From Longimicrobiales bacterium (lineage in GTDB: Bacteria; Gemmatimonadota; Gemmatimonadetes; Longimicrobiales; Gaopeijiaceae): a DNA stretch of 64,000 bases. The notes below the pieces were generated by a model, which did not search any database, was not told the DNA's origin, and saw only the letters and a program-made list of their open reading frames with translations. The position numbers were made by a program, and so were the translations under genes. Of this stretch, positions 1 through 64,000 are shown in pieces. How positions within the stretch are numbered: position 1 is the first letter of the stretch; every line of letters begins with the position of its first letter. The stretch lies in NCBI GenBank assembly GCA_965238005.1, contig OZ250165.1, positions 2,336,001 to 2,400,000 on the forward strand. The letters are read 5' to 3'.

Positions 1-1498
1 CGGATCGGGAGAGCGGAATGGATGCGTTGGGGGGGGCAAGAGAGCTACGAGAGCCCTCGCGCCGGCAGATGCGGGTGAACCCTCGTGCAGTCATGCCGCC
101 TGAAGGGTGTGCAGCCGCTTCACATTGAGTGCCAGGCACACGAGGGTCCACTCGGCCCGGACCTTCTCGAGGCCCCGGAAGCTGAATCGTCGAAAGCCCA
201 TCACTTCCTTGATCCAGCCGATGGGCGCCTCGGCCTGCGACTTTCGCCGTGCGTAGCGTCTGCGGCCATCTTCGCTCGCCAGCTTCTCCGCCATGCGGAC
301 TTTCGCCGGATATTCCTCCTTGTCAACCGTGGGGGCGGCCTTGCCCTCCCGGGCCAGCGCCACATACCCGTCGATGTCTCGCTCTTCCAGTTCCTCGAGA
401 TCCCGCTCGTTGCAATAGCCCGTGTCCGCCAGCACCTGCGCCGGCGTCTCGCCGTACGCTTGCGCCACCGCGTCGACCATGGGCACCAGCTGGCCCTGGT
501 CGCTCGCGTTGTCCGTCACCTCGGCCCCGACCACCAGCTGGTTCTCCCCCTCCACGACCGTCTGTGCGTTGTAGCACTGCTGGAACCCCTCCGAACTCGT
601 CTTCATGATCCGGCTCTCAGGGTCCGTGAAGTTGCTCTGCGCCGCCTCGTCCGGCTCTCCGTACTCCCGCTTGTAGGGCCTGCCGCCCTTCGGGTTGCGC
701 GTCTGCCCCGGCTTGCGGCCCCGTGCGTCGTCCGCCGCTCTCTGCTCGGCTTCCAGGCGCGCCTTCGCCTCCCGGATCGCCGCCAGCCGGTCCTCGCGCC
801 GCTTGAGCTCCTCCGGCACCTCGTCTCCGCATGCTTCCTCGCCGTAGCGCTCGTCTTCCGCTTCGTCCACCGCCTCGGCCCTCTCCAACAGCCCCCGGAT
901 CTCCGCCTCCAGCCGAGGCTCCCCGGTCACCATCCGGCCGTAGCTCATCGCCTTGCGCTTGTTCGCGTTCGCCCGAACCTTCGTCCCGTCCACCGACACC
1001 CTGCCAAGCCCCGCCAGCCCCAAGGCCCGCGCGAGCATCACCACCTCCACAAACACCGCCCGGAAATCCCCGAGATGGCGCTTGCGGAACTCGCACAGCG
1101 TCCGGTGCTTCGGGAAGTTCTCCGCCGCCAGCATCCGAAACGCGACATCCTCCTCCAGCTTCCTCGCCATCTTCCGCGACGAGAAGGTGCCCGTCGCATA
1201 CGCGTAGATCAGCACCTTGACCATCATCCGAGGGTCGTACGGCGAGTTGCGCCGCCCGTCCCCCCGGTACCGCCCGTAGAACGCGCTCAGCTCCACCGCG
1301 TCCACCAGGTCGCTCACATGGTGCGCCAAATGACCCTCCGACACCCACTCCCGAAGATCCGGAGGCAGCAACAACATCTGCTCCGGATCGTACGGTCGAA
1401 ATGTCGTTCCCATTCACCCCCCTCGGTGATCCGCAAGCCTTCCCAATGCCTTCGCTACCACCAAAGATAGCCGCCGCAGGGTTCTGCGGCGCAGACTC
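1..1498 (-). mobile_element. IS1182 element (other end lies outside the window)
   Basis: Transposase plus element end GAGTCTGCGCCGCAGAACCC (minus strand from 1498) abutting CTAG at 1499-1502. Confidence 0.75.
91..1413 (-). CDS. IS1182 family transposase
   Basis: 440-aa ORF with N-terminal 'Y.P.Q..LLPP.L.EW....HLA', 'YDPRMMVKVLIYAY', catalytic 'VDGTKVRANA', 'TDPESRIMK', 'ADTGY', and C-terminal 'EAPIGWIK..MGFRRFSFRGLEKV..EW'. Confidence 0.93.
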   Translation of the reverse strand: MGTTFRPYDPEQMLLLPPDLREWVSEGHLAHHVSDLVDAVELSAFYGRYRGDGRRNSPYDPRMMVKVLIYAYATGTFSSRKMARKLEEDVAFRMLAAENFPKHRTLCEFRKRHLGDFRAVFVEVVMLARALGLAGLGRVSVDGTKVRANANKRKAMSYGRMVTGEPRLEAEIRGLLERAEAVDEAEDERYGEEACGDEVPEELKRREDRLAAIREAKARLEAEQRAADDARGRKPGQTRNPKGGRPYKREYGEPDEAAQSNFTDPESRIMKTSSEGFQQCYNAQTVVEGENQLVVGAEVTDNASDQGQLVPMVDAVAQAYGETPAQVLADTGYCNERDLEELEERDIDGYVALAREGKAAPTVDKEEYPAKVRMAEKLASEDGRRRYARRKSQAEAPIGWIKEVMGFRRFSFRGLEKVRAEWTLVCLALNVKRLHTLQAA

Positions 1499-1535
1499 CT
1501 AGGGTTGCGTTCAGGCGGGTGATGGGATTGGTCAT
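1499..1535 (-). pseudogene. 5' stub of a probable Ser/Thr protein kinase gene interrupted by IS1182
   Basis: ATG at 1535 reads MTNPITRLNATL into the CTAG. This resembles the 'M.DPI.RLNAALEGRY' N-terminus of Pkn2-type kinases. Confidence 0.45.
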
Positions 1536-1714
1536 GCGATGCAAGATGCGCTCAGCAGACTCAGGCCGCTAGCAAACCAGCTCTATTGGGCGGCCAGTAG
1601 GTAGGCCAACGTCCGACCCAGAGGCGTCGTTACCTTGCAGCGTGTCTGAGCCCCAGACATGTTCCACAGACGCCCCACTCCGTAGTCCTCCCCAAAAGAG
1701 CGGAGAGATTTGGA

Positions 1715-1978
1715 ATGATCGGGATTGGCGAGCTGGTGCTGCTCATCTTGGCCTTCCTCTTCGCTGGTGGGGCTATCTCCCGGTTGGCCAGGTGGGCGTT
1801 CTTCCGACGGGCCTCTGGTGCGAAGCAAGTTCTGTGGGTGCTAGCCGATTGGATCAAGAAGCGGAGCGAAGCCCACGCTTTGGACTCGGCGGACATGGAT
1901 ACGCCGTCCGTGTCTGCGAAGAACACCGATACCCCACCTTCCCGTACTGAGGCCAGAGGAAACGAAGAACCACCCTGA
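1715..1978 (+). CDS. small hypothetical membrane protein
   Basis: 87-aa ORF with hydrophobic N-terminal helix and GGAGAG upstream. Confidence 0.35.
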   Translation: MIGIGELVLLILAFLFAGGAISRLARWAFFRRASGAKQVLWVLADWIKKRSEAHALDSADMDTPSVSAKNTDTPPSRTEARGNEEPP

Positions 1979-2299
1979 GCGGGCCGGGAGGCGCAAGCAG
2001 AGCCCTGTCAGACGCCTGTATTTGCGTGTGATGCGTCTTCGGTGTCTGTTCGGTATCCAGGGTAGGCTGGAACGTTCTCAGCGCTTAGAGGGCCGTTATC
2101 GGCTTCGCCCATCTCGAGGAGTGCTATGTCCAGAACCGAGACCGTGTTGCACTTCAAAGTTGATGCTGGGAAGCTCCCGCGGTTGCCGCCCCGGACCACC
2201 TGGCCACCACCCCTCCCGCCAAGGTACAATCACACTTCGATAGCGCGGGCAGGCCCGTGCGCTCAGACAAGCGAAAGGGGCGCGGAGCGATGGTACGCA

Positions 2300-3019
2300 A
2301 TGCCTGAGGTCGACCTCTACGGCCCGATCAAGCGGTTCCTGGAAGCCCAGGGCTACACGGTAAAGGGCGAGATTGGGCCATGCGACGTCGTGGCGGTGCG
2401 AGGGGACGAAGGCCCGGTGGTAGTCGAGTTGAAAGAGCGCCTGAACCTTGCGCTTGTCCTTCAAGCTGTCGACCGGCTCTCGGTATCTGATGCTGTCTAC
2501 ATAGCGTTCCGCATCGGAAAGGGCCACAGCGCCTCATGGCGTTCCCGGAGGAAGCAAGTGACGAGCCTCCTTAGACGCCTCGGCCTGGGCCTTCTCACCG
2601 TCTCCGCGCGGGGAAACGTCGTGCCGGTCTTAGATCCCGCCCCTTACCGACCCAAGTCAAACGCTGGACGCCGCAAGCGCTTGCTCAGGGAGTTCGCCGA
2701 GCGAGTCGGGGATCCGGAGGCTGGGGGCTCCGCCTCCCGTCAACGGCTCACTGCATATCGTCAGGACGCGCTCCGGTGCGCACGAGAATTGGCCGCTGAG
2801 GGCGTCCTCAAGGTCAGCGTTATCCGCGAGCGTGCCGAAGTGCCGCGGGCCGGACCCATTCTGCGAGACAATTACTACGGCTGGTTCGATCGCGTGAAGA
2901 CTGGCCACTACGATCTCTCACCGAAGGGACGACGAGACCTCGCCCAATGGTCGGAGGCGCTCAAGAGCCTGGCGCCTAGACCTGAGGTTGGTCCCCCGCA
3001 CCGTGGCGCCCTCAAATAG
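2300..3019 (+). CDS. DUF2161 family putative PD-(D/E)XK nuclease-like protein
   Basis: Start reassigned to MPEVDLYGPIKRFLEAQGYTVKGEIGPCDVVA. Motifs 'VVVELK', 'TAYRQDALRCA', 'ILRDNYYGWF.RV..G.Y.LS'. Confidence 0.85.
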   Translation: MPEVDLYGPIKRFLEAQGYTVKGEIGPCDVVAVRGDEGPVVVELKERLNLALVLQAVDRLSVSDAVYIAFRIGKGHSASWRSRRKQVTSLLRRLGLGLLTVSARGNVVPVLDPAPYRPKSNAGRRKRLLREFAERVGDPEAGGSASRQRLTAYRQDALRCARELAAEGVLKVSVIRERAEVPRAGPILRDNYYGWFDRVKTGHYDLSPKGRRDLAQWSEALKSLAPRPEVGPPHRGALK

Positions 3020-3049
3020 TAGTCGCCTTGCAGCTCGGGAGCGGGAGCT

Positions 3050-3143
3050 TCCTAACGATTCAGCGTTTCTGCTGCGGGCTACGATGCTAACCGCGATAGC
3101 GCTACGCAAGCTGATGCCGCCAGCAGGCAACTGCGTGTTAGAC
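3050..3143 (+). other. attC-like integron recombination site (solo)
   Basis: CCTAAC (3051-3056) ... GTTAGAC (3137-3143) with imperfectly complementary inner arms CTGCTGCGGGC / GCCGCCAGCAG. Confidence 0.4.
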
Positions 3144-3235
3144 GGTTCTACGGGTACAGCCTACCCTGATCCTTTACACAATGGCCTACACTGATGGTTG
3201 ACAGGTTCCTATCAACCAGGGTTCTGCAACTAGGA

Positions 3236-3741
3236 GAGATGGGTGGTGCTGGTTTTTCGTGGCGGTGGATCACTGCGTCACGGACGTGGTGGGCTGGCAC
3301 GTGGCGAAGAAGGGCGATCGGTGGGCAGCGCTCGAGCCGATCCGCCAGGGCGTACGGACCCACATGGACGACTACGCGCCCAAGATCGCTCTGGGGCTCG
3401 GCCTACGGCACGACTGGGGACCGCAGTACACGGCGCATCAGTTCCAGGGGGAGCTGGCCTGGCTCGGGATCCGCTCGACGGCCTCGTACGTGGGAGAGCC
3501 GGAGTGCAACGGCGTCGCAGAGCGCTTCATGCGGACGCTGAAGGAGGAGTGCTTGTACCTCCACGACTTCAAGAGTCTCGAGGAGGCCAGACAGGAGATC
3601 GACGCGTTTATCGAACGCTACAACCGCGGGTGGCTCCTAGAGCGGCATGGGTATCGGACCCCGGCCCAGGTCCGTCAGGAGCTCACCCTGAAGGCGGCTT
3701 GATTAGGCCGCCGACTTGTCCAGCAAACCGGAACCGGTACA
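3236..3741 (+). mobile_element. IS3-family remnant (3' part of the integrase core plus right end)
   Basis: Frame reads DGWCWFFVAVDHC...LRHDWGPQYTA...NGVAERFMRTLKEE, stop at 3702. Element end ...GGAACCGGTACA at 3741. Confidence 0.85.
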
Positions 3742-4259
3742 GCCGCTTCCTGCCCGAGGCACGCCGTCAGAGGTGTACGGTCCATCTGCAGCGTAATGTG
3801 GGGGCGAGGGTCCCCCACCGCCTACGCAAGCGCGTGGCGCGTGAGGTCTCGGTGATCTTCCAGACATCCGGACTCGCCGAGGCGAAGAAGCTCCTGGGCG
3901 AGTTCGGCGCACGCTGGAAGAAGGAGCTGCCCGAGGCCGTGGAGGTCCTGGAGCGGGGCTTCGGGGCAGCGACGCAGTTCTACGCGTTCCCCGAGGCGCA
4001 CTGGCCCCGGCTGCGTACCACCAACAGCCTCGAGCGGCTGCACGGCGAGATCAAACGCAGGATCAAGGCCGCCGGCGCCTTCCCGGACCGGGCCAGCGCC
4101 CTCAGGCTCATCACGGCCGTCGCACTCAGGACCACACACGTCTGGGGCGACCGGCGTTACCTCGACCTCTCACTCCTCCAGAAACAGGAGGTCGCCCAAG
4201 CAGCCTAGCCGAAGGCGAGGAGCTTCCTCCGCTTTTACACACAAATCGGGACTTGACCC
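3742..4259 (+). mobile_element. IS256-family remnant (3' part of transposase plus right IR)
   Basis: 'QRCTVHLQRN', 'LRTTNSLERLHGEIKRR...GAFPD..SALRL', stop at 4208. IR-like TTTTACACACAAATCGGGACTTGACCC at 4233-4259. Confidence 0.87.
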
Positions 4260-4501
4260 TCGGCATTCTCCACGAGCTTGGTGATGACCCAGTCCTGGCT
4301 CAACTCAGTCCGCTCGGACCGTTCTGCGAGGGCGATCTCAACCTGGGCAGCGATGTTAGCATTTCTTAACAGCCGGTGAGCTGCCACCTCAGCCCCGTTG
4401 GGGCTGTATCCAGCCCTGATAGCAGCCTGTGTACCGTTGAGGTCGATCGGATACTCCTCGGCGAAACGGCGCTGCTTCTCAGTCAACCCACGCCTCTTCA
4501 C
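4260..4501 (-). pseudogene. terS: phage terminase small subunit, 3'-truncated by IS256 end
   Basis: 'LTEKQRRFAEEY..DLNGTQAAIRAGYS...A.RLL.N..I' is the typical Terminase_2 N-terminus. The last ORF residues (GQVPICV) derive from the IS256 IR. Confidence 0.88.
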
Positions 4502-4766
4502 AGGAGCACCCCTTCTACTTGCGATTCAGCGTAAGTCGATGGGTGTCCGAGCTCGATTCCTTCTATCTCGGCGGCCAATCGACAGACTTGTTCGATGGCT
4601 TCGTGTGACTCTTGCCCATCGAGCATGTGCAGATGCTTCCAGATGGAGCGGAGTAGAGCCTCGTCCGCGAAGAACAGAGGCAAGTCAGCGATGACGCATT
4701 CGAGCGACTGGAGTTGACCCGCTTTGGTGGACACCTCAGTAGTGAGGGAGACAGGAGGAGTCCACG

Positions 4767-5081
4767 ATGCCAAGAACACATGCGCCGTACCCGCCGGAGT
4801 TTCGGCGGCAGATGGTCGAGTTGGTCAGGTCGGGCCGCTCCGTGGAGGAGCTGGCCCGGGAGTTCGAGCCCTCAAACGGGGCGATACGGAACTGGGTCAA
4901 ACAAGCTGACTTGGATGAAGGCCGTCGCAGTGACGGGCTGACGACGGAGGAGCGTGGGGAACTCAGGCAGCTTCGGCGTGACAACAAGCGTCTGCGCATG
5001 GAGCAGGAGATTCTAAAAAAAGCCGCCGCCTGGTTTGCTCGGGAGAGCAACTCGATCCCGGAACGGGGTTCGAGTTCATGA
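4767..5081 (+). CDS. IS3 transposase OrfA (HTH)
   Basis: 'YPPEFRRQMVELVRSGRSVEELAREF', 'EILKKAAAWFA'. A7G slippery site at 5015-5022 with AGGAG just upstream. Confidence 0.92.
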   Translation: MPRTHAPYPPEFRRQMVELVRSGRSVEELAREFEPSNGAIRNWVKQADLDEGRRSDGLTTEERGELRQLRRDNKRLRMEQEILKKAAAWFARESNSIPERGSSS

Positions 5082-5929
5082 AGACGAATCAGGCCGACTT
5101 CCCTGTGCGGGCGATGTGCCGTGTGCTGGATCTCTCCCCCAGCGGCTACTACGCCTGGTTGGATCGCGAGCCTTCGGCTCGGGCGAAGCGAGATGAGGAG
5201 CTCACAGAGCGGATCGAGACGGTCTGGCGCGAGAACCGAAGGGTCTATGGCCGGCCCCGCATCTACGCGGACCTCAAGGAAGCTGGCGAGCGGGTCGGTG
5301 AGAAGCGGGTGGGCCGGCTCATGAAGCAGGCCGAGATTGTGGGAGCTAGCCGGAGGCGGCGCGGCCCGAAGACGACCAGGCGCAACGAGGACGCCCGTCC
5401 CGCGCCGGATCTCATCGAGCGGGACTTCAGCGCAGACGGGCCAGACCAGTTGTGGGTGGCCGACATCACCTACATCCCGACCTGGGCGGGGTTCTTGTAC
5501 CTCGCGGTTGTGCTCGACGTCTGGAGCAGGCGGGTGGTCGGGTGGTCGATGGCTACGCACCTGCGCACCGAGCTCGTCCTGGACGCGCTGAACATGGCGA
5601 CCTGGCAGCGCCGGCCCGAATGCGTCATCCATCACAGTGATCAGGGAACCCAGTACACCTCGATCGCCTTCGGCCTACGCTGCAACGATGTCGGTGTGCG
5701 GCCCTCGATGGGCTCCGTGGGCGACGCCTACGACAACGCGATGTGCGAGAGCTTCTTCGCGACGCTCGAGTGCGAGCTACTCGACCGGCAGCGCTTCCGG
5801 ACCCAGGCCGAGGCGAAGATGGCCGTGTTCGACTTCATCGAGGGCTTCTACAACCCCCGGAGGCGACACTCGGCACTGGGTCAGCTGTCGCCCATCAACT
5901 TCGAGCGTCGCCACGGAGCGGCAGCATGA
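5078..5929 (+). CDS. IS3 transposase OrfB (DDE integrase core)
   Basis: 'WVADITYI', 'HHSDQGTQY', 'DNAMCESFFATLECE'. Confidence 0.95.
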   Translation: MKTNQADFPVRAMCRVLDLSPSGYYAWLDREPSARAKRDEELTERIETVWRENRRVYGRPRIYADLKEAGERVGEKRVGRLMKQAEIVGASRRRRGPKTTRRNEDARPAPDLIERDFSADGPDQLWVADITYIPTWAGFLYLAVVLDVWSRRVVGWSMATHLRTELVLDALNMATWQRRPECVIHHSDQGTQYTSIAFGLRCNDVGVRPSMGSVGDAYDNAMCESFFATLECELLDRQRFRTQAEAKMAVFDFIEGFYNPRRRHSALGQLSPINFERRHGAAA

Positions 5930-6285
5930 GAAACCTGCGTGGCCAAGTTGCCCTTTACTCCCCCGCTGCGCGGGGGAAGCTTTCCTCTCCCCAGCGAGGG
6001 GGACAGACTATAAACCTCAGTGTTCACCCGTCCACTGAAACGGGACAGCTCCAGACCTTCCGATGCGCTTCGCCGATTCCCGTATGGCTGGGTGGACCTG
6101 ATCTGGTGAGCCATTCATGCGCGGTGTGGCGAGTGCGAGCATGAACACCGCTTTCCACCCACCACTGCTCCCGTCCGTAGCCTCCGCGAGAACTCGAAGA
6201 AAACAAAATTCCTCGAAACTGATGACCCCGTCTTCCAATGCTTCGTCGAGGTCCACACATATTTCGTCAATACGCTCAGCGACGC

Positions 6286-6798
6286 TCATGCTACTGTTCC
6301 TTCTCTGGCGATCCAGTCCTTCAGCCATTCACTGGCGTGGATGAGCAAGGGTTCATCTGCACCACCCCGACGTATGGTCTCTTCTTCAACGAGTTCCGCT
6401 GCCTCATCACAGAGCGTCGTGATCGCGAAGTACGAGTCTGGGCCGTCAAGCAGTGGTGCGTGTTTCCGCAGTGCTTGGATCACGTCGGGTTGGGTAGCGA
6501 GTGTCTTCGGTAGCTCCTTGAAGTTCTCGGCCAACCCAGCATCCAAGGGTGGCATCAGCGGGATCGTTCCCAGTCTTTTCTCCGATTCTGCAACCCACTT
6601 TGCTATGTGGTCTTCGCTTCGCCTGCACATGGCCATTACGAGCAGCCAAACGAGTGTGATCAGCCGGTCTTCATCTCTCCAGTCGGTATCCAAGGCGACG
6701 GCCTTCAGGAAGTCGCACTGCTCTTCGACGAGTAACCCTATCTCCTCGTAGCGTCGGAGGAGTCCGGTCCAGTCGTCGATGTGGCCTGCGATGGTCAT
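6286..6798 (-). CDS. hypothetical protein (170 aa) of the integrated element
   Basis: Start MTIAG at 6798 overlaps the helicase stop (ATGA). Its stop overlaps the next start. Confidence 0.75.
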   Translation of the reverse strand: MTIAGHIDDWTGLLRRYEEIGLLVEEQCDFLKAVALDTDWRDEDRLITLVWLLVMAMCRRSEDHIAKWVAESEKRLGTIPLMPPLDAGLAENFKELPKTLATQPDVIQALRKHAPLLDGPDSYFAITTLCDEAAELVEEETIRRGGADEPLLIHASEWLKDWIAREGTVA

Positions 6799-7718
6799 GC
6801 GGCTGCCTTCCTCCCGCTGGGCCATTCGTGGAGCTCATCTGGATCAGCCTGTCGAATTTGTAGAGTCTGGTAACTCATCCAGATCGGGAGCGAGCCTGTT
6901 GGGCCGTGCCGATTCTTCCCCAGGATCAGGTACGTCATCGCGCCCTTGCCGTCTGGGGATCTCTGGTAGCGCGAATGATCGAACATGAGGACTTGGTCGG
7001 AATCCGACTCCAAGGGCATCCCGCCGTGAAGTCCCTGAACCGTGGGGCTCTCCTGGTAGTTCTTTGATGTCTCCCTATTGAACTGGCTCAAGCCAACCGT
7101 GATAACGCGGTGCTCCCTGGCGAACCCACGTATCGAACGTGAGATGAGGGCGACTTCCTCGGGTCCAGTCTTGCCGGCGCTGCCCATCAACTGCATGTAG
7201 TCGATGATGAACAACGAGCAGCCCATCGACTTCCATTCGCCCATGACGGCGAGCACGTCGGCCACGTCGTGGAAGGCCTGATCGTTCACCGCGAATGGTT
7301 CGTCGGCATACGAAAGCATCTTCTCGACCGCCGCCTCGGCTTTGGATGGGTCGTAACTCGCCCCGCGCTCGAGGAAGGGCACATGCGTCCCGGTTCGGAT
7401 GGCGAGGTTACGGATCGCGAGTTGCTTGTGGGTCATCTCCAGGCTGACGTAGCCGACTGCGACACCGTGAGCTGCGGCATGGGCGCCGAGGTTGATGGCG
7501 AGAATCGACTTTCCATGACCAGGGTTGCCCGCCAGGGTGATGTGCCAACCCATCGCGATCCCGTCCCCGCCTCCGTCGTCCCTGGACATCACGTTCCACT
7601 GGGGAAGGAATGTCGGAGCGTAGTCGAATCCCGGTCGGAGTTCCTTCGCCTGGTGGGCCAGCAGGAGGTCGAGATACGGCTTCCGGTTGACATCGAACGA
7701 CTCGTAGAACTCGCTCAC
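6795..7718 (-). CDS. DnaB-like replicative helicase (C-terminal RecA-like domain only)
   Basis: Walker A GNPGHGKS, 'SLEM', 'IIDYMQLM', 'LSQFNR', 'ESDSDQV', 'KNRHGPTG'. Confidence 0.92.
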   Translation of the reverse strand: MSEFYESFDVNRKPYLDLLLAHQAKELRPGFDYAPTFLPQWNVMSRDDGGGDGIAMGWHITLAGNPGHGKSILAINLGAHAAAHGVAVGYVSLEMTHKQLAIRNLAIRTGTHVPFLERGASYDPSKAEAAVEKMLSYADEPFAVNDQAFHDVADVLAVMGEWKSMGCSLFIIDYMQLMGSAGKTGPEEVALISRSIRGFAREHRVITVGLSQFNRETSKNYQESPTVQGLHGGMPLESDSDQVLMFDHSRYQRSPDGKGAMTYLILGKNRHGPTGSLPIWMSYQTLQIRQADPDELHEWPSGRKAAA

Positions 7719-8470
7719 ACCATGCTCCGAGTTGTGTCAGCCATAGACGACGTGTCGCGCCGTCCGCCACCGTTCACGCCAGCCAGGTACCACCGCTCGC
7801 GGCGCTCCGCGTTCTTGAAGAGCGACTCGGGCAGCTGATAGGTGCGGACACTCATGTGGTGGTCGGAGGCGAGCACGGCCCGACAGATGGAGCGGAAGCG
7901 GGCCAACGGGTCCAGGTCGTCTTTCAATTGCTCGCGGTAGAGCGTGGCCAGAAGTTTCTTTCGGCTGTCGGTGAGCTTCGGGTGAGGTGGCTTGCCACCG
8001 AGTTCGTCCAACCACACCTGCCAGAGGTCGGCAATCGGTGGAGCCGATTTCGACGTATCTAGTTCTTTAGGCAGTTCTATAGACAGTTCATGTCCAGCAC
8101 CTGGACGGTCAGAGTCCACCTGCTGGACGGTCACCGTCTCTCTCCTGGACGGTCCACCTCCTGGACGGTCCAGGGTCTGGACGGTATAGCGGGTGGGGTT
8201 GGGCGGGTCCGGCTCCCTAGTAATGAAGCCCAAGACGGCGAGCTCACGGAGAGCCTGAATGACGGTCGAGCGAGCAAATCCAGTAGCCGTCGAGATAGTC
8301 TTGTGCGACGGCCAGGCGACGCCCCCGTTGGCGTGGACGATTAGCACGGTGAGCACCGCACGTTGGGGCGACGTAAGCTCATCGAGGAAACCAGCATCGG
8401 ATGGTTTCCACAACATGCGGAACGCATCCAGTGGGGTCTCTGCTCGGTCATTCTTGTCCTTCTTTGCCAT
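7715..8470 (-). CDS. phage-type replication initiator (N-terminal winged HTH, lambda O-like layout)
   Basis: 'AWPSHKTISTATGFARSTVIQALRELAVLGFI' HTH. Lies directly upstream of the helicase and contains internal DNA repeats. Confidence 0.8.
   Translation of the reverse strand: MAKKDKNDRAETPLDAFRMLWKPSDAGFLDELTSPQRAVLTVLIVHANGGVAWPSHKTISTATGFARSTVIQALRELAVLGFITREPDPPNPTRYTVQTLDRPGGGPSRRETVTVQQVDSDRPGAGHELSIELPKELDTSKSAPPIADLWQVWLDELGGKPPHPKLTDSRKKLLATLYREQLKDDLDPLARFRSICRAVLASDHHMSVRTYQLPESLFKNAERRERWYLAGVNGGGRRDTSSMADTTRSMV
8061..8186. repeat. iteron array / putative replication origin inside the initiator gene
   Basis: Five 15-bp units GTCCA-N5-TGGAC at 8092, 8114, 8136 (degenerate), 8152, 8168, adjacent to AT-richer AGTTCT(T/A)TAG repeats at 8061-8089. 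Confidence 0.75.
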
Positions 8471-8598
8471 CGTGCTCCCTCACGAGCTGTGTATGTGCGC
8501 CGGGCTCGATGGTGAGGCATCGAGGGGCCGAAGCCCACCGGCCCAATGGACCGGCCCCGGGTGTATTCAGTCCTTCACAAGCTCTAGGTCAGGTGTCA

Positions 8599-9042
8599 TC
8601 ACGCGGCGTCTCCCCTGACCACCCCGAACGCACGTCGCTCCGAATCCGAGGTGGTCATCGGTAGCTCATGAACGCTCTCCTCATTCTCTCTGAGCCAGGT
8701 CCGGATCTCGCCGGCCACGAACACGAGCGAGCCCTCCAGCAGTCGGTGCGGCAATCGGTCCTCTGGTGCACAATTCCCCGTGTGTCGGTAGACCCAGCTC
8801 TTTGATCGACCTAGCGCCTCGCATAGCTCCGTCACACCGAGCCGCGTCTCCGCTGGCATAGTCCAGAGCCGTTCGCGCCAATCGATGGCCAGCGCCGGAG
8901 CTCGTTCTGGCGTGTGATCCTCGACGGACCCTTCTTCATCGTCGTCGGCCAGCCAGGTCCGGATGCTCGATACGGTGAACGTCAGAGACGCGTCTTCCGG
9001 CAATACGTCGATAGCGGCCCGGAGGCGATCCTCGATTCTCAT
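8599..9042 (-). CDS. excisionase/AlpA-like HTH DNA-binding protein
   Basis: 'LGVTELCEALGRSKSWVYR...LPHR..EGSLVF...EI..WL'. Confidence 0.75.
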   Translation of the reverse strand: MRIEDRLRAAIDVLPEDASLTFTVSSIRTWLADDDEEGSVEDHTPERAPALAIDWRERLWTMPAETRLGVTELCEALGRSKSWVYRHTGNCAPEDRLPHRLLEGSLVFVAGEIRTWLRENEESVHELPMTTSDSERRAFGVVRGDAA

Positions 9043-9218
9043 TGCGCGGCCCCACCACCTGGAGGCTTCTTATCCCGATCGAGCTCCAGGATCGGACGAC
9101 CCTCGTCACGTCGCCTGATTCGCTCGCAGACCTCGAGTGTTCGCCGCCAACCACGAGCCAGGCGTCGCGCCTCGACTCCATTATCGGCCTCTGCGGTTTC
9201 TCGCGGACCAATGTTCAC
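9039..9218 (-). CDS. small hypothetical protein (59 aa, below ORF-track cutoff)
   Basis: GTG start overlaps the upstream stop (GTGA) and its TGA overlaps the downstream ATG (ATGA). Confidence 0.55.
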   Translation of the reverse strand: MNIGPRETAEADNGVEARRLARGWRRTLEVCERIRRRDEGRPILELDRDKKPPGGGAAQ

Positions 9219-9418
9219 GCCCGCTCTCCGGCTTGAGCCGTGAGCACGGACGCCTCAACTAGTCTCTGCTGGGCCGCTGCCACCGTGGCGTTGCGAATGA
9301 ACGCTGAAACGGAGCCACCTGACAGCAAGGAGGCGGCCCTCACCCTACGGGCCTGTTCCGGCGTGTACCTAGATGGCAAGACCTCGGAGTGCTGGTAGTT
9401 CGCAGACATTGCTCTCAC
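9215..9418 (-). CDS. small ribbon-helix-helix / DUF1778-like regulator (Cro/Str position)
   Basis: 'RYTPEQARRVRAASLLSGGSVSAFIRNATVAAA'. First gene divergent from the repressor. Confidence 0.6.
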   Translation of the reverse strand: MRAMSANYQHSEVLPSRYTPEQARRVRAASLLSGGSVSAFIRNATVAAAQQRLVEASVLTAQAGERA

Positions 9419-9471
9419 TGTGTTCGGTTTACGTCCTGAGTGTTCGACGCCCGGTATACACGATAACCGCC

Positions 9472-9500
9472 TTGACCGATTGCCGGAAGCCCTGTATTAT
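9472..9500 (+). promoter_or_regulatory. sigma70-type promoter for the repressor
   Basis: TTGACC-17 nt-TATTAT, then GAGGAG before ATG 9548. Confidence 0.6.
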
Positions 9501-9547
9501 ATTCAGACACCACAGCGGATTGGCCCACAAATGAGATTTGAGGAGCT

Positions 9548-10267
9548 ATGACCTTCGGCGAGCGATTACGACGCGAATTGGAAAAACGGAAGATGAGCGT
9601 CAAACGGTTCCAGGAGACGCTGCACGAGAAGAAGGTCCGCGGGTCGGCCTATTCGAGCGTGTGGAGTTGGCTCAATGACGACAAGAATCCGCCTCTTGAG
9701 TTCATCCGCGCAGCCGCCAAACTCCTTGGGGTACGGGAGCAATGGCTCGAAACTGGTGATGGCCCCCGCACAGAACTCGAGGCGAAGACTATTGAGGCCG
9801 CAGCCCCAGAGGAAGACACATTTAGAGCAGCTTTTCAGGCCCTGGGTCGAGCCGAGAAGCGAATGCGAGCCCCATTCCGTATCAGCGATCTGAACATGCT
9901 TAACCACGGGATCTGGGTCCAGCTTGCGATTCGCCTTCTCGAGCAAGGGCCAGATCGTCAATTCGAGGACCACAACGAAGACCAAATGCTCCACGCCCTC
10001 GAGCCGTTTGCGTGGTTACTCGCGCTCCCGTGGATAGCGGTGCGACACATGAATCGAGTGGACCCGACCGCCGATCCCATGCCGCAGGACATTGTCAACA
10101 CCTACTTCATGGGGATGTACCAGGCGCTCAATGTGGCGATGCCGCAGCCTGGGGAGGGCGACACCGAAGCTTCGATCAGGTTTCTTCATTTCTTCAAAGA
10201 CGCCCTCACTGAAAGTCTCTGGGCAGAACAGAAGAGGGCGGACGAAGGTGGGGGCGACGACGCATGA
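9548..10267 (+). CDS. XRE/CI-like repressor
   Basis: 'MTFGERLRRELEKRKMS...SVWSWLN...NPPLEFIRAAAKLLGVREQWLETGDGP'. No S24 peptidase motif recognised. Confidence 0.85.
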   Translation: MTFGERLRRELEKRKMSVKRFQETLHEKKVRGSAYSSVWSWLNDDKNPPLEFIRAAAKLLGVREQWLETGDGPRTELEAKTIEAAAPEEDTFRAAFQALGRAEKRMRAPFRISDLNMLNHGIWVQLAIRLLEQGPDRQFEDHNEDQMLHALEPFAWLLALPWIAVRHMNRVDPTADPMPQDIVNTYFMGMYQALNVAMPQPGEGDTEASIRFLHFFKDALTESLWAEQKRADEGGGDDA

Positions 10268-10360
10268 TCCAACCGAGCGGTCGCCGCACCTTCGTCCTGT
10301 CCCGCAGCGTCGAGTACTTCGGAACGAAAGCCCATGGAACCCCCGAAGGAGGAGAGGTAG

Positions 10361-11224
10361 ATGTTCTCGTTTAGCCCATCCTTAGCGTGCGTGGATGTGG
10401 TGGTGGTGCCGACCCGTTTGCGACCGCTGGATCAGGACAAGGTACGAGCCCTCGCGGAATCCATCGACGCCATTGGCCTACAACATCCCATCTCGGTCTA
10501 CTACGACGACGACAACGTTGTCCTAGTCGCTGGGCGTCATCGCTTGGCTGCTGCCCAAAGCCTCGAGTGGGACGATATCCCGGCCATCTTCCTCCAACTC
10601 GACGACATCGACCGTCGGTTGTGGGAGATCGACGAGAACCTGCAGCGCGCCAACCTCACGCCCGCCCAGGAAGCCGACCACCTGAAGCGGCGGGCTGAGT
10701 TGTGGGGGGCACGAGAGGTTTCGGCCCAAATTGGTTCGAAACCCCACGGGGGTAGGCCCGCTGGCTTCGCATCAGAGACAGCCGCCTCCACGGGCAAAAG
10801 CAAGACGACCATTAACCGCGCCAAACGCCGAGCCGAGAAGATCGCACCAGACGTACTCGGAGCCGTCCAGGGCACAGAACTCGACAAGGGTGTGGAGTTG
10901 GACGCGCTGGCCAAGATGGAACCCGAGGAACAGCGTAAGGCGGTGGCCGCAGTAGAGGCAGGCGATACGGACACGGTACGCGAGAAGCCTACCAAGGCGG
11001 AGCGGGAGCGCATACAGACCTTCGAGCAGAGCATCGGGGGGATTTGCGGCTTTGGGAGGGGTGTCATAAGGCTGTACATACCCTATCTCACAGACGAAGA
11101 ACGCCAACGCCTGGATTCTGAATTGCACGCTGCGGTACGTGGCATCCACGCCCTACGGAAACGCATAAGGAAGGGTGAGGGGGGCTCGCTCGACAGACGA
11201 GCGGGGGGACGCTCTGGATGGTGA
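10361..11224 (+). CDS. ParB N-terminal domain protein
   Basis: 'LAESIDAIGLQHPI.V', 'LVAGRHRLAA', 'EIDENLQRANL', followed by an HTH-like segment. Confidence 0.85.
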   Translation: MFSFSPSLACVDVVVVPTRLRPLDQDKVRALAESIDAIGLQHPISVYYDDDNVVLVAGRHRLAAAQSLEWDDIPAIFLQLDDIDRRLWEIDENLQRANLTPAQEADHLKRRAELWGAREVSAQIGSKPHGGRPAGFASETAASTGKSKTTINRAKRRAEKIAPDVLGAVQGTELDKGVELDALAKMEPEEQRKAVAAVEAGDTDTVREKPTKAERERIQTFEQSIGGICGFGRGVIRLYIPYLTDEERQRLDSELHAAVRGIHALRKRIRKGEGGSLDRRAGGRSGW

Positions 11225-11430
11225 CACGGCCCTTCAGATCGCCCGGCAGTTTTGGGAGGTGCGTGGGATTCTGAACGGACTTTTCGGATCAAGGCCGGAG
11301 ATCGAGCCGAGCGAAGACGAACTCATGCTGGAGGCTGGATCACCTCGAAGAGAACCCGTCCGACACTTGGGAAGAGGCGGTTGCGGCAGTCATGGAAGAT
11401 ACCGAGACAGAAGAATAGAGGAGAGCAATC

Positions 11431-12633
11431 ATGGCACGCAGAAAGAACTATCCGGGCTCGATCCGCGATCGCGGCGATTACTTCCAGGTCCGGCTTTGCG
11501 TCACAAGAGCCGAGGGGGAATCTAAGCGTTACACGTTCCGGGTGGACACCATTGATATGGCGGAGGCGGAGGCGTTCGCGAGAACGAGTACGACGAGCTC
11601 CTCAAGGGTCCCGCCGAGGCCAAGGTCGATGGTGAGCGCCCTGACGACCCTCGGGGGGAGCCGTTCTCATCGCTCCTGCGGCAATTCGAGGCGACTGAGC
11701 TACCCCAGCGGGCCGTCAACACGCAGAAGACGTACACGGTGTCTATGGATGCGCTGAGGCGCTTCTTCGTAGTCGAGAACGGGGACCCTGAAGTGCAGTC
11801 CATCGGCCGGGGGCAGATCCAAGCGTTCCTACATTGGCGGCGTCACCACAAGCCGGACGGCATCGAGAGGAAGACACCTGTCTCGGGTCGCACGCTCGAG
11901 AAGGATCGGGCGATGGCGCACAACCTCTTCGCGTTCGCCGAAAGCCTCGAACTCGTGGGCGTGAACCCGGTCGCCAAGGTGAAGCCTCCGAAGTACGACA
12001 AGCGCGAGTACATCATCCTCAAGGACGATGAGTACGAGAGCCTACTCACCGCCACCGAGGCCAACCCGTTCCTCCGGCTGTACGTCCTCGTGCTGGGTGA
12101 GACCGGGATGCGGTGTGAGTCCGAGGCGCTGTGGCTCCGCTGGGTCGATCTCGACCTCGAGGCTGGATTCGCCTGGATCGCATCGGGCCGCGAGCACCGG
12201 ACGAAGAGCGGGAAAGGTCGGTGGGTGCCGATCACCCCGCGCCTCCGGCAGGCACTCGGTGAGCACTCCGCCAGCTACCGTCTCCAGACCTACGCCGGCC
12301 AGCGGTCGCCGTGGGTCTTCCATCACCCCTACCGTCGTCGTCGGGCAGAGGCTGGGCAACGCATCGGATCACTGCGCCGAGCCTTCGACAACGCCGTGAC
12401 ACGGGCCAAGCTGCCCGCGGGCTTCAACCCAGCATGACCTCCGCCACCGGCGCCTCACCACATGGCTGGCAGAGGGCAAGAGCGCGGTCCTGGTGAGGGA
12501 GGCGATGGGCCACGCCGATCTCAGGACCACGATGGGCTATACGCATCTGGCTCGGGAGCACCTCCGTGCACTCGTGGAGGTGGCGGACGGGTGCTCCGCT
12601 CCCGCCGAGCGGTTGCAGGGTTTGGTCTCGTAA
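11431..12633 (+). pseudogene. int: tyrosine integrase with two frameshifts
   Basis: 'TGMRCESE', 'TKSGK', and after the shift 'HDLRH...MGHADLRTTMGYTH'. Shifts near 11582 and 12430. The full span equals 400 codons plus stop. Confidence 0.9.
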
Positions 12634-12653
12634 ACCCGAGCCCAACCAGACGA

Positions 12654-12690
12654 AAAGAAGGGCTCCGGCAACGCGCTGGAGCCCTTCTTT
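12654..12690. terminator. bidirectional-type hairpin downstream of the integrase
   Basis: AAAGAAGGGCTCC...GGAGCCCTTCTTT, 13-bp perfect arms. Confidence 0.7.
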
Positions 12691-12729
12691 GGGTAATTAT
12701 GCACTTGACACAATCCTGTGTGGGTGTTA

Positions 12730-12888
12730 CTATTCATGTATGGACTTCGTAACGCCTTTCCTGCCAGCGGTTTCAGCCACTCGGTCGAGCTCTTTTTTCA
12801 GCCGTTTGCCAAACACCTTCTCAGCTAGCTTCACGTCATCCATATCTACCTTCGTAAGCTTCTGCTTTTTCTTAGGAGTCTGATTCAT
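12730..12888 (-). CDS. small basic protein (52 aa) inside the IS1595 left end, divergent from the transposase
   Basis: MNQTPKKKQKL...AEKVFGKRLKKELDRVAE. GGGAG 9 nt upstream. Its ATG overlaps the transposase ATG (CATG). Confidence 0.45.
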   Translation of the reverse strand: MNQTPKKKQKLTKVDMDDVKLAEKVFGKRLKKELDRVAETAGRKGVTKSIHE

Positions 12889-13771
12889 GGACATCGTCTC
12901 CCTACTGGATCGTTTCGCTAACGAGGACACCTGCCGGAAGCACCTGGAGGCTCTGCGTTGGCCCAGTGGTGTCGCGTGCACCCGGTGCGGCGATATGGAC
13001 GTGAGCCCGATCAAAGGCAGGGGCCAGTGGCACTGCATCGGATGCGGCTACCACTTCAGCGTGAAGTCCGGCACGATCATGCACGACTCGCACCTGCCGC
13101 TCCGGAAGTGGTTCGCCGCAATCTACCTGCTCTGCCAGTCCAAGAAAGGCATGAGCGCCCACCAGTTGCACCGGACAATCGGCGTGGCCTACAGGACGGC
13201 CTGGTACCTCTGCCACCGCATCCGCGAGGCGATGGGCAACGACCCGTTCACCGGCCCTACGCTCTTCGGCATCGTCGAAGTTGACGAGACCTTGGTGGGC
13301 GGAAAGACCAGGGGCAAGGGTCCCGCCTACAAGGGCAACAAGACCTGGGTGGCCGGGGCCATCCAACGCGGCGGTCAGGTACGCCTTGAGCGCATCCCCA
13401 ACATCCGGAAGCACACCCTTCATGACTTCATCGCCCGCACCGTCAGAGACGAGGCCGAGGCAATCTACACCGATGAACTCAAGTCCTACCTCGGGATCGC
13501 TGACGACGACACCCGCCATGAGACCGTCAGGCACTCCGAAGAGGAATGGGTCCTGGGCGACGTCCACACCAACGGCATTGAAGGCGTCTGGAGCCTCTTC
13601 AAGCGCTCTATCGTAGGATCGTTCCACAAGATCAGCGCCAAGCACATGGACCGCTATTTGGAAGAACTGGAATGGCGCTATAACAACCGCGACAACCCCA
13701 ACATCTTCCGCGACACCCTCCGGCGCATCGTGAACACCGACCCGCTCACCTACCGCGAGCTGGTGGCCTAG
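12887..13771 (+). CDS. IS1595 (ISXO2-like) transposase
   Basis: Zn ribbon CTRC...CIGC, 'VEVDETLVGG', 'IYTDE', 'HTNGIEGVWSLFKR', 'YLEELEWRYNNR'. Confidence 0.95.
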   Translation: MDIVSLLDRFANEDTCRKHLEALRWPSGVACTRCGDMDVSPIKGRGQWHCIGCGYHFSVKSGTIMHDSHLPLRKWFAAIYLLCQSKKGMSAHQLHRTIGVAYRTAWYLCHRIREAMGNDPFTGPTLFGIVEVDETLVGGKTRGKGPAYKGNKTWVAGAIQRGGQVRLERIPNIRKHTLHDFIARTVRDEAEAIYTDELKSYLGIADDDTRHETVRHSEEEWVLGDVHTNGIEGVWSLFKRSIVGSFHKISAKHMDRYLEELEWRYNNRDNPNIFRDTLRRIVNTDPLTYRELVA

Positions 13772-13849
13772 GTGGCCGCCCCCAATTGGAAGCCTAAGAC
13801 GATTTGGCGACCGGGGCATGGAGTACCTGAAAGCCAAGCTCCAACTCAC

Positions 13850-14455
13850 TTAGTTCACGGAACCCGCAAGAGTTTCCCACAGCTTTTTCATCCAGTTCTT
13901 GATCCGCACAGGCCGCCGGGCTCTCGTGAGGGTGACTGTAGGCTCTAGAATAGAAACCGACCATTCGGCCGAACCGGCGTCGGCGGACAAGGGAGGCAGG
14001 GTTATAGCCCTGGCAGCCGCGAGCCTCTTTGTCTCTGCCATCGATTGAATCACCGGAAACCAGTTGCGCAACACATCTACGTCCATTTGGGGGCACGGGA
14101 CATCAAGTGATCCTAGCTTGTGCATTATCACCAGAATTTCCGCCCTAGTCTTACCGGTGAAATCTAGGCTCCCACCGTCCCAGGATGCAGTATCGCCCTC
14201 CATGAATGAAGCGTGAGCAGCTTTGATTTCAGTGGTCAAATCGTGAAATCGATTTGCTGACCTAAGGCGGCGTATCCATGGCCAGTTGATGATAGCTAGC
14301 AAGCCGGTGAACAACGTGAACAGCGCCGCGTAATCTGACCCCACCAAATTCACCGGCACGGTAAGCCCCACTGGCCAGAGCCATCTAGAGAGCGCCCACA
14401 CGTCGCCGCAGAGAAAAGCCAGGTTCCAGTAGATCTTTGTTCTTTTCCATAGCAT
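13850..14455 (-). CDS. IS1595 passenger: hypothetical protein with two N-terminal hydrophobic segments
   Basis: 201-aa ORF between transposase and right TIR, visibly more AT-rich than flanking genes. Confidence 0.65.
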   Translation of the reverse strand: MLWKRTKIYWNLAFLCGDVWALSRWLWPVGLTVPVNLVGSDYAALFTLFTGLLAIINWPWIRRLRSANRFHDLTTEIKAAHASFMEGDTASWDGGSLDFTGKTRAEILVIMHKLGSLDVPCPQMDVDVLRNWFPVIQSMAETKRLAAARAITLPPLSADAGSAEWSVSILEPTVTLTRARRPVRIKNWMKKLWETLAGSVN

Positions 14456-14559
14456 CCCCCCATGCTACGGCCCGCCGGCGATTGCGTCAAGTGCAGAATC
14501 ACCCTTCTTTGTGGCCACGGCCACATTTCGGCCGATGTGTAAAACCGCCGAAACCCTAG

Positions 14560-14631
14560 AGGCGCCGCCCGGATTCGAACCGGGGAATAAAGGCTTTGCA
14601 GGCCTCTGCCTTACCGCTTGGCTACGGCGCC
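14560..14631 (-). tRNA. tRNA-Cys(GCA)
   Basis: GGCGCCGTAGCCAAGCGGTAAGGC...CTGCAAA...GGTTCGAATCC...CGGCGCCT. CCA not encoded. Confidence 0.96.
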
Positions 14632-14682
14632 TGAAGCGAAAAGGGACCGAACGTCCGGTGGACGGCGAGCCCCTTTTCCGAG

Positions 14683-14755
<73 letters not shown>

Positions 14756-14829
14756 ATGGAAAAAGGCGCTTTGGGCTACCCGCGCACGCGGAAATCGTTT
14801 CCAAAGCACCCCCCTTATTTGCGCGCTGG

Positions 14830-14858
14830 AAGCTAGACAGGGCCTCAAAAAGTGTCAA
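14830..14858 (-). promoter_or_regulatory. sigma70 promoter of the tRNA pair
   Basis: TTGACA-17 nt-TAGCTT on the minus strand. Confidence 0.6.
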
Positions 14859-15016
14859 GTTCCCAGTAGACAATTTCCCCATTATGTTACCAGCCGTGTC
14901 CGGGCCCCCGGGGCCGTTCAGCGACAGAAGTTCCACTACATCGAGGAGCGCTTGCGCCGCATGAGGGTGACTGTCGTACGCGGCCCACCAGAAAGCTCGG
15001 ACGGGGTCGGAAGAGG

Positions 15017-16615
15017 ATGATCTTCGGTGCTCTCTGCCTCCCGATATTCTTGGCGCTCCACATGGTCCTTTCTCCGGCCCTCGGCTCCGCTCTTGTCGCA
15101 GCGCAGGAAGTCTCCGGACCCCTCATCCCACCCGGTCGCCTCCGCATCGAGGTCAGTACGCTCTACCTCTACGCCGACACGAGGTTCGGGGAGCGGACGG
15201 AGGGCGGGAACCTCATCCAAGAAGAGGAGCCGATCGGCTTCGACTTCTCGGACACGGCGGTGGGCACGAGGCTACTTCCCGGACTGGAAGCCCTCGAGCG
15301 AAACCTCGAGACGGCAACAGGCGGGCCTGTCGCGCCGCTGGTGCTCGGATCGACCAGGGCAGTGGTGACGCGGGACGCCGTGTGGCTTCCAATCCGTGTG
15401 GATGTCGGGGTGTTCGACTGGCTCAGCGTCGGCGGCATGGTCCCCTTCTCCCGCCGGCGGGCGGAGGTGGCCTGGACATTCCGCGGAGACGGAGCCAACG
15501 TGGGGCTCACACCCTCCCTCAGCGATCCGAGCGCCGTGGGAGACTTCCTGGGTGGCCTCGCTGTCGCCGAGGCGGCCGTCACGGCTCTCGCCGATGACCT
15601 GTGCTCGGCGGACCCGGCTGCATCGGGCTGCATCGTTGCCTCTTCGCTTCTCGCGGAGGGCCAGAAGTTTCGGCGGGCGCTCCTCGGCGCTTTTGCGTCC
15701 CAGGGCGTCTTCCCCCTGGACGGTACCGCCACGGGCGATGCCCTTCAGTCCCGAGTCCAGGCCCTCACGGACGCTCATCAGGCGCTGGGCGTCTCCTTTC
15801 CGGCCCGCGTCCCCCTGGCGACGCAACTCCTCACCGAGGATGAGTACGGAAGGCTTGTGACGGACCCGGGATACGGGGTGGTTGGCGCGCCGTTCGCCTC
15901 GTGGCGCAGTATGTGGGAGATGGGCGACGTGGAGCTTTACGCCAACGTGCGGCTCTGGGGCTCTCCGCCGGGCGGCGAGACAGACGAGCCGCCTTCGGGC
16001 CCCAGCTACCAGGTCGGCGCGGGAGCCCTCGTTCGCCTTGGCACGGGGCAGACCGACTCCCCCGACAACTTCGTGGACACGGGGAGCGGCGACGGCCAGC
16101 AGGACCTGGAGGTGAGCTTGTTCGGTGGTTTGAACGGGGGCCGGCTGGGACTCTGGGGAGAGGTCCGGTACGGACTGGCCGCCTCGACCTTCGTGCAGCG
16201 CCGCATCGCCGCCCCGGACCGGATCTTCGCGCCCCTCTCGGCGACCCAGGCCGTCCGCTGGACCCCCGGCAACTACTTTCACCTCCGCCTGACCCCGCGC
16301 TTCCAACTCACCGAGGAGATGGCCGTCGCCTTCGACGTCCGAACCTTCTCCAAGGGAGCAGACACTTACGAATCCCTCGTCGCCGACGAAGCTGTGCCCT
16401 CGCCCCTGGATGTCGCGCTCCTCGAGCTCGAGACCGAACAGAGCATGCTCGAGGTCGGAATCGGCGTCGTCTACTCCACGTTACGGAGTGGTCGAGGTCG
16501 CCCCATGGAGGCCCGATTCCTGTTTCGCAGGGGCGTGTCGGGTAGCGGAGGGCTCACGCCCAAGACGGAGCGCATCGAGTTCGGACTGCGGCTCTTCAGG
16601 GGCATTTGGAACTAG
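15017..16615 (+). CDS. hypothetical exported protein, possibly an outer-membrane beta-barrel
   Basis: Signal-peptide-like N-terminus, alternating hydrophobic strands, aromatic C-terminus. No family recognised. Confidence 0.7.
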   Translation: MIFGALCLPIFLALHMVLSPALGSALVAAQEVSGPLIPPGRLRIEVSTLYLYADTRFGERTEGGNLIQEEEPIGFDFSDTAVGTRLLPGLEALERNLETATGGPVAPLVLGSTRAVVTRDAVWLPIRVDVGVFDWLSVGGMVPFSRRRAEVAWTFRGDGANVGLTPSLSDPSAVGDFLGGLAVAEAAVTALADDLCSADPAASGCIVASSLLAEGQKFRRALLGAFASQGVFPLDGTATGDALQSRVQALTDAHQALGVSFPARVPLATQLLTEDEYGRLVTDPGYGVVGAPFASWRSMWEMGDVELYANVRLWGSPPGGETDEPPSGPSYQVGAGALVRLGTGQTDSPDNFVDTGSGDGQQDLEVSLFGGLNGGRLGLWGEVRYGLAASTFVQRRIAAPDRIFAPLSATQAVRWTPGNYFHLRLTPRFQLTEEMAVAFDVRTFSKGADTYESLVADEAVPSPLDVALLELETEQSMLEVGIGVVYSTLRSGRGRPMEARFLFRRGVSGSGGLTPKTERIEFGLRLFRGIWN

Positions 16616-16887
16616 TGTGGTGTCCCAGAAGTTCGCGAGCCACCGAGAGTGCCAAGGCGCCGGATCCGGGGTACTCGCGCCGTTAGGCGTGGGTCAGGCG
16701 CGACGACGAGGAATAGCAACGCGGGCAACGCGGCCGAAGGCCGTGGTCCGAGAAGGAGGAACGCCGCAGGGCCGGATGCATCGGTGCTCGAGCCGAGCGA
16801 CCTTCATGCTCATCGTGAGCGCCGAGTTGACCGCGAGACGATCGAGCGCAGCGAGATCAATGGCCGAGACACTTCTGGGACACCATA
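16616..16887. mobile_element. MITE with CTAG duplication
   Basis: TIR TGTGGTGTCCCAGAAGT / ACTTCTGGGACACCATA (16/17 match). CTAG at 16612-16615 and 16888-16891. Confidence 0.85.
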
Positions 16888-18549
16888 CTAGAGGGTCTCC
16901 AACAGCTCGCGCGCATGGTCCCGCGACGTCTCCGACTCGGGATCGCCTCCGAGCATCCTGGCGATCTCCCGGACCCGCGCCTCTCCCTTCAGCTCATCGA
17001 CGCTGGTGGCCGCGAGGCCGTCTCCCTCAGTCTTTTCGACGAGAAGGTGGCTGCGAGCTCGGGACGCCAGTTGAGGCAGGTGAGTGATGACGAATACCTG
17101 ATGGTAACGGGCGACTTCCTGGAGCTTAGCTGCCACGAGGGTGGCCACCTGACCGCCGATCCCCGCGTCAATCTCGTCGAAGATCAGGGTGGGAACCTGA
17201 TCGACCCGGGCCAGGATGGCCTTGAGGGCCAGCATGACCCTGGAGAGCTCCCCGCCGCTGGCCACCCGGCCGAGGGGCATGGGAGGAAAGCCAGCGTTGA
17301 CCGACACCAGGAACTCCACCCGCTCGGCGCCGCGGTTTCCCACAGTGGGCAAAGCCTCGAGAAGCACCTGGAACGTGGCTCCGGGAAGACCCAGATCAGG
17401 CAGGAGTGCCTCCACCTCCGTCTCGAGTCGACGTGCGGCCTCCTGCCGTTTGCCCGTCAGCCTTTCGGCGGCATCGGTCAGTGCGGTGCGAGTCTCATCG
17501 ACGTCCCGTTGGAGCGCCTCTTCGTCCCAGCCCGAACCCTCTAGCTCGTCCAGCTCGGCGCTCAGGCGACCGCCGGTCTCCACGACGTCGGTGAGCCCCG
17601 GACCGTACTTGCGCTTGAGGCGGAGAATCAGGTCAAGGCGCTCTCGCACCTCCTCGAGCCGGCCGGGGTCATGCCGGACGTTCCCGGCGTAATCCCCCAG
17701 CTCACGGCCCACGTCGGCCAGGGCGTGATACGCCTCCTTGAGGGCGTCGTGGGCGCCCTCCAGCGACGGGTCCCACTCCTTCAGACGTGACAGTGAGCCG
17801 AGCAATTGCGAGAGACGATCGGTGACAGCCCCGTCCCCGCCGTAGAGCTCGGCGTGGATCGAGGTCGCCTCCCGGAGCAGCTCCTCGGAGTGCTCGAGGC
17901 GACGCCCTTCGTCCTCCAGGGCCGCGTCCTCTCCGACCTCCACCCGGCCTTTCTCGATCTCCGCAAGCTGGAATCGCAGGAAGTCCGCCCGGCTTTCCAG
18001 CTCACGGCGTCGTTCTCGAAGCTCCGAGAGCCGCGTCTCGAGGCCGGTGAGCGTCTCGAATGCTTCGACCACGTCGGCCGCATCACCTTCGGCGTCACCG
18101 AAGGCGTCCAGGATGTTCCGCTGCGCCTCCCGCCTCAGCAGGGTTTGGTGCTCATGTTGGCCGTGGAGATCGACCAGGACCCTACCGAGCTCGCCCACGA
18201 CCCGTGCCGTGGTGGGGGAGCCGTTCATCCAGGCTCGATTCCTCCCCTCGGCCGCGACCTCCCTCCGCAGGATCAGCAGACCGTCCTCGGCCTCCTGACC
18301 GAGCTCGGCCAGGCGGGAGAGAAGCTCGAGCCGCTCCGATACGTCGAAGACGGCCTCGACCCGGGCCCGCTCCGCCCCGACCCGCACGGAGTCGCTCGAC
18401 GCACGCTCACCCAACAGGAGCGAGAGCGCACCGACGATGATGGACTTGCCTGCCCCGGTCTCGCCCGAGAGAACGCTCAAGCCGGGGCCCAGCTCAAGGG
18501 AGAGGTCGTCGATGACGGCATAGTCGCGGACGCGGAGCTCGATCAGCAT
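16888..18549 (-). CDS. recN: DNA repair protein RecN
   Basis: 'GETGAGKS', 'HGQHEHQ', 'ASGGELSRVMLALK', 'FDEIDAGIGG', 'ITHLPQ'. Confidence 0.97.
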   Translation of the reverse strand: MLIELRVRDYAVIDDLSLELGPGLSVLSGETGAGKSIIVGALSLLLGERASSDSVRVGAERARVEAVFDVSERLELLSRLAELGQEAEDGLLILRREVAAEGRNRAWMNGSPTTARVVGELGRVLVDLHGQHEHQTLLRREAQRNILDAFGDAEGDAADVVEAFETLTGLETRLSELRERRRELESRADFLRFQLAEIEKGRVEVGEDAALEDEGRRLEHSEELLREATSIHAELYGGDGAVTDRLSQLLGSLSRLKEWDPSLEGAHDALKEAYHALADVGRELGDYAGNVRHDPGRLEEVRERLDLILRLKRKYGPGLTDVVETGGRLSAELDELEGSGWDEEALQRDVDETRTALTDAAERLTGKRQEAARRLETEVEALLPDLGLPGATFQVLLEALPTVGNRGAERVEFLVSVNAGFPPMPLGRVASGGELSRVMLALKAILARVDQVPTLIFDEIDAGIGGQVATLVAAKLQEVARYHQVFVITHLPQLASRARSHLLVEKTEGDGLAATSVDELKGEARVREIARMLGGDPESETSRDHARELLETL

Positions 18550-18660
18550 GGAGGGAAATCTACCAGGGCCCCATGAGCCCCCTCAATGGGAGTTGGGGTC
18601 GCGGAGCCGGGAGCCGCCTCGGAGTGAAAAGTGCGGTTGCGCCGACGCTGGCACCGCCCG

Positions 18661-19575
18661 TCAGCCCGACGGCCGGGCGGCCCAGTTGAGCTTGCCCTGC
18701 AGGGTCCCGAAGAAGTTCTGGTCCGAGAAGCGGACCAGGGGGATCTCAACCTCGGAGCGAGTGATGCGGACCTCGGCGCCCACGCCGAAGTCGTGGGCCA
18801 GCTGCCCGTCGGCCGTCAGAACCAAGTCGTCGGTGCCCTCGAGAGGGCTCACCGCCAGGACCTGGCTTCCGGGAATGACCAGGGGACGCACCGCCAGGGT
18901 GTGTGGACAGACCGGGGTGACGATGAGGCAGTCCACCGACGGCACCACGATGGGACCACCTGCTGACAGGGAGTAAGCCGTGGATCCGGTGGGCGTCGAG
19001 ACGATGAGCCCATCCCCGGAGAAGCTGCCCACCTCCTGCCAGTCCTCTCCCTCCTTCACGCGCAGGTCCAGGCGCGAGACCCGGGCAACCCCACCCTTAT
19101 GGATCACGAAGTCGTTCCATGCCAACAGGAGATCGCCCTCCGACCCGTCGGTGTGGATCACCCGCGCTTCCACCATGAACCGCCGGTCCAGGACGTAGTC
19201 GCCCTCGAGGACACGGCCCAAGCGGTCCTCCATCTCGAGATGAGGAAGCCCCGTGAGGAAGCCGAGGTGGCCAACGTTGATTCCCAGAACGGGGATCTCC
19301 CGTCCCGCGGCCATGCGCCCCGCCCTCAGGAGCGTACCGTCCCCCCCGAAGGCGATGAGGAAATCGACCGACTCGTCGTCGAGATCCAACCGTTTGGCCC
19401 CCTCGGGCGCGTCGGCGAGGAGGTGCTCCTCGAAGCAAACGCTGAGGTCGTGATCGTCCGCGAACCGGGCGAGACGCTGAACACAGCTCGGTAAGTCCTC
19501 ATGTGCAGAGCGCCCGAGTACGCCGATGCGCCGGAGCTCGTTCCCGGGATCGGCCCGGGAGACCTCGTCCGTCAC
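18661..19575 (-). CDS. nadK: NAD kinase
   Basis: 'GGDGTLL', 'GINVGHLGFL', 'DGLIVSTPTGSTAYSLSAGGP'. Start moved to GTG 19575, which overlaps the dxs stop. Confidence 0.95.
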   Translation of the reverse strand: MTDEVSRADPGNELRRIGVLGRSAHEDLPSCVQRLARFADDHDLSVCFEEHLLADAPEGAKRLDLDDESVDFLIAFGGDGTLLRAGRMAAGREIPVLGINVGHLGFLTGLPHLEMEDRLGRVLEGDYVLDRRFMVEARVIHTDGSEGDLLLAWNDFVIHKGGVARVSRLDLRVKEGEDWQEVGSFSGDGLIVSTPTGSTAYSLSAGGPIVVPSVDCLIVTPVCPHTLAVRPLVIPGSQVLAVSPLEGTDDLVLTADGQLAHDFGVGAEVRITRSEVEIPLVRFSDQNFFGTLQGKLNWAARPSG

Positions 19576-21488
19576 GCAGTCTCCGCAGCGGATGAAACGG
19601 CGTCGCCGAGCATGCGCCTCGCCTCGGTGACGATCCCTTCGACGTCGAGCCCCACCTCGCGGAGCAGCGCGTCGCGCGTTCCGTGCTCGACGAACCGATC
19701 CGGAAGCCCGAGGCATCGCACCTGCACATCGTGTCCCGGCTCCAGATTGTCGATCTCGCGGGTCATGCACGCCCCGAAGCCGTTGAGGACAGCTCCCTCC
19801 TCGATGGTCAGCACCTTCCCGTGTCCCTCGACGACCTCCTGGAGGACCTCCCTATCGTGGGGCTTCAGGAAACGGCAATTCACCACCGTGGCCTGGACTC
19901 CCCGGGCGGCCAGCGCCTGGGCCGCCTCGAGAGCTTCGAGGACCATGGTACCCGTGGCGAGGAAGGCGATGTCGGACCCACGGCGCAGCACCTCCCACGT
20001 GCCGTAATCGACCTCCGGGATCTCGCTGACATGCGGCACCTCCGCCGGTACGGCATCTCTCGGCCAACGCACGGAGAACGGCCCATCCTCGTGCTCGATC
20101 CCGAGACGCACGAGGGCCAGCATCTCCGCCCCGTCCTTCGGGGCCGTCACCGTCATGCCGGGGGTCAGCATCATGTATGGGATGTCGAAGGCCCCGTGAT
20201 GAGTCGGGCCATCGGGTCCCGCGATCCCTGCACGGTCCATGCAGAACACCACCGGCAGATCCTGAAGCGCGACGTCGTGGATGATGCTGTCGAACGCCCG
20301 CTGCAGGAAGGTCGAGTAAATGCACACGACGGGGCGGATCCCCTTCTGCGTGGCCATCCCTGCTGCCGCGGTGACGCCGTGGGCCTCGGCGATTCCGACG
20401 TCGAAGTACCGATCCGGGAACGCCTCCCCGAAGATGTCGGTGCTGGTGCCGTCCGGCATCCCGGCCGTAATGGCCACGATCCGCTCATCGACTTCGCCGA
20501 GCTCCTTGAGGCCTCGACCGAAGACTTTCTGGTAGCGCGGAAGTCCGCCGCCCTTCTTCTTGGCCTCGCCGGAGATCTTGTCGAATGGTGAAGCCGCGTG
20601 CCACTTGTACGCGTTCTCCTCGGCGAGCGCGAATCCCTTCCCCTTTTGGGTGATGACGTGGACGAGAATCGGGCCGTCGAGACGACGCACCGCGGAGAGG
20701 GTGTCGACGAGGGAGTCGAGGTCGTGGCCGTCCACGGGCCCGATGTAGCGGAAGCCCAGCTCCTCGAAGAGCATGCCCGGTAGGAAGAGCCCCTTCACGC
20801 TCCCCTCCGCCCGACCGGCGACACGTATCAGAGCGCCCTCGGCACCGCCGGGTCCCTTGGAGAGCAGCTCCTTCACCTCGTCGCGGATCCGGTTGTAGAC
20901 CGGATGCGTGATCACGCCCGTGAGGTATTTGTTCATCGCCCCCACGTTGGGAGCGATGGAGTGATCGTTGTCGTTGAGAACGACGATGAGATCGCGATCC
21001 GTGTGTCCGGCGTTGTTGAGTGCCTCGTACGCCAGGCCGCATCCCATGGCCCCATCGCCGATGACGGCGACCACACTGAAGTCGTCCCCGTTCAGGTCAC
21101 GCGCGATGGCCGTGCCAAGGGCCGCCGAGATCGAGGTGGCGGCGTGTCCCGCGCCGAAGTGGTCGTACTCCGACTCGTCGCGTCGGAGGAAGGGCGCCAA
21201 CCCGTCCTTCTGCCGGATGGTCGGCAACTGCTCGTTCCTGCCGGTCAGGATCTTGTGGATATAGCCCTGATGGCCGGTGTCCCAGATCAGCTTGTCGCGA
21301 GGCGTATCGAAGGCGTAGTGGAGGGCGACGGTGAGCTCGGCGACGCCGAGGCTCCCGCCGAAGTGACCCCCGATCTTCGAGATCACGTCGATATGCCGAT
21401 CTCGGGCCTCGGTGACCAGTTCGTGCAGCTGGTCTCTCGCCAGCCGACGGATATCCCCGGGGTCCTGAATTCGGTCGAGAAGGGTCAC
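19572..21488 (-). CDS. dxs: 1-deoxy-D-xylulose-5-phosphate synthase
   Basis: 'GGHFGGSLG', 'WDTGHQGY.HK', 'GDGA', 'GPDGPTHHG'. Confidence 0.97.
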   Translation of the reverse strand: MTLLDRIQDPGDIRRLARDQLHELVTEARDRHIDVISKIGGHFGGSLGVAELTVALHYAFDTPRDKLIWDTGHQGYIHKILTGRNEQLPTIRQKDGLAPFLRRDESEYDHFGAGHAATSISAALGTAIARDLNGDDFSVVAVIGDGAMGCGLAYEALNNAGHTDRDLIVVLNDNDHSIAPNVGAMNKYLTGVITHPVYNRIRDEVKELLSKGPGGAEGALIRVAGRAEGSVKGLFLPGMLFEELGFRYIGPVDGHDLDSLVDTLSAVRRLDGPILVHVITQKGKGFALAEENAYKWHAASPFDKISGEAKKKGGGLPRYQKVFGRGLKELGEVDERIVAITAGMPDGTSTDIFGEAFPDRYFDVGIAEAHGVTAAAGMATQKGIRPVVCIYSTFLQRAFDSIIHDVALQDLPVVFCMDRAGIAGPDGPTHHGAFDIPYMMLTPGMTVTAPKDGAEMLALVRLGIEHEDGPFSVRWPRDAVPAEVPHVSEIPEVDYGTWEVLRRGSDIAFLATGTMVLEALEAAQALAARGVQATVVNCRFLKPHDREVLQEVVEGHGKVLTIEEGAVLNGFGACMTREIDNLEPGHDVQVRCLGLPDRFVEHGTRDALLREVGLDVEGIVTEARRMLGDAVSSAAETA

Positions 21489-21527
21489 GGATTCAGCTCC
21501 TGAAGGTTACTCTCCCACAACACCGCA

Positions 21528-22439
21528 CTACCGCTTCCGTTCCACGACGTAGCGGGCGAGGGCGGCGAGCTCGGGAGCCTCGATCGCTGCCGCACGGAGG
21601 GCCTCGAGGGCCTCTTCGGCGAGAGCCCGAGCCCGTCGGAGAGCTTCCTCGATACCGTGGAGGGAAACGTAGGTGCTCTTGTCGAGCAGCCCGTCACTCG
21701 GATTCTTCCCCAGGTCGGCGGCGGAAGAGGTCTCGTCCAGGATGTCGTCGGTGACCTGGAACGCGAGCCCAACGGCCCGCCCGTAGCCGCGAAGTCCGGC
21801 GAGCGTCGGGTCGGGCGCACCCGCGGCCAGCCCTCCGATCACGAGTGAGGCCGTCAAGAGCGCTCCGGTCTTCATCCGGTGAAGGTCGTCCAGCTCGGCC
21901 GATTCCAAGGCACGCCCTTCCGCCAGAAGATCCAGGTACTGACCCCCCACCATGCCACCGCCTCCCGCCGCACGGTTGAGCTCCCGAACGACGGCTTTGG
22001 CCGTGTCCTCGTCACATCCCAGGGCCCGGGCGGCCCGAAGCGCTTGAAGCGACGCGGCCGGGATGAGAGCTAGCCCAGCCCGAACCGTCGCCTCCTCTCC
22101 ATAGAGCGTGTGGGACGTGGGCCGGCCCCTCCGCAGTGCGGCGTCGTCCATGCACGGGAGGTCGTCATGCATGAGCGAGTAAGCGTGAATGAGCTCGAGG
22201 GAGACGCCGAGGTCATGAGCCATCGGCCCCCCGTTCCCTCCGCACGTGCTGTAGGCCACCGTGCAGAGAATGGGTCTGAGGCGCTTTCCCCCCGTCATCA
22301 CAGCGTGCCGAACAGGCTCGGCGAGGCTCGTGGGGAGATGGCCCGAGAAGTACCGCAGAGAGCGCTCGAGGGCCTTCTCCACCTCTTCCCTCTCCCGGAG
22401 GAGGAACGCCTCGAGGTCGAGGGACGGGTCGTCCGTCAC
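21528..22439 (-). CDS. ispA: farnesyl/polyprenyl diphosphate synthase
   Basis: 'GGKRLRP', 'HDDLPCMDD...RRGRP', 'FQVTDDILD'. Confidence 0.93.
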   Translation of the reverse strand: MTDDPSLDLEAFLLREREEVEKALERSLRYFSGHLPTSLAEPVRHAVMTGGKRLRPILCTVAYSTCGGNGGPMAHDLGVSLELIHAYSLMHDDLPCMDDAALRRGRPTSHTLYGEEATVRAGLALIPAASLQALRAARALGCDEDTAKAVVRELNRAAGGGGMVGGQYLDLLAEGRALESAELDDLHRMKTGALLTASLVIGGLAAGAPDPTLAGLRGYGRAVGLAFQVTDDILDETSSAADLGKNPSDGLLDKSTYVSLHGIEEALRRARALAEEALEALRAAAIEAPELAALARYVVERKR

Positions 22440-22699
22440 TCCGACTCGTCCTCCAGGGGCCGTGTGACCTGTTCGTCGGGGGGACCCAAAAGCTCGTCGA
22501 CCTTGAGCTCGGCGTTTCTGAGGATGTCCTCGGCGCTCCGCACGTGCTCCACGCCTTCTTCGAAGAGGGCCAGGGCTCCTTCCAGCTCCAGGTCGTCTGC
22601 CTCCAGGGACCGCACGATCTCCTCGAGGCGTCGCAGACGCTCCTCCAAGGAGGGAGCGGCATCCGTGGTTTGATCGGGCAAATGGTCTGCCGGCGTCAC
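22436..22699 (-). CDS. xseB: exodeoxyribonuclease VII small subunit
   Basis: 'LEEIV..LE..DL.LE.AL..FEEGV'. Synteny with xseA and ispA. Confidence 0.93.
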   Translation of the reverse strand: MTPADHLPDQTTDAAPSLEERLRRLEEIVRSLEADDLELEGALALFEEGVEHVRSAEDILRNAELKVDELLGPPDEQVTRPLEDESE

Positions 22700-22745
22700 G
22701 ATGGATGTCTCCTTGCTGCGGGCCTATCCGTCTCTACCGATCCGA

Positions 22746-23966
22746 TCACTGCGATGATCCAGCACCTGCCCCGTCTCGCCCCAGCGCCTCACAGGGCACC
22801 GACCCGTCCGAAACCCGAAGCGAGAAACGCAAACCGGGCTTCAGCTCGGCGGCAGTACGCAGGACCTGGCCGGCATCGTCCTGAGGCAGCGCATATCCCC
22901 GACCCAGCGTGGCCAAGGGCGACAGGACATCCATCTTGCCGGCTGCCTCCGACAGACGTGCCACCTTGAGCGAGACCAACTTCCGTACCGCCGTCTCCAT
23001 CCGATCACCAGCCCGGCCGAGGGCTTCCCTTCGAGGCCGGGCCAAAGCTGACGCCGAGCGTCGCAGCTGACCCAGCCGGACGATTAGCGTCTCACGGCGC
23101 CTGAGGGCCGTCCCACGCAAGGCTCGACTCATTCGCTCTCTGGTCGATGCAAGAACTTCGCCTAACCCCTCTCCGTCCTGGACCGCAGTCTCCGCTCCAG
23201 CCGACGGGGTGGGCGCGCGGTGGTCCGCCACCAGGTCCGCCACCGTGACGTCGATCTCGTGACCCACCGCCGAGATCACAGGCACCGGACAGTGGGCGAT
23301 GGCCCGGGCCACCTCCTCCTCGTTGAAGGCCCAGAGGTCCTCCAGGGAGCCGCCCCCTCGACCGACGATCAGCACGTCCACGAGCCCGCTTTCCCCTAGG
23401 GCCTCGATGGCCCTGGCCACCTCCGCACCCGCACCCTCGCCCTGGACGCGTGTCCCCCGGACGACGACCCGGGTCCAGGGAGCTCGACGCCGAATGACGG
23501 TGACGATGTCGTGGAGGGCCGCCCCGCTCAGAGACGTCACGACACCCACGGCCCTCGGGAACCGTGGCAGCGGCCTCTTACGTTCGGAAGCCAGGAGCCC
23601 TTCGGCATCGAGCTTCGCCCGAACACGCTCGAAGGCGAGGCGCCAAAGACCCTCCTCACCTTCGGCCTCGAGGCGACGTACGATGAGCTGATACTCGCCC
23701 TTGGCCTCGTACAGCGACAAGCCACCGAAGGCCCGGACGTTCATGCCCTGCTCGGGGTCGGTGGGGAGGGTGGCCGCTTCCGTCCGGAACATGGCGCAGC
23801 GAAGCTGCGCCCGATCGTCCTTCAGGGTGAAGTAACAGTGTCCGGACCGAGCCCGGTTCCAATTGGCCACCTCACCGGAGACCCAGAGGCTCTCGATGGT
23901 GTCTTCCAGTAGGAGGCGTACTGCCCGGTTGACCCGAGTGACGCTCCAGACGCGCGGGCTCGTCAT
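22746..23966 (-). CDS. xseA: exodeoxyribonuclease VII large subunit
   Basis: 'SGHCYFTLKD', 'RGGGSLEDLWAFN', 'SAVGHE.D', 'APTPSA'. Confidence 0.97.
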   Translation of the reverse strand: MTSPRVWSVTRVNRAVRLLLEDTIESLWVSGEVANWNRARSGHCYFTLKDDRAQLRCAMFRTEAATLPTDPEQGMNVRAFGGLSLYEAKGEYQLIVRRLEAEGEEGLWRLAFERVRAKLDAEGLLASERKRPLPRFPRAVGVVTSLSGAALHDIVTVIRRRAPWTRVVVRGTRVQGEGAGAEVARAIEALGESGLVDVLIVGRGGGSLEDLWAFNEEEVARAIAHCPVPVISAVGHEIDVTVADLVADHRAPTPSAGAETAVQDGEGLGEVLASTRERMSRALRGTALRRRETLIVRLGQLRRSASALARPRREALGRAGDRMETAVRKLVSLKVARLSEAAGKMDVLSPLATLGRGYALPQDDAGQVLRTAAELKPGLRFSLRVSDGSVPCEALGRDGAGAGSSQ

Positions 23967-23981
23967 GTGATCACGGTCCCC

Positions 23982-24896
23982 TTAGGAGGCCGTCGAAGCC
24001 CTCGAGAGGCTGGCGCTCGTCGACCGAGCCGCAGCGTCCACCGTGTTGGAGAGCAGCATCGCGATCGTCATCGGCCCCACACCCCCGGGCACAGGGCTGA
24101 TGGCCGACGCCACCTCCTTCACCTCGTCGAACGCTACGTCACCGATAAGGCGGTACCCACGCTCTCGGGTGTCGTCGTCGACCCGGTTGACGCCCACGTC
24201 GATGACCACGGCCCCCGGCTTCACCATGTCACCCCGAATGAATTCGGGGAGCCCGATCGCCGCGATGAGGATATCGGCTTCCCGAGTGACGGCGCCCAGG
24301 TCGGCGGTGCGGCTGTGAGCTACCGTCACTGTGGCATTGCCTCCGGAGGCCTTCCGCAGAAGGAGCGACGCCATGGGACGCCCGACGATGTTGGACCGTC
24401 CCACGACCACCGCGTGTTTACCCGCCGGATCATTCCCGCTGCGCATGAGCATCTCGATCACGCCCCGGGGGGTGCACGGTGTGAGCACATCCAGATCACC
24501 AGTGGCCAGCCGGCCGACGTTCACGGGATGGAACCCGTCCACGTCCTTCTCCGGATCGATGGCCAAGAGGATTTTGGCTTCGTCGATCTGGTCGGGCAGC
24601 GGAAGCTGCACCAGGACTCCATGGATGTCGGGGTCGGTGTTCAGCCCGGCCACAATCCCCAGTAGCTCGTCTTCGGTGACCTCCACCGGGAGGGTGATCT
24701 GACGCGAGTAGATACCCACCTCTATGGCGGCCTTGTTCTTCATGCCGACGTAAACGTGACTGGCCGGATCGTCGCCGACCAGCACCACGGCCAACCCGGG
24801 CGTGAGCCCCGACACCTTCAGCTCCGCCACGCGCTCCTTGAGCTCCGCTCTGATGGACGCGGCTATCTCCTTGCCCGATATGATCTCAGCGGACAT
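23982..24896 (-). CDS. folD: methylenetetrahydrofolate dehydrogenase/cyclohydrolase
   Basis: 'KDVDGFHP', 'PCTP.G', 'GRSNIVGRP', 'PVPGGVGPMT'. Confidence 0.97.
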   Translation of the reverse strand: MSAEIISGKEIAASIRAELKERVAELKVSGLTPGLAVVLVGDDPASHVYVGMKNKAAIEVGIYSRQITLPVEVTEDELLGIVAGLNTDPDIHGVLVQLPLPDQIDEAKILLAIDPEKDVDGFHPVNVGRLATGDLDVLTPCTPRGVIEMLMRSGNDPAGKHAVVVGRSNIVGRPMASLLLRKASGGNATVTVAHSRTADLGAVTREADILIAAIGLPEFIRGDMVKPGAVVIDVGVNRVDDDTRERGYRLIGDVAFDEVKEVASAISPVPGGVGPMTIAMLLSNTVDAAARSTSASLSRASTAS

Positions 24897-24974
24897 TCGC
24901 TCTCCTCTATGTGCTCCTGGGTCGCCCCCACGGGGCGGCGCCTAGTGGGCGCGGTGCATCCGTGGAATGGAACA

Positions 24975-26546
24975 CTAGCGTGCAAAATCGATGGCCCGGG
25001 TCTCGCGGATCACGACCACCTTGATCTGACCCGGGTACTGCAGCTCGCCTTCGATGCGCCGCGCCACCGCTTCGGAGATCTGAGCCATTTCGTTGTCCGT
25101 GACCTTCTCCGGCTCGACCATGACACGTATCTCGCGGCCTGCCTGAATGGCGAAGCAGCGCTCGACGCCGGGATGCTCCATGGCCAGCTCCTCCAGCCTC
25201 TCCAGCCGCTTGACGTACCCCTCGAACATCTCGCGTCGGGCACCCGGGCGGGATCCGGAGATGGCGTCGCCCGCCGTCACGAGGAACGTCTCGGCGAAGA
25301 AGTGGGGCTCCTCATCGTGATGCGCCCTGATGGCGTTCAGCACGATCTCCGACTCGTTGTGCTTTTTGCAGAGGCGATATCCGAGCTCCACGTGGGTACC
25401 TTCCTGCTCGTGCGTCAGACCCTTCCCCACGTCGTGGAGCACGCCCGCCCGCTTCGTGGCTTGCACGTCCAGCCCCATCTCCGCCGCCATGTTCCCAGCC
25501 AGGAGCGCCACCTCCTTGGCGTGCTGAAGCTGGTTCTGGCCATACGAGGTCCTAAACTTCAGCCGGCCGAGGACCTTTACAATCTCGGAGTGGACGTTGT
25601 GGATTCCGAGCTCGTAGAGCACCTCCTCGGCCGCTTCGACCATGGATTGCTCCACCTCTTTCCGGCTCTTCTCCACCATCTCCTCGATGCGGCCCGGGTG
25701 GATTCGTCCATCTTCGATGAGCCGCTGTAGCGCGATCCGCGCCACCTCTCGCCGCACCGGGTCGAACCCTGAGAGAACCACGGCCTCAGGGGTGTCGTCG
25801 ATGATGACGTCGATGCCGGTGGCTTGCTCGAACGAGCGGATGTTGCGTCCTTCTCGCCCGATGATGCGGCCCTTCATCTCGTCGGAGGGGAGCTGTACGA
25901 CGGAGACCGTCATCTCCGCGGTCTGGTCCGCCGCCATTCGCTGTATGGCGAGGCCCAGGATCTTCTTGGATTCGCGGTCGGCGTTGCGTTGCGCCTCTTC
26001 CTTGATCTCGCGGAGGTCGTTGGCGGCGTCGGCCCTTGCTTCGTCCTTCAGGTCTTCGATCAGTTCCTGCTTGGCCTCGGCCGCTGAAGTCCCCACCAGC
26101 GCTTCGAGCTTCTTGCGAACCTCGGCCCGGGCGCGATCCACCTCCTGGGCCTGCACGGTGAGCTCCCGTTCCTGCTGGTCCAGCCCCTTGCTGCGCTGCG
26201 CCTGGGCCGACTCCTTTTCGTTCAAGGTGTCGAAGCGGCGGTCCAGCGCATCCGCGCGCTCGGCCAGGCGCTGCTCCGCCCGCTCGTCCTCCTCCCTGTG
26301 CCGCTGCTCCTCTTTCTCCCACGACTCCCGGAGCCGGAAGACCTCTTCCTTTCCTTCGAGGACCTTGGACGTACGGAGGTTGTCCGCCTCTTCCTGAGCG
26401 CGAGCCAGGATCCTGGATGCTTCATCCTCGGCGGCGGCCTGTGCCTTCCTCTGACGCGATTGCTCGATCAGGCCGCGTCCGACATATCCCGCGGCTCCAA
26501 AGAACAACGCCGCGCCCGCCGCCAGTCCGATAACCAGCGGATCCAT
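24975..26546 (-). CDS. rny: ribonuclease Y
   Basis: N-terminal TM helix from MDPLVIG, KH 'KGRIIGREGRNIR', HD 'LHDVGK', 'RPGAR'. Confidence 0.97.
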   Translation of the reverse strand: MDPLVIGLAAGAALFFGAAGYVGRGLIEQSRQRKAQAAAEDEASRILARAQEEADNLRTSKVLEGKEEVFRLRESWEKEEQRHREEDERAEQRLAERADALDRRFDTLNEKESAQAQRSKGLDQQERELTVQAQEVDRARAEVRKKLEALVGTSAAEAKQELIEDLKDEARADAANDLREIKEEAQRNADRESKKILGLAIQRMAADQTAEMTVSVVQLPSDEMKGRIIGREGRNIRSFEQATGIDVIIDDTPEAVVLSGFDPVRREVARIALQRLIEDGRIHPGRIEEMVEKSRKEVEQSMVEAAEEVLYELGIHNVHSEIVKVLGRLKFRTSYGQNQLQHAKEVALLAGNMAAEMGLDVQATKRAGVLHDVGKGLTHEQEGTHVELGYRLCKKHNESEIVLNAIRAHHDEEPHFFAETFLVTAGDAISGSRPGARREMFEGYVKRLERLEELAMEHPGVERCFAIQAGREIRVMVEPEKVTDNEMAQISEAVARRIEGELQYPGQIKVVVIRETRAIDFAR

Positions 26547-26712
26547 TTGTTTTATTGCTCCGAAAATCAGACGCCAGCAGAGAGGCGTCTGCATGGTTGG
26601 CGTTAGCTAACAGGCAAACAATAGAATTTGGGCTCGGCGAAACGCAAGGTCGCCGAAGGTCCCGCTCCATGCGGCCCGGCAGTGGGAGGGGGTGCCTAGA
26701 TCGAAGCGCCCG

Positions 26713-27009
26713 CTACTCGTGGGCGATGGCAGCTTCCAGCCGTTCGGCGAGTTCCTCCATCCTCGACACCAGATCGATGCCGCTTCGCTCGAGATCGTCC
26801 TTCGCCTGAAAGAGCTCGTCGGTGATGGAGAGGGCGGCGAGGATGGCGGCCTTGTGTCCTTCCAGGAGGCCGACCTGTTTCTTGATGTCATGTATCCGCT
26901 GATCTACATGCCGGGCACAGCGTTTGGTATAATCCGCCTGGGCACTGGAGCGGATGGTATGCTCTTCGCCGGCGATCCTGACCGTTACCGATTCCTTTTC
27001 TGCACTCAC
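26713..27009 (-). CDS. zapA: cell division protein ZapA
   Basis: 'V.V.IAGEE.TI...VD..I...AILAALSI.DEL'. Synteny. Confidence 0.88.
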   Translation of the reverse strand: MSAEKESVTVRIAGEEHTIRSSAQADYTKRCARHVDQRIHDIKKQVGLLEGHKAAILAALSITDELFQAKDDLERSGIDLVSRMEELAERLEAAIAHE

Positions 27010-27320
27010 CTTTGCTCCTCCAGGAATTTGATTCTTGCCAGAAGACGCTCGACTCCCTCTCTGCCCTGGTTCAGCCGGGTTCGGAGGTCGCGATTCTCCT
27101 CCTCCAGGATGTGGAGCCGGTCGATCATCTCACGAGGGCCTCTTTCTCCGGACGTCACACCACGAAGCAGCCCCTCCAGCTCCTCGCCCTGAGCCTCCAT
27201 ACGAGCGACTTCCTGGCGGAGCCGGCCGACCTCTCCGACGGCCAGGGACACGACTTCCTCCAGCCGCTCAATTGCCTGGGCCGGCGTGACGTTCGAATTT
27301 TCAGAGGCGTTGTTCGACAC
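27006..27320 (-). CDS. coiled-coil protein, ZapB-like
   Basis: All coiled coil, located between pheT and zapA. Confidence 0.7.
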   Translation of the reverse strand: MSNNASENSNVTPAQAIERLEEVVSLAVGEVGRLRQEVARMEAQGEELEGLLRGVTSGERGPREMIDRLHILEEENRDLRTRLNQGREGVERLLARIKFLEEQR

Positions 27321-29760
27321 CGAGATCCTCCAGAAGTCTTTTTGCGACCTTCCCGACCACCCGATCCACCTCCTTGTCGGTCAATGTCCGATCCCACGCC
27401 TGGAGGCGGAGACGGAACGCGAGCGAGCGCTCGCCCTCTCCCACCCCCTCGCCCCGGTACACGTCGAAGATGGTGATCGCGTCGAGGAGTTCGCCACCCG
27501 ATCCGCGTATGCACTCGAGGACGGACTCTGCCGAGACGTGCTGGGGGACAAGTAGGGCCAGATCACGATCCACCCCCGGAAACTGCGGGAGAGGCCGGAA
27601 TAGGGGCGCGCGATCCAGCTCGGGCTCGGCGGGCAAGAGGAGCTCCATGGCCCACACCGGCCCCGCCCACGTGGGAGCGTCGATTCGGTCCGTGCGGACC
27701 TGGCCGGCCGAACCGACGGTCCTGCCGTCCACCGCCGAGATGATCACCGTAGTGGAAGGCACGAACAGGTCACCGGTAACGGGTCCGCCGTCCCAAGCCT
27801 CGCCCGGCCCTTCGCCGCGGGCCTCGGCGGGGTCGGCCCTCGGGCTCACCGAACCCCCACCCCAACCGGACTCGGCCAACGTCTCCTCCACGAGCCCCTT
27901 CAACGTCCAGAAGTCTACCGCGTCTACTTCCTCGGACCAATGAGCCGGTCGCTGGCGACCCGTGATGGTCAGCGCCACGTGAAGATCCTCGCGAGGTGGA
28001 TCGCCCGAATCACACGCGCTGAAGACCGTCCCGATCTCGAACAGCCGGACGTCCCGAGCGCCACGGGCGAAGTTGTACTCGACGCACCGCAAAAGGGCCG
28101 GGAGAAGCGCGCTCCGCAGGTGGCTCTCCTCTTGGGAGATGGGGTTGCTGATCTCCACGTCTCCTTCGGATTCAGGGGCGAAGGCCGGATTCGTAGCTTC
28201 CAAGAGCCCGGTGCCGGCGAGCGCATGCCTCAGTTCGTCCTCGAGCTGGAAGAGTGGATGGTCCGGTACGGTGGTCGGCCGGGCGGGGCCCAGCTCGTCG
28301 GGGAAGCTGTCGTACCCGTGAGTGCGAGCGATCTCCTCGATGAGGTCCACCTCACGGGTCACGTCGTAGCTTCGGTACCCCGGCACGGTCACGTCGAGCT
28401 CCCCCTCGCCGCCGGCCTCCACACTGAAGCCCAGTGGCTTCAGCAGGCCCTCGATCTCCTCCGCTCCGAGCGGGACGCCCAGCACCTGCTCGACCCGGGC
28501 CAGCCGGAGCGTCAGCGAAAAGGGCTCCCAAGGCCGTGGCAGAACTTCCATGATCGGCCCATCGATCTCGCCACCCGCCGTAGCAAGGATGACCTCCAGG
28601 ACCCGCTTCACTGCTGGGACGTGTCCTTCCGGATCGACTCCCCTCTCGAATCGGTAGCTGGCGTCCGTGGAGATGCCCAGAGCCCGCCGGGTCCTCCGGA
28701 TGGACTTCGGCTCGAAGAGAGCGCACTCGAGCAGGATCTCCGAGGTCTCCTCTGTCACCGCCGAGTGAAGCCCACCCATGATGCCACCGATGTCGTGGGG
28801 CACTGAGGCGTCACAGATCATGAGCATCTCGGACTCGAACTCGTGCTCCAGGCCGTCCAGGGTCTCCATCGTCTCCCCGTCCTTCGCCTTCCGCACGACC
28901 AGCCGCGACCCCTCGAGCTTTCCGAGGTCGTAGGCGTGCATGGGGTTGCCCATCTCAAGCATCACATAGTTCGTGGCATCGACCACGTTATTGATGGGCT
29001 GCTGTCCCACGGCCCGCAGTCGCCGGGCGAGCCAATCCGGAGAGGGGGCCACTTGCACGCCGCGGATGATCACACCGAGGAATCGGTAACAGAGCTCAGG
29101 CTCGTCGATGCGGATGCCGACCCCGGCGTGCGTCACCTCCAGCTCGCCCGTCTTGACCTCGAGATCAAGATCCGGGGCGCCAGGGATGGCTGGCAGCACG
29201 ATGCCGTCGACTCCACCCGGCGCCACTTCCCTGGCCACTCCCACTTGGGATAGTAAGTCGCCCCGGTTGGGCGTCACCTCAACATCCAAGCGCACGTCGT
29301 CGAGGGCCAGAGCCTCGGTGAGGGGCTGGCCCAGCGAGACCTCGCCGGTCAGATGCATGATGCCCGCCTGGTCCCGTCCCAGGCCCAACTCCTTCTCGGA
29401 GCAGAGCATCCCGTTGGAGTACTCGCCCCGGATCTTGGCCCGCTCGAGCTTGAAGTCGCCCGGCAGGGTCACGCCTACGCCCGCGAAGGGATAGAATCCG
29501 CCCTCGTGGATGACCGGAGCACCGCAGACCACCTGGAGCGTCTCCTCGCCGTTATTCACCTCGCAGAGGGAGAGCCGGTCGGCGTTTGGGTGCTGACGCA
29601 CGGACTCCACCCGGGCCACGACGACCTCCTCCAGCCCGGCGCCCAGGAACGCGGTGCCCTCTACCGGCGCTCCGCGGGTGGCGAGATGCTCCACCACCTC
29701 CTCGACGCCCATCTCCAGGCCCGGTACCATGGCCTCGAGCCAGGCGAACGAGATGTTCAT
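27301..29760 (-). CDS. pheT: phenylalanine--tRNA ligase beta subunit
   Basis: True start MNISFAWL at 29760 overlaps the pheS stop. 'HPNADRL', 'TPNRGD.LS', 'RFERGVD'. Confidence 0.97.
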   Translation of the reverse strand: MNISFAWLEAMVPGLEMGVEEVVEHLATRGAPVEGTAFLGAGLEEVVVARVESVRQHPNADRLSLCEVNNGEETLQVVCGAPVIHEGGFYPFAGVGVTLPGDFKLERAKIRGEYSNGMLCSEKELGLGRDQAGIMHLTGEVSLGQPLTEALALDDVRLDVEVTPNRGDLLSQVGVAREVAPGGVDGIVLPAIPGAPDLDLEVKTGELEVTHAGVGIRIDEPELCYRFLGVIIRGVQVAPSPDWLARRLRAVGQQPINNVVDATNYVMLEMGNPMHAYDLGKLEGSRLVVRKAKDGETMETLDGLEHEFESEMLMICDASVPHDIGGIMGGLHSAVTEETSEILLECALFEPKSIRRTRRALGISTDASYRFERGVDPEGHVPAVKRVLEVILATAGGEIDGPIMEVLPRPWEPFSLTLRLARVEQVLGVPLGAEEIEGLLKPLGFSVEAGGEGELDVTVPGYRSYDVTREVDLIEEIARTHGYDSFPDELGPARPTTVPDHPLFQLEDELRHALAGTGLLEATNPAFAPESEGDVEISNPISQEESHLRSALLPALLRCVEYNFARGARDVRLFEIGTVFSACDSGDPPREDLHVALTITGRQRPAHWSEEVDAVDFWTLKGLVEETLAESGWGGGSVSPRADPAEARGEGPGEAWDGGPVTGDLFVPSTTVIISAVDGRTVGSAGQVRTDRIDAPTWAGPVWAMELLLPAEPELDRAPLFRPLPQFPGVDRDLALLVPQHVSAESVLECIRGSGGELLDAITIFDVYRGEGVGEGERSLAFRLRLQAWDRTLTDKEVDRVVGKVAKRLLEDLGVEQRL

Positions 29761-30800
29761 CGAGCCCCTCCGTGCGCGAACTGGGAGAGAAAGCGGACGT
29801 CGTTCTCGAAAAACAGCCGGAGATCGGGCACGCCATACTTCAGGAGTGCGATCCGGGCCGGCCCCATGCCAAAGGCGAACCCCGTGTAGCGCTCCGCGTC
29901 GTAGCCGACGTTCTCGAGGACGTTGGGGTCCACCATGCCGGCGCCCATGATCTCGATCCAATCGGACTCGACCCTGGTGCCGTCCTTCATGATGAGTTGA
30001 CGCTTCACGTCCACCTCTGCGCTGGGCTCGGTGAAGGGGAAGAAGGAAGGACGGAAGCGGACCTTCGTACCCGGACCCCAAAATCGGAGCGCGAATTCGG
30101 CCAACGTCGCCTTGAAGTCCACGAAGGTGATCCCTTCGTCCACCACCAGCCCCTCGATCTGTGCGAAGGCGGGTGTGTGGGTGGCGTCGTACGTGTCCCT
30201 CCGGTAGACCACTCCCGGGGCCAGAATCCGGATGGGGGGTGGATAGTGCTCCATGACCCGAACCTGGACGGGAGAGGTGTGGCTGCGGAGGAGCACCGAA
30301 TCCTTCAGGTAAAGCGTGTCCTGCTCGTCGGCCGCCGGATGATCGAGGGGCGTGTTCAGCGCTAAGAAGTTGTACCACTCCGTGTCGGCCTCGGGCCCTC
30401 GGGCGCGCACGAAACCCAATCCACGGAAGATCTGCCAGATCTCGTTCACAACCTGGTTGACCGGATGGATCCCGCCCTTCCAACGAGCGCGGCCCGGCAG
30501 GGTGAGATCCTCGGCGAGACCGGTGGGGGCGACCTCCCCGGCCAACTCACCCGCCCGCTCCTCCAGAGCCTCCTGGAGAGCCTCCTTCACCCGGTTCGCG
30601 TCGGCGCCCACCGCGGGACGTTCCGACACGTCCAGAGCACCCAACCCGCGCAGAAGCGAGGAGATGCGACCCTCTTTGCGGCCCAAGTACGCGATGCGCA
30701 ACGCTTCCAGCGTATCTGCGTCGGTGGCCGCCTTTATGGCGGCCAGAGCCTCGGTCTCGAGAGCCTTGAGGGTATCGACGAGAGAGTTAGAATCGCTCAT
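29757..30800 (-). CDS. pheS: phenylalanine--tRNA ligase alpha subunit
   Basis: 'LRSHTSPVQ', 'FRPSFFPFTEPSAE', 'GFAFGMG'. Confidence 0.97.
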   Translation of the reverse strand: MSDSNSLVDTLKALETEALAAIKAATDADTLEALRIAYLGRKEGRISSLLRGLGALDVSERPAVGADANRVKEALQEALEERAGELAGEVAPTGLAEDLTLPGRARWKGGIHPVNQVVNEIWQIFRGLGFVRARGPEADTEWYNFLALNTPLDHPAADEQDTLYLKDSVLLRSHTSPVQVRVMEHYPPPIRILAPGVVYRRDTYDATHTPAFAQIEGLVVDEGITFVDFKATLAEFALRFWGPGTKVRFRPSFFPFTEPSAEVDVKRQLIMKDGTRVESDWIEIMGAGMVDPNVLENVGYDAERYTGFAFGMGPARIALLKYGVPDLRLFFENDVRFLSQFAHGGAR

Positions 30801-30927
30801 ATATGAACGTGTTCACCTCGGTTGAGGGCAACAACTTACGCTGGTCATACCCATAGCCGTCAATAGCAAGGGGCCCCGCGACTGAATCGTCGCGAAGCCC
30901 CTGGCATACCGTGGTCGTACGGGGAGG

Positions 30928-31290
30928 CTACCCAGCTTCGAGCCCCTCTTTGGCACGGTCCGCCAAGGCACCAAAGGCCTCCGGACTGCGCACGGCGAGA
31001 TCCGCCAGCGCTTTGCGGTCCAGGTCGATCCCGGCGCGCTTGAGTCCGTTCATGAACCGAGAGTACGAGAGCTCATTCTCACGGGCGGCGGCGTTGATCC
31101 GGGTGATCCAGAGGCGCCTGAAGTTGCGCTTCTTCTTCTTCCGGTCCCGGTACGCGTGCTCCCAGCCCTTCTCTACGGCGTCCTTGGCGGTGCGGTACAG
31201 GTTCTTTCGGCCGCCGAAGTACCCTTTGGCCGCCTTGAAAATCTTCTTCTTCCGTTTGTTACGAGCGGGAGATGAAGTCGCTCTTGGCAT
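30928..31290 (-). CDS. rplT: 50S ribosomal protein L20
   Basis: '[19 protein letters not shown]'. Confidence 0.98.
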
Positions 31291-31308
31291 CGAAGCCTCT
31301 CCTTTCGC

Positions 31309-31506
31309 CTACGACCCTGGAAGGAGTCGCCCCATGCGCTTCTCGTCGGCCTTGCTCACCAAGGTGGCAGAACGGAGACGGCGCTTCCTCTTCTTTGACT
31401 TCTTGGTGAGGATGTGGCTCTTGTTCGCCCGCATCCGCCGGATCTTACCCGATCCGGTTCGGCGGAGGCGCTTTGCCGCACCTCGGTTGGTCTTCATCTT
31501 CGGCAT
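31309..31506 (-). CDS. rpmI: 50S ribosomal protein L35
   Basis: '[13 protein letters not shown]...HILTKKS'. Confidence 0.97.
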
Positions 31507-31515
31507 CTCATCTAC

Positions 31516-32028
31516 TCACTTGAGGGGTGCCAGAACCATGGACATGATCCGCCCCTCGAAACTCGGCTCGGATTCGACCTTTCCCACGTCCTCGAGGTCC
31601 TCGGTGACCCGAATGAGAACATCGCGCCCCAACTCGGGGTGCGTCACCTGCCGTCCCCGAAACATCATCGTCAGCTTGACCTTGTTCCCTTCGCTCAGGA
31701 ACCGCCGAGCATGACGGACTTTGAAGTCGTAGTCGTGATCCTCGATCCCCGGGCGAAACTTCACCTCTTTGACCTGAACGTGGTGCTGTTTTTTCTTCGC
31801 CTCCCGGGCCGCCCGCTGTGCCTCGTACTTGTATTTCCCGTAGTCCATCAGCTTGACTACTGGAGGTCGAGCCTCCGGAGCGACTTCCACCAGATCCAGG
31901 CCCCTGTCCTGGGCTAGGTCCCGCGCATCCTCGATGGAAACAATCCCGACTTGCCCTCCCAATTCGTCGATCAACCGGACCGGACTGATCCGGATCTGAT
32001 CGTTCACACGGACTTTTTGCTCGGTGAT
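31516..32028 (-). CDS. infC: translation initiation factor IF-3 (probable ATC start)
   Basis: 'RVNDQIR...VRLID', 'DYGKYKY', 'VKEVKFRP'. AAGGAG lies 6 nt before an in-frame ATC at 32028. Confidence 0.95.
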   Translation of the reverse strand: MTEQKVRVNDQIRISPVRLIDELGGQVGIVSIEDARDLAQDRGLDLVEVAPEARPPVVKLMDYGKYKYEAQRAAREAKKKQHHVQVKEVKFRPGIEDHDYDFKVRHARRFLSEGNKVKLTMMFRGRQVTHPELGRDVLIRVTEDLEDVGKVESEPSFEGRIMSMVLAPLK

Positions 32029-32084
32029 CTTCCTCTCCTTCATTAGGTTCGGCGGAGCCCAGGCCTCGAAACCCCAGCTCATCC

Positions 32085-32245
32085 ACAACAAAAAAGCCCG
32101 GAATTCTCCGGGCCACAAGGGTCACGAAGCACCGGGGGCATGCCTCTCCGGTCGCCCGTTCTCCTCGACCCGGCGGTATCCACGTCGTCCGTGAAACCGA
32201 AAGGTGGAGCCGCTCGCGCGCGACTCACTTCCGTTTTGTCCGTGT
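32085..32245 (-). promoter_or_regulatory. L20-leader-like attenuator upstream of infC-rpmI-rplT
   Basis: 5' GAAGTGAG..GC...GCGGCTCCACCT segment and terminator GCCCGGAGAATTCCGGGC-TTTTTT (32089-32113). Confidence 0.55.
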
Positions 32246-32404
32246 CCCGGGCTTCAGGACCCGAGAAAGATCACGGAGATCCCCGGGCCCGTCAAGGTGG
32301 CGGGCACCCCCGGGAACGGGAAGCGTCGGTGAGGCTGGCAGGGATCACATCCAAAGCGTACCGTAGCGGTTACTAGGCAATGTCACATCCCCAAGAGGCA
32401 GGTG

Positions 32405-32605
32405 ATGAGGGTCCCCAGCCGCAAGCTGATCGCGGTGGGCAAATACCTCCTCAAGCAGAAGCTGAAGAGGAACGAGCGGTACCCTCTAGTTCTCATGCTG
32501 GAGCCCCTTTCCCGGTGCAGTCTAGCGTGTCAGGGGTGTGGGAAGATCGACTACCCCGACGAGATCCCGCGCCTCGTGATCCATGTCGTCGCCACCCTTG
32601 GCTGA
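32405..32605 (+). pseudogene. hpnH: hopanoid radical SAM HpnH, N-terminal stub
   Basis: 'GKYLLKQKL...[27 protein letters not shown]' then homology stops at about codon 54. Confidence 0.88.
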
Positions 32606-33671
32606 TCCCTCCCCGTCCCGCGAGGGGCCGGGCGCCGACAGGAGGGATGACCGGCTCCAAGACGACATGTTGCGGGAGGTCTCGCGGACCTTCGCCCTGA
32701 CCATCCCCGTGCTTCCCGAAGAGCTGCGGAGGGTGGTGGGTAACGCCTACCTGCTCTGCCGCATCGTGGACACGGTGGAGGACGAGCCCACCCTGGACGG
32801 TAGCCAAAAGGCTCGATTCTCGGGTGAGTTCGTGCGAGTCCTGCGGGGAGAGCTCGACCCGCAGAGATTCGCGGAGAAGCTGGCCCCGCTCCTGTCGGAC
32901 GCCACCCTTCCCGCAGCCCGTAAGCTCATCCGTCAGACGCCCTACGTCCTCTCGATCAACCGATCGCTCGACGGTAGGCAGCGAGCGGCCATCGAGCGAT
33001 GCGTAGGTGTCATGGCCGACGGCGTGGTGGAGTTCCAGACCGGCGACGGGCCTCCGGGGCTTCCCGACCAGGAGGCGATGGACAGATACTGCTATCACGT
33101 GGCCGGAGTCGTCGGTGAGTTGCTCACGGAGTTGTTCTGCCTGCACCTCCCGATTCTGGAGTCCCAACGGGACGAGATGATGGCCCTGGGTCGCTCCTTC
33201 GGTCAGGGCCTCCAGATGACCAACATCCTGAAAGACGTCTGGGACGACCTGGAACGGGGAGCATGCTGGCTGCCACGGAGTGTCTTCGACGAGGCCGGGG
33301 TCGACTTGAGCGAGCTGCAGCGCGGACAGCGCAGAGCCGAGTTCGAACGTGGTCTGAGTGAGCTCATCGGCATCACCCATGGCCACTTGGCAAACGCACT
33401 CGACTATACGATCCGGATCCCCGCGTCGGAGGCCGGCATTCGCATCTTCTGCCTCTGGACCCTGGGGATGGCCATCCTCACGTTACGGAAGATCCACTGC
33501 AATCGCGGATACACCTCGGGATCCCAGGTGAAGATCGGCCGGCGCTCGGTCCGAGCCATGGCCGTGCTGAGCCGCGTCTTGGCCAGGTGCGAACCGGTCG
33601 TGCGTACTCTCTTCGGCATTGCCGGACTGGGGATCCCCAGGACCGTCATCAAGGCCGATGCGCCAGTCTGA
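32583..33671 (+). CDS. squalene/phytoene synthase family protein (single-enzyme squalene synthase type)
   Basis: 'VSRTFALTI', '[12 protein letters not shown]', '[10 protein letters not shown]', '[14 protein letters not shown]'. Intact, 362 aa. Confidence 0.9.
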
Positions 33672-34090
33672 AGTCGGCGGGATCCGGGGGGACGTGCGTC
33701 TTCGCCTGGAGAGCGCGTCCGTTTCGGCAGAGCCGGTCCCCAACCGGCGGGACTCCGGGCGCTCAGAGCTGGACGCAGCCATTCGCCGCGGTGCGGAGGC
33801 GCTGATCAGGGCCCAGCAGGACGACGGTCACTGGTGCTATCCCCTGGAGGCCGACTGCACGATTCCGGCCGAGTACGTCACGAGCGACGTGAGCGCCCGC
33901 TGCGCCTTGCTCCTGGGAACGGTGGCAAGGGGCCCCGAGCTGGACCGCGCGCTCGCACGCTGCGTCGAGTTCCTGCGGGGAGAGCATGAAGAGGACGGCA
34001 GCGAGGGGAGCCCCGAGAGAGCGGGAGAGCCCGGCGGTTACGAAGATCCCCGGAGTGATGGAAACGAGGACTCCATCCACGGGGGAACCA
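33658..34090 (+). pseudogene. shc: squalene-hopene cyclase, internally deleted
   Basis: 'Q.DDGHWCYPLEADCTIPAEYV' joined directly to 'TSDVSARC' and QW-like 'EHEEDGS'. No DXDD motif. Confidence 0.85.
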
Positions 34091-34093
34091 CCA

Positions 34094-35110
34094 TGATCGC
34101 CGCAGTGCGGGAGCTGGCCATCGCCGTGGAGTCGTTCCTGGAAGGGGACCGCTACGAGATCCCATGGAGCGAGGTGATCCTTGGGGGGGGGACGCGGAGG
34201 GCGGGCGAAAGCGTGTTCACGTCTCCATCGTCCCGGAGCTGGATCACGGACGGATTCTTCCGGCTGGCGGGACCATGGTGACGATTCGCGAGGTCGCCGC
34301 CGAGGTCGAATCCGATGGAATGCAGTGGGTGCACGTGCGCACCACGGGCCAGACCCCCTCGAGCACGAAGAGCTCGAGGGGGTCAGCCGATCCGCCGTCG
34401 TGACGGGCCTCTTCACCATGGTCATGGTCTGCCTGACGTTGCTGGTAGGCTTGGGATCCCAACCACGTCGCTGGGATTCTTCGCGTTTCTCCCCACCGCC
34501 TAGGCAGGGGTGGCCGAGCTGGGTCTCATATCGGGGACCAGCATGTTCATCGGGTTGATCATGGCGCTGACCCTTCTGCCGACCCTCATGGAGGCCCTGC
34601 CGGTACGGTCGCCGAGAGCATTGGAGCAGCCACCCGTCTGGAAGGCTCTCGCCGAGCCCTTCGTCGCCCTTCCCTACCGCCACCGGGGCCTGGTACGGCT
34701 GAGCTCCGCGACGCTCGGGATCGCCGCCCTTCTCCTGCTGACGCAAGGCGTGCTTCGACTCCAACCCGAACAACCTGCGGGACCCCTCGAGCGAGCCGGT
34801 CTCCACGTTCGAGGACCTGCTGAGCAATTCAGGATCGTCTCCCTGGACCCTGAGCGTCCTGGAGAGCGCTGGCACCGGACCGGGTGGCGCCGCGGCCCGC
34901 CTGGCAGAGCTGTCCGCGGTTTCTGGGACACGGACGCTGGAGGATCTGGTGCCCTCCGATCAGGAAGCCAAACTGGCGATCCTGGGTGACATCCGGGATC
35001 TCTTCCACGTGTGTCCTGAGCCGGGAGCCCGGATGTCCCTGGAAGACGCTCCGACCCAAATCCAGGCGCAGAACTTCTTCGAAGAGTTGAAGGCGCGGGT
35101 GGGAAACTAG
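34094..35110 (+). pseudogene. hpnN: hopanoid MMPL/RND transporter HpnN, fragmented
   Basis: Pieces in several frames: 'VRTTG..LEHEEL', 'GFFAFLPTA*AGVAELGLISG..M', 'FDSNPNNLRDP'. In-frame TAG at 34501. Confidence 0.8.
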
Positions 35111-35129
35111 GAGTCCGACAGCGGCCTAG

Positions 35130-35280
35130 GGAGGTCGGTCGGTCCCCTCGCTCCCTGCTGGCCGGGGCTCCGCGGGAGGTCGGGCGATCCCCTCGCTCCC
35201 TGCTGTCCAGGGCTCCGCCGCCCCACCCTGCCACCGCCTTTAGCCCCTCCCAGACGGTCGCTCGGGGGCCGCCCGACCTC
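35130..35280. repeat. MITE-like element with internal 45-bp tandem duplication
   Basis: GAGGTCGGTCGGTCCCC / GGGGGCCGCCCGACCTC imperfect IR between CTAG 35126-35129 and CTAG 35281-35284. Repeat units at 35129-35173 and 35174-35218. Confidence 0.6.
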
Positions 35281-37200
35281 CTAGCCCAGAGTCCTGCTCA
35301 TCACCTCGCCCACCAGCTGGGTGATGAACTGGGCCCGGTCGATGATGTCCTGCTTCTTGCCGGCCCCCCGCTTCCGTACGGCCACGGTGCCGGCTTCGGC
35401 CTCCCGTTCGCCGATGACGGCCATGTAGGGGATCTTGTGCACTTCGGCGTCGCGGATGCGGTAGCTGAGCGTCTCCCGGCCCACGACCTTCCCACGGATC
35501 CCCGCAGCGTCGAGTTGGCCGGCGAACTCGTCGGCCGAGTCGACCCACTGCTCCGAGATGGGCAGGACCCGCACCTGCTCGGGGGCCAGCCACAGGGGGA
35601 ACGCCCCGGCGTAGTGCTCGATGAGGCCGCCTACGAAGCGCTCCATGGAGCCCACCAGCACCCGGTGCAGCATGACGGGACGATGGCGCTCGTTGTCCTC
35701 GCCCACGTACTCCAGCTCGAAGCGCTCAGGCAGGTTGAAGTCGAGCTGGACTGTGGGGCCTTGCCACTCGCGGCCGATGGCGTCGATGAGCTTGAAGTCG
35801 AGCTTGGGTCCGTAGAAGGCGCCTCCCCCGATGTCGTATTCGAAGGGCACACCACGAGCTTCGAGGGTGTCGGCCAGGGTCTTCACCGCCGAATCCCACT
35901 CCTTGTCGGTGCCCAGCGCCTTTTCCTCGGGCTTGGTGGCCAGGGCGATGGTGTACGGATAGCCGAAGGCGGAAAGCATCTCGTCTACCAGATCCAAGAG
36001 CCGCTCGACTTCGCCGGTGACCTGCTCGGGCGTGCAGAAGATGTGGGCATCGTCCTGGGTGAAGCCCCGGACCCTGAGCATGCCGTGGAGCACGCCACTC
36101 CGCTCATAGCGGTACACGGTGCCGAACTCGGCCATCCGGATGGGCAGGTCCCGGTAGGACCGCTGGTCGGCCTCGTAGATGGCGATGTGGCCCGGGCAAT
36201 TCATGGGCTTGGGACGGTACGCGTTGCCCTCCACGTCGATGGCCCCGAACATCCCTTCCTTGAAGTTCTCCAGGTGGCCCGAGATCTCGAACAGCTTCTC
36301 GCTCATGATGTGGGGCGTGTACACCAGGTCGTATCCGTGCCGGACTACGAGCTCCCGTTCAAAGGTCTCGATCTCGGTGCGGATCACGGACCCCTTCGGG
36401 TGCCACAGGATGAGGCCCGGACCCACCCGGGCGTCGGTGGAGAAGAGATCCAGCTCCCGGCCCAGGACCCGGTGATCCCGTTTCTTGGCCTCCTCCAGGC
36501 GCTCGAGATGGTCGCTCAGGTCCGACTTCTTGAAGAAGGCGGTACCGTAGATGCGCTGAAGCATCTGGCGGCTCTCGTCCCCCCGCCAGTACGCCCCCGC
36601 CCCGGAGAGGAGCTTGAAGTGCTTGAGTCGGCCGGTGGACGGCACATGGGGCCCGCGGCAGAGATCGAGGAACGGCCCGTCCCGATAGACCGTGATGACC
36701 TCGTCCTCGCTGAACTCCTCCAGGCGCTCCAGCTTCAGCGGATCGTCGGCGAAGAGCTCTCGGGCCTCCTCAACGGTCACGACACGGCGCTCGAAGGCGT
36801 AGTCGGCGTCCACTACTTCGGCCATCTTGGCCTCGAACGTCTCCAGATCCTCCGGAGTGAAGGGCTTCTCCACGTCAAAGTCGTAGTAGAAGCCGTCGTC
36901 GATGGCCGGCCCGAACCCGATCCCCGCACCCGGGCGCAGCTCGCGCACGGCCGTAGCCAGCACGTGGGCGGCGGAGTGCCGCAGCAGGGCAAGGGCGTCA
37001 GTGTCTCGATCCGTGATGATCCTCAGGCTGGCATCGGCTTCGATGGTATGGAAGACGTCGACCGTGTGGCCGTCCACCTCACCCGCCAGGGCCGCCTTGG
37101 CCAATCCGGGGCCGATAGCCGCCGCAACATCCGCGACGCTGGATCGCTCGGGCACCTCCAGGACCGTCCCGTCCGGGAGGGTCACCTTGATATCCGCCAT
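35281..37200 (-). CDS. thrS: threonine--tRNA ligase
   Basis: 'RHSAAH', 'DLCRGPH', 'KPMNCPGH', 'RVRGFTQDDAH', 'AFYGPK.D'. Confidence 0.98.
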   Translation of the reverse strand: MADIKVTLPDGTVLEVPERSSVADVAAAIGPGLAKAALAGEVDGHTVDVFHTIEADASLRIITDRDTDALALLRHSAAHVLATAVRELRPGAGIGFGPAIDDGFYYDFDVEKPFTPEDLETFEAKMAEVVDADYAFERRVVTVEEARELFADDPLKLERLEEFSEDEVITVYRDGPFLDLCRGPHVPSTGRLKHFKLLSGAGAYWRGDESRQMLQRIYGTAFFKKSDLSDHLERLEEAKKRDHRVLGRELDLFSTDARVGPGLILWHPKGSVIRTEIETFERELVVRHGYDLVYTPHIMSEKLFEISGHLENFKEGMFGAIDVEGNAYRPKPMNCPGHIAIYEADQRSYRDLPIRMAEFGTVYRYERSGVLHGMLRVRGFTQDDAHIFCTPEQVTGEVERLLDLVDEMLSAFGYPYTIALATKPEEKALGTDKEWDSAVKTLADTLEARGVPFEYDIGGGAFYGPKLDFKLIDAIGREWQGPTVQLDFNLPERFELEYVGEDNERHRPVMLHRVLVGSMERFVGGLIEHYAGAFPLWLAPEQVRVLPISEQWVDSADEFAGQLDAAGIRGKVVGRETLSYRIRDAEVHKIPYMAVIGEREAEAGTVAVRKRGAGKKQDIIDRAQFITQLVGEVMSRTLG

Positions 37201-37282
37201 GTTCGTTCAGTTCCGTCGTTTCACTTGCCACCTGGAGTGGCAAAAAAAGTAGTGGAGTCGGGAGAAAAAGCCACCAACCTGA

Positions 37283-37325
37283 AAAGACGACGGCCCGGCC
37301 ACCATAGGGTAACCGGGCCGCCGCG
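37283..37325 (-). terminator. intrinsic terminator after groEL
   Basis: CGGCCCGG...CCGGGCCG stem followed by TCTTTT on the minus strand. Confidence 0.55.
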
Positions 37326-37412
37326 AAGGATGGGGGCACCGACTCCCGACCTCCCGAAGGGATGCTCGTGAGCCGGTGCCCGTCTTTACGACACTATGGT
37401 GTCTCGAAGACG

Positions 37413-39050
<1,638 letters not shown>

Positions 39051-39108
39051 TTACTTACTCCTGTGTGTCTCTATAGAAAGTCGCCGAATCCGCGCCGATT
39101 TCACCGCT

Positions 39109-39426
39109 CTACCCCATGACCGCCAGGATGTCGGATTCGCGTAGAATGAGGAACTCTTCCCCGTCGATCGTCACGTCGGTACCGCTGTACTTGCCGTAGA
39201 GGACGGTCTGCCCGACCTCAACGTCGGGCTCCACCCGCACGCCCTCGTCCGACAGCTTACCGGGTCCCACCGCCACGATCTTGCCCTGCTGTGGCTTCTC
39301 CTTTGCGGTGTCCGGAATGTAGAGGCCCCCACGCATCTGCTCGTCTTCCTCGAGGGGCGTCACCACCACACGGTCCGCAAGGGGCTTGATCTTGGTCGCA
39401 GCCTTGGTCGCAGTCTTCGTCGCCAT
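39109..39426 (-). CDS. groES: co-chaperonin GroES
   Basis: 'IKPLADRV', '[15 protein letters not shown]', 'ESDILAV'. Confidence 0.98.
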
Positions 39427-39476
39427 CCGAAATGCCTCCTGCTAACTGGTTGGGTCACTTGAAGTTCGGTGTTTTG

Positions 39477-39503
39477 TTAGCACTCATATCGAACGAGTGC
39501 TAA
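39477..39503. promoter_or_regulatory. CIRCE element (HrcA operator)
   Basis: Perfect TTAGCACTC-N9-GAGTGCTAA upstream of groES. Confidence 0.96.
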
Positions 39504-39513
39504 TCAGCCCGAT

Positions 39514-39541
39514 AATGTATTATCCCCGGGTGTCCTGTCAA
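39514..39541 (-). promoter_or_regulatory. sigma70 promoter of groESL
   Basis: TTGACA-16 nt-TACATT immediately upstream of CIRCE. Confidence 0.65.
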
Positions 39542-39604
39542 CTGGACAATCGCGGGAACTCCCAGGTCTTGCGGGTCGTCTACACCTCGGATCGGCAGCC
39601 TCTC

Positions 39605-40381
39605 TCAGCCCCGAATGGTCCGCCCGGCCAGGGCGAGCCCGTAGAGAGTCAGGAAGGGCTCGATGTGGTCCACCGTTTCGGCGTGTGGCCCCACCACCTC
39701 GGCGTAGCCTCCGGTGGCCACGACATAAACGTCGGGGCGTGCCCACTCACGTCGGATGCGCCTCACGATGCCGTCCACGGCGTCCACTGCCGAGTAGAAC
39801 ACACCGCTACGGATGCATTCCTCGGTCCGGCGCCCAATCACTCGTTCGGGAGGACCCAGCTCGACGTTGGGCAGCTTGGCAGTCTTCTTCCCCAGCCACT
39901 CGAGTCCCGCCTGGATGCCCTGGGAAATGACGCCGCCGAGGAAGACGCCGTCAGCGGTGATGCAGTCGAAGGTGGTAGCCGTCCCCAGGTCCACAGCTAT
40001 GGTGTCGCGTCCGTACATCTCTTTTGCGGCCAACGTGTTGACGATCCGGTCGGCGCCGACCGTCAGCGGCTCGTCCACGTCGAGTTCGATCGGGAGAGGG
40101 CTCCGTGCGGTCACAACCACTGGGGGCCCGCTCCCGATCCGCGTCAGGGTGTCGGTGATGATGCCCCTGGCCGATGGGACGACGGATCCCAGAACCGCCA
40201 GATCCAAGTCCTCAGGCGCGAATCCGCGGCTGGCGAGAAGTGTGCGGAGAAGGAGCTCGTACTCGTCTACAGTGCGCGGTACGGTCGTGCTCACACGCCA
40301 GTGGGCCGCCAACTCTAAGCCCTCAGGCTGCACGAGCCCCAGCACCGTCTCGCTGTTTCCCACGTCGATGACCAGTTCCAT
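39605..40381 (-). CDS. coaX: type III pantothenate kinase
   Basis: 'IDVGNSET', 'GADRI', 'VDLGTATTFD'. Confidence 0.96.
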   Translation of the reverse strand: MELVIDVGNSETVLGLVQPEGLELAAHWRVSTTVPRTVDEYELLLRTLLASRGFAPEDLDLAVLGSVVPSARGIITDTLTRIGSGPPVVVTARSPLPIELDVDEPLTVGADRIVNTLAAKEMYGRDTIAVDLGTATTFDCITADGVFLGGVISQGIQAGLEWLGKKTAKLPNVELGPPERVIGRRTEECIRSGVFYSAVDAVDGIVRRIRREWARPDVYVVATGGYAEVVGPHAETVDHIEPFLTLYGLALAGRTIRG

Positions 40382-40396
40382 CTCATTCTCTCCGCG

Positions 40397-41182
40397 TTAG
40401 TATATATCGAGTTCAGCGATACTGACCCCCCCGCCTCGAACCGCGTACCGGATCCCCTCCGCCTCGATCAGCAGGGCCCCGTCATCCGCCACCCCGATGG
40501 CCTGCCCCACCTGCCCCGCGTCTGTACGGACCGTACGCCCTGCCAAAGCATCCCTGTGCTGAAACTCTACGCGCAAGCCCTCATCGAGTCCGTCGGGGAG
40601 GGGCTCGACCAGATTGCGTGCCGCGCCGAGCAGTCCCCCGGCCAACTCGGCTCTCGACACTCCTGAGCACCCGGCTAGTTCCAGGGAGGTCGCCTGATCC
40701 CTCAAAGCGGAGGGAAAATCCTCTTCGCGCTGGCAGATGTTGAGACCCACGCCCACCACTACTGCGGCCGGGCCCACGCCTTCACACAGGATGCCTCCCA
40801 CCTTGCGGCCACTCACGAGAACATCGTTCGGCCACTTGATCTCAGGATGGAGCTCAGGGCACAGGGCCTCGATGGCCCGGGCGGTGGCAAGTCCCACGAG
40901 AATCGGCGTCAGGGCCGGAGCGCCCCCCGCTGGGGGTCGCAGCAGAAAGGAGATCCACAGGCCCAACCCCGTCGGTGATTCCCAGCGTTTTCCAGACCGG
41001 CCGCGCCCAGTCGTCTGGGTCTCGGCGGTCACCACGGTGAAGGCGGCCGCCCCCTCCACCGCCAACTCTCGGACCCGGTCGTTCGTGGAGGGAAGCGTGC
41101 CGTAGGCCTCCAAAACCGGCACGTTCCAGAGGCGCTCCCACACCGCCACCGGCTTGCCCTCCCAGTCGTAGAGACGGTCCAC
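40397..41182 (-). CDS. birA: biotin--protein ligase (no HTH)
   Basis: 'STND', 'QTTGRGRSGKRW.SP', 'KWPNDV', 'KVGGIL'. Confidence 0.95.
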   Translation of the reverse strand: MDRLYDWEGKPVAVWERLWNVPVLEAYGTLPSTNDRVRELAVEGAAAFTVVTAETQTTGRGRSGKRWESPTGLGLWISFLLRPPAGGAPALTPILVGLATARAIEALCPELHPEIKWPNDVLVSGRKVGGILCEGVGPAAVVVGVGLNICQREEDFPSALRDQATSLELAGCSGVSRAELAGGLLGAARNLVEPLPDGLDEGLRVEFQHRDALAGRTVRTDAGQVGQAIGVADDGALLIEAEGIRYAVRGGGVSIAELDIY

Positions 41183-41188
41183 CGAGGA

Positions 41189-41977
41189 TCAACCCACCGA
41201 GACGAGATAGACCAGGAACGCCGCTCCCAGTGCCCAACAGTAGATGCCGAACCGGTGGAACGTCCGTCGCGCCAGAAAGGCCACGAACGCCCGGATCGCC
41301 AGGACACCGGTCACCGCAGCCGTCACCGACGCCAGGATCAGGGCAACGCCTGTGAGGCTCGGTCCCGGATCGGTCGATCCCCAGAGCTGGAGGACCGCGG
41401 CTCCGGCGATCGCCGGAATGGCCATCAAGAACGAGAATGCCGCAGCCTCCTCGGCCTCAACGCCCATCCACAGCGCTGCAACCACGGTCGCTCCCGATCG
41501 CGAGATACCCGGCACCACTGCGAACGCCTGGGTCAGACCGATCACGCCTGCCGCCAATAAGCCCAGGCCCGGCCAACTCTCTCGCCGGAGCGCCCTGCGC
41601 GTGGTCCAGAGCAGGGCGCCCGTGACGAAAAAAGCCACCGCGGGAACGAAGGGGCTCTCGAAGAGCGCCTCTACCGAATCCCTGAAGAACGCTCCCACGA
41701 CCACGACGGGAGCGGTGGCGAGGGCCAGGAAGCCGACGTAGCGCAAGGCGTGGGATTGACCCCTGATGGCGCCGCGGACGAGACCTCGGATGCGGTCGTG
41801 GTAGACCACAACGATGGAGACGAGAGTCGCTGCGTGCACCGCCACCTCGAATTGCACCCCCGGGATCTCAAGGCCCAGCAGGGTCTGGCCCACCACCAGA
41901 TGGCCCGAGCTGGAGACCGGCAGGAACTCCGTAGCCCCCTGGAGGAATCCGAGAAAGACCGCCTCCCAGAAACTCAC
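41189..41977 (-). CDS. uppP: undecaprenyl-diphosphate phosphatase
   Basis: 'QGATEFLPVSSSGH', 'PGISRSGAT'. Confidence 0.96.
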   Translation of the reverse strand: MSFWEAVFLGFLQGATEFLPVSSSGHLVVGQTLLGLEIPGVQFEVAVHAATLVSIVVVYHDRIRGLVRGAIRGQSHALRYVGFLALATAPVVVVGAFFRDSVEALFESPFVPAVAFFVTGALLWTTRRALRRESWPGLGLLAAGVIGLTQAFAVVPGISRSGATVVAALWMGVEAEEAAAFSFLMAIPAIAGAAVLQLWGSTDPGPSLTGVALILASVTAAVTGVLAIRAFVAFLARRTFHRFGIYCWALGAAFLVYLVSVG

Positions 41978-43125
41978 CCGTACGACTCGAAGGTCTGCGG
42001 GTGGGACTTTATCGCCTGCTCGTAGGACGCCTCGTACGCCGGTACCACCAGCTCGGCCGAGAAGCGCTCCACCGCGACGGTCCGACCCGCCTCACCGAAG
42101 GCCATCTGCCGATCCGGGTCGCTCAGGATCTCCAGGGCCCCTTCGGACATTCCATCCACGTCTCCCACGGAGTAGAGGTATCCCGCCTCCCCGTGCGGAA
42201 CCAGCTCCGGCACGCCCCCCACCGACGACGCCACGACCGGCACCCCGGAGGCCATCGCCTCCAAGGCTGCCAGGCCGAAGGACTCGGACCCACTGGGAAG
42301 TAGGAAGAGATCGGCGCACGGGAGCAGCTCCTCCACGGAGTCGTGCTTCCCCAGAAAGACCACACGGTCGCCCACGCCCAGGGCCCGGGCCCTCTCCAGG
42401 GCTCGCGGCCTGTCCGGTCCGTCGCCTACCATGATCAAGCGGGACGGCACTTTCGCGGCCACTCGCCCGAAGATCTCCACCACGTCCCCCACGCGCTTCA
42501 CGGGTCGGAAGTTGGAGACATGCATGACGATCTTTTCCCCCTCCTCTGCCAGCGTCGACCGGTAGCAGGGCTCCTTCGCCGGATCATAGACCTCGGGGTC
42601 GATGAAGTTCGGGATTACTTCGATCCGCTCAGCGGGTACGTTGAAATCACGAACCGTTTCGTCCCGCAGGTACTCGGAGACCGCAGTGATCCCGGTAGAG
42701 CGCAGGATGGAGAAGCGCGTGATCGGTTGGAAGGACGGATGGAGTCCCACCAACGTGATGTCCGTGCCGTGGAGTGTGGTCACCACCGGCACGCCCCCGT
42801 CCCCAAGCATCTCCTGGGCGATCCACGCCGAGGTAGCGTGGGGGATGGCGTAGTGAACGTGAAGCAGGTCGAGGTCGTGGGTCTGAGCCGCGTCGTGGAG
42901 CGCAACCGCCAGCGCCAGCGTGTAGGGAGGGTGCTCAAAGAGCGGGTAGTGCTCCATCTCCACTTCGTGGAAGAAGATCCGCTCGTGAAAGTGCCCCAGG
43001 CGGAACGGCTGTGCGTACGAGACGAAGTGCACTTCGTGCCCTCGCTTCGCGAGCTGTATGCCCAGAGCCGTCGCCACGGCGCCTGAGCCCCCGTACGTGG
43101 GGTAGCATGTGATCCCGATCTTCAT
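41974..43125 (-). CDS. bshA: N-acetyl-alpha-D-glucosaminyl L-malate synthase
   Basis: 'MKIGITCYPTYGGSG', 'HVHYAIPHA', 'TTLHGTDIT', 'HVSNFRPVKR'. Confidence 0.95.
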   Translation of the reverse strand: MKIGITCYPTYGGSGAVATALGIQLAKRGHEVHFVSYAQPFRLGHFHERIFFHEVEMEHYPLFEHPPYTLALAVALHDAAQTHDLDLLHVHYAIPHATSAWIAQEMLGDGGVPVVTTLHGTDITLVGLHPSFQPITRFSILRSTGITAVSEYLRDETVRDFNVPAERIEVIPNFIDPEVYDPAKEPCYRSTLAEEGEKIVMHVSNFRPVKRVGDVVEIFGRVAAKVPSRLIMVGDGPDRPRALERARALGVGDRVVFLGKHDSVEELLPCADLFLLPSGSESFGLAALEAMASGVPVVASSVGGVPELVPHGEAGYLYSVGDVDGMSEGALEILSDPDRQMAFGEAGRTVAVERFSAELVVPAYEASYEQAIKSHPQTFESYG

Positions 43126-43140
43126 TCTCTCACCGCCCCC

Positions 43141-44079
43141 TCATCCCTGTGCCACCGGTGCGAGCGTCCACGCCTCCACCACCTGTGCGGCCTGGTTCGC
43201 CACAGGCTGGAGCGCGTCTATACGAACCATACCGTCGGGCACCTGATGCCTGAACCACGTGAGCTGCCTGCGGGCGTACTTCCGGGTCACCGATCGCATC
43301 CGATCGAGGGCTTCTTCGAGGCTCGTCTCCCCGGTCAGGTACGCGGCGATCTCCCGGTAGCCGGTCCCCGTCATGCCCGGATCGTCGGGCCCGTACCCCT
43401 GCTCCAGCAGCCGCTCCACCTCCGCGACCAACCCCTCTTCCGCCATCCGGGTTACCCTGGCGTCGATCCGTCGGTCCAGTTCCTCCCGGGGCATCTCCAA
43501 GACCACGATCACCCCCTGCAGCGGCTCCTGGTCTGGCGCTCCCTGCTCATGCCACCAGCTCAGCGGACGTCCGGTGAGGAGCGCCACCTCCAGGGTCCTC
43601 CCAAGGCGGTGGGGCCCTCCCTCGGCGGCGATGGCCGCGCGGCCGGGGTCGATCTCCGCTACCCAACGCTCCAGCTCCTCCCTGGGGAAGGTCGTGAGAT
43701 ATCGGCGTAACGCCTCGAGACGATCCTCTTCCATTTCGGGCTGGCGGAACATGGGATCTGTGAGAGCACGGAGGAAGAATCCCGTGCCGCCCACCACCAG
43801 GGGCACGCGCCCCCGAGCACGGATCTCGGAGATCCACGCGCGCGCGTCCCGGCCGAACTGGCCCGCGCTGTAGGTCTCGTTGGGATCTATCCTGTCGAGA
43901 CCGTGATGGGGCACCCGCTCCCAGAGCTCCTGGCTCGCCTTGTCGGTCCCGATGTCCATGCCCCGGTAGACCTGACGGGAGTCCATGCACACGATCTCCG
44001 CGTCGAGGGTGCGGGCCACCTCCATGGAGAGGGCAGTCTTCCCGGATGTGGTGGGTCCAGTGATCGCCAGAAAGTCCAT
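43141..44079 (-). CDS. miaA: tRNA dimethylallyltransferase
   Basis: 'GPTTSGKT', 'DSRQVYRGMDIGT.K', 'YARRQLTWF'. Confidence 0.96.
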   Translation of the reverse strand: MDFLAITGPTTSGKTALSMEVARTLDAEIVCMDSRQVYRGMDIGTDKASQELWERVPHHGLDRIDPNETYSAGQFGRDARAWISEIRARGRVPLVVGGTGFFLRALTDPMFRQPEMEEDRLEALRRYLTTFPREELERWVAEIDPGRAAIAAEGGPHRLGRTLEVALLTGRPLSWWHEQGAPDQEPLQGVIVVLEMPREELDRRIDARVTRMAEEGLVAEVERLLEQGYGPDDPGMTGTGYREIAAYLTGETSLEEALDRMRSVTRKYARRQLTWFRHQVPDGMVRIDALQPVANQAAQVVEAWTLAPVAQG

Positions 44080-44081
44080 TA

Positions 44082-44434
44082 GAGGCCTGTTGAAGAAGTG
44101 GGGCGAGCCGCGTTAGGAGCGCCGACAAGCGCTAGCGCGCTTGTTACCGGCCAGATCCTAGGCGGTGCCCCGAAGGCATAGCAATAGCTACGTCGAGGGG
44201 CGCCAACAACGGAGATGGCCCCGTGCCGCCCTAACCCGAAGGGCGAAGGGGGGTTGCGGGCCCATAGCGCGTCTCTCTTCCTCGCCGTAGCCATGCTACG
44301 CCTCGTCATCGTTCGTTCTTCGCCTTCGGCTCAGGTGTCGCGGGTCCGCGACGTTCTCTGGTCACCGCAAGACCGGGGTACCCGCGCCGAAGGCGTGGGT
44401 CGCGCGGCCGCACCCCACTCCTTCAACAGGCCTC
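44082..44434. mobile_element. MITE with TA duplication between mutL and miaA
   Basis: 22-bp TIR GAGGCCTGTTGAAG(A/G)AGTGGGG (21/22 match). TA at 44080-44081 and 44435-44436. Confidence 0.88.
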
Positions 44435-46203
44435 TACCGTCCGAACTTTCGCTCCAGCTCGTCCTTCCCGAGTCGCACGATGGTGGGACGACCGTGCACG
44501 TCGTGGTATGGAAGCTCGGTGGCGAAGAGCTGATCGAAGAGCTCCTGCATCTCGCGCTCGCTCAGCTTCTGACCGGCCTTGATGGCCCCCTTGCACGCGA
44601 ACATCATGGCGATCTTCTCGTGCTGGTTTTTGGCCGCCCGAGTGAGGTCCGAGCCCTGGACTAGCTCCTCCATCATCTCACGGAAACAGCGTTGCGGGTC
44701 GAAGTACGGATGAGGATCGGGGACGGCATGCACAATGATGGTGTTCCCGCCGAAGCCCTCGACCTCGAAGCCCACGCGGTTGAGCATGCCGGTAAGGGCC
44801 TCGGCCTCCTGGAACTCGGCCTTGGAGAGCCGGACGGTGAGGGGGAAGAGCAGTCGCTGGCCGGTCTGTCCTTCCTCCGCGAAGGCATCCATGAGGCGCT
44901 CGAAGAGGATCCGCTCGTGGGCCGAGTGTTGATCGATGATGATGAGGCCCTCGCGGGTCTCCGCCAGCACGTATGTGTTGAGGACTTGCCAGAGACGCGG
45001 GCACTCCTCCACGAAGGGGGCCGGACTGATCTGTGCCGCTCCGGCCTGGCCCTCCCCGCCTGCCAAGCCCTCCCCCATCTCATCGGCCGACAGGAAGAGG
45101 GCCGTCTGGCTCTCCTCGTCCCGTGGGTCGCGGGACCGCCGCGAGGTCGGACCGGGCTCGTGGACGGACATTCGGGGCGGAGCTAGCTGGGTGTCGAGGG
45201 TTGCCGCGCTCGCCTCGGCGGTGAGGCACCCCCGGACGGCGTCCTCCACAAACGACTCCACAGCGGCGGCCGATCGGAACCGCACTTCCGCCTTGGCCGG
45301 GTGGACGTTCATGTCCACACTCCCGGGTGGCATCTGCAGGTAGAGGAAGACCCACGGCCGCACCTTCTCGGAGATGGTGGTGCGGTACCCCCGATCCACG
45401 GCAGCCATGAGGGGGCGGCTCCGGAAGGGGCGCCCGTTCACGAACAGGTTCGCCCGACGAAGCCCACTCTTGGCAGCATCGGGCCGCTGCACCAGACCAC
45501 GCAGCGACATGCCGTCGGCCTCGGCGGCCAGCTCGACGAGGGTGCTCGCCAGTTCCCTGCCCCAAATGGCGCTCACGCGGGCCGTGAGATCCTTGGCCGG
45601 TGGCAGGTCCAGGAGCACACGCCCATCCGATGTAAGCGTGAAGCCCACCGACGCGTTGGCCAACGCCAAGACTGTGACCGCCTCGCTCACGGCTCGGGTT
45701 TCGACGGCCACCACCTTCAAGAACTTCGAGCGGGCTGGAGCGTTGAAGAACAGGTTTCCGACCTCGACCGTGGTCCCCCGGCGCCTGGGAGCGTCATCGA
45801 CGCCGCTCATGGTCCCGCCCTTCACCCGGATGCGGGTCCCCACCTCATCGTCTCCGTCCTTTGTGTCCAGTGTCATGCGGGACACGGCAGCAATGGACGG
45901 CAGGGCCTCGCCCCGGAAGCCGAAAGTCACGACCGACTGGAGATCGACGGCAGTGCGGATCTTGCTGGTAGCGTGGCGGTCCAGGCAGAGCAGGGCGTCC
46001 TCGCGGGTCATGCCAACGCCATCGTCGGTTACGCGGATGCGGCGCTTGCCCCCCCGCTCCAGAACGATATCGATGCGGGTCCCGCGGGCGTCCAGGGCGT
46101 TCTCGACGAGCTCCTTCACCACAGACGCGGGCCGCTCCACCACCTCCCCGGCAGCGATCTGATTGGCTACGACGTCCGGAAGAACCTCTATGGTGCGCGG
46201 CAT
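44434..46203 (-). CDS. mutL: DNA mismatch repair protein MutL
   Basis: 'IAAGEVVERPASVVKELVEN', 'GFRGEAL', endonuclease motif 'DQHSAHER', 'HGRP'. Confidence 0.98.
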   Translation of the reverse strand: MPRTIEVLPDVVANQIAAGEVVERPASVVKELVENALDARGTRIDIVLERGGKRRIRVTDDGVGMTREDALLCLDRHATSKIRTAVDLQSVVTFGFRGEALPSIAAVSRMTLDTKDGDDEVGTRIRVKGGTMSGVDDAPRRRGTTVEVGNLFFNAPARSKFLKVVAVETRAVSEAVTVLALANASVGFTLTSDGRVLLDLPPAKDLTARVSAIWGRELASTLVELAAEADGMSLRGLVQRPDAAKSGLRRANLFVNGRPFRSRPLMAAVDRGYRTTISEKVRPWVFLYLQMPPGSVDMNVHPAKAEVRFRSAAAVESFVEDAVRGCLTAEASAATLDTQLAPPRMSVHEPGPTSRRSRDPRDEESQTALFLSADEMGEGLAGGEGQAGAAQISPAPFVEECPRLWQVLNTYVLAETREGLIIIDQHSAHERILFERLMDAFAEEGQTGQRLLFPLTVRLSKAEFQEAEALTGMLNRVGFEVEGFGGNTIIVHAVPDPHPYFDPQRCFREMMEELVQGSDLTRAAKNQHEKIAMMFACKGAIKAGQKLSEREMQELFDQLFATELPYHDVHGRPTIVRLGKDELERKFGR

Positions 46204-46213
46204 TTCGATCCCG

Positions 46214-46978
46214 TCATGACTCCAGGGCGTAGAAGCGGGTGGCGTTGGCGGTCGTGGACTCGGCCATCGCCTCGACGCTTTCGCCCCGAATGCCCGCCAT
46301 CACCTCGATCACCTGGGTGACGAAGGCAGGCTCGTTGCGCTTGCCCCGGTGCGGGATGGGGGCCAGGTACGGCGAGTCCGTCTCGGCCAGAATGCGATCA
46401 CCGGGAACCACTCTCACAGCCTCGTGGCCGTCGAACTTGGCAAAGGAGACGATCCCTGAAAAGGACACATGACATCCGACTTCGAGCGCGGCTTCCAGGA
46501 GCCGCATGCTCCCCGTGAAGCAGTGCAGAACCATACCTGTCGAAGGAGGGGCGTTTCGGATCACGGCGATGGTGTCGTCTTCCGCTTCGCGGCTATGGAT
46601 CACCAGCGGCAGACCCAGCTCGCAGGCCAGCCCGAGCTGGTTCTCGAACCATCTCCGCTGGAGCTCCCGAGGCGAGTGATCGTAGAAGTAGTCCAAACCG
46701 GTTTCACCGATGGCTACAACTTCGGGCCGGCTGGTGGCCAGCTCCCGGATCCCCTCCAGGTCGTGGTCTCGCGCCTGCGATACCTCGTGAGGGTGAACTC
46801 CGGCGGTGGACCACATGCCGTCGTGCGCGGCAGCCAGCTCTGCTCCGATGTGGGCGTCTTCGAGATGCGAGGCGATGGTGACGATGCGGGTCACACCGGC
46901 CTGGCGGGCCCTAGTGACGACGGCCGCCCGATCGTCGTCGAAGCGGCCGTCCGTCAGATGGCAGTGGCTGTCGAACAC
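46214..46978 (-). CDS. tatD: TatD family hydrolase
   Basis: 'DSHCHL', 'IGETGLD', 'HSREA', 'HCF', 'ETDSPYLAP'. Confidence 0.95.
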   Translation of the reverse strand: MFDSHCHLTDGRFDDDRAAVVTRARQAGVTRIVTIASHLEDAHIGAELAAAHDGMWSTAGVHPHEVSQARDHDLEGIRELATSRPEVVAIGETGLDYFYDHSPRELQRRWFENQLGLACELGLPLVIHSREAEDDTIAVIRNAPPSTGMVLHCFTGSMRLLEAALEVGCHVSFSGIVSFAKFDGHEAVRVVPGDRILAETDSPYLAPIPHRGKRNEPAFVTQVIEVMAGIRGESVEAMAESTTANATRFYALES

Positions 46979-46988
46979 AGGACACTAC

Positions 46989-47945
46989 CTACACGGTCGC
47001 CGTAGCCCTGCTCTTCTTCCGGTCGCGACGGGCCGACCCGTCGCCGAAGCGCTTCTGGATCTCCAGGAGTGCCGGTGCCGCCACGAAGATGGACGAGTAC
47101 GTCCCGATGACGACCCCCAGTATAAGCACCAGCGTGAAATCACGGATCACCGCGCCACCCGCGAAGAGGAGAGCCAGCAATACGGCCAAAGTCGTCCCGG
47201 AGGTGAGCACCGTGCGCGGAAGCGTCTCGTTGATGGAACGATCGACCAGAGCCACTGGATCCTCACGGCGTCCGCCCTTGGCGTTCAGGTTCTCGCGGAT
47301 CCGATCGAACACCACGATGGTGTCGTTGAGCGAGTACCCCACGATGGTGAGGATCGCGGCCACGGTGGCCAGGGCGATCTCGATCCGGAACAACGCTAGG
47401 AAACCCAAAGCGACCAGGATGTCGTGGATCGTTGCGATGACCGCAGCAAGTCCGAAACGCAGCTCGAACCGGACGGCCAGATAAATGAGCGTCAGGACGA
47501 AGGAGAACAGAATGGCCAACACCGCCTTCTGCTGGAGCTCCCCACCGATCTTGGGCCCCACAGTCTCGGTTCTGACCACGTCGAACATGTTACCCCCGAA
47601 GGCTGCAAGGAGCTGGTCTTCGACCTGCGCCCGCACCACGTCCACCTCCTCCTCACCCAGGGCGGCCCGGATCACGAACTCGTTGTCCTCGCCAAACCGG
47701 GTGATAGGAGGCGCCTGAGAGCCCCCGAGAGCCGCCCGAAGCTGGGCCGCCGTGGCAGGCTCATGGAAGCGGACCTGGATGAGAGATCCGCCGGTGAAGT
47801 CGACGCCGTAGTTCTGCCAGCTGCCTATGGCGAAGATGTTGAAGAACATCCCGACGACCCCTGTGAGGATCACCGCCGCCGACACGATGTAGGCCCTACG
47901 GCGCCACTCGATGAATGAATAGCTCGCCTGGTCGAACAGTCTCAT
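46989..47945 (-). CDS. secF: protein translocase subunit SecF
   Basis: 'GVDFTGG', 'GYSLNDTIVVFDRIRE', 'GTYSSIF'. Confidence 0.97.
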   Translation of the reverse strand: MRLFDQASYSFIEWRRRAYIVSAAVILTGVVGMFFNIFAIGSWQNYGVDFTGGSLIQVRFHEPATAAQLRAALGGSQAPPITRFGEDNEFVIRAALGEEEVDVVRAQVEDQLLAAFGGNMFDVVRTETVGPKIGGELQQKAVLAILFSFVLTLIYLAVRFELRFGLAAVIATIHDILVALGFLALFRIEIALATVAAILTIVGYSLNDTIVVFDRIRENLNAKGGRREDPVALVDRSINETLPRTVLTSGTTLAVLLALLFAGGAVIRDFTLVLILGVVIGTYSSIFVAAPALLEIQKRFGDGSARRDRKKSRATATV

Positions 47946-47955
47946 GGATTCCGTC

Positions 47956-49578
47956 TCAGATGCTGATCGGGTCGGAAGCCTTCTTCCCCGACAGGTATAT
48001 GAGGAAGAGGGTTCTGGTCACGTAAAGGGCCGAGAAAAACGACGCCACGATGCCGATGGACAGCGTCACAGCGAAGCCCCGCACGGGCCCCGTACCGAAC
48101 TGGAAGAGGATGAGCGCCGTGATGAGCGTCGTCAGGTTCGCGTCGACGATGGCCGACAGCGCATGTCCGAAGCCCTCGTCCACCGCCGTGCGCGTCGCCC
48201 GGCCGAGGATAAGTTCCTCACGGATCCGCTCGAAGATCAGGACGTTGGCGTCCACCGCCATTCCCACAGAAAGAATCAGGCCTGCAATCCCCGGAAGGGT
48301 CAGCGTGGCGCCGAGCGCCGCAAGGAGGCCCAGCACCAGCATGGCGTAGACACCCAGAGCCATCACGGCGAAGACGCCTGCCACTTTGTAGTACAGGATC
48401 ATGACCATCACGACCCCCATCATGCCGATGATACCGGCGATCTTGCCCCGGTCGATCGAGTCCTGCCCCAGAGAAGGCCCCACGGTCCGCTCCTCCATGA
48501 TCCGCAGCTTGGCAGGGAGGGCGCCGGCCCGGAGCACGAGCGCCAGGTCCGCCGCCTCGGCGATGTCGGCGTTACCCATCTCGATGACTCCGCTGGCACC
48601 GATGCGATCACGCACCACCGGAGCACTCACGATCTCGTCGTCCAGCACGATGGCGATGAGGTCGCCCACGTGCTGCGTGGTGAACTGCGAGAACCGCCTT
48701 CCCCCGGCCCGGTCGAGCTGGAAGCTGACCTGAGCCTGGTTGAACTGGGGATCCCGCTGGGCTACAGCCGTTTCGAGCTGCTCGCCCGTCATGAAGGCGT
48801 CATCCTCCGTCACATAGAGGCGCCGGTAGGTGCGGGTTCCGACCCCGACGGGATCCGTCTCCCAGTGCAGCGATATGTTCCGGGGCAGAGCGATCTGAAC
48901 CTCGGGCAGCGCGAGGAAACTCTGGGCCGTCTCCACGTCCTCGAGGGCGACCAGGTACGTGCCTTCCAAATCGCCCGAGGCAAGGAGAGCCGTGAACGGC
49001 CTCAAGCTCACCGACTGGTCCTCCTCTTCGGCGGCCTGCTCTCCTTCGGCGCTGGCACTGTCCGCCTGGGTCGAATCGGCGTTGGGGCTCGCGAAGATCA
49101 GATCCTGCAGGTCCCGTGAGGGGCCCTCCGTATCGCGCCCCATCTCGCGGAGCGCGTCCACTCCGAGGGCGGCGACGATCTGCCGGTCGATCCGACTGAG
49201 GGCGGGTTCGAGCTCCGTCACGGGAAGCACGAGCTTGAACTCGAGGAACGCCGACTGCTGGATCAGATTCTTGGCTCGGTTCTCGTCCGCGATGCCCGGC
49301 AGCTCGACGATGATCCGCTCGAAGCCGACCTTCTGAATGAGCGGCTCCTCCACCCCGAATTCGTCGATGCGGGTGCGCAGAATGCGTTCGGCTCGATCGA
49401 TGGCGTCGGAGCGGGCATCGGCCGTCATGGTGCCCTCGGGATCGTCCACCTCGAGAACCAGGTGCATGCCTCCCTGAAGGTCGAGCCCCAGCTTGATCTT
49501 GTCGGTGACGAGGTAGTAGACGCTCAGGCCGACCAACGCCAAAACGACTATGAGCCGGCCTCGTACGGATTTGAACAT
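47956..49578 (-). CDS. secD: protein translocase subunit SecD
   Basis: 'LGLDLQGG', 'GMAVDANVLIFERIREE', 'DANLTT'. Confidence 0.97.
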   Translation of the reverse strand: MFKSVRGRLIVVLALVGLSVYYLVTDKIKLGLDLQGGMHLVLEVDDPEGTMTADARSDAIDRAERILRTRIDEFGVEEPLIQKVGFERIIVELPGIADENRAKNLIQQSAFLEFKLVLPVTELEPALSRIDRQIVAALGVDALREMGRDTEGPSRDLQDLIFASPNADSTQADSASAEGEQAAEEEDQSVSLRPFTALLASGDLEGTYLVALEDVETAQSFLALPEVQIALPRNISLHWETDPVGVGTRTYRRLYVTEDDAFMTGEQLETAVAQRDPQFNQAQVSFQLDRAGGRRFSQFTTQHVGDLIAIVLDDEIVSAPVVRDRIGASGVIEMGNADIAEAADLALVLRAGALPAKLRIMEERTVGPSLGQDSIDRGKIAGIIGMMGVVMVMILYYKVAGVFAVMALGVYAMLVLGLLAALGATLTLPGIAGLILSVGMAVDANVLIFERIREELILGRATRTAVDEGFGHALSAIVDANLTTLITALILFQFGTGPVRGFAVTLSIGIVASFFSALYVTRTLFLIYLSGKKASDPISI

Positions 49579-49734
49579 CTGGGCGGTCAGTCGTTGAATT
49601 GTGGCGATTTCAAAGCCTAGTAAGTTCGTAGGCTCGGGGCACGCCTGTCAATCTACCGACCGACCGCTCACAGGATCCCCTCGGGGGGCCGAAGCCGGGC
49701 GGTCCTCGGCCGGAAATGACGGCTCCGCCCCCGC

Positions 49735-50802
49735 TCAGAAGTAGAGGAAGGCCTGGACTTTGAACGACATCTCGGAGTCGCCCTCCTGGGGCAAATAGAT
49801 GTCGAGATTCGTCCCGATCTTGTTCCGGCCGGAGACGAACAGCGACAGCCCCGGGGTGATGAGCCAGGCTGAGTCGTCTGCGGTGTCCGTGTCCGGATCT
49901 CCCCAGCTGATCCGGGTCAGCGGCTCGAGGGCCGCCCACCGGTCCGAGTCGACGGGAATGTAGTACGTGAGGACCGCCTGACCCGTCAGGAAACGCGCCG
50001 GATCTCCCGACGCGTCGAGCTCCTTCCAGTTGTCGCCCCCGACCATGGCCGCCTGGAGGTGCAACCCCTCGTACCAGCCACCCCATTCCAGATCGGCGCC
50101 GAAAGCCGTTCCGTACTCGGTATTGCCATCCGTGTCCGGGTAGTCGTGGAGACCGACGAAGGCGCCGATCTCCAGATCGTCGGCGACCTCGAGCGCGGCG
50201 CGGCCCGAATACGACTTGCTGCCGTTTTCGTCCTTCACGTTCACGCCCGTACCATTGGTCATGGTGGCCATGTAGGAGAAGCGTCTGCCTGATCCCGCGA
50301 TCCGGAGCCCCGTGTCACGTTCCGAGTACTCGAGCTGCTGCGTGAAACGGCTGAACGTGCAGACGCCGCCAATGCCCGTACAGTCGCCTGCTCCCGGAAC
50401 GCGCCCATCCCGCTCGATGATGGAGAGCTGCGTGCTGCTGCTCAGCTCGAAGACCTCCGAGGCTCGCTTGAGCTGTCCGACGGAGACCGCAAAGCCCGGA
50501 TGGAACTTGAGGCTGACGTAGGCATCCTGGAGCGCCACCTCGCCTCCGGCGAAGTCCGGGAGCAGGCGCGCCTCGAAGAAGTCCGTGATCTCGATCCCGA
50601 AGAACACACGCGCTCGCCGAAGAAAGGAGTCGAAGGAAGTGGCGTCCGTAGCGGAAGATGTGGTCGACTGGACATGAAGGCGCCCCCCGATGGTGATCTT
50701 CGCGTTCCGGGCCTGGATCTCCGTCTGGCTCAAGGCTGGCAAGGGGGTCGAAAGGGCGGCTAAGGACGAGGCTACCATAATGTGCCTGACAGTGCCTTTC
50801 AT
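49735..50802 (-). CDS. porin, OprO/OprP-like
   Basis: Signal peptide, 'FLRRAR', 'LQDAY', 'GQ.K', 'RDTG', C-terminal Phe. Confidence 0.75.
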   Translation of the reverse strand: MKGTVRHIMVASSLAALSTPLPALSQTEIQARNAKITIGGRLHVQSTTSSATDATSFDSFLRRARVFFGIEITDFFEARLLPDFAGGEVALQDAYVSLKFHPGFAVSVGQLKRASEVFELSSSTQLSIIERDGRVPGAGDCTGIGGVCTFSRFTQQLEYSERDTGLRIAGSGRRFSYMATMTNGTGVNVKDENGSKSYSGRAALEVADDLEIGAFVGLHDYPDTDGNTEYGTAFGADLEWGGWYEGLHLQAAMVGGDNWKELDASGDPARFLTGQAVLTYYIPVDSDRWAALEPLTRISWGDPDTDTADDSAWLITPGLSLFVSGRNKIGTNLDIYLPQEGDSEMSFKVQAFLYF

Positions 50803-50957
50803 GTGCCTCGTCTCTCGGATGGTCCACTCGGCGACGCCCCAGAACGTAGGGGCGCAGACAACGCGAACAACCCCGCTACACCGCTAGCCGGACGTGTGTC
50901 ACCGGGATGACTACGGGGGTGTGATGGATCGGTGTCCTGTGGGGGGAGAACAGCGAG

Positions 50958-53375
50958 CTACATCACGGCACGTCTTAGGACGGCCCGGACCCGGGCTATG
51001 AAGCGCTGCGCGTCGACGGACTTCTCGAGATAGTCGTCGGCACCGGCCTCCAGGAGCTCCTGCTCCACGCTCTCGTTTCCGAAGGCGGTGCTCACGAGAA
51101 CGGGAATGGCTGCCGTGTCCTTGGAGCCTCGAATGCGGTCGAGAACCTTGCGGCCGTCCAGGCCGGGCATGCTCAGGTCCAGGATGACGAGGTTGTAGTC
51201 GGGATCGAGCTTGAGCATGTCCAGAGCCTCGAAGCCGTCCTTGGCCATGGATACCACGTATCCCTCGGTGTCCAGAATGGCGTGGTACATGAGCCGGGCC
51301 TCTTCGTCGTCGTCCACCACCAGAACCCGGACCGGACCCTTGTCCTCCTCAATTTCGTCCTCGGGAGTTTGGCTGCCCATGGCCCGCTCTACCTCCACCA
51401 GCGTCGTCTTCCCCTGGGTGACCCAGTCCAGGGCCACCTGGTGCAGCGGCCGCATCCCGCCCTGTGCGGCGATCCGGTGGAGCGTCTGCCACCCCTTGCG
51501 GGCTTCCACGGCCGCCTGGAAACGGGGTCCGACCACCAAGACCTCGTTCACCGGGATCCTCCCACTGTAGCCCGTGAAGCCACAGTCCGCGCAGCCCACG
51601 GCCCGAACCATGGGCTCGATCTCGTTCAGCTCCGTGAGACGCTGCTCCTCCGGAGTGAGCTTGCCCCTCACGGGCTCGGCACAGGCGCCGCACACCCTGC
51701 GAAGGAGGCGCTGGGCGATGGTGCCCCGAAGCGTCGACGAGATCGTGCTGTAAGGCACTCCCATGTCGGCCATCCGGGCGACCGCGCTCACGGCGTCGTT
51801 GGCGTGGACGGTCGCCAGGACGAGGTGACCCGTCATGGCGGCATGGATCGCCGTCTCGGCCGTCTCGTGATCCCGGATCTCACCCACCAGCCGGATCTCA
51901 CCCACCAGGATGATGTCGGGGTCCTGCCGGGGAATCGCCCGCAGGGCACGACTGAACGTCACGCCCTGTTTCGTCTCCACCTGGGTCTGCGTGATTTGCG
52001 GAAGCTCGTACTCGATGGGATCCTCGACGGTCATGATGTTGACCTTCCCGTCGGCCAGCTCGCGAAGCGCCCCGTAGAGAGTCGTCGTTTTGCCGGATCC
52101 CGTAGGCCCGGTAACGAGGACGATGCCCTCCCGCAGGCTGATAAGCTGCCGCAGCCGGTCCAGCTCATAGGTCGGAAGGCTGAGGTCCTCGAGGGTTGGT
52201 GAGGCGTTGGAGTCCAGCACCCGGATCACGCACTTCTCGGAGACACCGGCAGGAATCGTGGAGATCCGCAGGTCGTACGCCAGGTTGTGGATGCGCACCC
52301 GGGCCTTGCCGTCTTGCGGGCGAAGCCGATCGGCGATGTCGAGCTTCGAAAGGATCTTCACTCGCGAGATCACCCGGTTCATGGCCGACATGGGGAGGTC
52401 CATGTGCTTTCTGAGCACCCCGTCGACCCTGAACCGGATCGCGCCCACCTTCCGGCCGGGCTCGATGTGGATGTCCGACGCGCCCTGCACGATGGCGTCC
52501 CGGATGACGAGGTTGGTGAGCTTCACGACCGGGGTGGCCGCCGCATCCTCGGAGCTGATGGACTCGGGGCCCATCTCCTCGACCAGCTTGACCGCGTCGT
52601 CGTCGATATCGTCGGCTTCGAGCGTGTCGAGAAGGCTCTCGATCGCCTGCTCGGGGGAGAAGCGGGCATCCAGCGCCTCCTGGATGGCGATGGGTGCGGC
52701 GACCTGGAAGATGGTGGTCCGGCCGGTGCTGAAGCTCAGGGCCCGCTCGGCCTCCACATCGGTGGGATCACAGGTCGCCACCAGCAAGTGCCGATCCGTC
52801 TCGTAGAGCGGGTAGATGTAATGCTTGCGAGCCATGGGCTCCGGCACCAGGAGAACCGCATTCGGATCACGGGCGGAGAAGTCCACTACCTCGAGGCGGA
52901 AGTACTCGGCGACGAGAATGCAGAGTCGCTCGTCGTCGATTTTGTAGGTGCGACTCACGACGGACCATGCGTCCATGGCGGGCGCATCCGGGGGGAGATC
53001 CGGACGTTCACCCTCGAGCCCAGCACGCTCCGCGATCCGCGCCAGCCAGTGAATGGCCGTCGTGCCCATCGCCACCGCCGGAACAGCCCCTCCATCGGTG
53101 TCGGCGTAGGCGACCTCGCCCTCCACGTCCTCGGACTCGGCCTCGGAGGCCTCATCGGCCACGTGATCGGCATCGGAGACCTCACCTGCTTCGGAGACCT
53201 CGCCGGTGTCCAAGGCGTCGTGCTCGTCGGCAGTCACCTGAGCGGCTCCGCGGGCCTCGGCGAGATCCCCGGCGCCCGGTTGGTCGGACTGGGGCTGATC
53301 GTCCGCCATGTCCTCGTCTCCGAGCTCCAGCACGGGCTCGGGAATGTCGACAGGGTCGGTCGTCATCTCGTCCAT
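50958..53375 (-). CDS. GspE/PilB-family secretion ATPase with C-terminal receiver domain
   Basis: 'ASDIHIEP', Walker A GPTGSGKTT, 'VEDPIE', 'TGHLV.ATVHAN', CxxC pairs, then REC 'VLVVDDD...ILDLSMP..DG...K'. Confidence 0.92.
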   Translation of the reverse strand: MDEMTTDPVDIPEPVLELGDEDMADDQPQSDQPGAGDLAEARGAAQVTADEHDALDTGEVSEAGEVSDADHVADEASEAESEDVEGEVAYADTDGGAVPAVAMGTTAIHWLARIAERAGLEGERPDLPPDAPAMDAWSVVSRTYKIDDERLCILVAEYFRLEVVDFSARDPNAVLLVPEPMARKHYIYPLYETDRHLLVATCDPTDVEAERALSFSTGRTTIFQVAAPIAIQEALDARFSPEQAIESLLDTLEADDIDDDAVKLVEEMGPESISSEDAAATPVVKLTNLVIRDAIVQGASDIHIEPGRKVGAIRFRVDGVLRKHMDLPMSAMNRVISRVKILSKLDIADRLRPQDGKARVRIHNLAYDLRISTIPAGVSEKCVIRVLDSNASPTLEDLSLPTYELDRLRQLISLREGIVLVTGPTGSGKTTTLYGALRELADGKVNIMTVEDPIEYELPQITQTQVETKQGVTFSRALRAIPRQDPDIILVGEIRLVGEIRDHETAETAIHAAMTGHLVLATVHANDAVSAVARMADMGVPYSTISSTLRGTIAQRLLRRVCGACAEPVRGKLTPEEQRLTELNEIEPMVRAVGCADCGFTGYSGRIPVNEVLVVGPRFQAAVEARKGWQTLHRIAAQGGMRPLHQVALDWVTQGKTTLVEVERAMGSQTPEDEIEEDKGPVRVLVVDDDEEARLMYHAILDTEGYVVSMAKDGFEALDMLKLDPDYNLVILDLSMPGLDGRKVLDRIRGSKDTAAIPVLVSTAFGNESVEQELLEAGADDYLEKSVDAQRFIARVRAVLRRAVM
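51873..51908. repeat. perfect 18-bp tandem duplication in the Walker B codons
   Basis: CCGGATCTCACCCACCAG x2, giving LVGEIR-LVGEIR. Confidence 0.95.
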
Positions 53376-53377
53376 GA

Positions 53378-54283
53378 TCAGGACACCATCACCCTTCTCT
53401 TGCCTTGCTTCTCGGCGTACATAGCTGCGTCGGCCTTGGCGAGGAGATCATCGAGGCTCGTGACGTCCTCACCCACGTACCGCGTGGTGCCGACGCTCAC
53501 CGAGAGCTGGAACTGCTCCTTTGTGTGCTCGTTGAGCTCGTCCAGCTCCTCCCGGAGTCGCTCGACGAGCTGTGCGGCATCTTCACCCGACGCTTCCATG
53601 GCCAGGACGGCGAACTCGTCCCCGCCCATGCGGGCGACGATGTCCGAGCGTCGGAAGGTCCCCCGAAGTGTGTCCGCCACAGAGCGCAGAGCGCGGTCGC
53701 CGACGTGATGCCCCAGGGTGTCGTTGATCGTCTTGAAGCGGTCGATGTCCAGATATATGAGCGACACGCCCCTGGAAGTCCGGCGGGCCAGCTTCAGGTA
53801 CTGCTCGCCCAGGTCGTTGAACCCGCGTCTGTTGTACAGGCTGGTCAGGTCGTCGATGAGGGACAGGCTCCGTAGAGCCGAGAGGAGCCTGTGTCGCTCG
53901 ATGGCGTAGCGGACGGAGCGCACGAGAACGTTCGGCTCGGCCTCCCGCATGGCCATGCAGTCCTGCGCTCCACCCTGGACCGTCCGAACCGCCAGCTCCT
54001 CGTCGTCGTCCTGGGTGAGGACGATGATCGGTATGTGGGGAGCGAAGGCGTACATGCGCTCGAAGCTCGAGAGCCCCTGACTGTCGGGGAGCTCGGGATC
54101 GAGGATCACGGCATCGATACCGCCCTCCGAAAGGAGCTCGAGAGCCCCGGACATCTCGCCGGCCCATTCGACCTCCATAGACGGTCCCGACGCGCTCTCG
54201 AACGCCTCCTTGAGGGGATCGAGATGCGACGGCCCGGCCTCCACGAGAAGAACCTTCGTGGGTCGGTGTCCACCATCGTTCAT
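53378..54283 (-). CDS. response-regulator diguanylate cyclase (REC-GGDEF)
   Basis: N-terminal REC (atypical acidic pocket 'VEAG'), 'DIDRFK.INDTLGH', I-site RRSD, intact GGDEF. Confidence 0.93.
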   Translation of the reverse strand: MNDGGHRPTKVLLVEAGPSHLDPLKEAFESASGPSMEVEWAGEMSGALELLSEGGIDAVILDPELPDSQGLSSFERMYAFAPHIPIIVLTQDDDEELAVRTVQGGAQDCMAMREAEPNVLVRSVRYAIERHRLLSALRSLSLIDDLTSLYNRRGFNDLGEQYLKLARRTSRGVSLIYLDIDRFKTINDTLGHHVGDRALRSVADTLRGTFRRSDIVARMGGDEFAVLAMEASGEDAAQLVERLREELDELNEHTKEQFQLSVSVGTTRYVGEDVTSLDDLLAKADAAMYAEKQGKRRVMVS

Positions 54284-54621
54284 CGCTGGGCCAGTCTCCG
54301 AGTCACGCGAGCCTCCGCAGAATCTAGACCTTGGCGATTCCCGGGAGAATCGACCAAGTGGTTCCGCGCGAACGGGTTCGACGGTGGCAACGCCGACCGC
54401 CAGTTCCCCTTAGTCAAGTTAAATGGACGCTCATGGCCCCGCAAAGACCTCATTGCATTGGCCCCCGGCGCGAGCGCGGAGCTCCTAAGACGAAGAGACG
54501 GCCCGCCGGGTTCCCCCGGGGACCGTCCCTCGGTACACCAGTGTTCCGTTTTCGAAGTTCGCCAGCCACCAGGAGGGTCGGGGTCCTCGGGCCCGCACTC
54601 CTTCCTTCTCTCGGGAAGGGG

Positions 54622-55397
54622 TCAGCCGCCCCTCAGCATCTCCTCGAAGAAGTCGATGACGTGGTCGTCATCCGACTGAGACAACCGAACACGGCGCTTC
54701 GCCTGACCTTCGAGTGCCTGGACGTGCGCGTCAGCTCCATGAGGATCGGAATCGATTCGACGTCGGACCTCTGGGAGATGGCGAACACCGCGGCCTCCCG
54801 TACTTCGGCCTCTGGGTCGCCATCGTCGGAGTCGTACTCAGGCTCTCTTCCCCCGGCGTCGGCAACTTCCTGACCCAACCAGAAGACCGCCTGCTCTCGG
54901 ACGTCTTCGTCCAGGTAGCGATCTCGTGCGATGTCGACCAGCGCAGGCCACACGACCACGTCGCGGGCTATCATGGCCGGCAGGAGAGCGTCTTCCGCGA
55001 CTCCCCGCCGCGGACTGCTCCGCGCCAAGCCTAGAAGGAACGAGGCCGCCTCTTCAGCGGATCGGAGCCCAAGATCGGTCTCGGCATGCGCCCCGGGGTC
55101 TGGAGGCTCCAGGTTCAGGCTGCGGATGGCGCCGTCCCGCACCTCCATCGTCACCTGGGCCTCTCCGTCGGCACAGCCGTCCCTCCATCCCCTGCGGACA
55201 TTGCCGTGCTGCCACCTCTCGTCGACCCGGATGCCGTTGTCGCAGACTTCGACGTCGTCGTCGATTGGGAAGCGGAAAACGACCTCACCGCTTCGCACCG
55301 CCTTCACGGCCCGCTCCAGGCTCTGAGCATACGATCCGGATCCTGGCTCCGCCTGAGCCAGTCCCGCGGCCAGGAGTATCGCCACTGCCCGTCTCAT
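54622..55397 (-). pseudogene. secreted HEAT-repeat protein, frameshifted near the 3' end
   Basis: 'VRE.AVFWL.Q' repeats. TTC-GG-TTG near 54696 lacks one base. The shifted frame continues LSQSDDDHVIDFFEEMLRGG*. Confidence 0.7.
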
Positions 55398-56010
55398 CGG
55401 ACCACCCGCGGACGGATGAGCTCCAGCAGGAAGTTCGCGACCCTTGGGTCGTCACTCTGCCCGAGCCAGAAAAGTGCGCTCTTCTGAAGGTCCGTATCCT
55501 CCTCGCCCAGGGCGATCTCTATGAGCTCCTCCACCGCTTCCTCCTCGTGCGAGCTCTGGGAGAGTGCGAAGATGATCTGGTCCTTCATCTCATGGTCGGC
55601 GACGTCTACGTACAAGTCGACCAGACGAATCGGCTCGACGCCGGCCTGGCCGAGCCAGAAGATCGCGTTCTCGCGGATGTCGTCGGGAACGCTCTGGTCG
55701 CCGGCGTAGTCCCTGAGCATCTCCGTGGAGCGAGGACTGTCGTGCTGTGAGATGGCGAAGACGGCCTTCTCCTGGATCTCCGGGTCGTCGCTGTCCTCCA
55801 GGATCGACACCAGGGCGTCCAGGGCACGCTCGTCCTCCACCTGGGAAAGCCAGAAGACGGCCGACTCCCGGACGTCGTCGTCCAGTCTGTTGGCCCGGGC
55901 GATATCGTCGAGCTCGGGCCACACGGTCACGCCATCGGCGATGACGGCCGGCATGATGGCGTCCTCGGCCAGCGGCGCCGCGGCCGCGGTCGCCAGAGCC
56001 GTCCAGAGCG
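55394..56010 (-). pseudogene. HEAT-repeat protein lacking its native 5' end
   Basis: Repeated 'A.FWL.Q / A.FAISQ'. Paralogous to 54622-55397. Upstream sequence is unrelated gene debris. Confidence 0.7.
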
Positions 56011-56099
56011 GCGATGGTTTGGCTCTCCAGGTCCACCGCGATCGCCCGGGTCTCCGATGCCAGCTGGAGCAGCACCCACGGGCAGGGGCCAGCGACAGC

Positions 56100-56225
56100 C
56101 CCTCCTTTGGCACGTTCAACCATACGTTTCCCCTGATGAACGTCAAAGGGTTCATGCCGCACCAGGGCCTCCTTCTCATCGCCGCGCTCCTTCCCGAGGA
56201 GTGGAAAGTCCGGTTGGTGGACGAG
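56100..56225 (+). pseudogene. B12-binding radical SAM N-terminal fragment, HpnP-like
   Basis: 'SFGTFNHTFPLMNVKGFMPHQGLLLIAALLPEEWKVRLVDE'. Confidence 0.75.
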
Positions 56226-56323
56226 AGCACCTTTCTGATCGACCGGGAGGGACAGGTGGCCGAGAGCTTCCTCCACGACGCCTCGCCCGACGAGATCAGC
56301 GCCCTTCTGGAGGTCGTGGCCGG

Positions 56324-57694
56324 TTAGGTAAGCGCCAGGGACGCCACAGCCTCGGAAGATCCCAGGTCCAGCGGGATGGTGAGGCGCGCCCGGGCGCCCT
56401 TGCCATTCGGGCGGTTCTCGAGCGTCAGCGTTCCGCCGTGCCCTTCCGCTATCTGGCGGCAGAGGGCGAGGCCGATCCCACTCCCCCCCGGCTTTGTGGT
56501 GTAGAAGGGAACGAAGAGGTTGCCCGTATCGCCCGGAAGCCCCGGTCCCTCGTCCTCAACCAGGACGTGGAGGTGATTCACCACCAACGTCCACGAGAAG
56601 CTCACCCGGCCGTCGGTCTCGAGAGCTGCGTCCACAGCGTTCCGGACCAGGTTGATGAGAAGCTGCTCCAGTTGATCGGCGTCGGCCTGGATCGTGACCT
56701 CCGGTCCCGGCTTGACCCCCACGTCCATGCGCGTCTCGACGGCCACGATGCGGCGCACCAGGGCCTCCACCTCCACCGGAGCGAGTTGGGGCTCCGGAAG
56801 CCTGGCAAGCTGCGCGTACGAGGCCATGAAGCGGCCGAGGGATTCCGCCCGACCCGAGATGACCTGCAGGCCACTGCCCACGTCCTCCTCGATCTCGGGA
56901 GGGAGCGCGTTCCGTTGCGTCAGGCTCTGGAGGCTTCCGGCGATGGACTTGATGGGCGCCAGCGAGTTGTTGATCTCGTGGCTCAGGACCCGGATGATCC
57001 GCTTCCAGGCCTGGCGCTCCTCTTCTCGTAGGGCCCGCCTCAGGTCCGAGAGCACGATGAGGCGCAGGGGCTGTCCTTCCTGACGTACGACCGTGCGACG
57101 TAGCTCCCAGCGGCCCGTGCCACCGGGATGGTTGAGCTCCAGGGTGCGGGGCGCCACACCGTGGAGGGTTTCGCTGAGGCGAAGCTCAGCAGCAGACGTA
57201 CCGATTACGCGCTCGCTCGACTGGCCCAGGAGCTTCTCGCCCGCGCGGTTGAGCAGTCGCAGGGTCTCCTCCTCGTCGAAAGCGAACACGGCGAGGTCCA
57301 CCTCCTCCAAGACCTTCCGCAGGAGCGCCGTCGCCTCGACGGCTCCGAGTCGTTGCTCCCTCAAGACCTCCTCGAGGGCGTTCGCCTCCAGGTACGTGAT
57401 GGCCAGGGGACCCTTGGTACCGGCCCCTCGGACCCGAATGGAGAAGTCCCCCTCCCGGAGTGCCGCCAACATGTTGGAGAGGGTCTGAAGCGGACGGACG
57501 ACACGTTCCCGCACCGCATAGGTGAATCCGAACCAGCTCCCGAAAAGGACCACCGAGAGGGTCCACTGGAGACGGGCGGAGTAGGGCCCCAGCCACAGGA
57601 AACCGAGGGCGAGGGCCATGCCCGGCAGGCCCGCCATGAGAACCAGGAGCACGATACGGTGGTCGTGGCGGACCAGCTCCCACCACCGTCTCAT
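56324..57694 (-). CDS. sensor histidine kinase (NtrY-like, 2 TM)
   Basis: H-box 'LSHEINNSL.PI', 'NLVRNA', 'DEGPG', 'FYTTK..GSGIGL'. Confidence 0.95.
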   Translation of the reverse strand: MRRWWELVRHDHRIVLLVLMAGLPGMALALGFLWLGPYSARLQWTLSVVLFGSWFGFTYAVRERVVRPLQTLSNMLAALREGDFSIRVRGAGTKGPLAITYLEANALEEVLREQRLGAVEATALLRKVLEEVDLAVFAFDEEETLRLLNRAGEKLLGQSSERVIGTSAAELRLSETLHGVAPRTLELNHPGGTGRWELRRTVVRQEGQPLRLIVLSDLRRALREEERQAWKRIIRVLSHEINNSLAPIKSIAGSLQSLTQRNALPPEIEEDVGSGLQVISGRAESLGRFMASYAQLARLPEPQLAPVEVEALVRRIVAVETRMDVGVKPGPEVTIQADADQLEQLLINLVRNAVDAALETDGRVSFSWTLVVNHLHVLVEDEGPGLPGDTGNLFVPFYTTKPGGSGIGLALCRQIAEGHGGTLTLENRPNGKGARARLTIPLDLGSSEAVASLALT

Positions 57695-57744
57695 ACGCTC
57701 CTCCTAGAGGCCTGTTTGAGGGGCGCCAGCACACTCAACCCGGT

Positions 57745-59124
57745 TCATTCCGGCTCGCCGCCGAGGTCGAAGCGCTGCAGTCGTCGATAGAGGGCGCTGC
57801 GACTCAGTCCGAGATCCTCGGCCGCCTTGGACACGTTGCCGTCGTTTCGGCTCATGGCCCGCTCGATGAGGAGCCGCTCCGCCTCGTCCAGGGTGAGATC
57901 ATCCATCTTGGGCCCGCCTCCGCTGCGGGGCTGGAGCCATAGGTCCTCCGCGCGGATGCGGTCGCCCTGGGCCATCAGGATGGCCCGCTCGACCGCGTGC
58001 TCCAACTCCCGGACGTTGCCCGGCCACGGATGGCTCATGAGAGCCTGCATGGCGTCGTCGGCGAAACCCTCTACCTGGCGTCCATATCGGGAGCGTTGCC
58101 GCTCCAGGAAGTGGAGGGCCAGACTGGAGATGTCCTCTCTGCGCTCCCGCAGGGGCGGAAGCTGAATCTCCACAGTATTCAGCCGATAGAGCAGATCCTC
58201 CCGGAAGTGACCCGCGGCCACCACCTCGGCGAGATTGGCGTTGGTGGCCGAGAGAAGCCGAACATCCACTTGGCGGATCTTCGACGACCCCACCCGCTGG
58301 ATCTCACCGGTCTCCAAGACCCGGAGGAGCTTGGCTTGCTGCTGCAGCGAGATGTTGGAGATTTCGTCCAGGAAAATCGTGCCTTGATGGGCGAGCTCGA
58401 AACACCCGATCCGGTCGGTCTTTGCGTCCGTAAAGGCCCCCTTCACATGGCCGAAGAGCTCGCTCTCGAACACCCCCTCGGAAAATCCGCCCGCGTTGAC
58501 GGCAACGAGGGTGTTCTTGGAACGCTCGGACACCATGTGGAGCCAGCGCGCCACGACCTCTTTTCCGGTCCCGTGCTCGCCGGTGATGAGGACGTTGGCC
58601 TCTGATGGCCCCACTCGCTCCATGATGCGGAGCACCGGCTCCATGACCTTGGAGTGGGCAATGAAGTCGGGCGTGTCCTTGCCCCGGAGAAGCCGATTCT
58701 GGTCCTCCAGGAGCTGACCGCGGCGTAGAGCCCTCCCGAGCTCGATCTGGGTCCTGAGGGTCTTCACCAGCCGCTCGTTGTCCCACGGCTTCTCGACGTA
58801 GTCCCTGGCCCCTCGCCGCATGGCGTCCACCGCCCCGTCCACGCTGCTCCAGGCCGTCATCACCAGAACCGGAAGATTCGCATCGAGGCTGCGGAGCTGT
58901 GTGAGGAGGTCCATTCCCTCCTCACCGGACGTGGTGTCACGGGTGTAGTTCAGATCAATCAGGACGGCGTCGAAATCGGTCTTCTCGACGCTGGAGAGGA
59001 TCCGCGACGGTGAGCTCGCCGTGACGATCTCGAAGCCCTCGCCCTTCAGGAGGATGCGGAGGGCCTCGAGGACGTCCGCCTGGTCGTCGGCGACCAGAAC
59101 GCACGGGGTGTCCGATGCGCCCAT
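57745..59124 (-). CDS. NtrC-family sigma54-dependent response regulator
   Basis: REC, AAA+ 'GEHGTGKE', 'ESELFGH.KGAFTDA', 'WPGNVREL', Fis-type HTH. Confidence 0.95.
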   Translation of the reverse strand: MGASDTPCVLVADDQADVLEALRILLKGEGFEIVTASSPSRILSSVEKTDFDAVLIDLNYTRDTTSGEEGMDLLTQLRSLDANLPVLVMTAWSSVDGAVDAMRRGARDYVEKPWDNERLVKTLRTQIELGRALRRGQLLEDQNRLLRGKDTPDFIAHSKVMEPVLRIMERVGPSEANVLITGEHGTGKEVVARWLHMVSERSKNTLVAVNAGGFSEGVFESELFGHVKGAFTDAKTDRIGCFELAHQGTIFLDEISNISLQQQAKLLRVLETGEIQRVGSSKIRQVDVRLLSATNANLAEVVAAGHFREDLLYRLNTVEIQLPPLRERREDISSLALHFLERQRSRYGRQVEGFADDAMQALMSHPWPGNVRELEHAVERAILMAQGDRIRAEDLWLQPRSGGGPKMDDLTLDEAERLLIERAMSRNDGNVSKAAEDLGLSRSALYRRLQRFDLGGEPE

Positions 59125-59136
59125 TCAGCTAGTGCC

Positions 59137-59808
59137 CTATTCGTCCACGATCCAGCCGTCCTTCAGCTGGATGATGCGCTGCCCGTAGGCGGCATAGTCC
59201 TTGTTGTGGGTGACCTGGATGATCGTGGTCCCCTCACGGTTGAGCTGGGCCAGGAGATCCATGATCATGCGGCCCTGGCTGGAGTGGAGGCTGCCCGTGG
59301 GCTCGTCGGCCAGGATCACCTTCGGGTCAGCGATGACGGCCCGGGCCACGGCGACGAGCTGCTGCTGACCGCCAGAGAGCTGGCTCGGATAGAGGTCCTT
59401 CTTCCCCACGATCTGGAACCGATCCAACGAGTCCGCCACGATGGACTGACGCTCCCTGCGCTTCACGTTCCGGTAGGAGAGCGGGATCTCGAGGTTCTCG
59501 TAGACCGTGAGATCGTCGAGCAGGTGATACTGCTGGAAAACGAAGCCGATGTAGCGCTTGTTCAGGTCGATGCGGGCCCGTGGGCGCATGGCGTGCACCG
59601 GCTCGTCGTCGAGCCAGTACTCCCCACGCCAGTCGCCGTCGAGCATCCCGAGAATGGAAAGCAGCGTCGACTTTCCGGCTCCCGAGGGACCCATGATGGT
59701 CACGAAATCGCCCGCCCCGATCTCCAGATCGATCCGTCGCAGGACGAACATCTCGCCCGCCCCGGTCTTGTACGACTTCTCGATTCCCCTCGTCTTTATC
59801 AGTGCCAC
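59137..59808 (-). CDS. ABC transporter ATP-binding protein (LolD/MacB type)
   Basis: 'GPSGAGKST', 'LSGGQQQ', 'LADEPTG'. Confidence 0.95.
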   Translation of the reverse strand: MALIKTRGIEKSYKTGAGEMFVLRRIDLEIGAGDFVTIMGPSGAGKSTLLSILGMLDGDWRGEYWLDDEPVHAMRPRARIDLNKRYIGFVFQQYHLLDDLTVYENLEIPLSYRNVKRRERQSIVADSLDRFQIVGKKDLYPSQLSGGQQQLVAVARAVIADPKVILADEPTGSLHSSQGRMIMDLLAQLNREGTTIIQVTHNKDYAAYGQRIIQLKDGWIVDE

Positions 59809-59866
59809 GGTCCCAGGAGTTGAGTGATTGACTCGATGGCGGGCGTTGGAGACAGGCTTCCCTCAG

Positions 59867-59881
59867 GCAACGATCGTGCCT
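59867..59881 (-). promoter_or_regulatory. sigma54 (-24/-12) promoter
   Basis: AGGCACG-ATCG-TTGC on the minus strand. Imperfect palindrome GTGTCCCAAAATCGAACAC at 59907-59925 upstream. Confidence 0.65.
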
Positions 59882-59994
59882 CCCAAGCTCCCCTCCTCAG
59901 GAGTGGGTGTCCCAAAATCGAACACTTAGGGGAGCCCGTCAACGTCCCCGTCTTTATACGGCGCGTGGGTCGATCAGGATTCAGCTGGCAAACG

Positions 59995-60021
59995 AAAAAG
60001 GGCGGCCCTCGGGCCGCCCTT
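59995..60021 (-). terminator. intrinsic terminator
   Basis: AAGGGCGGCCC / GGGCCGCCCTT hairpin followed by a T-run on the minus strand. Confidence 0.75.
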
Positions 60022-60058
60022 CGCCAACACCCGCATGTTGGATCCTAAATGTTGTCCG

Positions 60059-60820
60059 CTAGACGTCGAAGCCGCTCTCCTCGAGCTCATGCGCATGCTC
60101 GGCCCGCTTCGCGTCCTCCTCGTCGACGACCTGGCCGTCGAAGAGGTGCACCGAGCGCTGCGCCACCGTGGCGTAACGCGGATCGTGCGTCACCATGCAG
60201 ATCGTGGCCCCTTCGTCGTGGAGCTCACGCATCAGGTCCATGACCGCGTTGCCGTTCTTCGAGTCGAGGTTACCGGTCGGCTCGTCCGCCAGCAGGATGA
60301 GGGGCTTGCCCACGATGGCCCGGGCCACGGCCACCCGCTGCTGCTGACCGCCCGAAAGCTGGCTGGGATAGTGGTTCGTCCGGTGGGCCATCCCCACCCG
60401 CTCCAACGACGCATGGACGCGCTCCTTGCGCTCGCTGCCGGCCATGCCGCGATAGGTGAGCGGGAGCTCGACGTTCTCGTAGGCCGTCAGGTCGCCGATC
60501 AGGTTGAATGCCTGGAAGATGAACCCGATAGCCTGGTTGCGGATCTTGGCCCGCTGTGAAGCCGTGAGGTTCGCCGCCGGCTCGCCGTCGAGATGGTACT
60601 CACCGCCCGTGGGCGAATCCAGGAGCCCGAGGATCGACAGCAATGTGGTCTTCCCGCAGCCCGAAGGGCCCGCGATGGAGACGAACTCGCCCGCCGCGAT
60701 GTTCAGATGAATGTCCGACAGAGCGTGGGTCTCCACCTCTTCCGTGTAGAACACCTTGCTCAACCCCTGAAGGTCGATCAGGGCCGCCTCGTTGGTCCTT
60801 TCGCCACCGTTCTCCATCAT
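60059..60820 (-). CDS. ABC transporter ATP-binding protein (LolD/MacB type)
   Basis: 'GPSGCGKTT', 'LSGGQQQRVAVARA', 'LADEPTGNLDS'. Confidence 0.96.
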   Translation of the reverse strand: MMENGGERTNEAALIDLQGLSKVFYTEEVETHALSDIHLNIAAGEFVSIAGPSGCGKTTLLSILGLLDSPTGGEYHLDGEPAANLTASQRAKIRNQAIGFIFQAFNLIGDLTAYENVELPLTYRGMAGSERKERVHASLERVGMAHRTNHYPSQLSGGQQQRVAVARAIVGKPLILLADEPTGNLDSKNGNAVMDLMRELHDEGATICMVTHDPRYATVAQRSVHLFDGQVVDEEDAKRAEHAHELEESGFDV

Positions 60821-60908
60821 CCCTCCGTTCCTGTGAGCCCTTTATGCTGCGTTGAATGTCTTTCCCGGTGGGCCTTACGAATGCTCCCCGGAGCCCGCTT
60901 CACGTCTA

Positions 60909-62162
60909 CTACCTCAAGCGAACCCGATCGAACCCGTCCCACTGGGACATGTCTGAAAGGATCACGATATCGCCGGGTTGGAGTCCTTCCTTCACTTCGA
61001 TCTCGTTGACCGAGCTGGCCCCGAGCATGACGTTGACGCGCTCGGCGTACCGGCCATCCTCCACCAACATGAACATCCCGACCCTCTGGTTGGCCTGGCC
61101 GTAAGCCGGCCTCCCCACGTAGGTCACGTCGTCCAGTCGCTGGATCACCACGTTGCCGTCCACGCTCAGATCCGGTCGGGCGCTCCGCGGCAGCTCAGGC
61201 GGCAGAGCCACGTCGATCGTCACCGTACCGTTCTGGACGGAGGGGTCGATGCGGACCACACGACCCACGATGGTGTCGTTCCGGGTGTCGATGTACGCTA
61301 CCTGGCCGGCCGCGATGTCCTGCGCCTGCGTCTGGGGGATGCGGATCTCCGCCTTCAGGCGCCCCGGCTGCACCACGCGGGCCAGTGTACCACCGGACTG
61401 GACCCACTGGCCCTCGTCCAGCGGCAGTTCCGCGAGGACGCCGGAGACACCAGCCGTCACCTGGAAAGACGCGACCCGGTCCCGGTTGAACTCCACGATG
61501 TCGGACAGCCGGTTGATCTGGATCTGTTGGGCGTCCAACTGGTCGTCGACGGAAGCCTCGAGCACGGCCAACCGCTGCTCCTCGAGCTCGGTGCGCTCCT
61601 CGAGCTCCGTCACCGCATCGCGGGTCCTGGCCAGCTCCGTGCGGGCCACGAGCTGCGCGTTGGTGTCGTAGAGGCGCTGGTTCGTGGCGTGATCCCGCTG
61701 GGCGTTCTGATAGAGTGTGCGCATCTGGACCACCAGTCCGGCCTGCGTGAGGCGCTGCGTCTGCAATGTCGCCCGAAGTTGGATCAGACCCGCTTCGGCG
61801 GTGGAGAGCTGCTGCTGAGCCTGGAGCAGCTGCACCTCGACGTCCGGATTGCTCATCCGGATGATCACCGTGTTCGCGTCGATCTCCGTGCCAGGCAAAA
61901 TCATGATCTGCTCGACCCGGCCGGCCGTGAGCGCCGTGATCCACCGCATCCGCTCAGGCACCAGCGTGCCCGGGCCGCGAACCTGCCTGACCATGGTCCC
62001 GTGCTCGACCGTGTCCATCCAGACGGTGGCGGCGTCCACTCTGGGGGCCGCCGGCTGGAGGTTCCTGAGCACGCTGGTGATCGAGATGACGGCGATGGCC
62101 GCAACCGACCACTGGATCACCCTCTTTCTGGTTTTCGGTTTGGGATCGCGGGGGATGTCCAC
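60909..62162 (-). CDS. efflux periplasmic adaptor (MFP/HlyD family)
   Basis: N-terminal TM helix, 'VRGPGTLVP', long coiled-coil hairpin, 'RIDPSVQNGTV', 'RPDLSVDG'. Confidence 0.92.
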   Translation of the reverse strand: MDIPRDPKPKTRKRVIQWSVAAIAVISITSVLRNLQPAAPRVDAATVWMDTVEHGTMVRQVRGPGTLVPERMRWITALTAGRVEQIMILPGTEIDANTVIIRMSNPDVEVQLLQAQQQLSTAEAGLIQLRATLQTQRLTQAGLVVQMRTLYQNAQRDHATNQRLYDTNAQLVARTELARTRDAVTELEERTELEEQRLAVLEASVDDQLDAQQIQINRLSDIVEFNRDRVASFQVTAGVSGVLAELPLDEGQWVQSGGTLARVVQPGRLKAEIRIPQTQAQDIAAGQVAYIDTRNDTIVGRVVRIDPSVQNGTVTIDVALPPELPRSARPDLSVDGNVVIQRLDDVTYVGRPAYGQANQRVGMFMLVEDGRYAERVNVMLGASSVNEIEVKEGLQPGDIVILSDMSQWDGFDRVRLR

Positions 62163-62229
62163 GATTTCCTCTCTAATGGTTCGACGCCGACTCAGCCGCA
62201 GCCGCTAGACGTAATGGTCGTTATCCGGT

Positions 62230-63756
62230 CTATGCCTCGGGGCGGAGCCTCCGCCCCACTGCGTTCTCCAGGTTCGCCAGCTCGATATGGAACGTGTACA
62301 GCGCGTCGAGATATGCCCGCTCCGCGTCGGCCATCGTGCGCTCCGCGTCGAGCAGCACCAGGAAGTTGTCCGCCCCCAGGCTGTAGCGGGCCCGGGCGAG
62401 CTCCAACTGCTCTCCGGCCACCACACGGTTCCGCTCCTCGACCTGTACCACGTTGTAGGCCGTCGCCAGCGCGTCGTGGGCCGACGTGACCGCTGTCCTG
62501 AGACGGAGCTCCTCGGCGCGACGGAAGTGGACGGCGTCCTCGTAAGCGTTGGCAGCCTGCGACACCTGCCGCTCCCGGCTGAAGCCCGTGAAGACCGGAA
62601 TGCTAATGTTCAGCCGTGCCCGGAAAGGCTGATTATGGAAGTTGAACGGGAAGACCTCGTTGGACGCGAGAATCGCGTCGCGACCGGCATCCGTGAGGAC
62701 GAAGGATGAGCAGTCCTGGGGGAGTCCCGTCAAGGGTATGCTCAAGCCCGAGGAGATCCTGTTGAACATCTCGCAGTCCGCAATGTTCCCCAGGGCTCCG
62801 CGCTCCGCGCCGTTCACCAGGAACTGGCCGTTCTGGATCTGCTGCGTGAAGCCGGACCACTCTCCCTGGAGCGTCACGCTCGGGAAGTAGGAGCTTCTGG
62901 CCTGGCGGAGATTCGCTTTGCGGGCGCCCTCGCTGGCCACGAAGGCCTTGAGCTGTGGATGTGACTCCAGTGCCTGGGAAATCAGCGCCGTATTGGCCCA
63001 CGTCGGCTCGAACACGCGGAACTCGCTCACGAGCTCTACTCGATCCTCTATGTTCAATCCGACGGTCTCCAGGAGGCGAAACGTCTCCACCCGAAGCGCC
63101 GACTCGAATTGGAGCAGCGCCACCGAGTCGCGGCCCATATGTACCTGGGCCTGTTTGGCGTCGGTGACGATGGCGGCCTGGGCGTCCACGCGGGCCTGGG
63201 CGATCTCGAGGTTCTCGATGGATCGCTCCACCTGTCGCCGGGCGACTTCCACCTGATCTCGGGCACGCAGGGCCGTCATGTACTGGAGCGTCACCAGAGA
63301 CTCCATGGTGAACTCCGCTGCGACGGTACGGGCGTGGGTCGCACTACGATCCGCCTTGGCGCTGCTGACCCCGAAGAGTCTGTTTCCGTCAAGCGCGTAC
63401 GACGCCTGGAGCTGATAGAACGAGGTGTAGAGGGCGCCCTGGTCGACGCCCCCGGTGTTGATCGTCCCGATCCGCGATACGCCGGGAGCCCGATAGGACA
63501 TGTTTCCGAAGACCGTCACCGTAGGGACCAACAGATTCGTGACCGCTTCCCTCATGGCCCAGTCCGACGCAGCTTCATCGTTCTGGGTGGCCAAGAAGGT
63601 CGGGTTGTTATCCCGGGCGAGATCGATGGCGACCTGGAGGGTCAGTCGTACCGTTTCCTGCCCGAGCGCCATCGCCGCCGTGGCCATCAGGGCCGCCGCA
63701 GTCATGGTCAGGGCTCGCCTCACATGGTTCATATCGAGATCCAGGACTCGCGTCAC
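62230..63756 (-). CDS. TolC family outer membrane protein
   Basis: Signal peptide, 'LTL..AI.LA..NNP', two OEP repeats. Confidence 0.92.
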   Translation of the reverse strand: MTRVLDLDMNHVRRALTMTAAALMATAAMALGQETVRLTLQVAIDLARDNNPTFLATQNDEAASDWAMREAVTNLLVPTVTVFGNMSYRAPGVSRIGTINTGGVDQGALYTSFYQLQASYALDGNRLFGVSSAKADRSATHARTVAAEFTMESLVTLQYMTALRARDQVEVARRQVERSIENLEIAQARVDAQAAIVTDAKQAQVHMGRDSVALLQFESALRVETFRLLETVGLNIEDRVELVSEFRVFEPTWANTALISQALESHPQLKAFVASEGARKANLRQARSSYFPSVTLQGEWSGFTQQIQNGQFLVNGAERGALGNIADCEMFNRISSGLSIPLTGLPQDCSSFVLTDAGRDAILASNEVFPFNFHNQPFRARLNISIPVFTGFSRERQVSQAANAYEDAVHFRRAEELRLRTAVTSAHDALATAYNVVQVEERNRVVAGEQLELARARYSLGADNFLVLLDAERTMADAERAYLDALYTFHIELANLENAVGRRLRPEA

Positions 63757-63898
63757 GTCCTACCTCCACAGTGCCGCTTGGTGTTGAAAAAGGGGAAAGG
63801 GATTCGACCGGAGCCAGCTAACTTCGCCAACCGCCACTACCGCACCGTGCACCGCACCCTCCGATCGAGTCCCACAGTCCGCATTCATCCACTTCTTA

Positions 63899-63956
63899 GG
63901 AAATCTTCGTGCCAGAGTCTGGAATTTCACTTAACCTATTTCATATCAATGGTTTA
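63899..63956 (-). promoter_or_regulatory. possible sigma54 promoter plus IHF site upstream of tolC
   Basis: TGGCACG-AAGA-TTTC (imperfect -12). TATCAATGGTTTA at 63944-63956 fits WATCAANNNNTTR. Confidence 0.4.
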
Positions 63957-64000
63957 CATGCGCGACACGCCCTTCCGGTATCCCGTTCGATCTGCTCGCC

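Follow-up and report, generated by a model that had tools for sequence, protein, structure and literature searches.

Defective, or cryptic, prophages eroded by insertion sequence (IS) activity and deletion are well known, e.g. those of lambdoid origin in E. coli K-12. The locus described here is like these remnants in its fixed site, in having kept int, immunity and replication genes, in its IS insertions, its missing late genes and its inability to excise. However, it lies in another lineage, has no sequence relationship to them and has no known intact counterpart phage. In intact phages the relevant comparison is with lambda O and P22 gene 18, whose layout places the origin inside the initiator gene; for P22 and phage L, PMC8022706 describes gene 18 as an initiator with intragenic iterons, plus a DnaB-type helicase, gp12. 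For satellites, PMC10085698 lists as PICI core components an integrase, alpA/merR/stl regulation, a primase-replicase, a capsid-morphogenesis or redirecting gene and the small terminase subunit. More than 99.9% of the PICI in that source come from Proteobacteria or Firmicutes, and Gemmatimonadota go unmentioned in its text.

We analysed a 64-kb stretch of a Gemmatimonadota genome (the window, positions 1 to 64000), where a phage-type element lies next to tRNA-Cys. It matches a temperate lambdoid/P22-like prophage in having int and an Xis-like gene at a tRNA attachment (att) site and a divergent repressor and early operon, with int being a pseudogene. It is also like SaPI/PICI in its integrase, divergent regulatory pair, Xis/AlpA-like HTH_17 protein, replication module, genes without family and then terS, all within about 7 kb beside a tRNA. 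As in SaPI/PICI the integrase lies beside the att site, here with two frameshifts, and a small terminase is present (Terminase_2, 1.9e-26), of which ~82 native residues are left. In contrast to SaPI/PICI there is no primase-replicase or recognisable capsid-morphogenesis gene, and terS is cut, the distal att lost and int broken. The element is a decayed remnant of a phage-type mobile element with an artificial distal end, and this copy is now incapable of excision, packaging or transfer.

Gene order and decay of the element

The features of the locus are as follows.

3152..4260, nested IS debris at the element end
3152..3238, 87-bp IS end
3220..3741, IS3-like 3′ fragment
3742..4260, IS256 right-end fragment
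4261..4501, minus strand, 5′ part of terS (Terminase_2 1.9e-26, profile positions 1-78 of 141; phrog_51)
4498..4708 and 6054..6289/6328, minus strand, parts of a second family-less gene, ~150-160 aa, split by IS3
4709..6053, plus strand, IS3-family element (orfA 4767..5081, orfB 5078..5929; target site duplication, TSD, GAC)
6286..6825, minus strand, family-less 179-aa protein (probable start 6798)
6795..7718, minus strand, replicative helicase with the DnaB C-terminal domain only (PF03796 4e-35; phrog_19 3.5e-36)
7715..8470, minus strand, replication initiator with N-terminal winged HTH (HTH_36, RP-C; PHROGs 'replication initiation O-like')
8046..8185, putative origin within the initiator gene
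8599..9042, minus strand, HTH_17/AlpA/excisionase-like protein, 147 aa
9039..9218, minus strand, small ORF, 59 aa
9215..9418, minus strand, RHH-like protein, first gene of the leftward operon (TacA1 2.8e-4, weak and right at the cut-off)
9548..10267, plus strand, XRE-type HTH repressor-like protein, 239 aa (phrog_4 9.9e-12)
10361..11224, plus strand, ParB N-terminal-domain protein (PF02195 5.8e-8; phrog_3264 8.7e-36)
11431..12630, plus strand, tyrosine integrase pseudogene (pieces 11431..11580, 11613..12428 and 12415..12630)
12692..14503, IS1595-family unit of 1812 bp between integrase and tRNA (TSD CCTTCTTTG)
12887..13771, plus strand, IS1595 transposase
13850..14455, minus strand, IS1595 201-aa passenger ORF
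14559..14631, minus strand, tRNA-Cys(GCA), integration target
14682..14755, minus strand, tRNA-Gly

A sequence-only reading had proposed the order tRNA-Cys, int, ParB-like, repressor and, divergently, RHH, small ORF, HTH_17, initiator, DnaB-type helicase, two unknowns and terS, and this order is real. The coordinates place int, ParB_N and the repressor on the plus strand, pointing at the tRNA 3′ end, and all genes of the leftward operon from RHH to terS on the minus strand, with IS3 intervening. The length without IS, given as ~7 kb, was computed as 7.1 kb. The start/stop overlaps said to link most of the operon are of 4 nt at all RHH-to-terS junctions, as counted from the probable inner starts M10 and M14, with the exception of a 128-nt gap ahead of the initiator.

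Other parts of that reading had to be revised. "Unknown2" and a small ORF before terS, counted as two genes, are one gene split by IS3, whose frame is open for ~160 codons once rejoined. The boundary placed at 12690 is the edge of the IS1595 unit, rather than the tRNA. Moreover, terS is incomplete; its frame enters the right end of the IS256 fragment at 4260/4261 after the ~82 native residues, against 148 aa in a full paralogue (48% identical). This paralogue overlaps a 561-aa terL (phrog_2), the pair lying at 1.361-1.363 Mb. A genome-wide search for the C-terminal fragment of terS found none, nor was an orphan IS256 left end found at the flanks of any IS256 copy in the genome. We rejected three loci as the missing distal piece: the pair at 1.361-1.363 Mb, where terS is intact at 148 aa; the terL at 1.970 Mb, which has its own 235-aa upstream gene; and the terL at 1.521 Mb, which is part of a separate int-bearing element. 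The genome holds a ~10-kb int-terL-HNH-capsid element at 1.516-1.526 Mb and carries further compact phage-derived elements.

Some IS families are present in dozens of copies in this genome. The IS3 element has 17 more full-length copies, the IS1595 unit two more (one identical, one 99.9% identical), and three full copies of IS256 lie elsewhere. In contigs from sequencing-run data (X1, X2 and X3) the terS piece is present only as a ~499-bp contig, both edges of which are ISs. Two joints in metagenome contigs (12136>14555 and 2164>3153) were disregarded, having sides of only 20-30 letters, and 12141..12607, without cover in X2 and X3, was left out of interpretation.

The integrase pieces lie in two frames, measured against three of three full-length homologues, which corresponds to two frameshifts; the catalytic HxxR...Y region is in the last piece. 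These database homologues replaced a paralogous 402-aa integrase, which was too distant to serve as reference. The first frameshift is spanned, without gaps and with no indel, by contigs from two studies (four runs), whilst the second is bridged by the contig of X1 alone, again with no indel.

In two genomes of the same genus, homology ends exactly at the tRNA-Cys 3′ end (window 14557/14558) and picks up again, past 0.56-1.6 kb, in a block whose position here is 2,136,176, 214 kb from the tRNA. The comparison shows that tRNA-Cys and its ancestral neighbour were parted by a large rearrangement on the distal side of the element. A duplicated tRNA-Cys 3′ end is missing: there is no second att copy in the window or beside the ancestral neighbour block. 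Nor is there a second copy in the genome, where the sole 21-nt matches are three sites 0.6-2.1 Mb off, probably T-arms of other tRNAs. A displaced distal half was sought beside the ancestral neighbour block and in the 20 kb preceding the window; at both places there are only housekeeping genes.

The reported lack of terL, portal, capsid, tail and lysis families held for the 17 ORFs of the element itself, with zero matches in Pfam and PHROGs. The same families gave no Pfam match in 25 flanking ORFs (from 15017..26594 and from the 20 kb preceding the window) or among the ORFs of 91..4208, of which a DUF2161 ORF was scanned against PHROGs as well. Because the element is cut inside terS, absence of terL, capsid and tail genes is uninformative on a satellite origin.

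Regulation and replication genes

No peptidase S24 or other self-cleaving domain was recognisable by Pfam in the repressor-like protein, and a promoter-like site lies upstream of its gene at 9472..9500. An ORF at 9415..9603 (orf62) was rejected; it overlaps the repressor start, covers the entire regulatory region and is probably no gene. Facing the repressor, the RHH protein may be Cro-like in role. On two short contigs from metagenomes, a homologue of the small ORF directly precedes the initiator. The HTH_17-like protein falls below the Pfam threshold for HTH_17 (18.2 vs 27 bits), with an Atlas score of 0.91 to HTH_17 clusters.

Five 18-nt iterons (GTCCAnnnnCTGGACGGT) lie inside the initiator gene at 8092..8185, with spacings of 22, 22, 16 and 16. 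Seven of the nine iteron matches across the 64 kb are inside this stretch, against 0.92 expected. The adjoining 46 nt (8046..8091) have 37% GC and include the 40-nt stretch of lowest GC in the element, ISs excluded. Pfam and PHROGs revealed no primase domain in the element's ORFs. This arrangement is like that of lambda O and of gene 18 and gene 12 of P22 and phage L, with a winged HTH at the N-terminus of the initiator, iterons close to the middle of its gene beside an AT-rich stretch, and a DnaB-type helicase next. The likeness is one of layout and of weak PHROG 'O-like' matches (E 1e-7 to 1e-10) rather than of direct alignment. The element differs from lambdoid/P22 phages in that its helicase, at 307 aa, consists of the DnaB C-terminal domain only, and in its host, Gemmatimonadota versus Enterobacteria for lambdoid phages.

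The replication module had been called unusual, which it is for a PICI; for lambdoid/P22-like phages it is ordinary, and the pairing of initiator and DnaB-type helicase is common in complete phages. The C-terminal domain of the initiator (aa ~135-233) recurs at 41-61% identity in 32 of 34 viral contigs, the other two (L005, L006) matching over longer stretches. A helicase 33-43% identical to ours lies 0.6-2 kb downstream of this domain in 27 of the 34, and the four of these that we annotated carry TerL (2/4), endolysin (3/4) and a terS-like gene no more than 0.3 kb from the helicase (3/4), although such IMG/VR contigs possibly include satellites themselves. Among phage records, 911 match the helicase; the top match is a temperate phage, complete at 41.7 kb, whose annotation includes terL and a P22-like portal.

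Relatives and origin of the element

No intact close relative of the element was found in any collection searched. Close initiator relatives (60-80% identity) occur only on contigs of up to 2.8 kb, those at 60-77% in metagenomes being on contigs of 1.1-1.3 kb, and the viral contig collection holds distant relatives only. Searches with the initiator alignment and the helicase against 185,579 species genomes gave no close relative. Among 41 related genomes the initiator was found in two, including this one (the other match at E 9e-6); among 401 phylum genomes the helicase was found in two at E <= 1e-30, again including this one (the other 39% identical). The 179-aa protein is an ORFan, with three weak relatives among 1.84 billion representatives, no usable match in the Atlas and no relative in the viral contig collection. 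Neither it nor the IS3-split gene, i.e. both genes between helicase and terS, has a Pfam or PHROG family.

Related integrases (45-56% identity) were found at eight loci in the phylum, and the 11-20 kb retrieved around each of them hold no full-size prophage. Two of the eight could be delimited, as islands of 9.3 and 11.85 kb. HTH_17-like homologues (31-69% identity) are present at five of the eight and adjoin int in three (L140, L142, L143). The cargo includes type I R-M (L144), Dcm/Vsr (L142) and primase-helicases (L140, L145). One locus, L141, lies in another genus at the same tRNA-Cys/Gly site and carries an AAA_25 helicase, a terS-like gene (phrog_4044, 4.9e-17) and an HTH_17 gene. No terL follows the terS-like gene, and none was matched among 22 Pfam-scanned and 14 PHROG-scanned ORFs. 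L141 has only int and the HTH_17 gene in common with our element, is IS-ridden and its ends are undelimited.

On balance we consider the element to be probably the remnant of a small prophage's early region plus the first 82 codons of its packaging module, and we favour this over the remnant of a PICI-like satellite, which we hold to be the less probable origin. A temperate phage-type ancestor would have integrated at the tRNA-Cys 3′ end, its HTH repressor acting in the 129-bp divergent region to silence the leftward operon. Once induced, the operon would have given the RHH (Cro-like) and HTH_17 Xis/AlpA-like proteins. The O-like initiator may then have bound the five iterons in its own gene and opened the adjacent AT-rich stretch, its conserved C-terminal domain recruiting the element's own DnaB-type helicase, as for lambda O and P22 gp18/gp12, before TerS marked the DNA for packaging. 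Its decay is seen in two int frameshifts, IS3 in one gene, IS1595 beside att, an IS256-associated deletion of all past terS codon ~82 and the large distal rearrangement. Against this prophage reading, no intact relative was found, the 7.1 kb from int to terS are typical of PICI and few for the early region of a prophage, the repressor has no recognisable self-cleaving peptidase domain, and the loci with related integrases show no full-size prophage in the fetched 11-20 kb and two islands of 9.3 and 11.85 kb.

A satellite ancestor is a tentative alternative. It would have been a 10-15 kb island with int, repressor, an Xis/AlpA-like protein, a lambda/P22-type replicon, two interference-type genes and terS; we think it doubtful, if conceivable, that such an island hijacked helper-phage capsids and that IS activity removed just the terS end and a short accessory tail. 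The order of int and regulator, then divergently regulator, xis, replication, unknowns and terS, together with the 7.1 kb, agrees with the layout of PICI and with their median size of 9.5 kb in PMC10085698, and genes without family between helicase and terS are usual for interference genes. However, what would define a satellite, namely that the whole element has no structural genes, can no longer be observed with terS cut and the distal att lost, the primase-replicase listed as a core component in PMC10085698 is absent, the replicon is of the type found in complete phages, and no helper phage is evident. The reading is kept alive because related integrases in the phylum occupy small islands of 9-12 kb, including both delimitable ones; L141, with its terS-like gene and no terL match at the same site, and the other compact phage-derived elements in the genome also speak for it, but L141 shares just int and the HTH_17 gene and is itself undelimited. 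The original argument for a satellite, an end at terS without late genes, fails, as that end is artificial (IS256 cut, distal att lost, neighbour 214 kb off). The truncation agrees with the alternative offered alongside it, loss of the late genes from a prophage early region; a truncated satellite would look identical.

Lastly, it is improbable that the element is a composite, in which recombination brought a phage segment with replication genes and terS into an integrative (defence/cargo) island, or IS-mediated rearrangement joined two neighbouring elements: the same integrase clade does carry unrelated cargo elsewhere (L144, L142, L140, L145), some IS families have dozens of copies and the locus is rearranged, but the strand-consistent operon from RHH to terS with its 4-nt overlaps and the even GC of 0.61 across 4261..12691 argue for a single co-evolved unit.

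Implications for satellite searches in Gemmatimonadota

The locus is of little weight in itself: an immobile integrated element in decay, one more in a genome rich in ISs. It shows that a satellite call from "int to terS, then nothing" fails when an IS cuts the last gene; gene completeness and a second att site need checking before such calls. The putative origin, with its iterons, AT-rich stretch, initiator and helicase, could be of use as a replicon component in this lineage, for which genetic tools are scarce. It is a speculative suggestion that the ancestor was a Gemmatimonadota phage satellite replicating by a lambda/P22-type initiator and its own DnaB-type helicase, not a primase-replicase, within an undescribed compact set. 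Such a set, whose existence we regard as uncertain and rather unlikely, would be the compact terS- or terL-bearing islands of the integrase clade (L141, L145, L146 and the 1.516-1.526 Mb element). Gemmatimonadota, whose phages and satellites are barely described, do hold compact elements in which an integrase is linked to terS or terL; a satellite search would do better to start from these than from the present locus.

Gene content and damage of the tRNA-Cys element

The element lies at 4261..12691 in a genome assembled as a single 4.84-Mb contig, and its GC content is 0.61 across this interval against about 0.65-0.68 outside the locus. The gene list of the sequence-only reading, which had proposed a PICI/SaPI-like phage satellite, was borne out when the ORFs were scanned against Pfam and PHROGs.

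Features of the element and its integration site (window positions)
4235..4501, minus: Terminase_2 small subunit (terS; 1.9e-26)
between terS and the helicase, minus: two proteins with no family in Pfam/PHROG scans
6795..7718, minus: DnaB C-terminal-domain helicase (4e-35)
7715..8470, minus: initiator (HTH_36, 7e-8; RP-C, 1.3e-5; PHROGs 'replication initiation O-like')
8599..9042, minus: HTH_17-like protein (Pfam/PHROG scans)
9039..9218, minus: 59-aa ORF
9215..9418, minus: RHH protein, weak match (Pfam/PHROG scans)
9548..10267, plus, toward tRNA 3' end: XRE-type HTH protein (phrog_4 'transcriptional repressor', 9.9e-12)
10361..11224, plus, toward tRNA 3' end: ParB N-terminal-domain protein (phrog_3264, 8.7e-36)
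from 11431, plus, toward tRNA 3' end: tyrosine integrase (Pfam and PHROG scans)
14559..14631, minus: tRNA-Cys(GCA) (ARAGORN)
14682..14755, minus: tRNA-Gly(GCC) (ARAGORN)

All junctions from RHH to terS are 4-nt start/stop overlaps, bar a 128-nt gap preceding the initiator, taking M10 and M14 as the putative inner starts of the two unknown proteins.

IS boundaries were placed by aligning the locus with the entire genome (blastn), and their edges are sharp. An IS3-family copy, one of 18 full-length copies in the genome, lies at 4709..6053 with the TSD GAC. Once it and one TSD copy are removed, 6054..6289/6328 and 4498..4708 form a single open frame of ~160 codons. Therefore, 'unknown2' and the small ORF preceding terS, previously read as separate genes, are one gene split by IS3. 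Between the integrase and the tRNA lies an 1812-bp IS1595-family unit (12692..14503, TSD CCTTCTTTG), and the end first assigned to the element, 12690, is simply the edge of this unit. It has two other genomic copies, one identical and one 99.9% identical; its 201-aa passenger ORF (13850..14455) has no family match, and the protein is identical in all three copies.

The integrase lies in three pieces and two frames, with 11431..11580 in the first, 11613..12428 in the other and 12415..12630 in the first again, as mapped on three homologues of full length, 377-405 aa, whose identity to the central piece is 56-72%, and in a three-frame view. Judged by these frames, it is a pseudogene. After ~82 native residues, at 4260/4261, the terS frame passes into an IS256-type element at its right end. 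The genome's other Terminase_2 protein (148 aa, 48% identical over the common part) matches phrog_51 across ~60 more profile positions that are missing here, and terS is thus cut, not whole. The IS256 copy at terS is a 519-bp right-end fragment abutting an IS3-like 3' fragment (3220..3741) and an 87-bp IS end (3152..3238). Three full IS256 copies exist in the genome, and the flanks of its IS256 copies revealed no orphan left end. Given this fragmentary copy and the missing left end, the rest of terS and whatever came after were deleted, not just displaced by insertion.

The present state is also seen in contigs from four public runs (two studies): one of run X1 spans 6026..12721 with zero differences or gaps, and one of run X2, from the second study, spans 6024..12017. 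In runs X1, X2 and X3, the terS piece occurs solely as a ~499-bp contig between the two ISs. X1 possibly stems from the sample of the genome's origin, and its long contig alone bridges the second integrase frameshift.

The distal boundary is also gone. No second tRNA-Cys 3' end was found in the window (23-mer, <=3 mismatches), and elsewhere in the genome there were short matches only, the longest three being of 21 nt, 0.6-2.1 Mb away, which are probably T-arms belonging to other tRNAs. Homology of two same-genus genomes (G001 and G002) to the locus halts exactly at the tRNA-Cys 3' end (14557/14558) and restarts after 1.6 kb and 0.56 kb, respectively, in a block that runs downward from position 2,136,176 of the present genome. 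This block adjoins tRNA-Cys in both genomes; here it lies 214 kb away. The comparison of window position 14558 with 2,136,176 indicates that a segment was transposed or that a large rearrangement took place, one breakpoint being at the element. Only housekeeping genes (hslV-like, trmFO/gidA-like, topA, aroK, aroC and pil genes) lie beside the block, and four small ORFs near it gave no PHROG match. The genes left of the window are dnaK, htrA, tig, clpP, clpX and lon.

The genome as a whole is very IS-rich. A 1.5-kb IS1182-like element (1..1503) is represented by dozens of copies that are 99.7-100% identical. The query, which also included 0.7 kb of flank holding another repeat, gave 73 blastn matches, of which the 24 longest are full length. 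Two copies are near-tandem, one at the window start and one immediately to its left. A ~130-bp repeat (1977..2105) has 25 blastn matches in the genome at a median identity of 80%, with copies in same-genus genomes. Wedged among IS copies is a segment (2043..3151) with a DUF2161 gene (putative PD-(D/E)XK; 2126..3019) found in neither same-genus genome; it may be left over from this element or from a different mobile one. Moreover, a MITE-like repeat of ~282 bp with terminal inverted repeats (~16610..16891) sits between an outer-membrane-type ORF and recN, and has 37 blastn matches in this genome, 14 near full length; the two same-genus genomes hold dozens more, 93-97% identical.

Replication module and its relatives

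Within the initiator gene, the 18-nt unit GTCCAnnnnCTGGACGGT occurs in five copies at 8092..8185 with spacings of 22, 22, 16 and 16. The 64-kb window holds nine matches to the unit, seven of them inside 8092..8185 (0.92 expected; <=2 mismatches, both strands). These iterons fall in the linker between the N-terminal winged HTH and the C-terminal domain, and directly 3' of them on the coding strand is a 46-nt stretch of 37% GC (8046..8091) that includes the 40-mers with the lowest GC in the non-IS part of the element. This arrangement repeats the layout of lambda O and of gene 18 in phages P22 and L, as outlined in PMC8022706. Its 'Replication region' section puts four iterons of ~20 bp close to the middle of gene O; gene 18 of P22 and of L is described there as arranged like lambda O. 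A partner gene follows in all three phages, and in P22 and L it encodes the DnaB-type helicase gp12. In the living ancestor, the initiator would have bound the iterons and opened the AT-rich stretch, and its C-terminal domain may have recruited the element's own helicase.

The 129-bp divergent region 9419..9547 would hold the regulatory switch. It contains one promoter-like site (9472..9500, score 10/12), from a scan that overall was not above chance (2 found, 1.5 expected). The HTH_17 protein is a putative excisionase or AlpA-type factor, and its homologues occur in 5/8 related-integrase loci, adjoining int in three (L140, L142, L143).

An intact relative of the element was not found in the collections searched. 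Initiator relatives at 60-80% identity were all on contigs of <=2.8 kb, and the species-genome collection yielded nothing with either the initiator alignment or the helicase. Including the own genome, the initiator was matched in 2/41 related genomes (the other at E 9e-6) and the helicase in 2/401 phylum genomes at E <= 1e-30 (the other 39% identical). The 179-aa unknown had no relative in the viral collection and three weak ones among 1.84 billion representatives. Against phage records, the helicase gave 911 matches, all below 60% identity, the best of which (36.9%) came from a complete circular 41.7-kb genome annotated with an integrase, large terminase and P22-like portal.

In 32 of 34 IMG/VR contigs, the C-terminal domain of the initiator (aa ~135-233) is conserved at 41-61% identity, the other two matching over longer stretches, and a DnaB_C-only helicase (33-43% identical) follows 0.6-2 kb downstream in 27/34. 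Four of these 34 loci were annotated (109 ORFs): the N-terminal halves of their initiators match another PHROG (phrog_2514, 'DnaD-like helicase loader'), TerL is present in two and endolysin in three. A terS-like gene (phrog_1482) lies <=0.3 kb from the helicase in three of the four. Therefore, a short distance from replication genes to terS is not peculiar to satellites.

Integrase clade and origin of the element

We lean towards a prophage remnant, at somewhat better than even confidence. The replicon is of a kind seen in complete phages, and the terS paralogue of the own genome directly precedes terL. The main argument for a satellite had been that the element ends at terS and has no late genes. 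This argument requires a complete element; with terS cut and the distal boundary gone it is void.

A satellite remnant is a possible but less probable origin. The layout and 7.1-kb size fit, the two genes preceding terS are ORFans and the repressor (9548..10267) has no recognisable self-cleavage domain. Moreover, the integrase clade, present in 11/401 phylum genomes including the own, points to small elements. Eight of the ten other loci were fetched; two, with int at the contig start, were left out.

Loci of the integrase clade
L142: tRNA-Cys; 9.3-kb island, 38-bp repeats at either end; Dcm, Vsr, HD protein
L144: tRNA-Lys; 11.85-kb island, 45-bp repeats at either end; type I R-M system
L140: primase-helicase, HTH_17 gene, int
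L145 (G138:C106), 5886-18507: primase-helicase, HTH_17 gene, TerL (phrog_38, 3e-110) 6 kb from int
L146 (G073:C8), 2215-9830: HNH, TerL (phrog_9, 9e-93) 3.5 kb from int
L141 (G269:C38:59850-79800), 11543-18632: tRNA-Cys/tRNA-Gly site as in the element, in another genus of the family

However, none of the eight has the element's initiator, helicase, unknowns, ParB or terS, and L141 is IS-ridden (IS481 and IS110 copies) with undelimited boundaries, no att repeat having been found. Integration modules, moreover, are known to move between element types. An origin of the element as a composite seems improbable to us. The PICI core components given in PMC10085698 include a primase-replicase, which the element lacks, and this too speaks against a satellite remnant. 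Of the PICI reported in the same paper, Proteobacteria or Firmicutes account for over 99.9%, and Gemmatimonadota are nowhere named in the main text. To return to the favoured prophage remnant, the element works like a lambdoid or P22-type early region, and it is not demonstrable as a PICI family member.

Compact elements in the clade and in the same genome

L141 is a PICI-like candidate. Its integrase is intact (425 aa, 53% identical to the element's), its HTH_17 gene is 55% identical to 8599..9042, and it encodes an AAA_25 helicase (444 aa) and a terS-like protein (268 aa; phrog_4044, 4.9e-17), with no terL match in the ORFs scanned. The L145 and L146 integrases show 49% identity to the full-length integrase homologue P0022; neither stretch seems long enough for a tailed phage, and both may be satellites that encode part of a head.

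In the own genome, a compact one-strand element of ~10 kb (C1:1515803-1525735; L045:15803-20000, L046:1-5735) encodes a 402-aa integrase, small ORFs, TerL (phrog_9, 4e-48), an HNH endonuclease and an HK97-type capsid match (PF05065, 1e-7, 419-aa frame), after which come four ORFs (135-170 aa) and one of 343 aa whose portal match is weak and below threshold. Neither tail nor lysis genes gave a match in it, and it resembles a capsid-forming PICI or minimal prophage remnant. An adjoining 133-aa integrase fragment and the C-terminus of the tRNA-Cys element's integrase share 71% identity across 38 residues. At C1:1360942-1363063 (L041:16940-19064), an orphan intact terS (148 aa, Terminase_2) overlaps a 561-aa TerL (phrog_2, 3e-20); downstream, the first gene that could be recognised encodes a Ser/Thr kinase, with a TonB-dependent receptor beyond, and the scanned ORFs around the pair include no further phage gene. 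A third TerL (486 aa; phrog_2, 2e-31) lies at L047:10265-11725, within C1:1960001-1980000, in an operon whose other ORFs (235, 104, 466 and 478 aa) are unannotated. An IS and a 923-aa ORF come next, and this region is possibly another prophage remnant.

The element at tRNA-Cys is dead and of a kind already known, and better candidates for satellites are found among the compact elements with terS or terL in its own genome and in the integrase clade.
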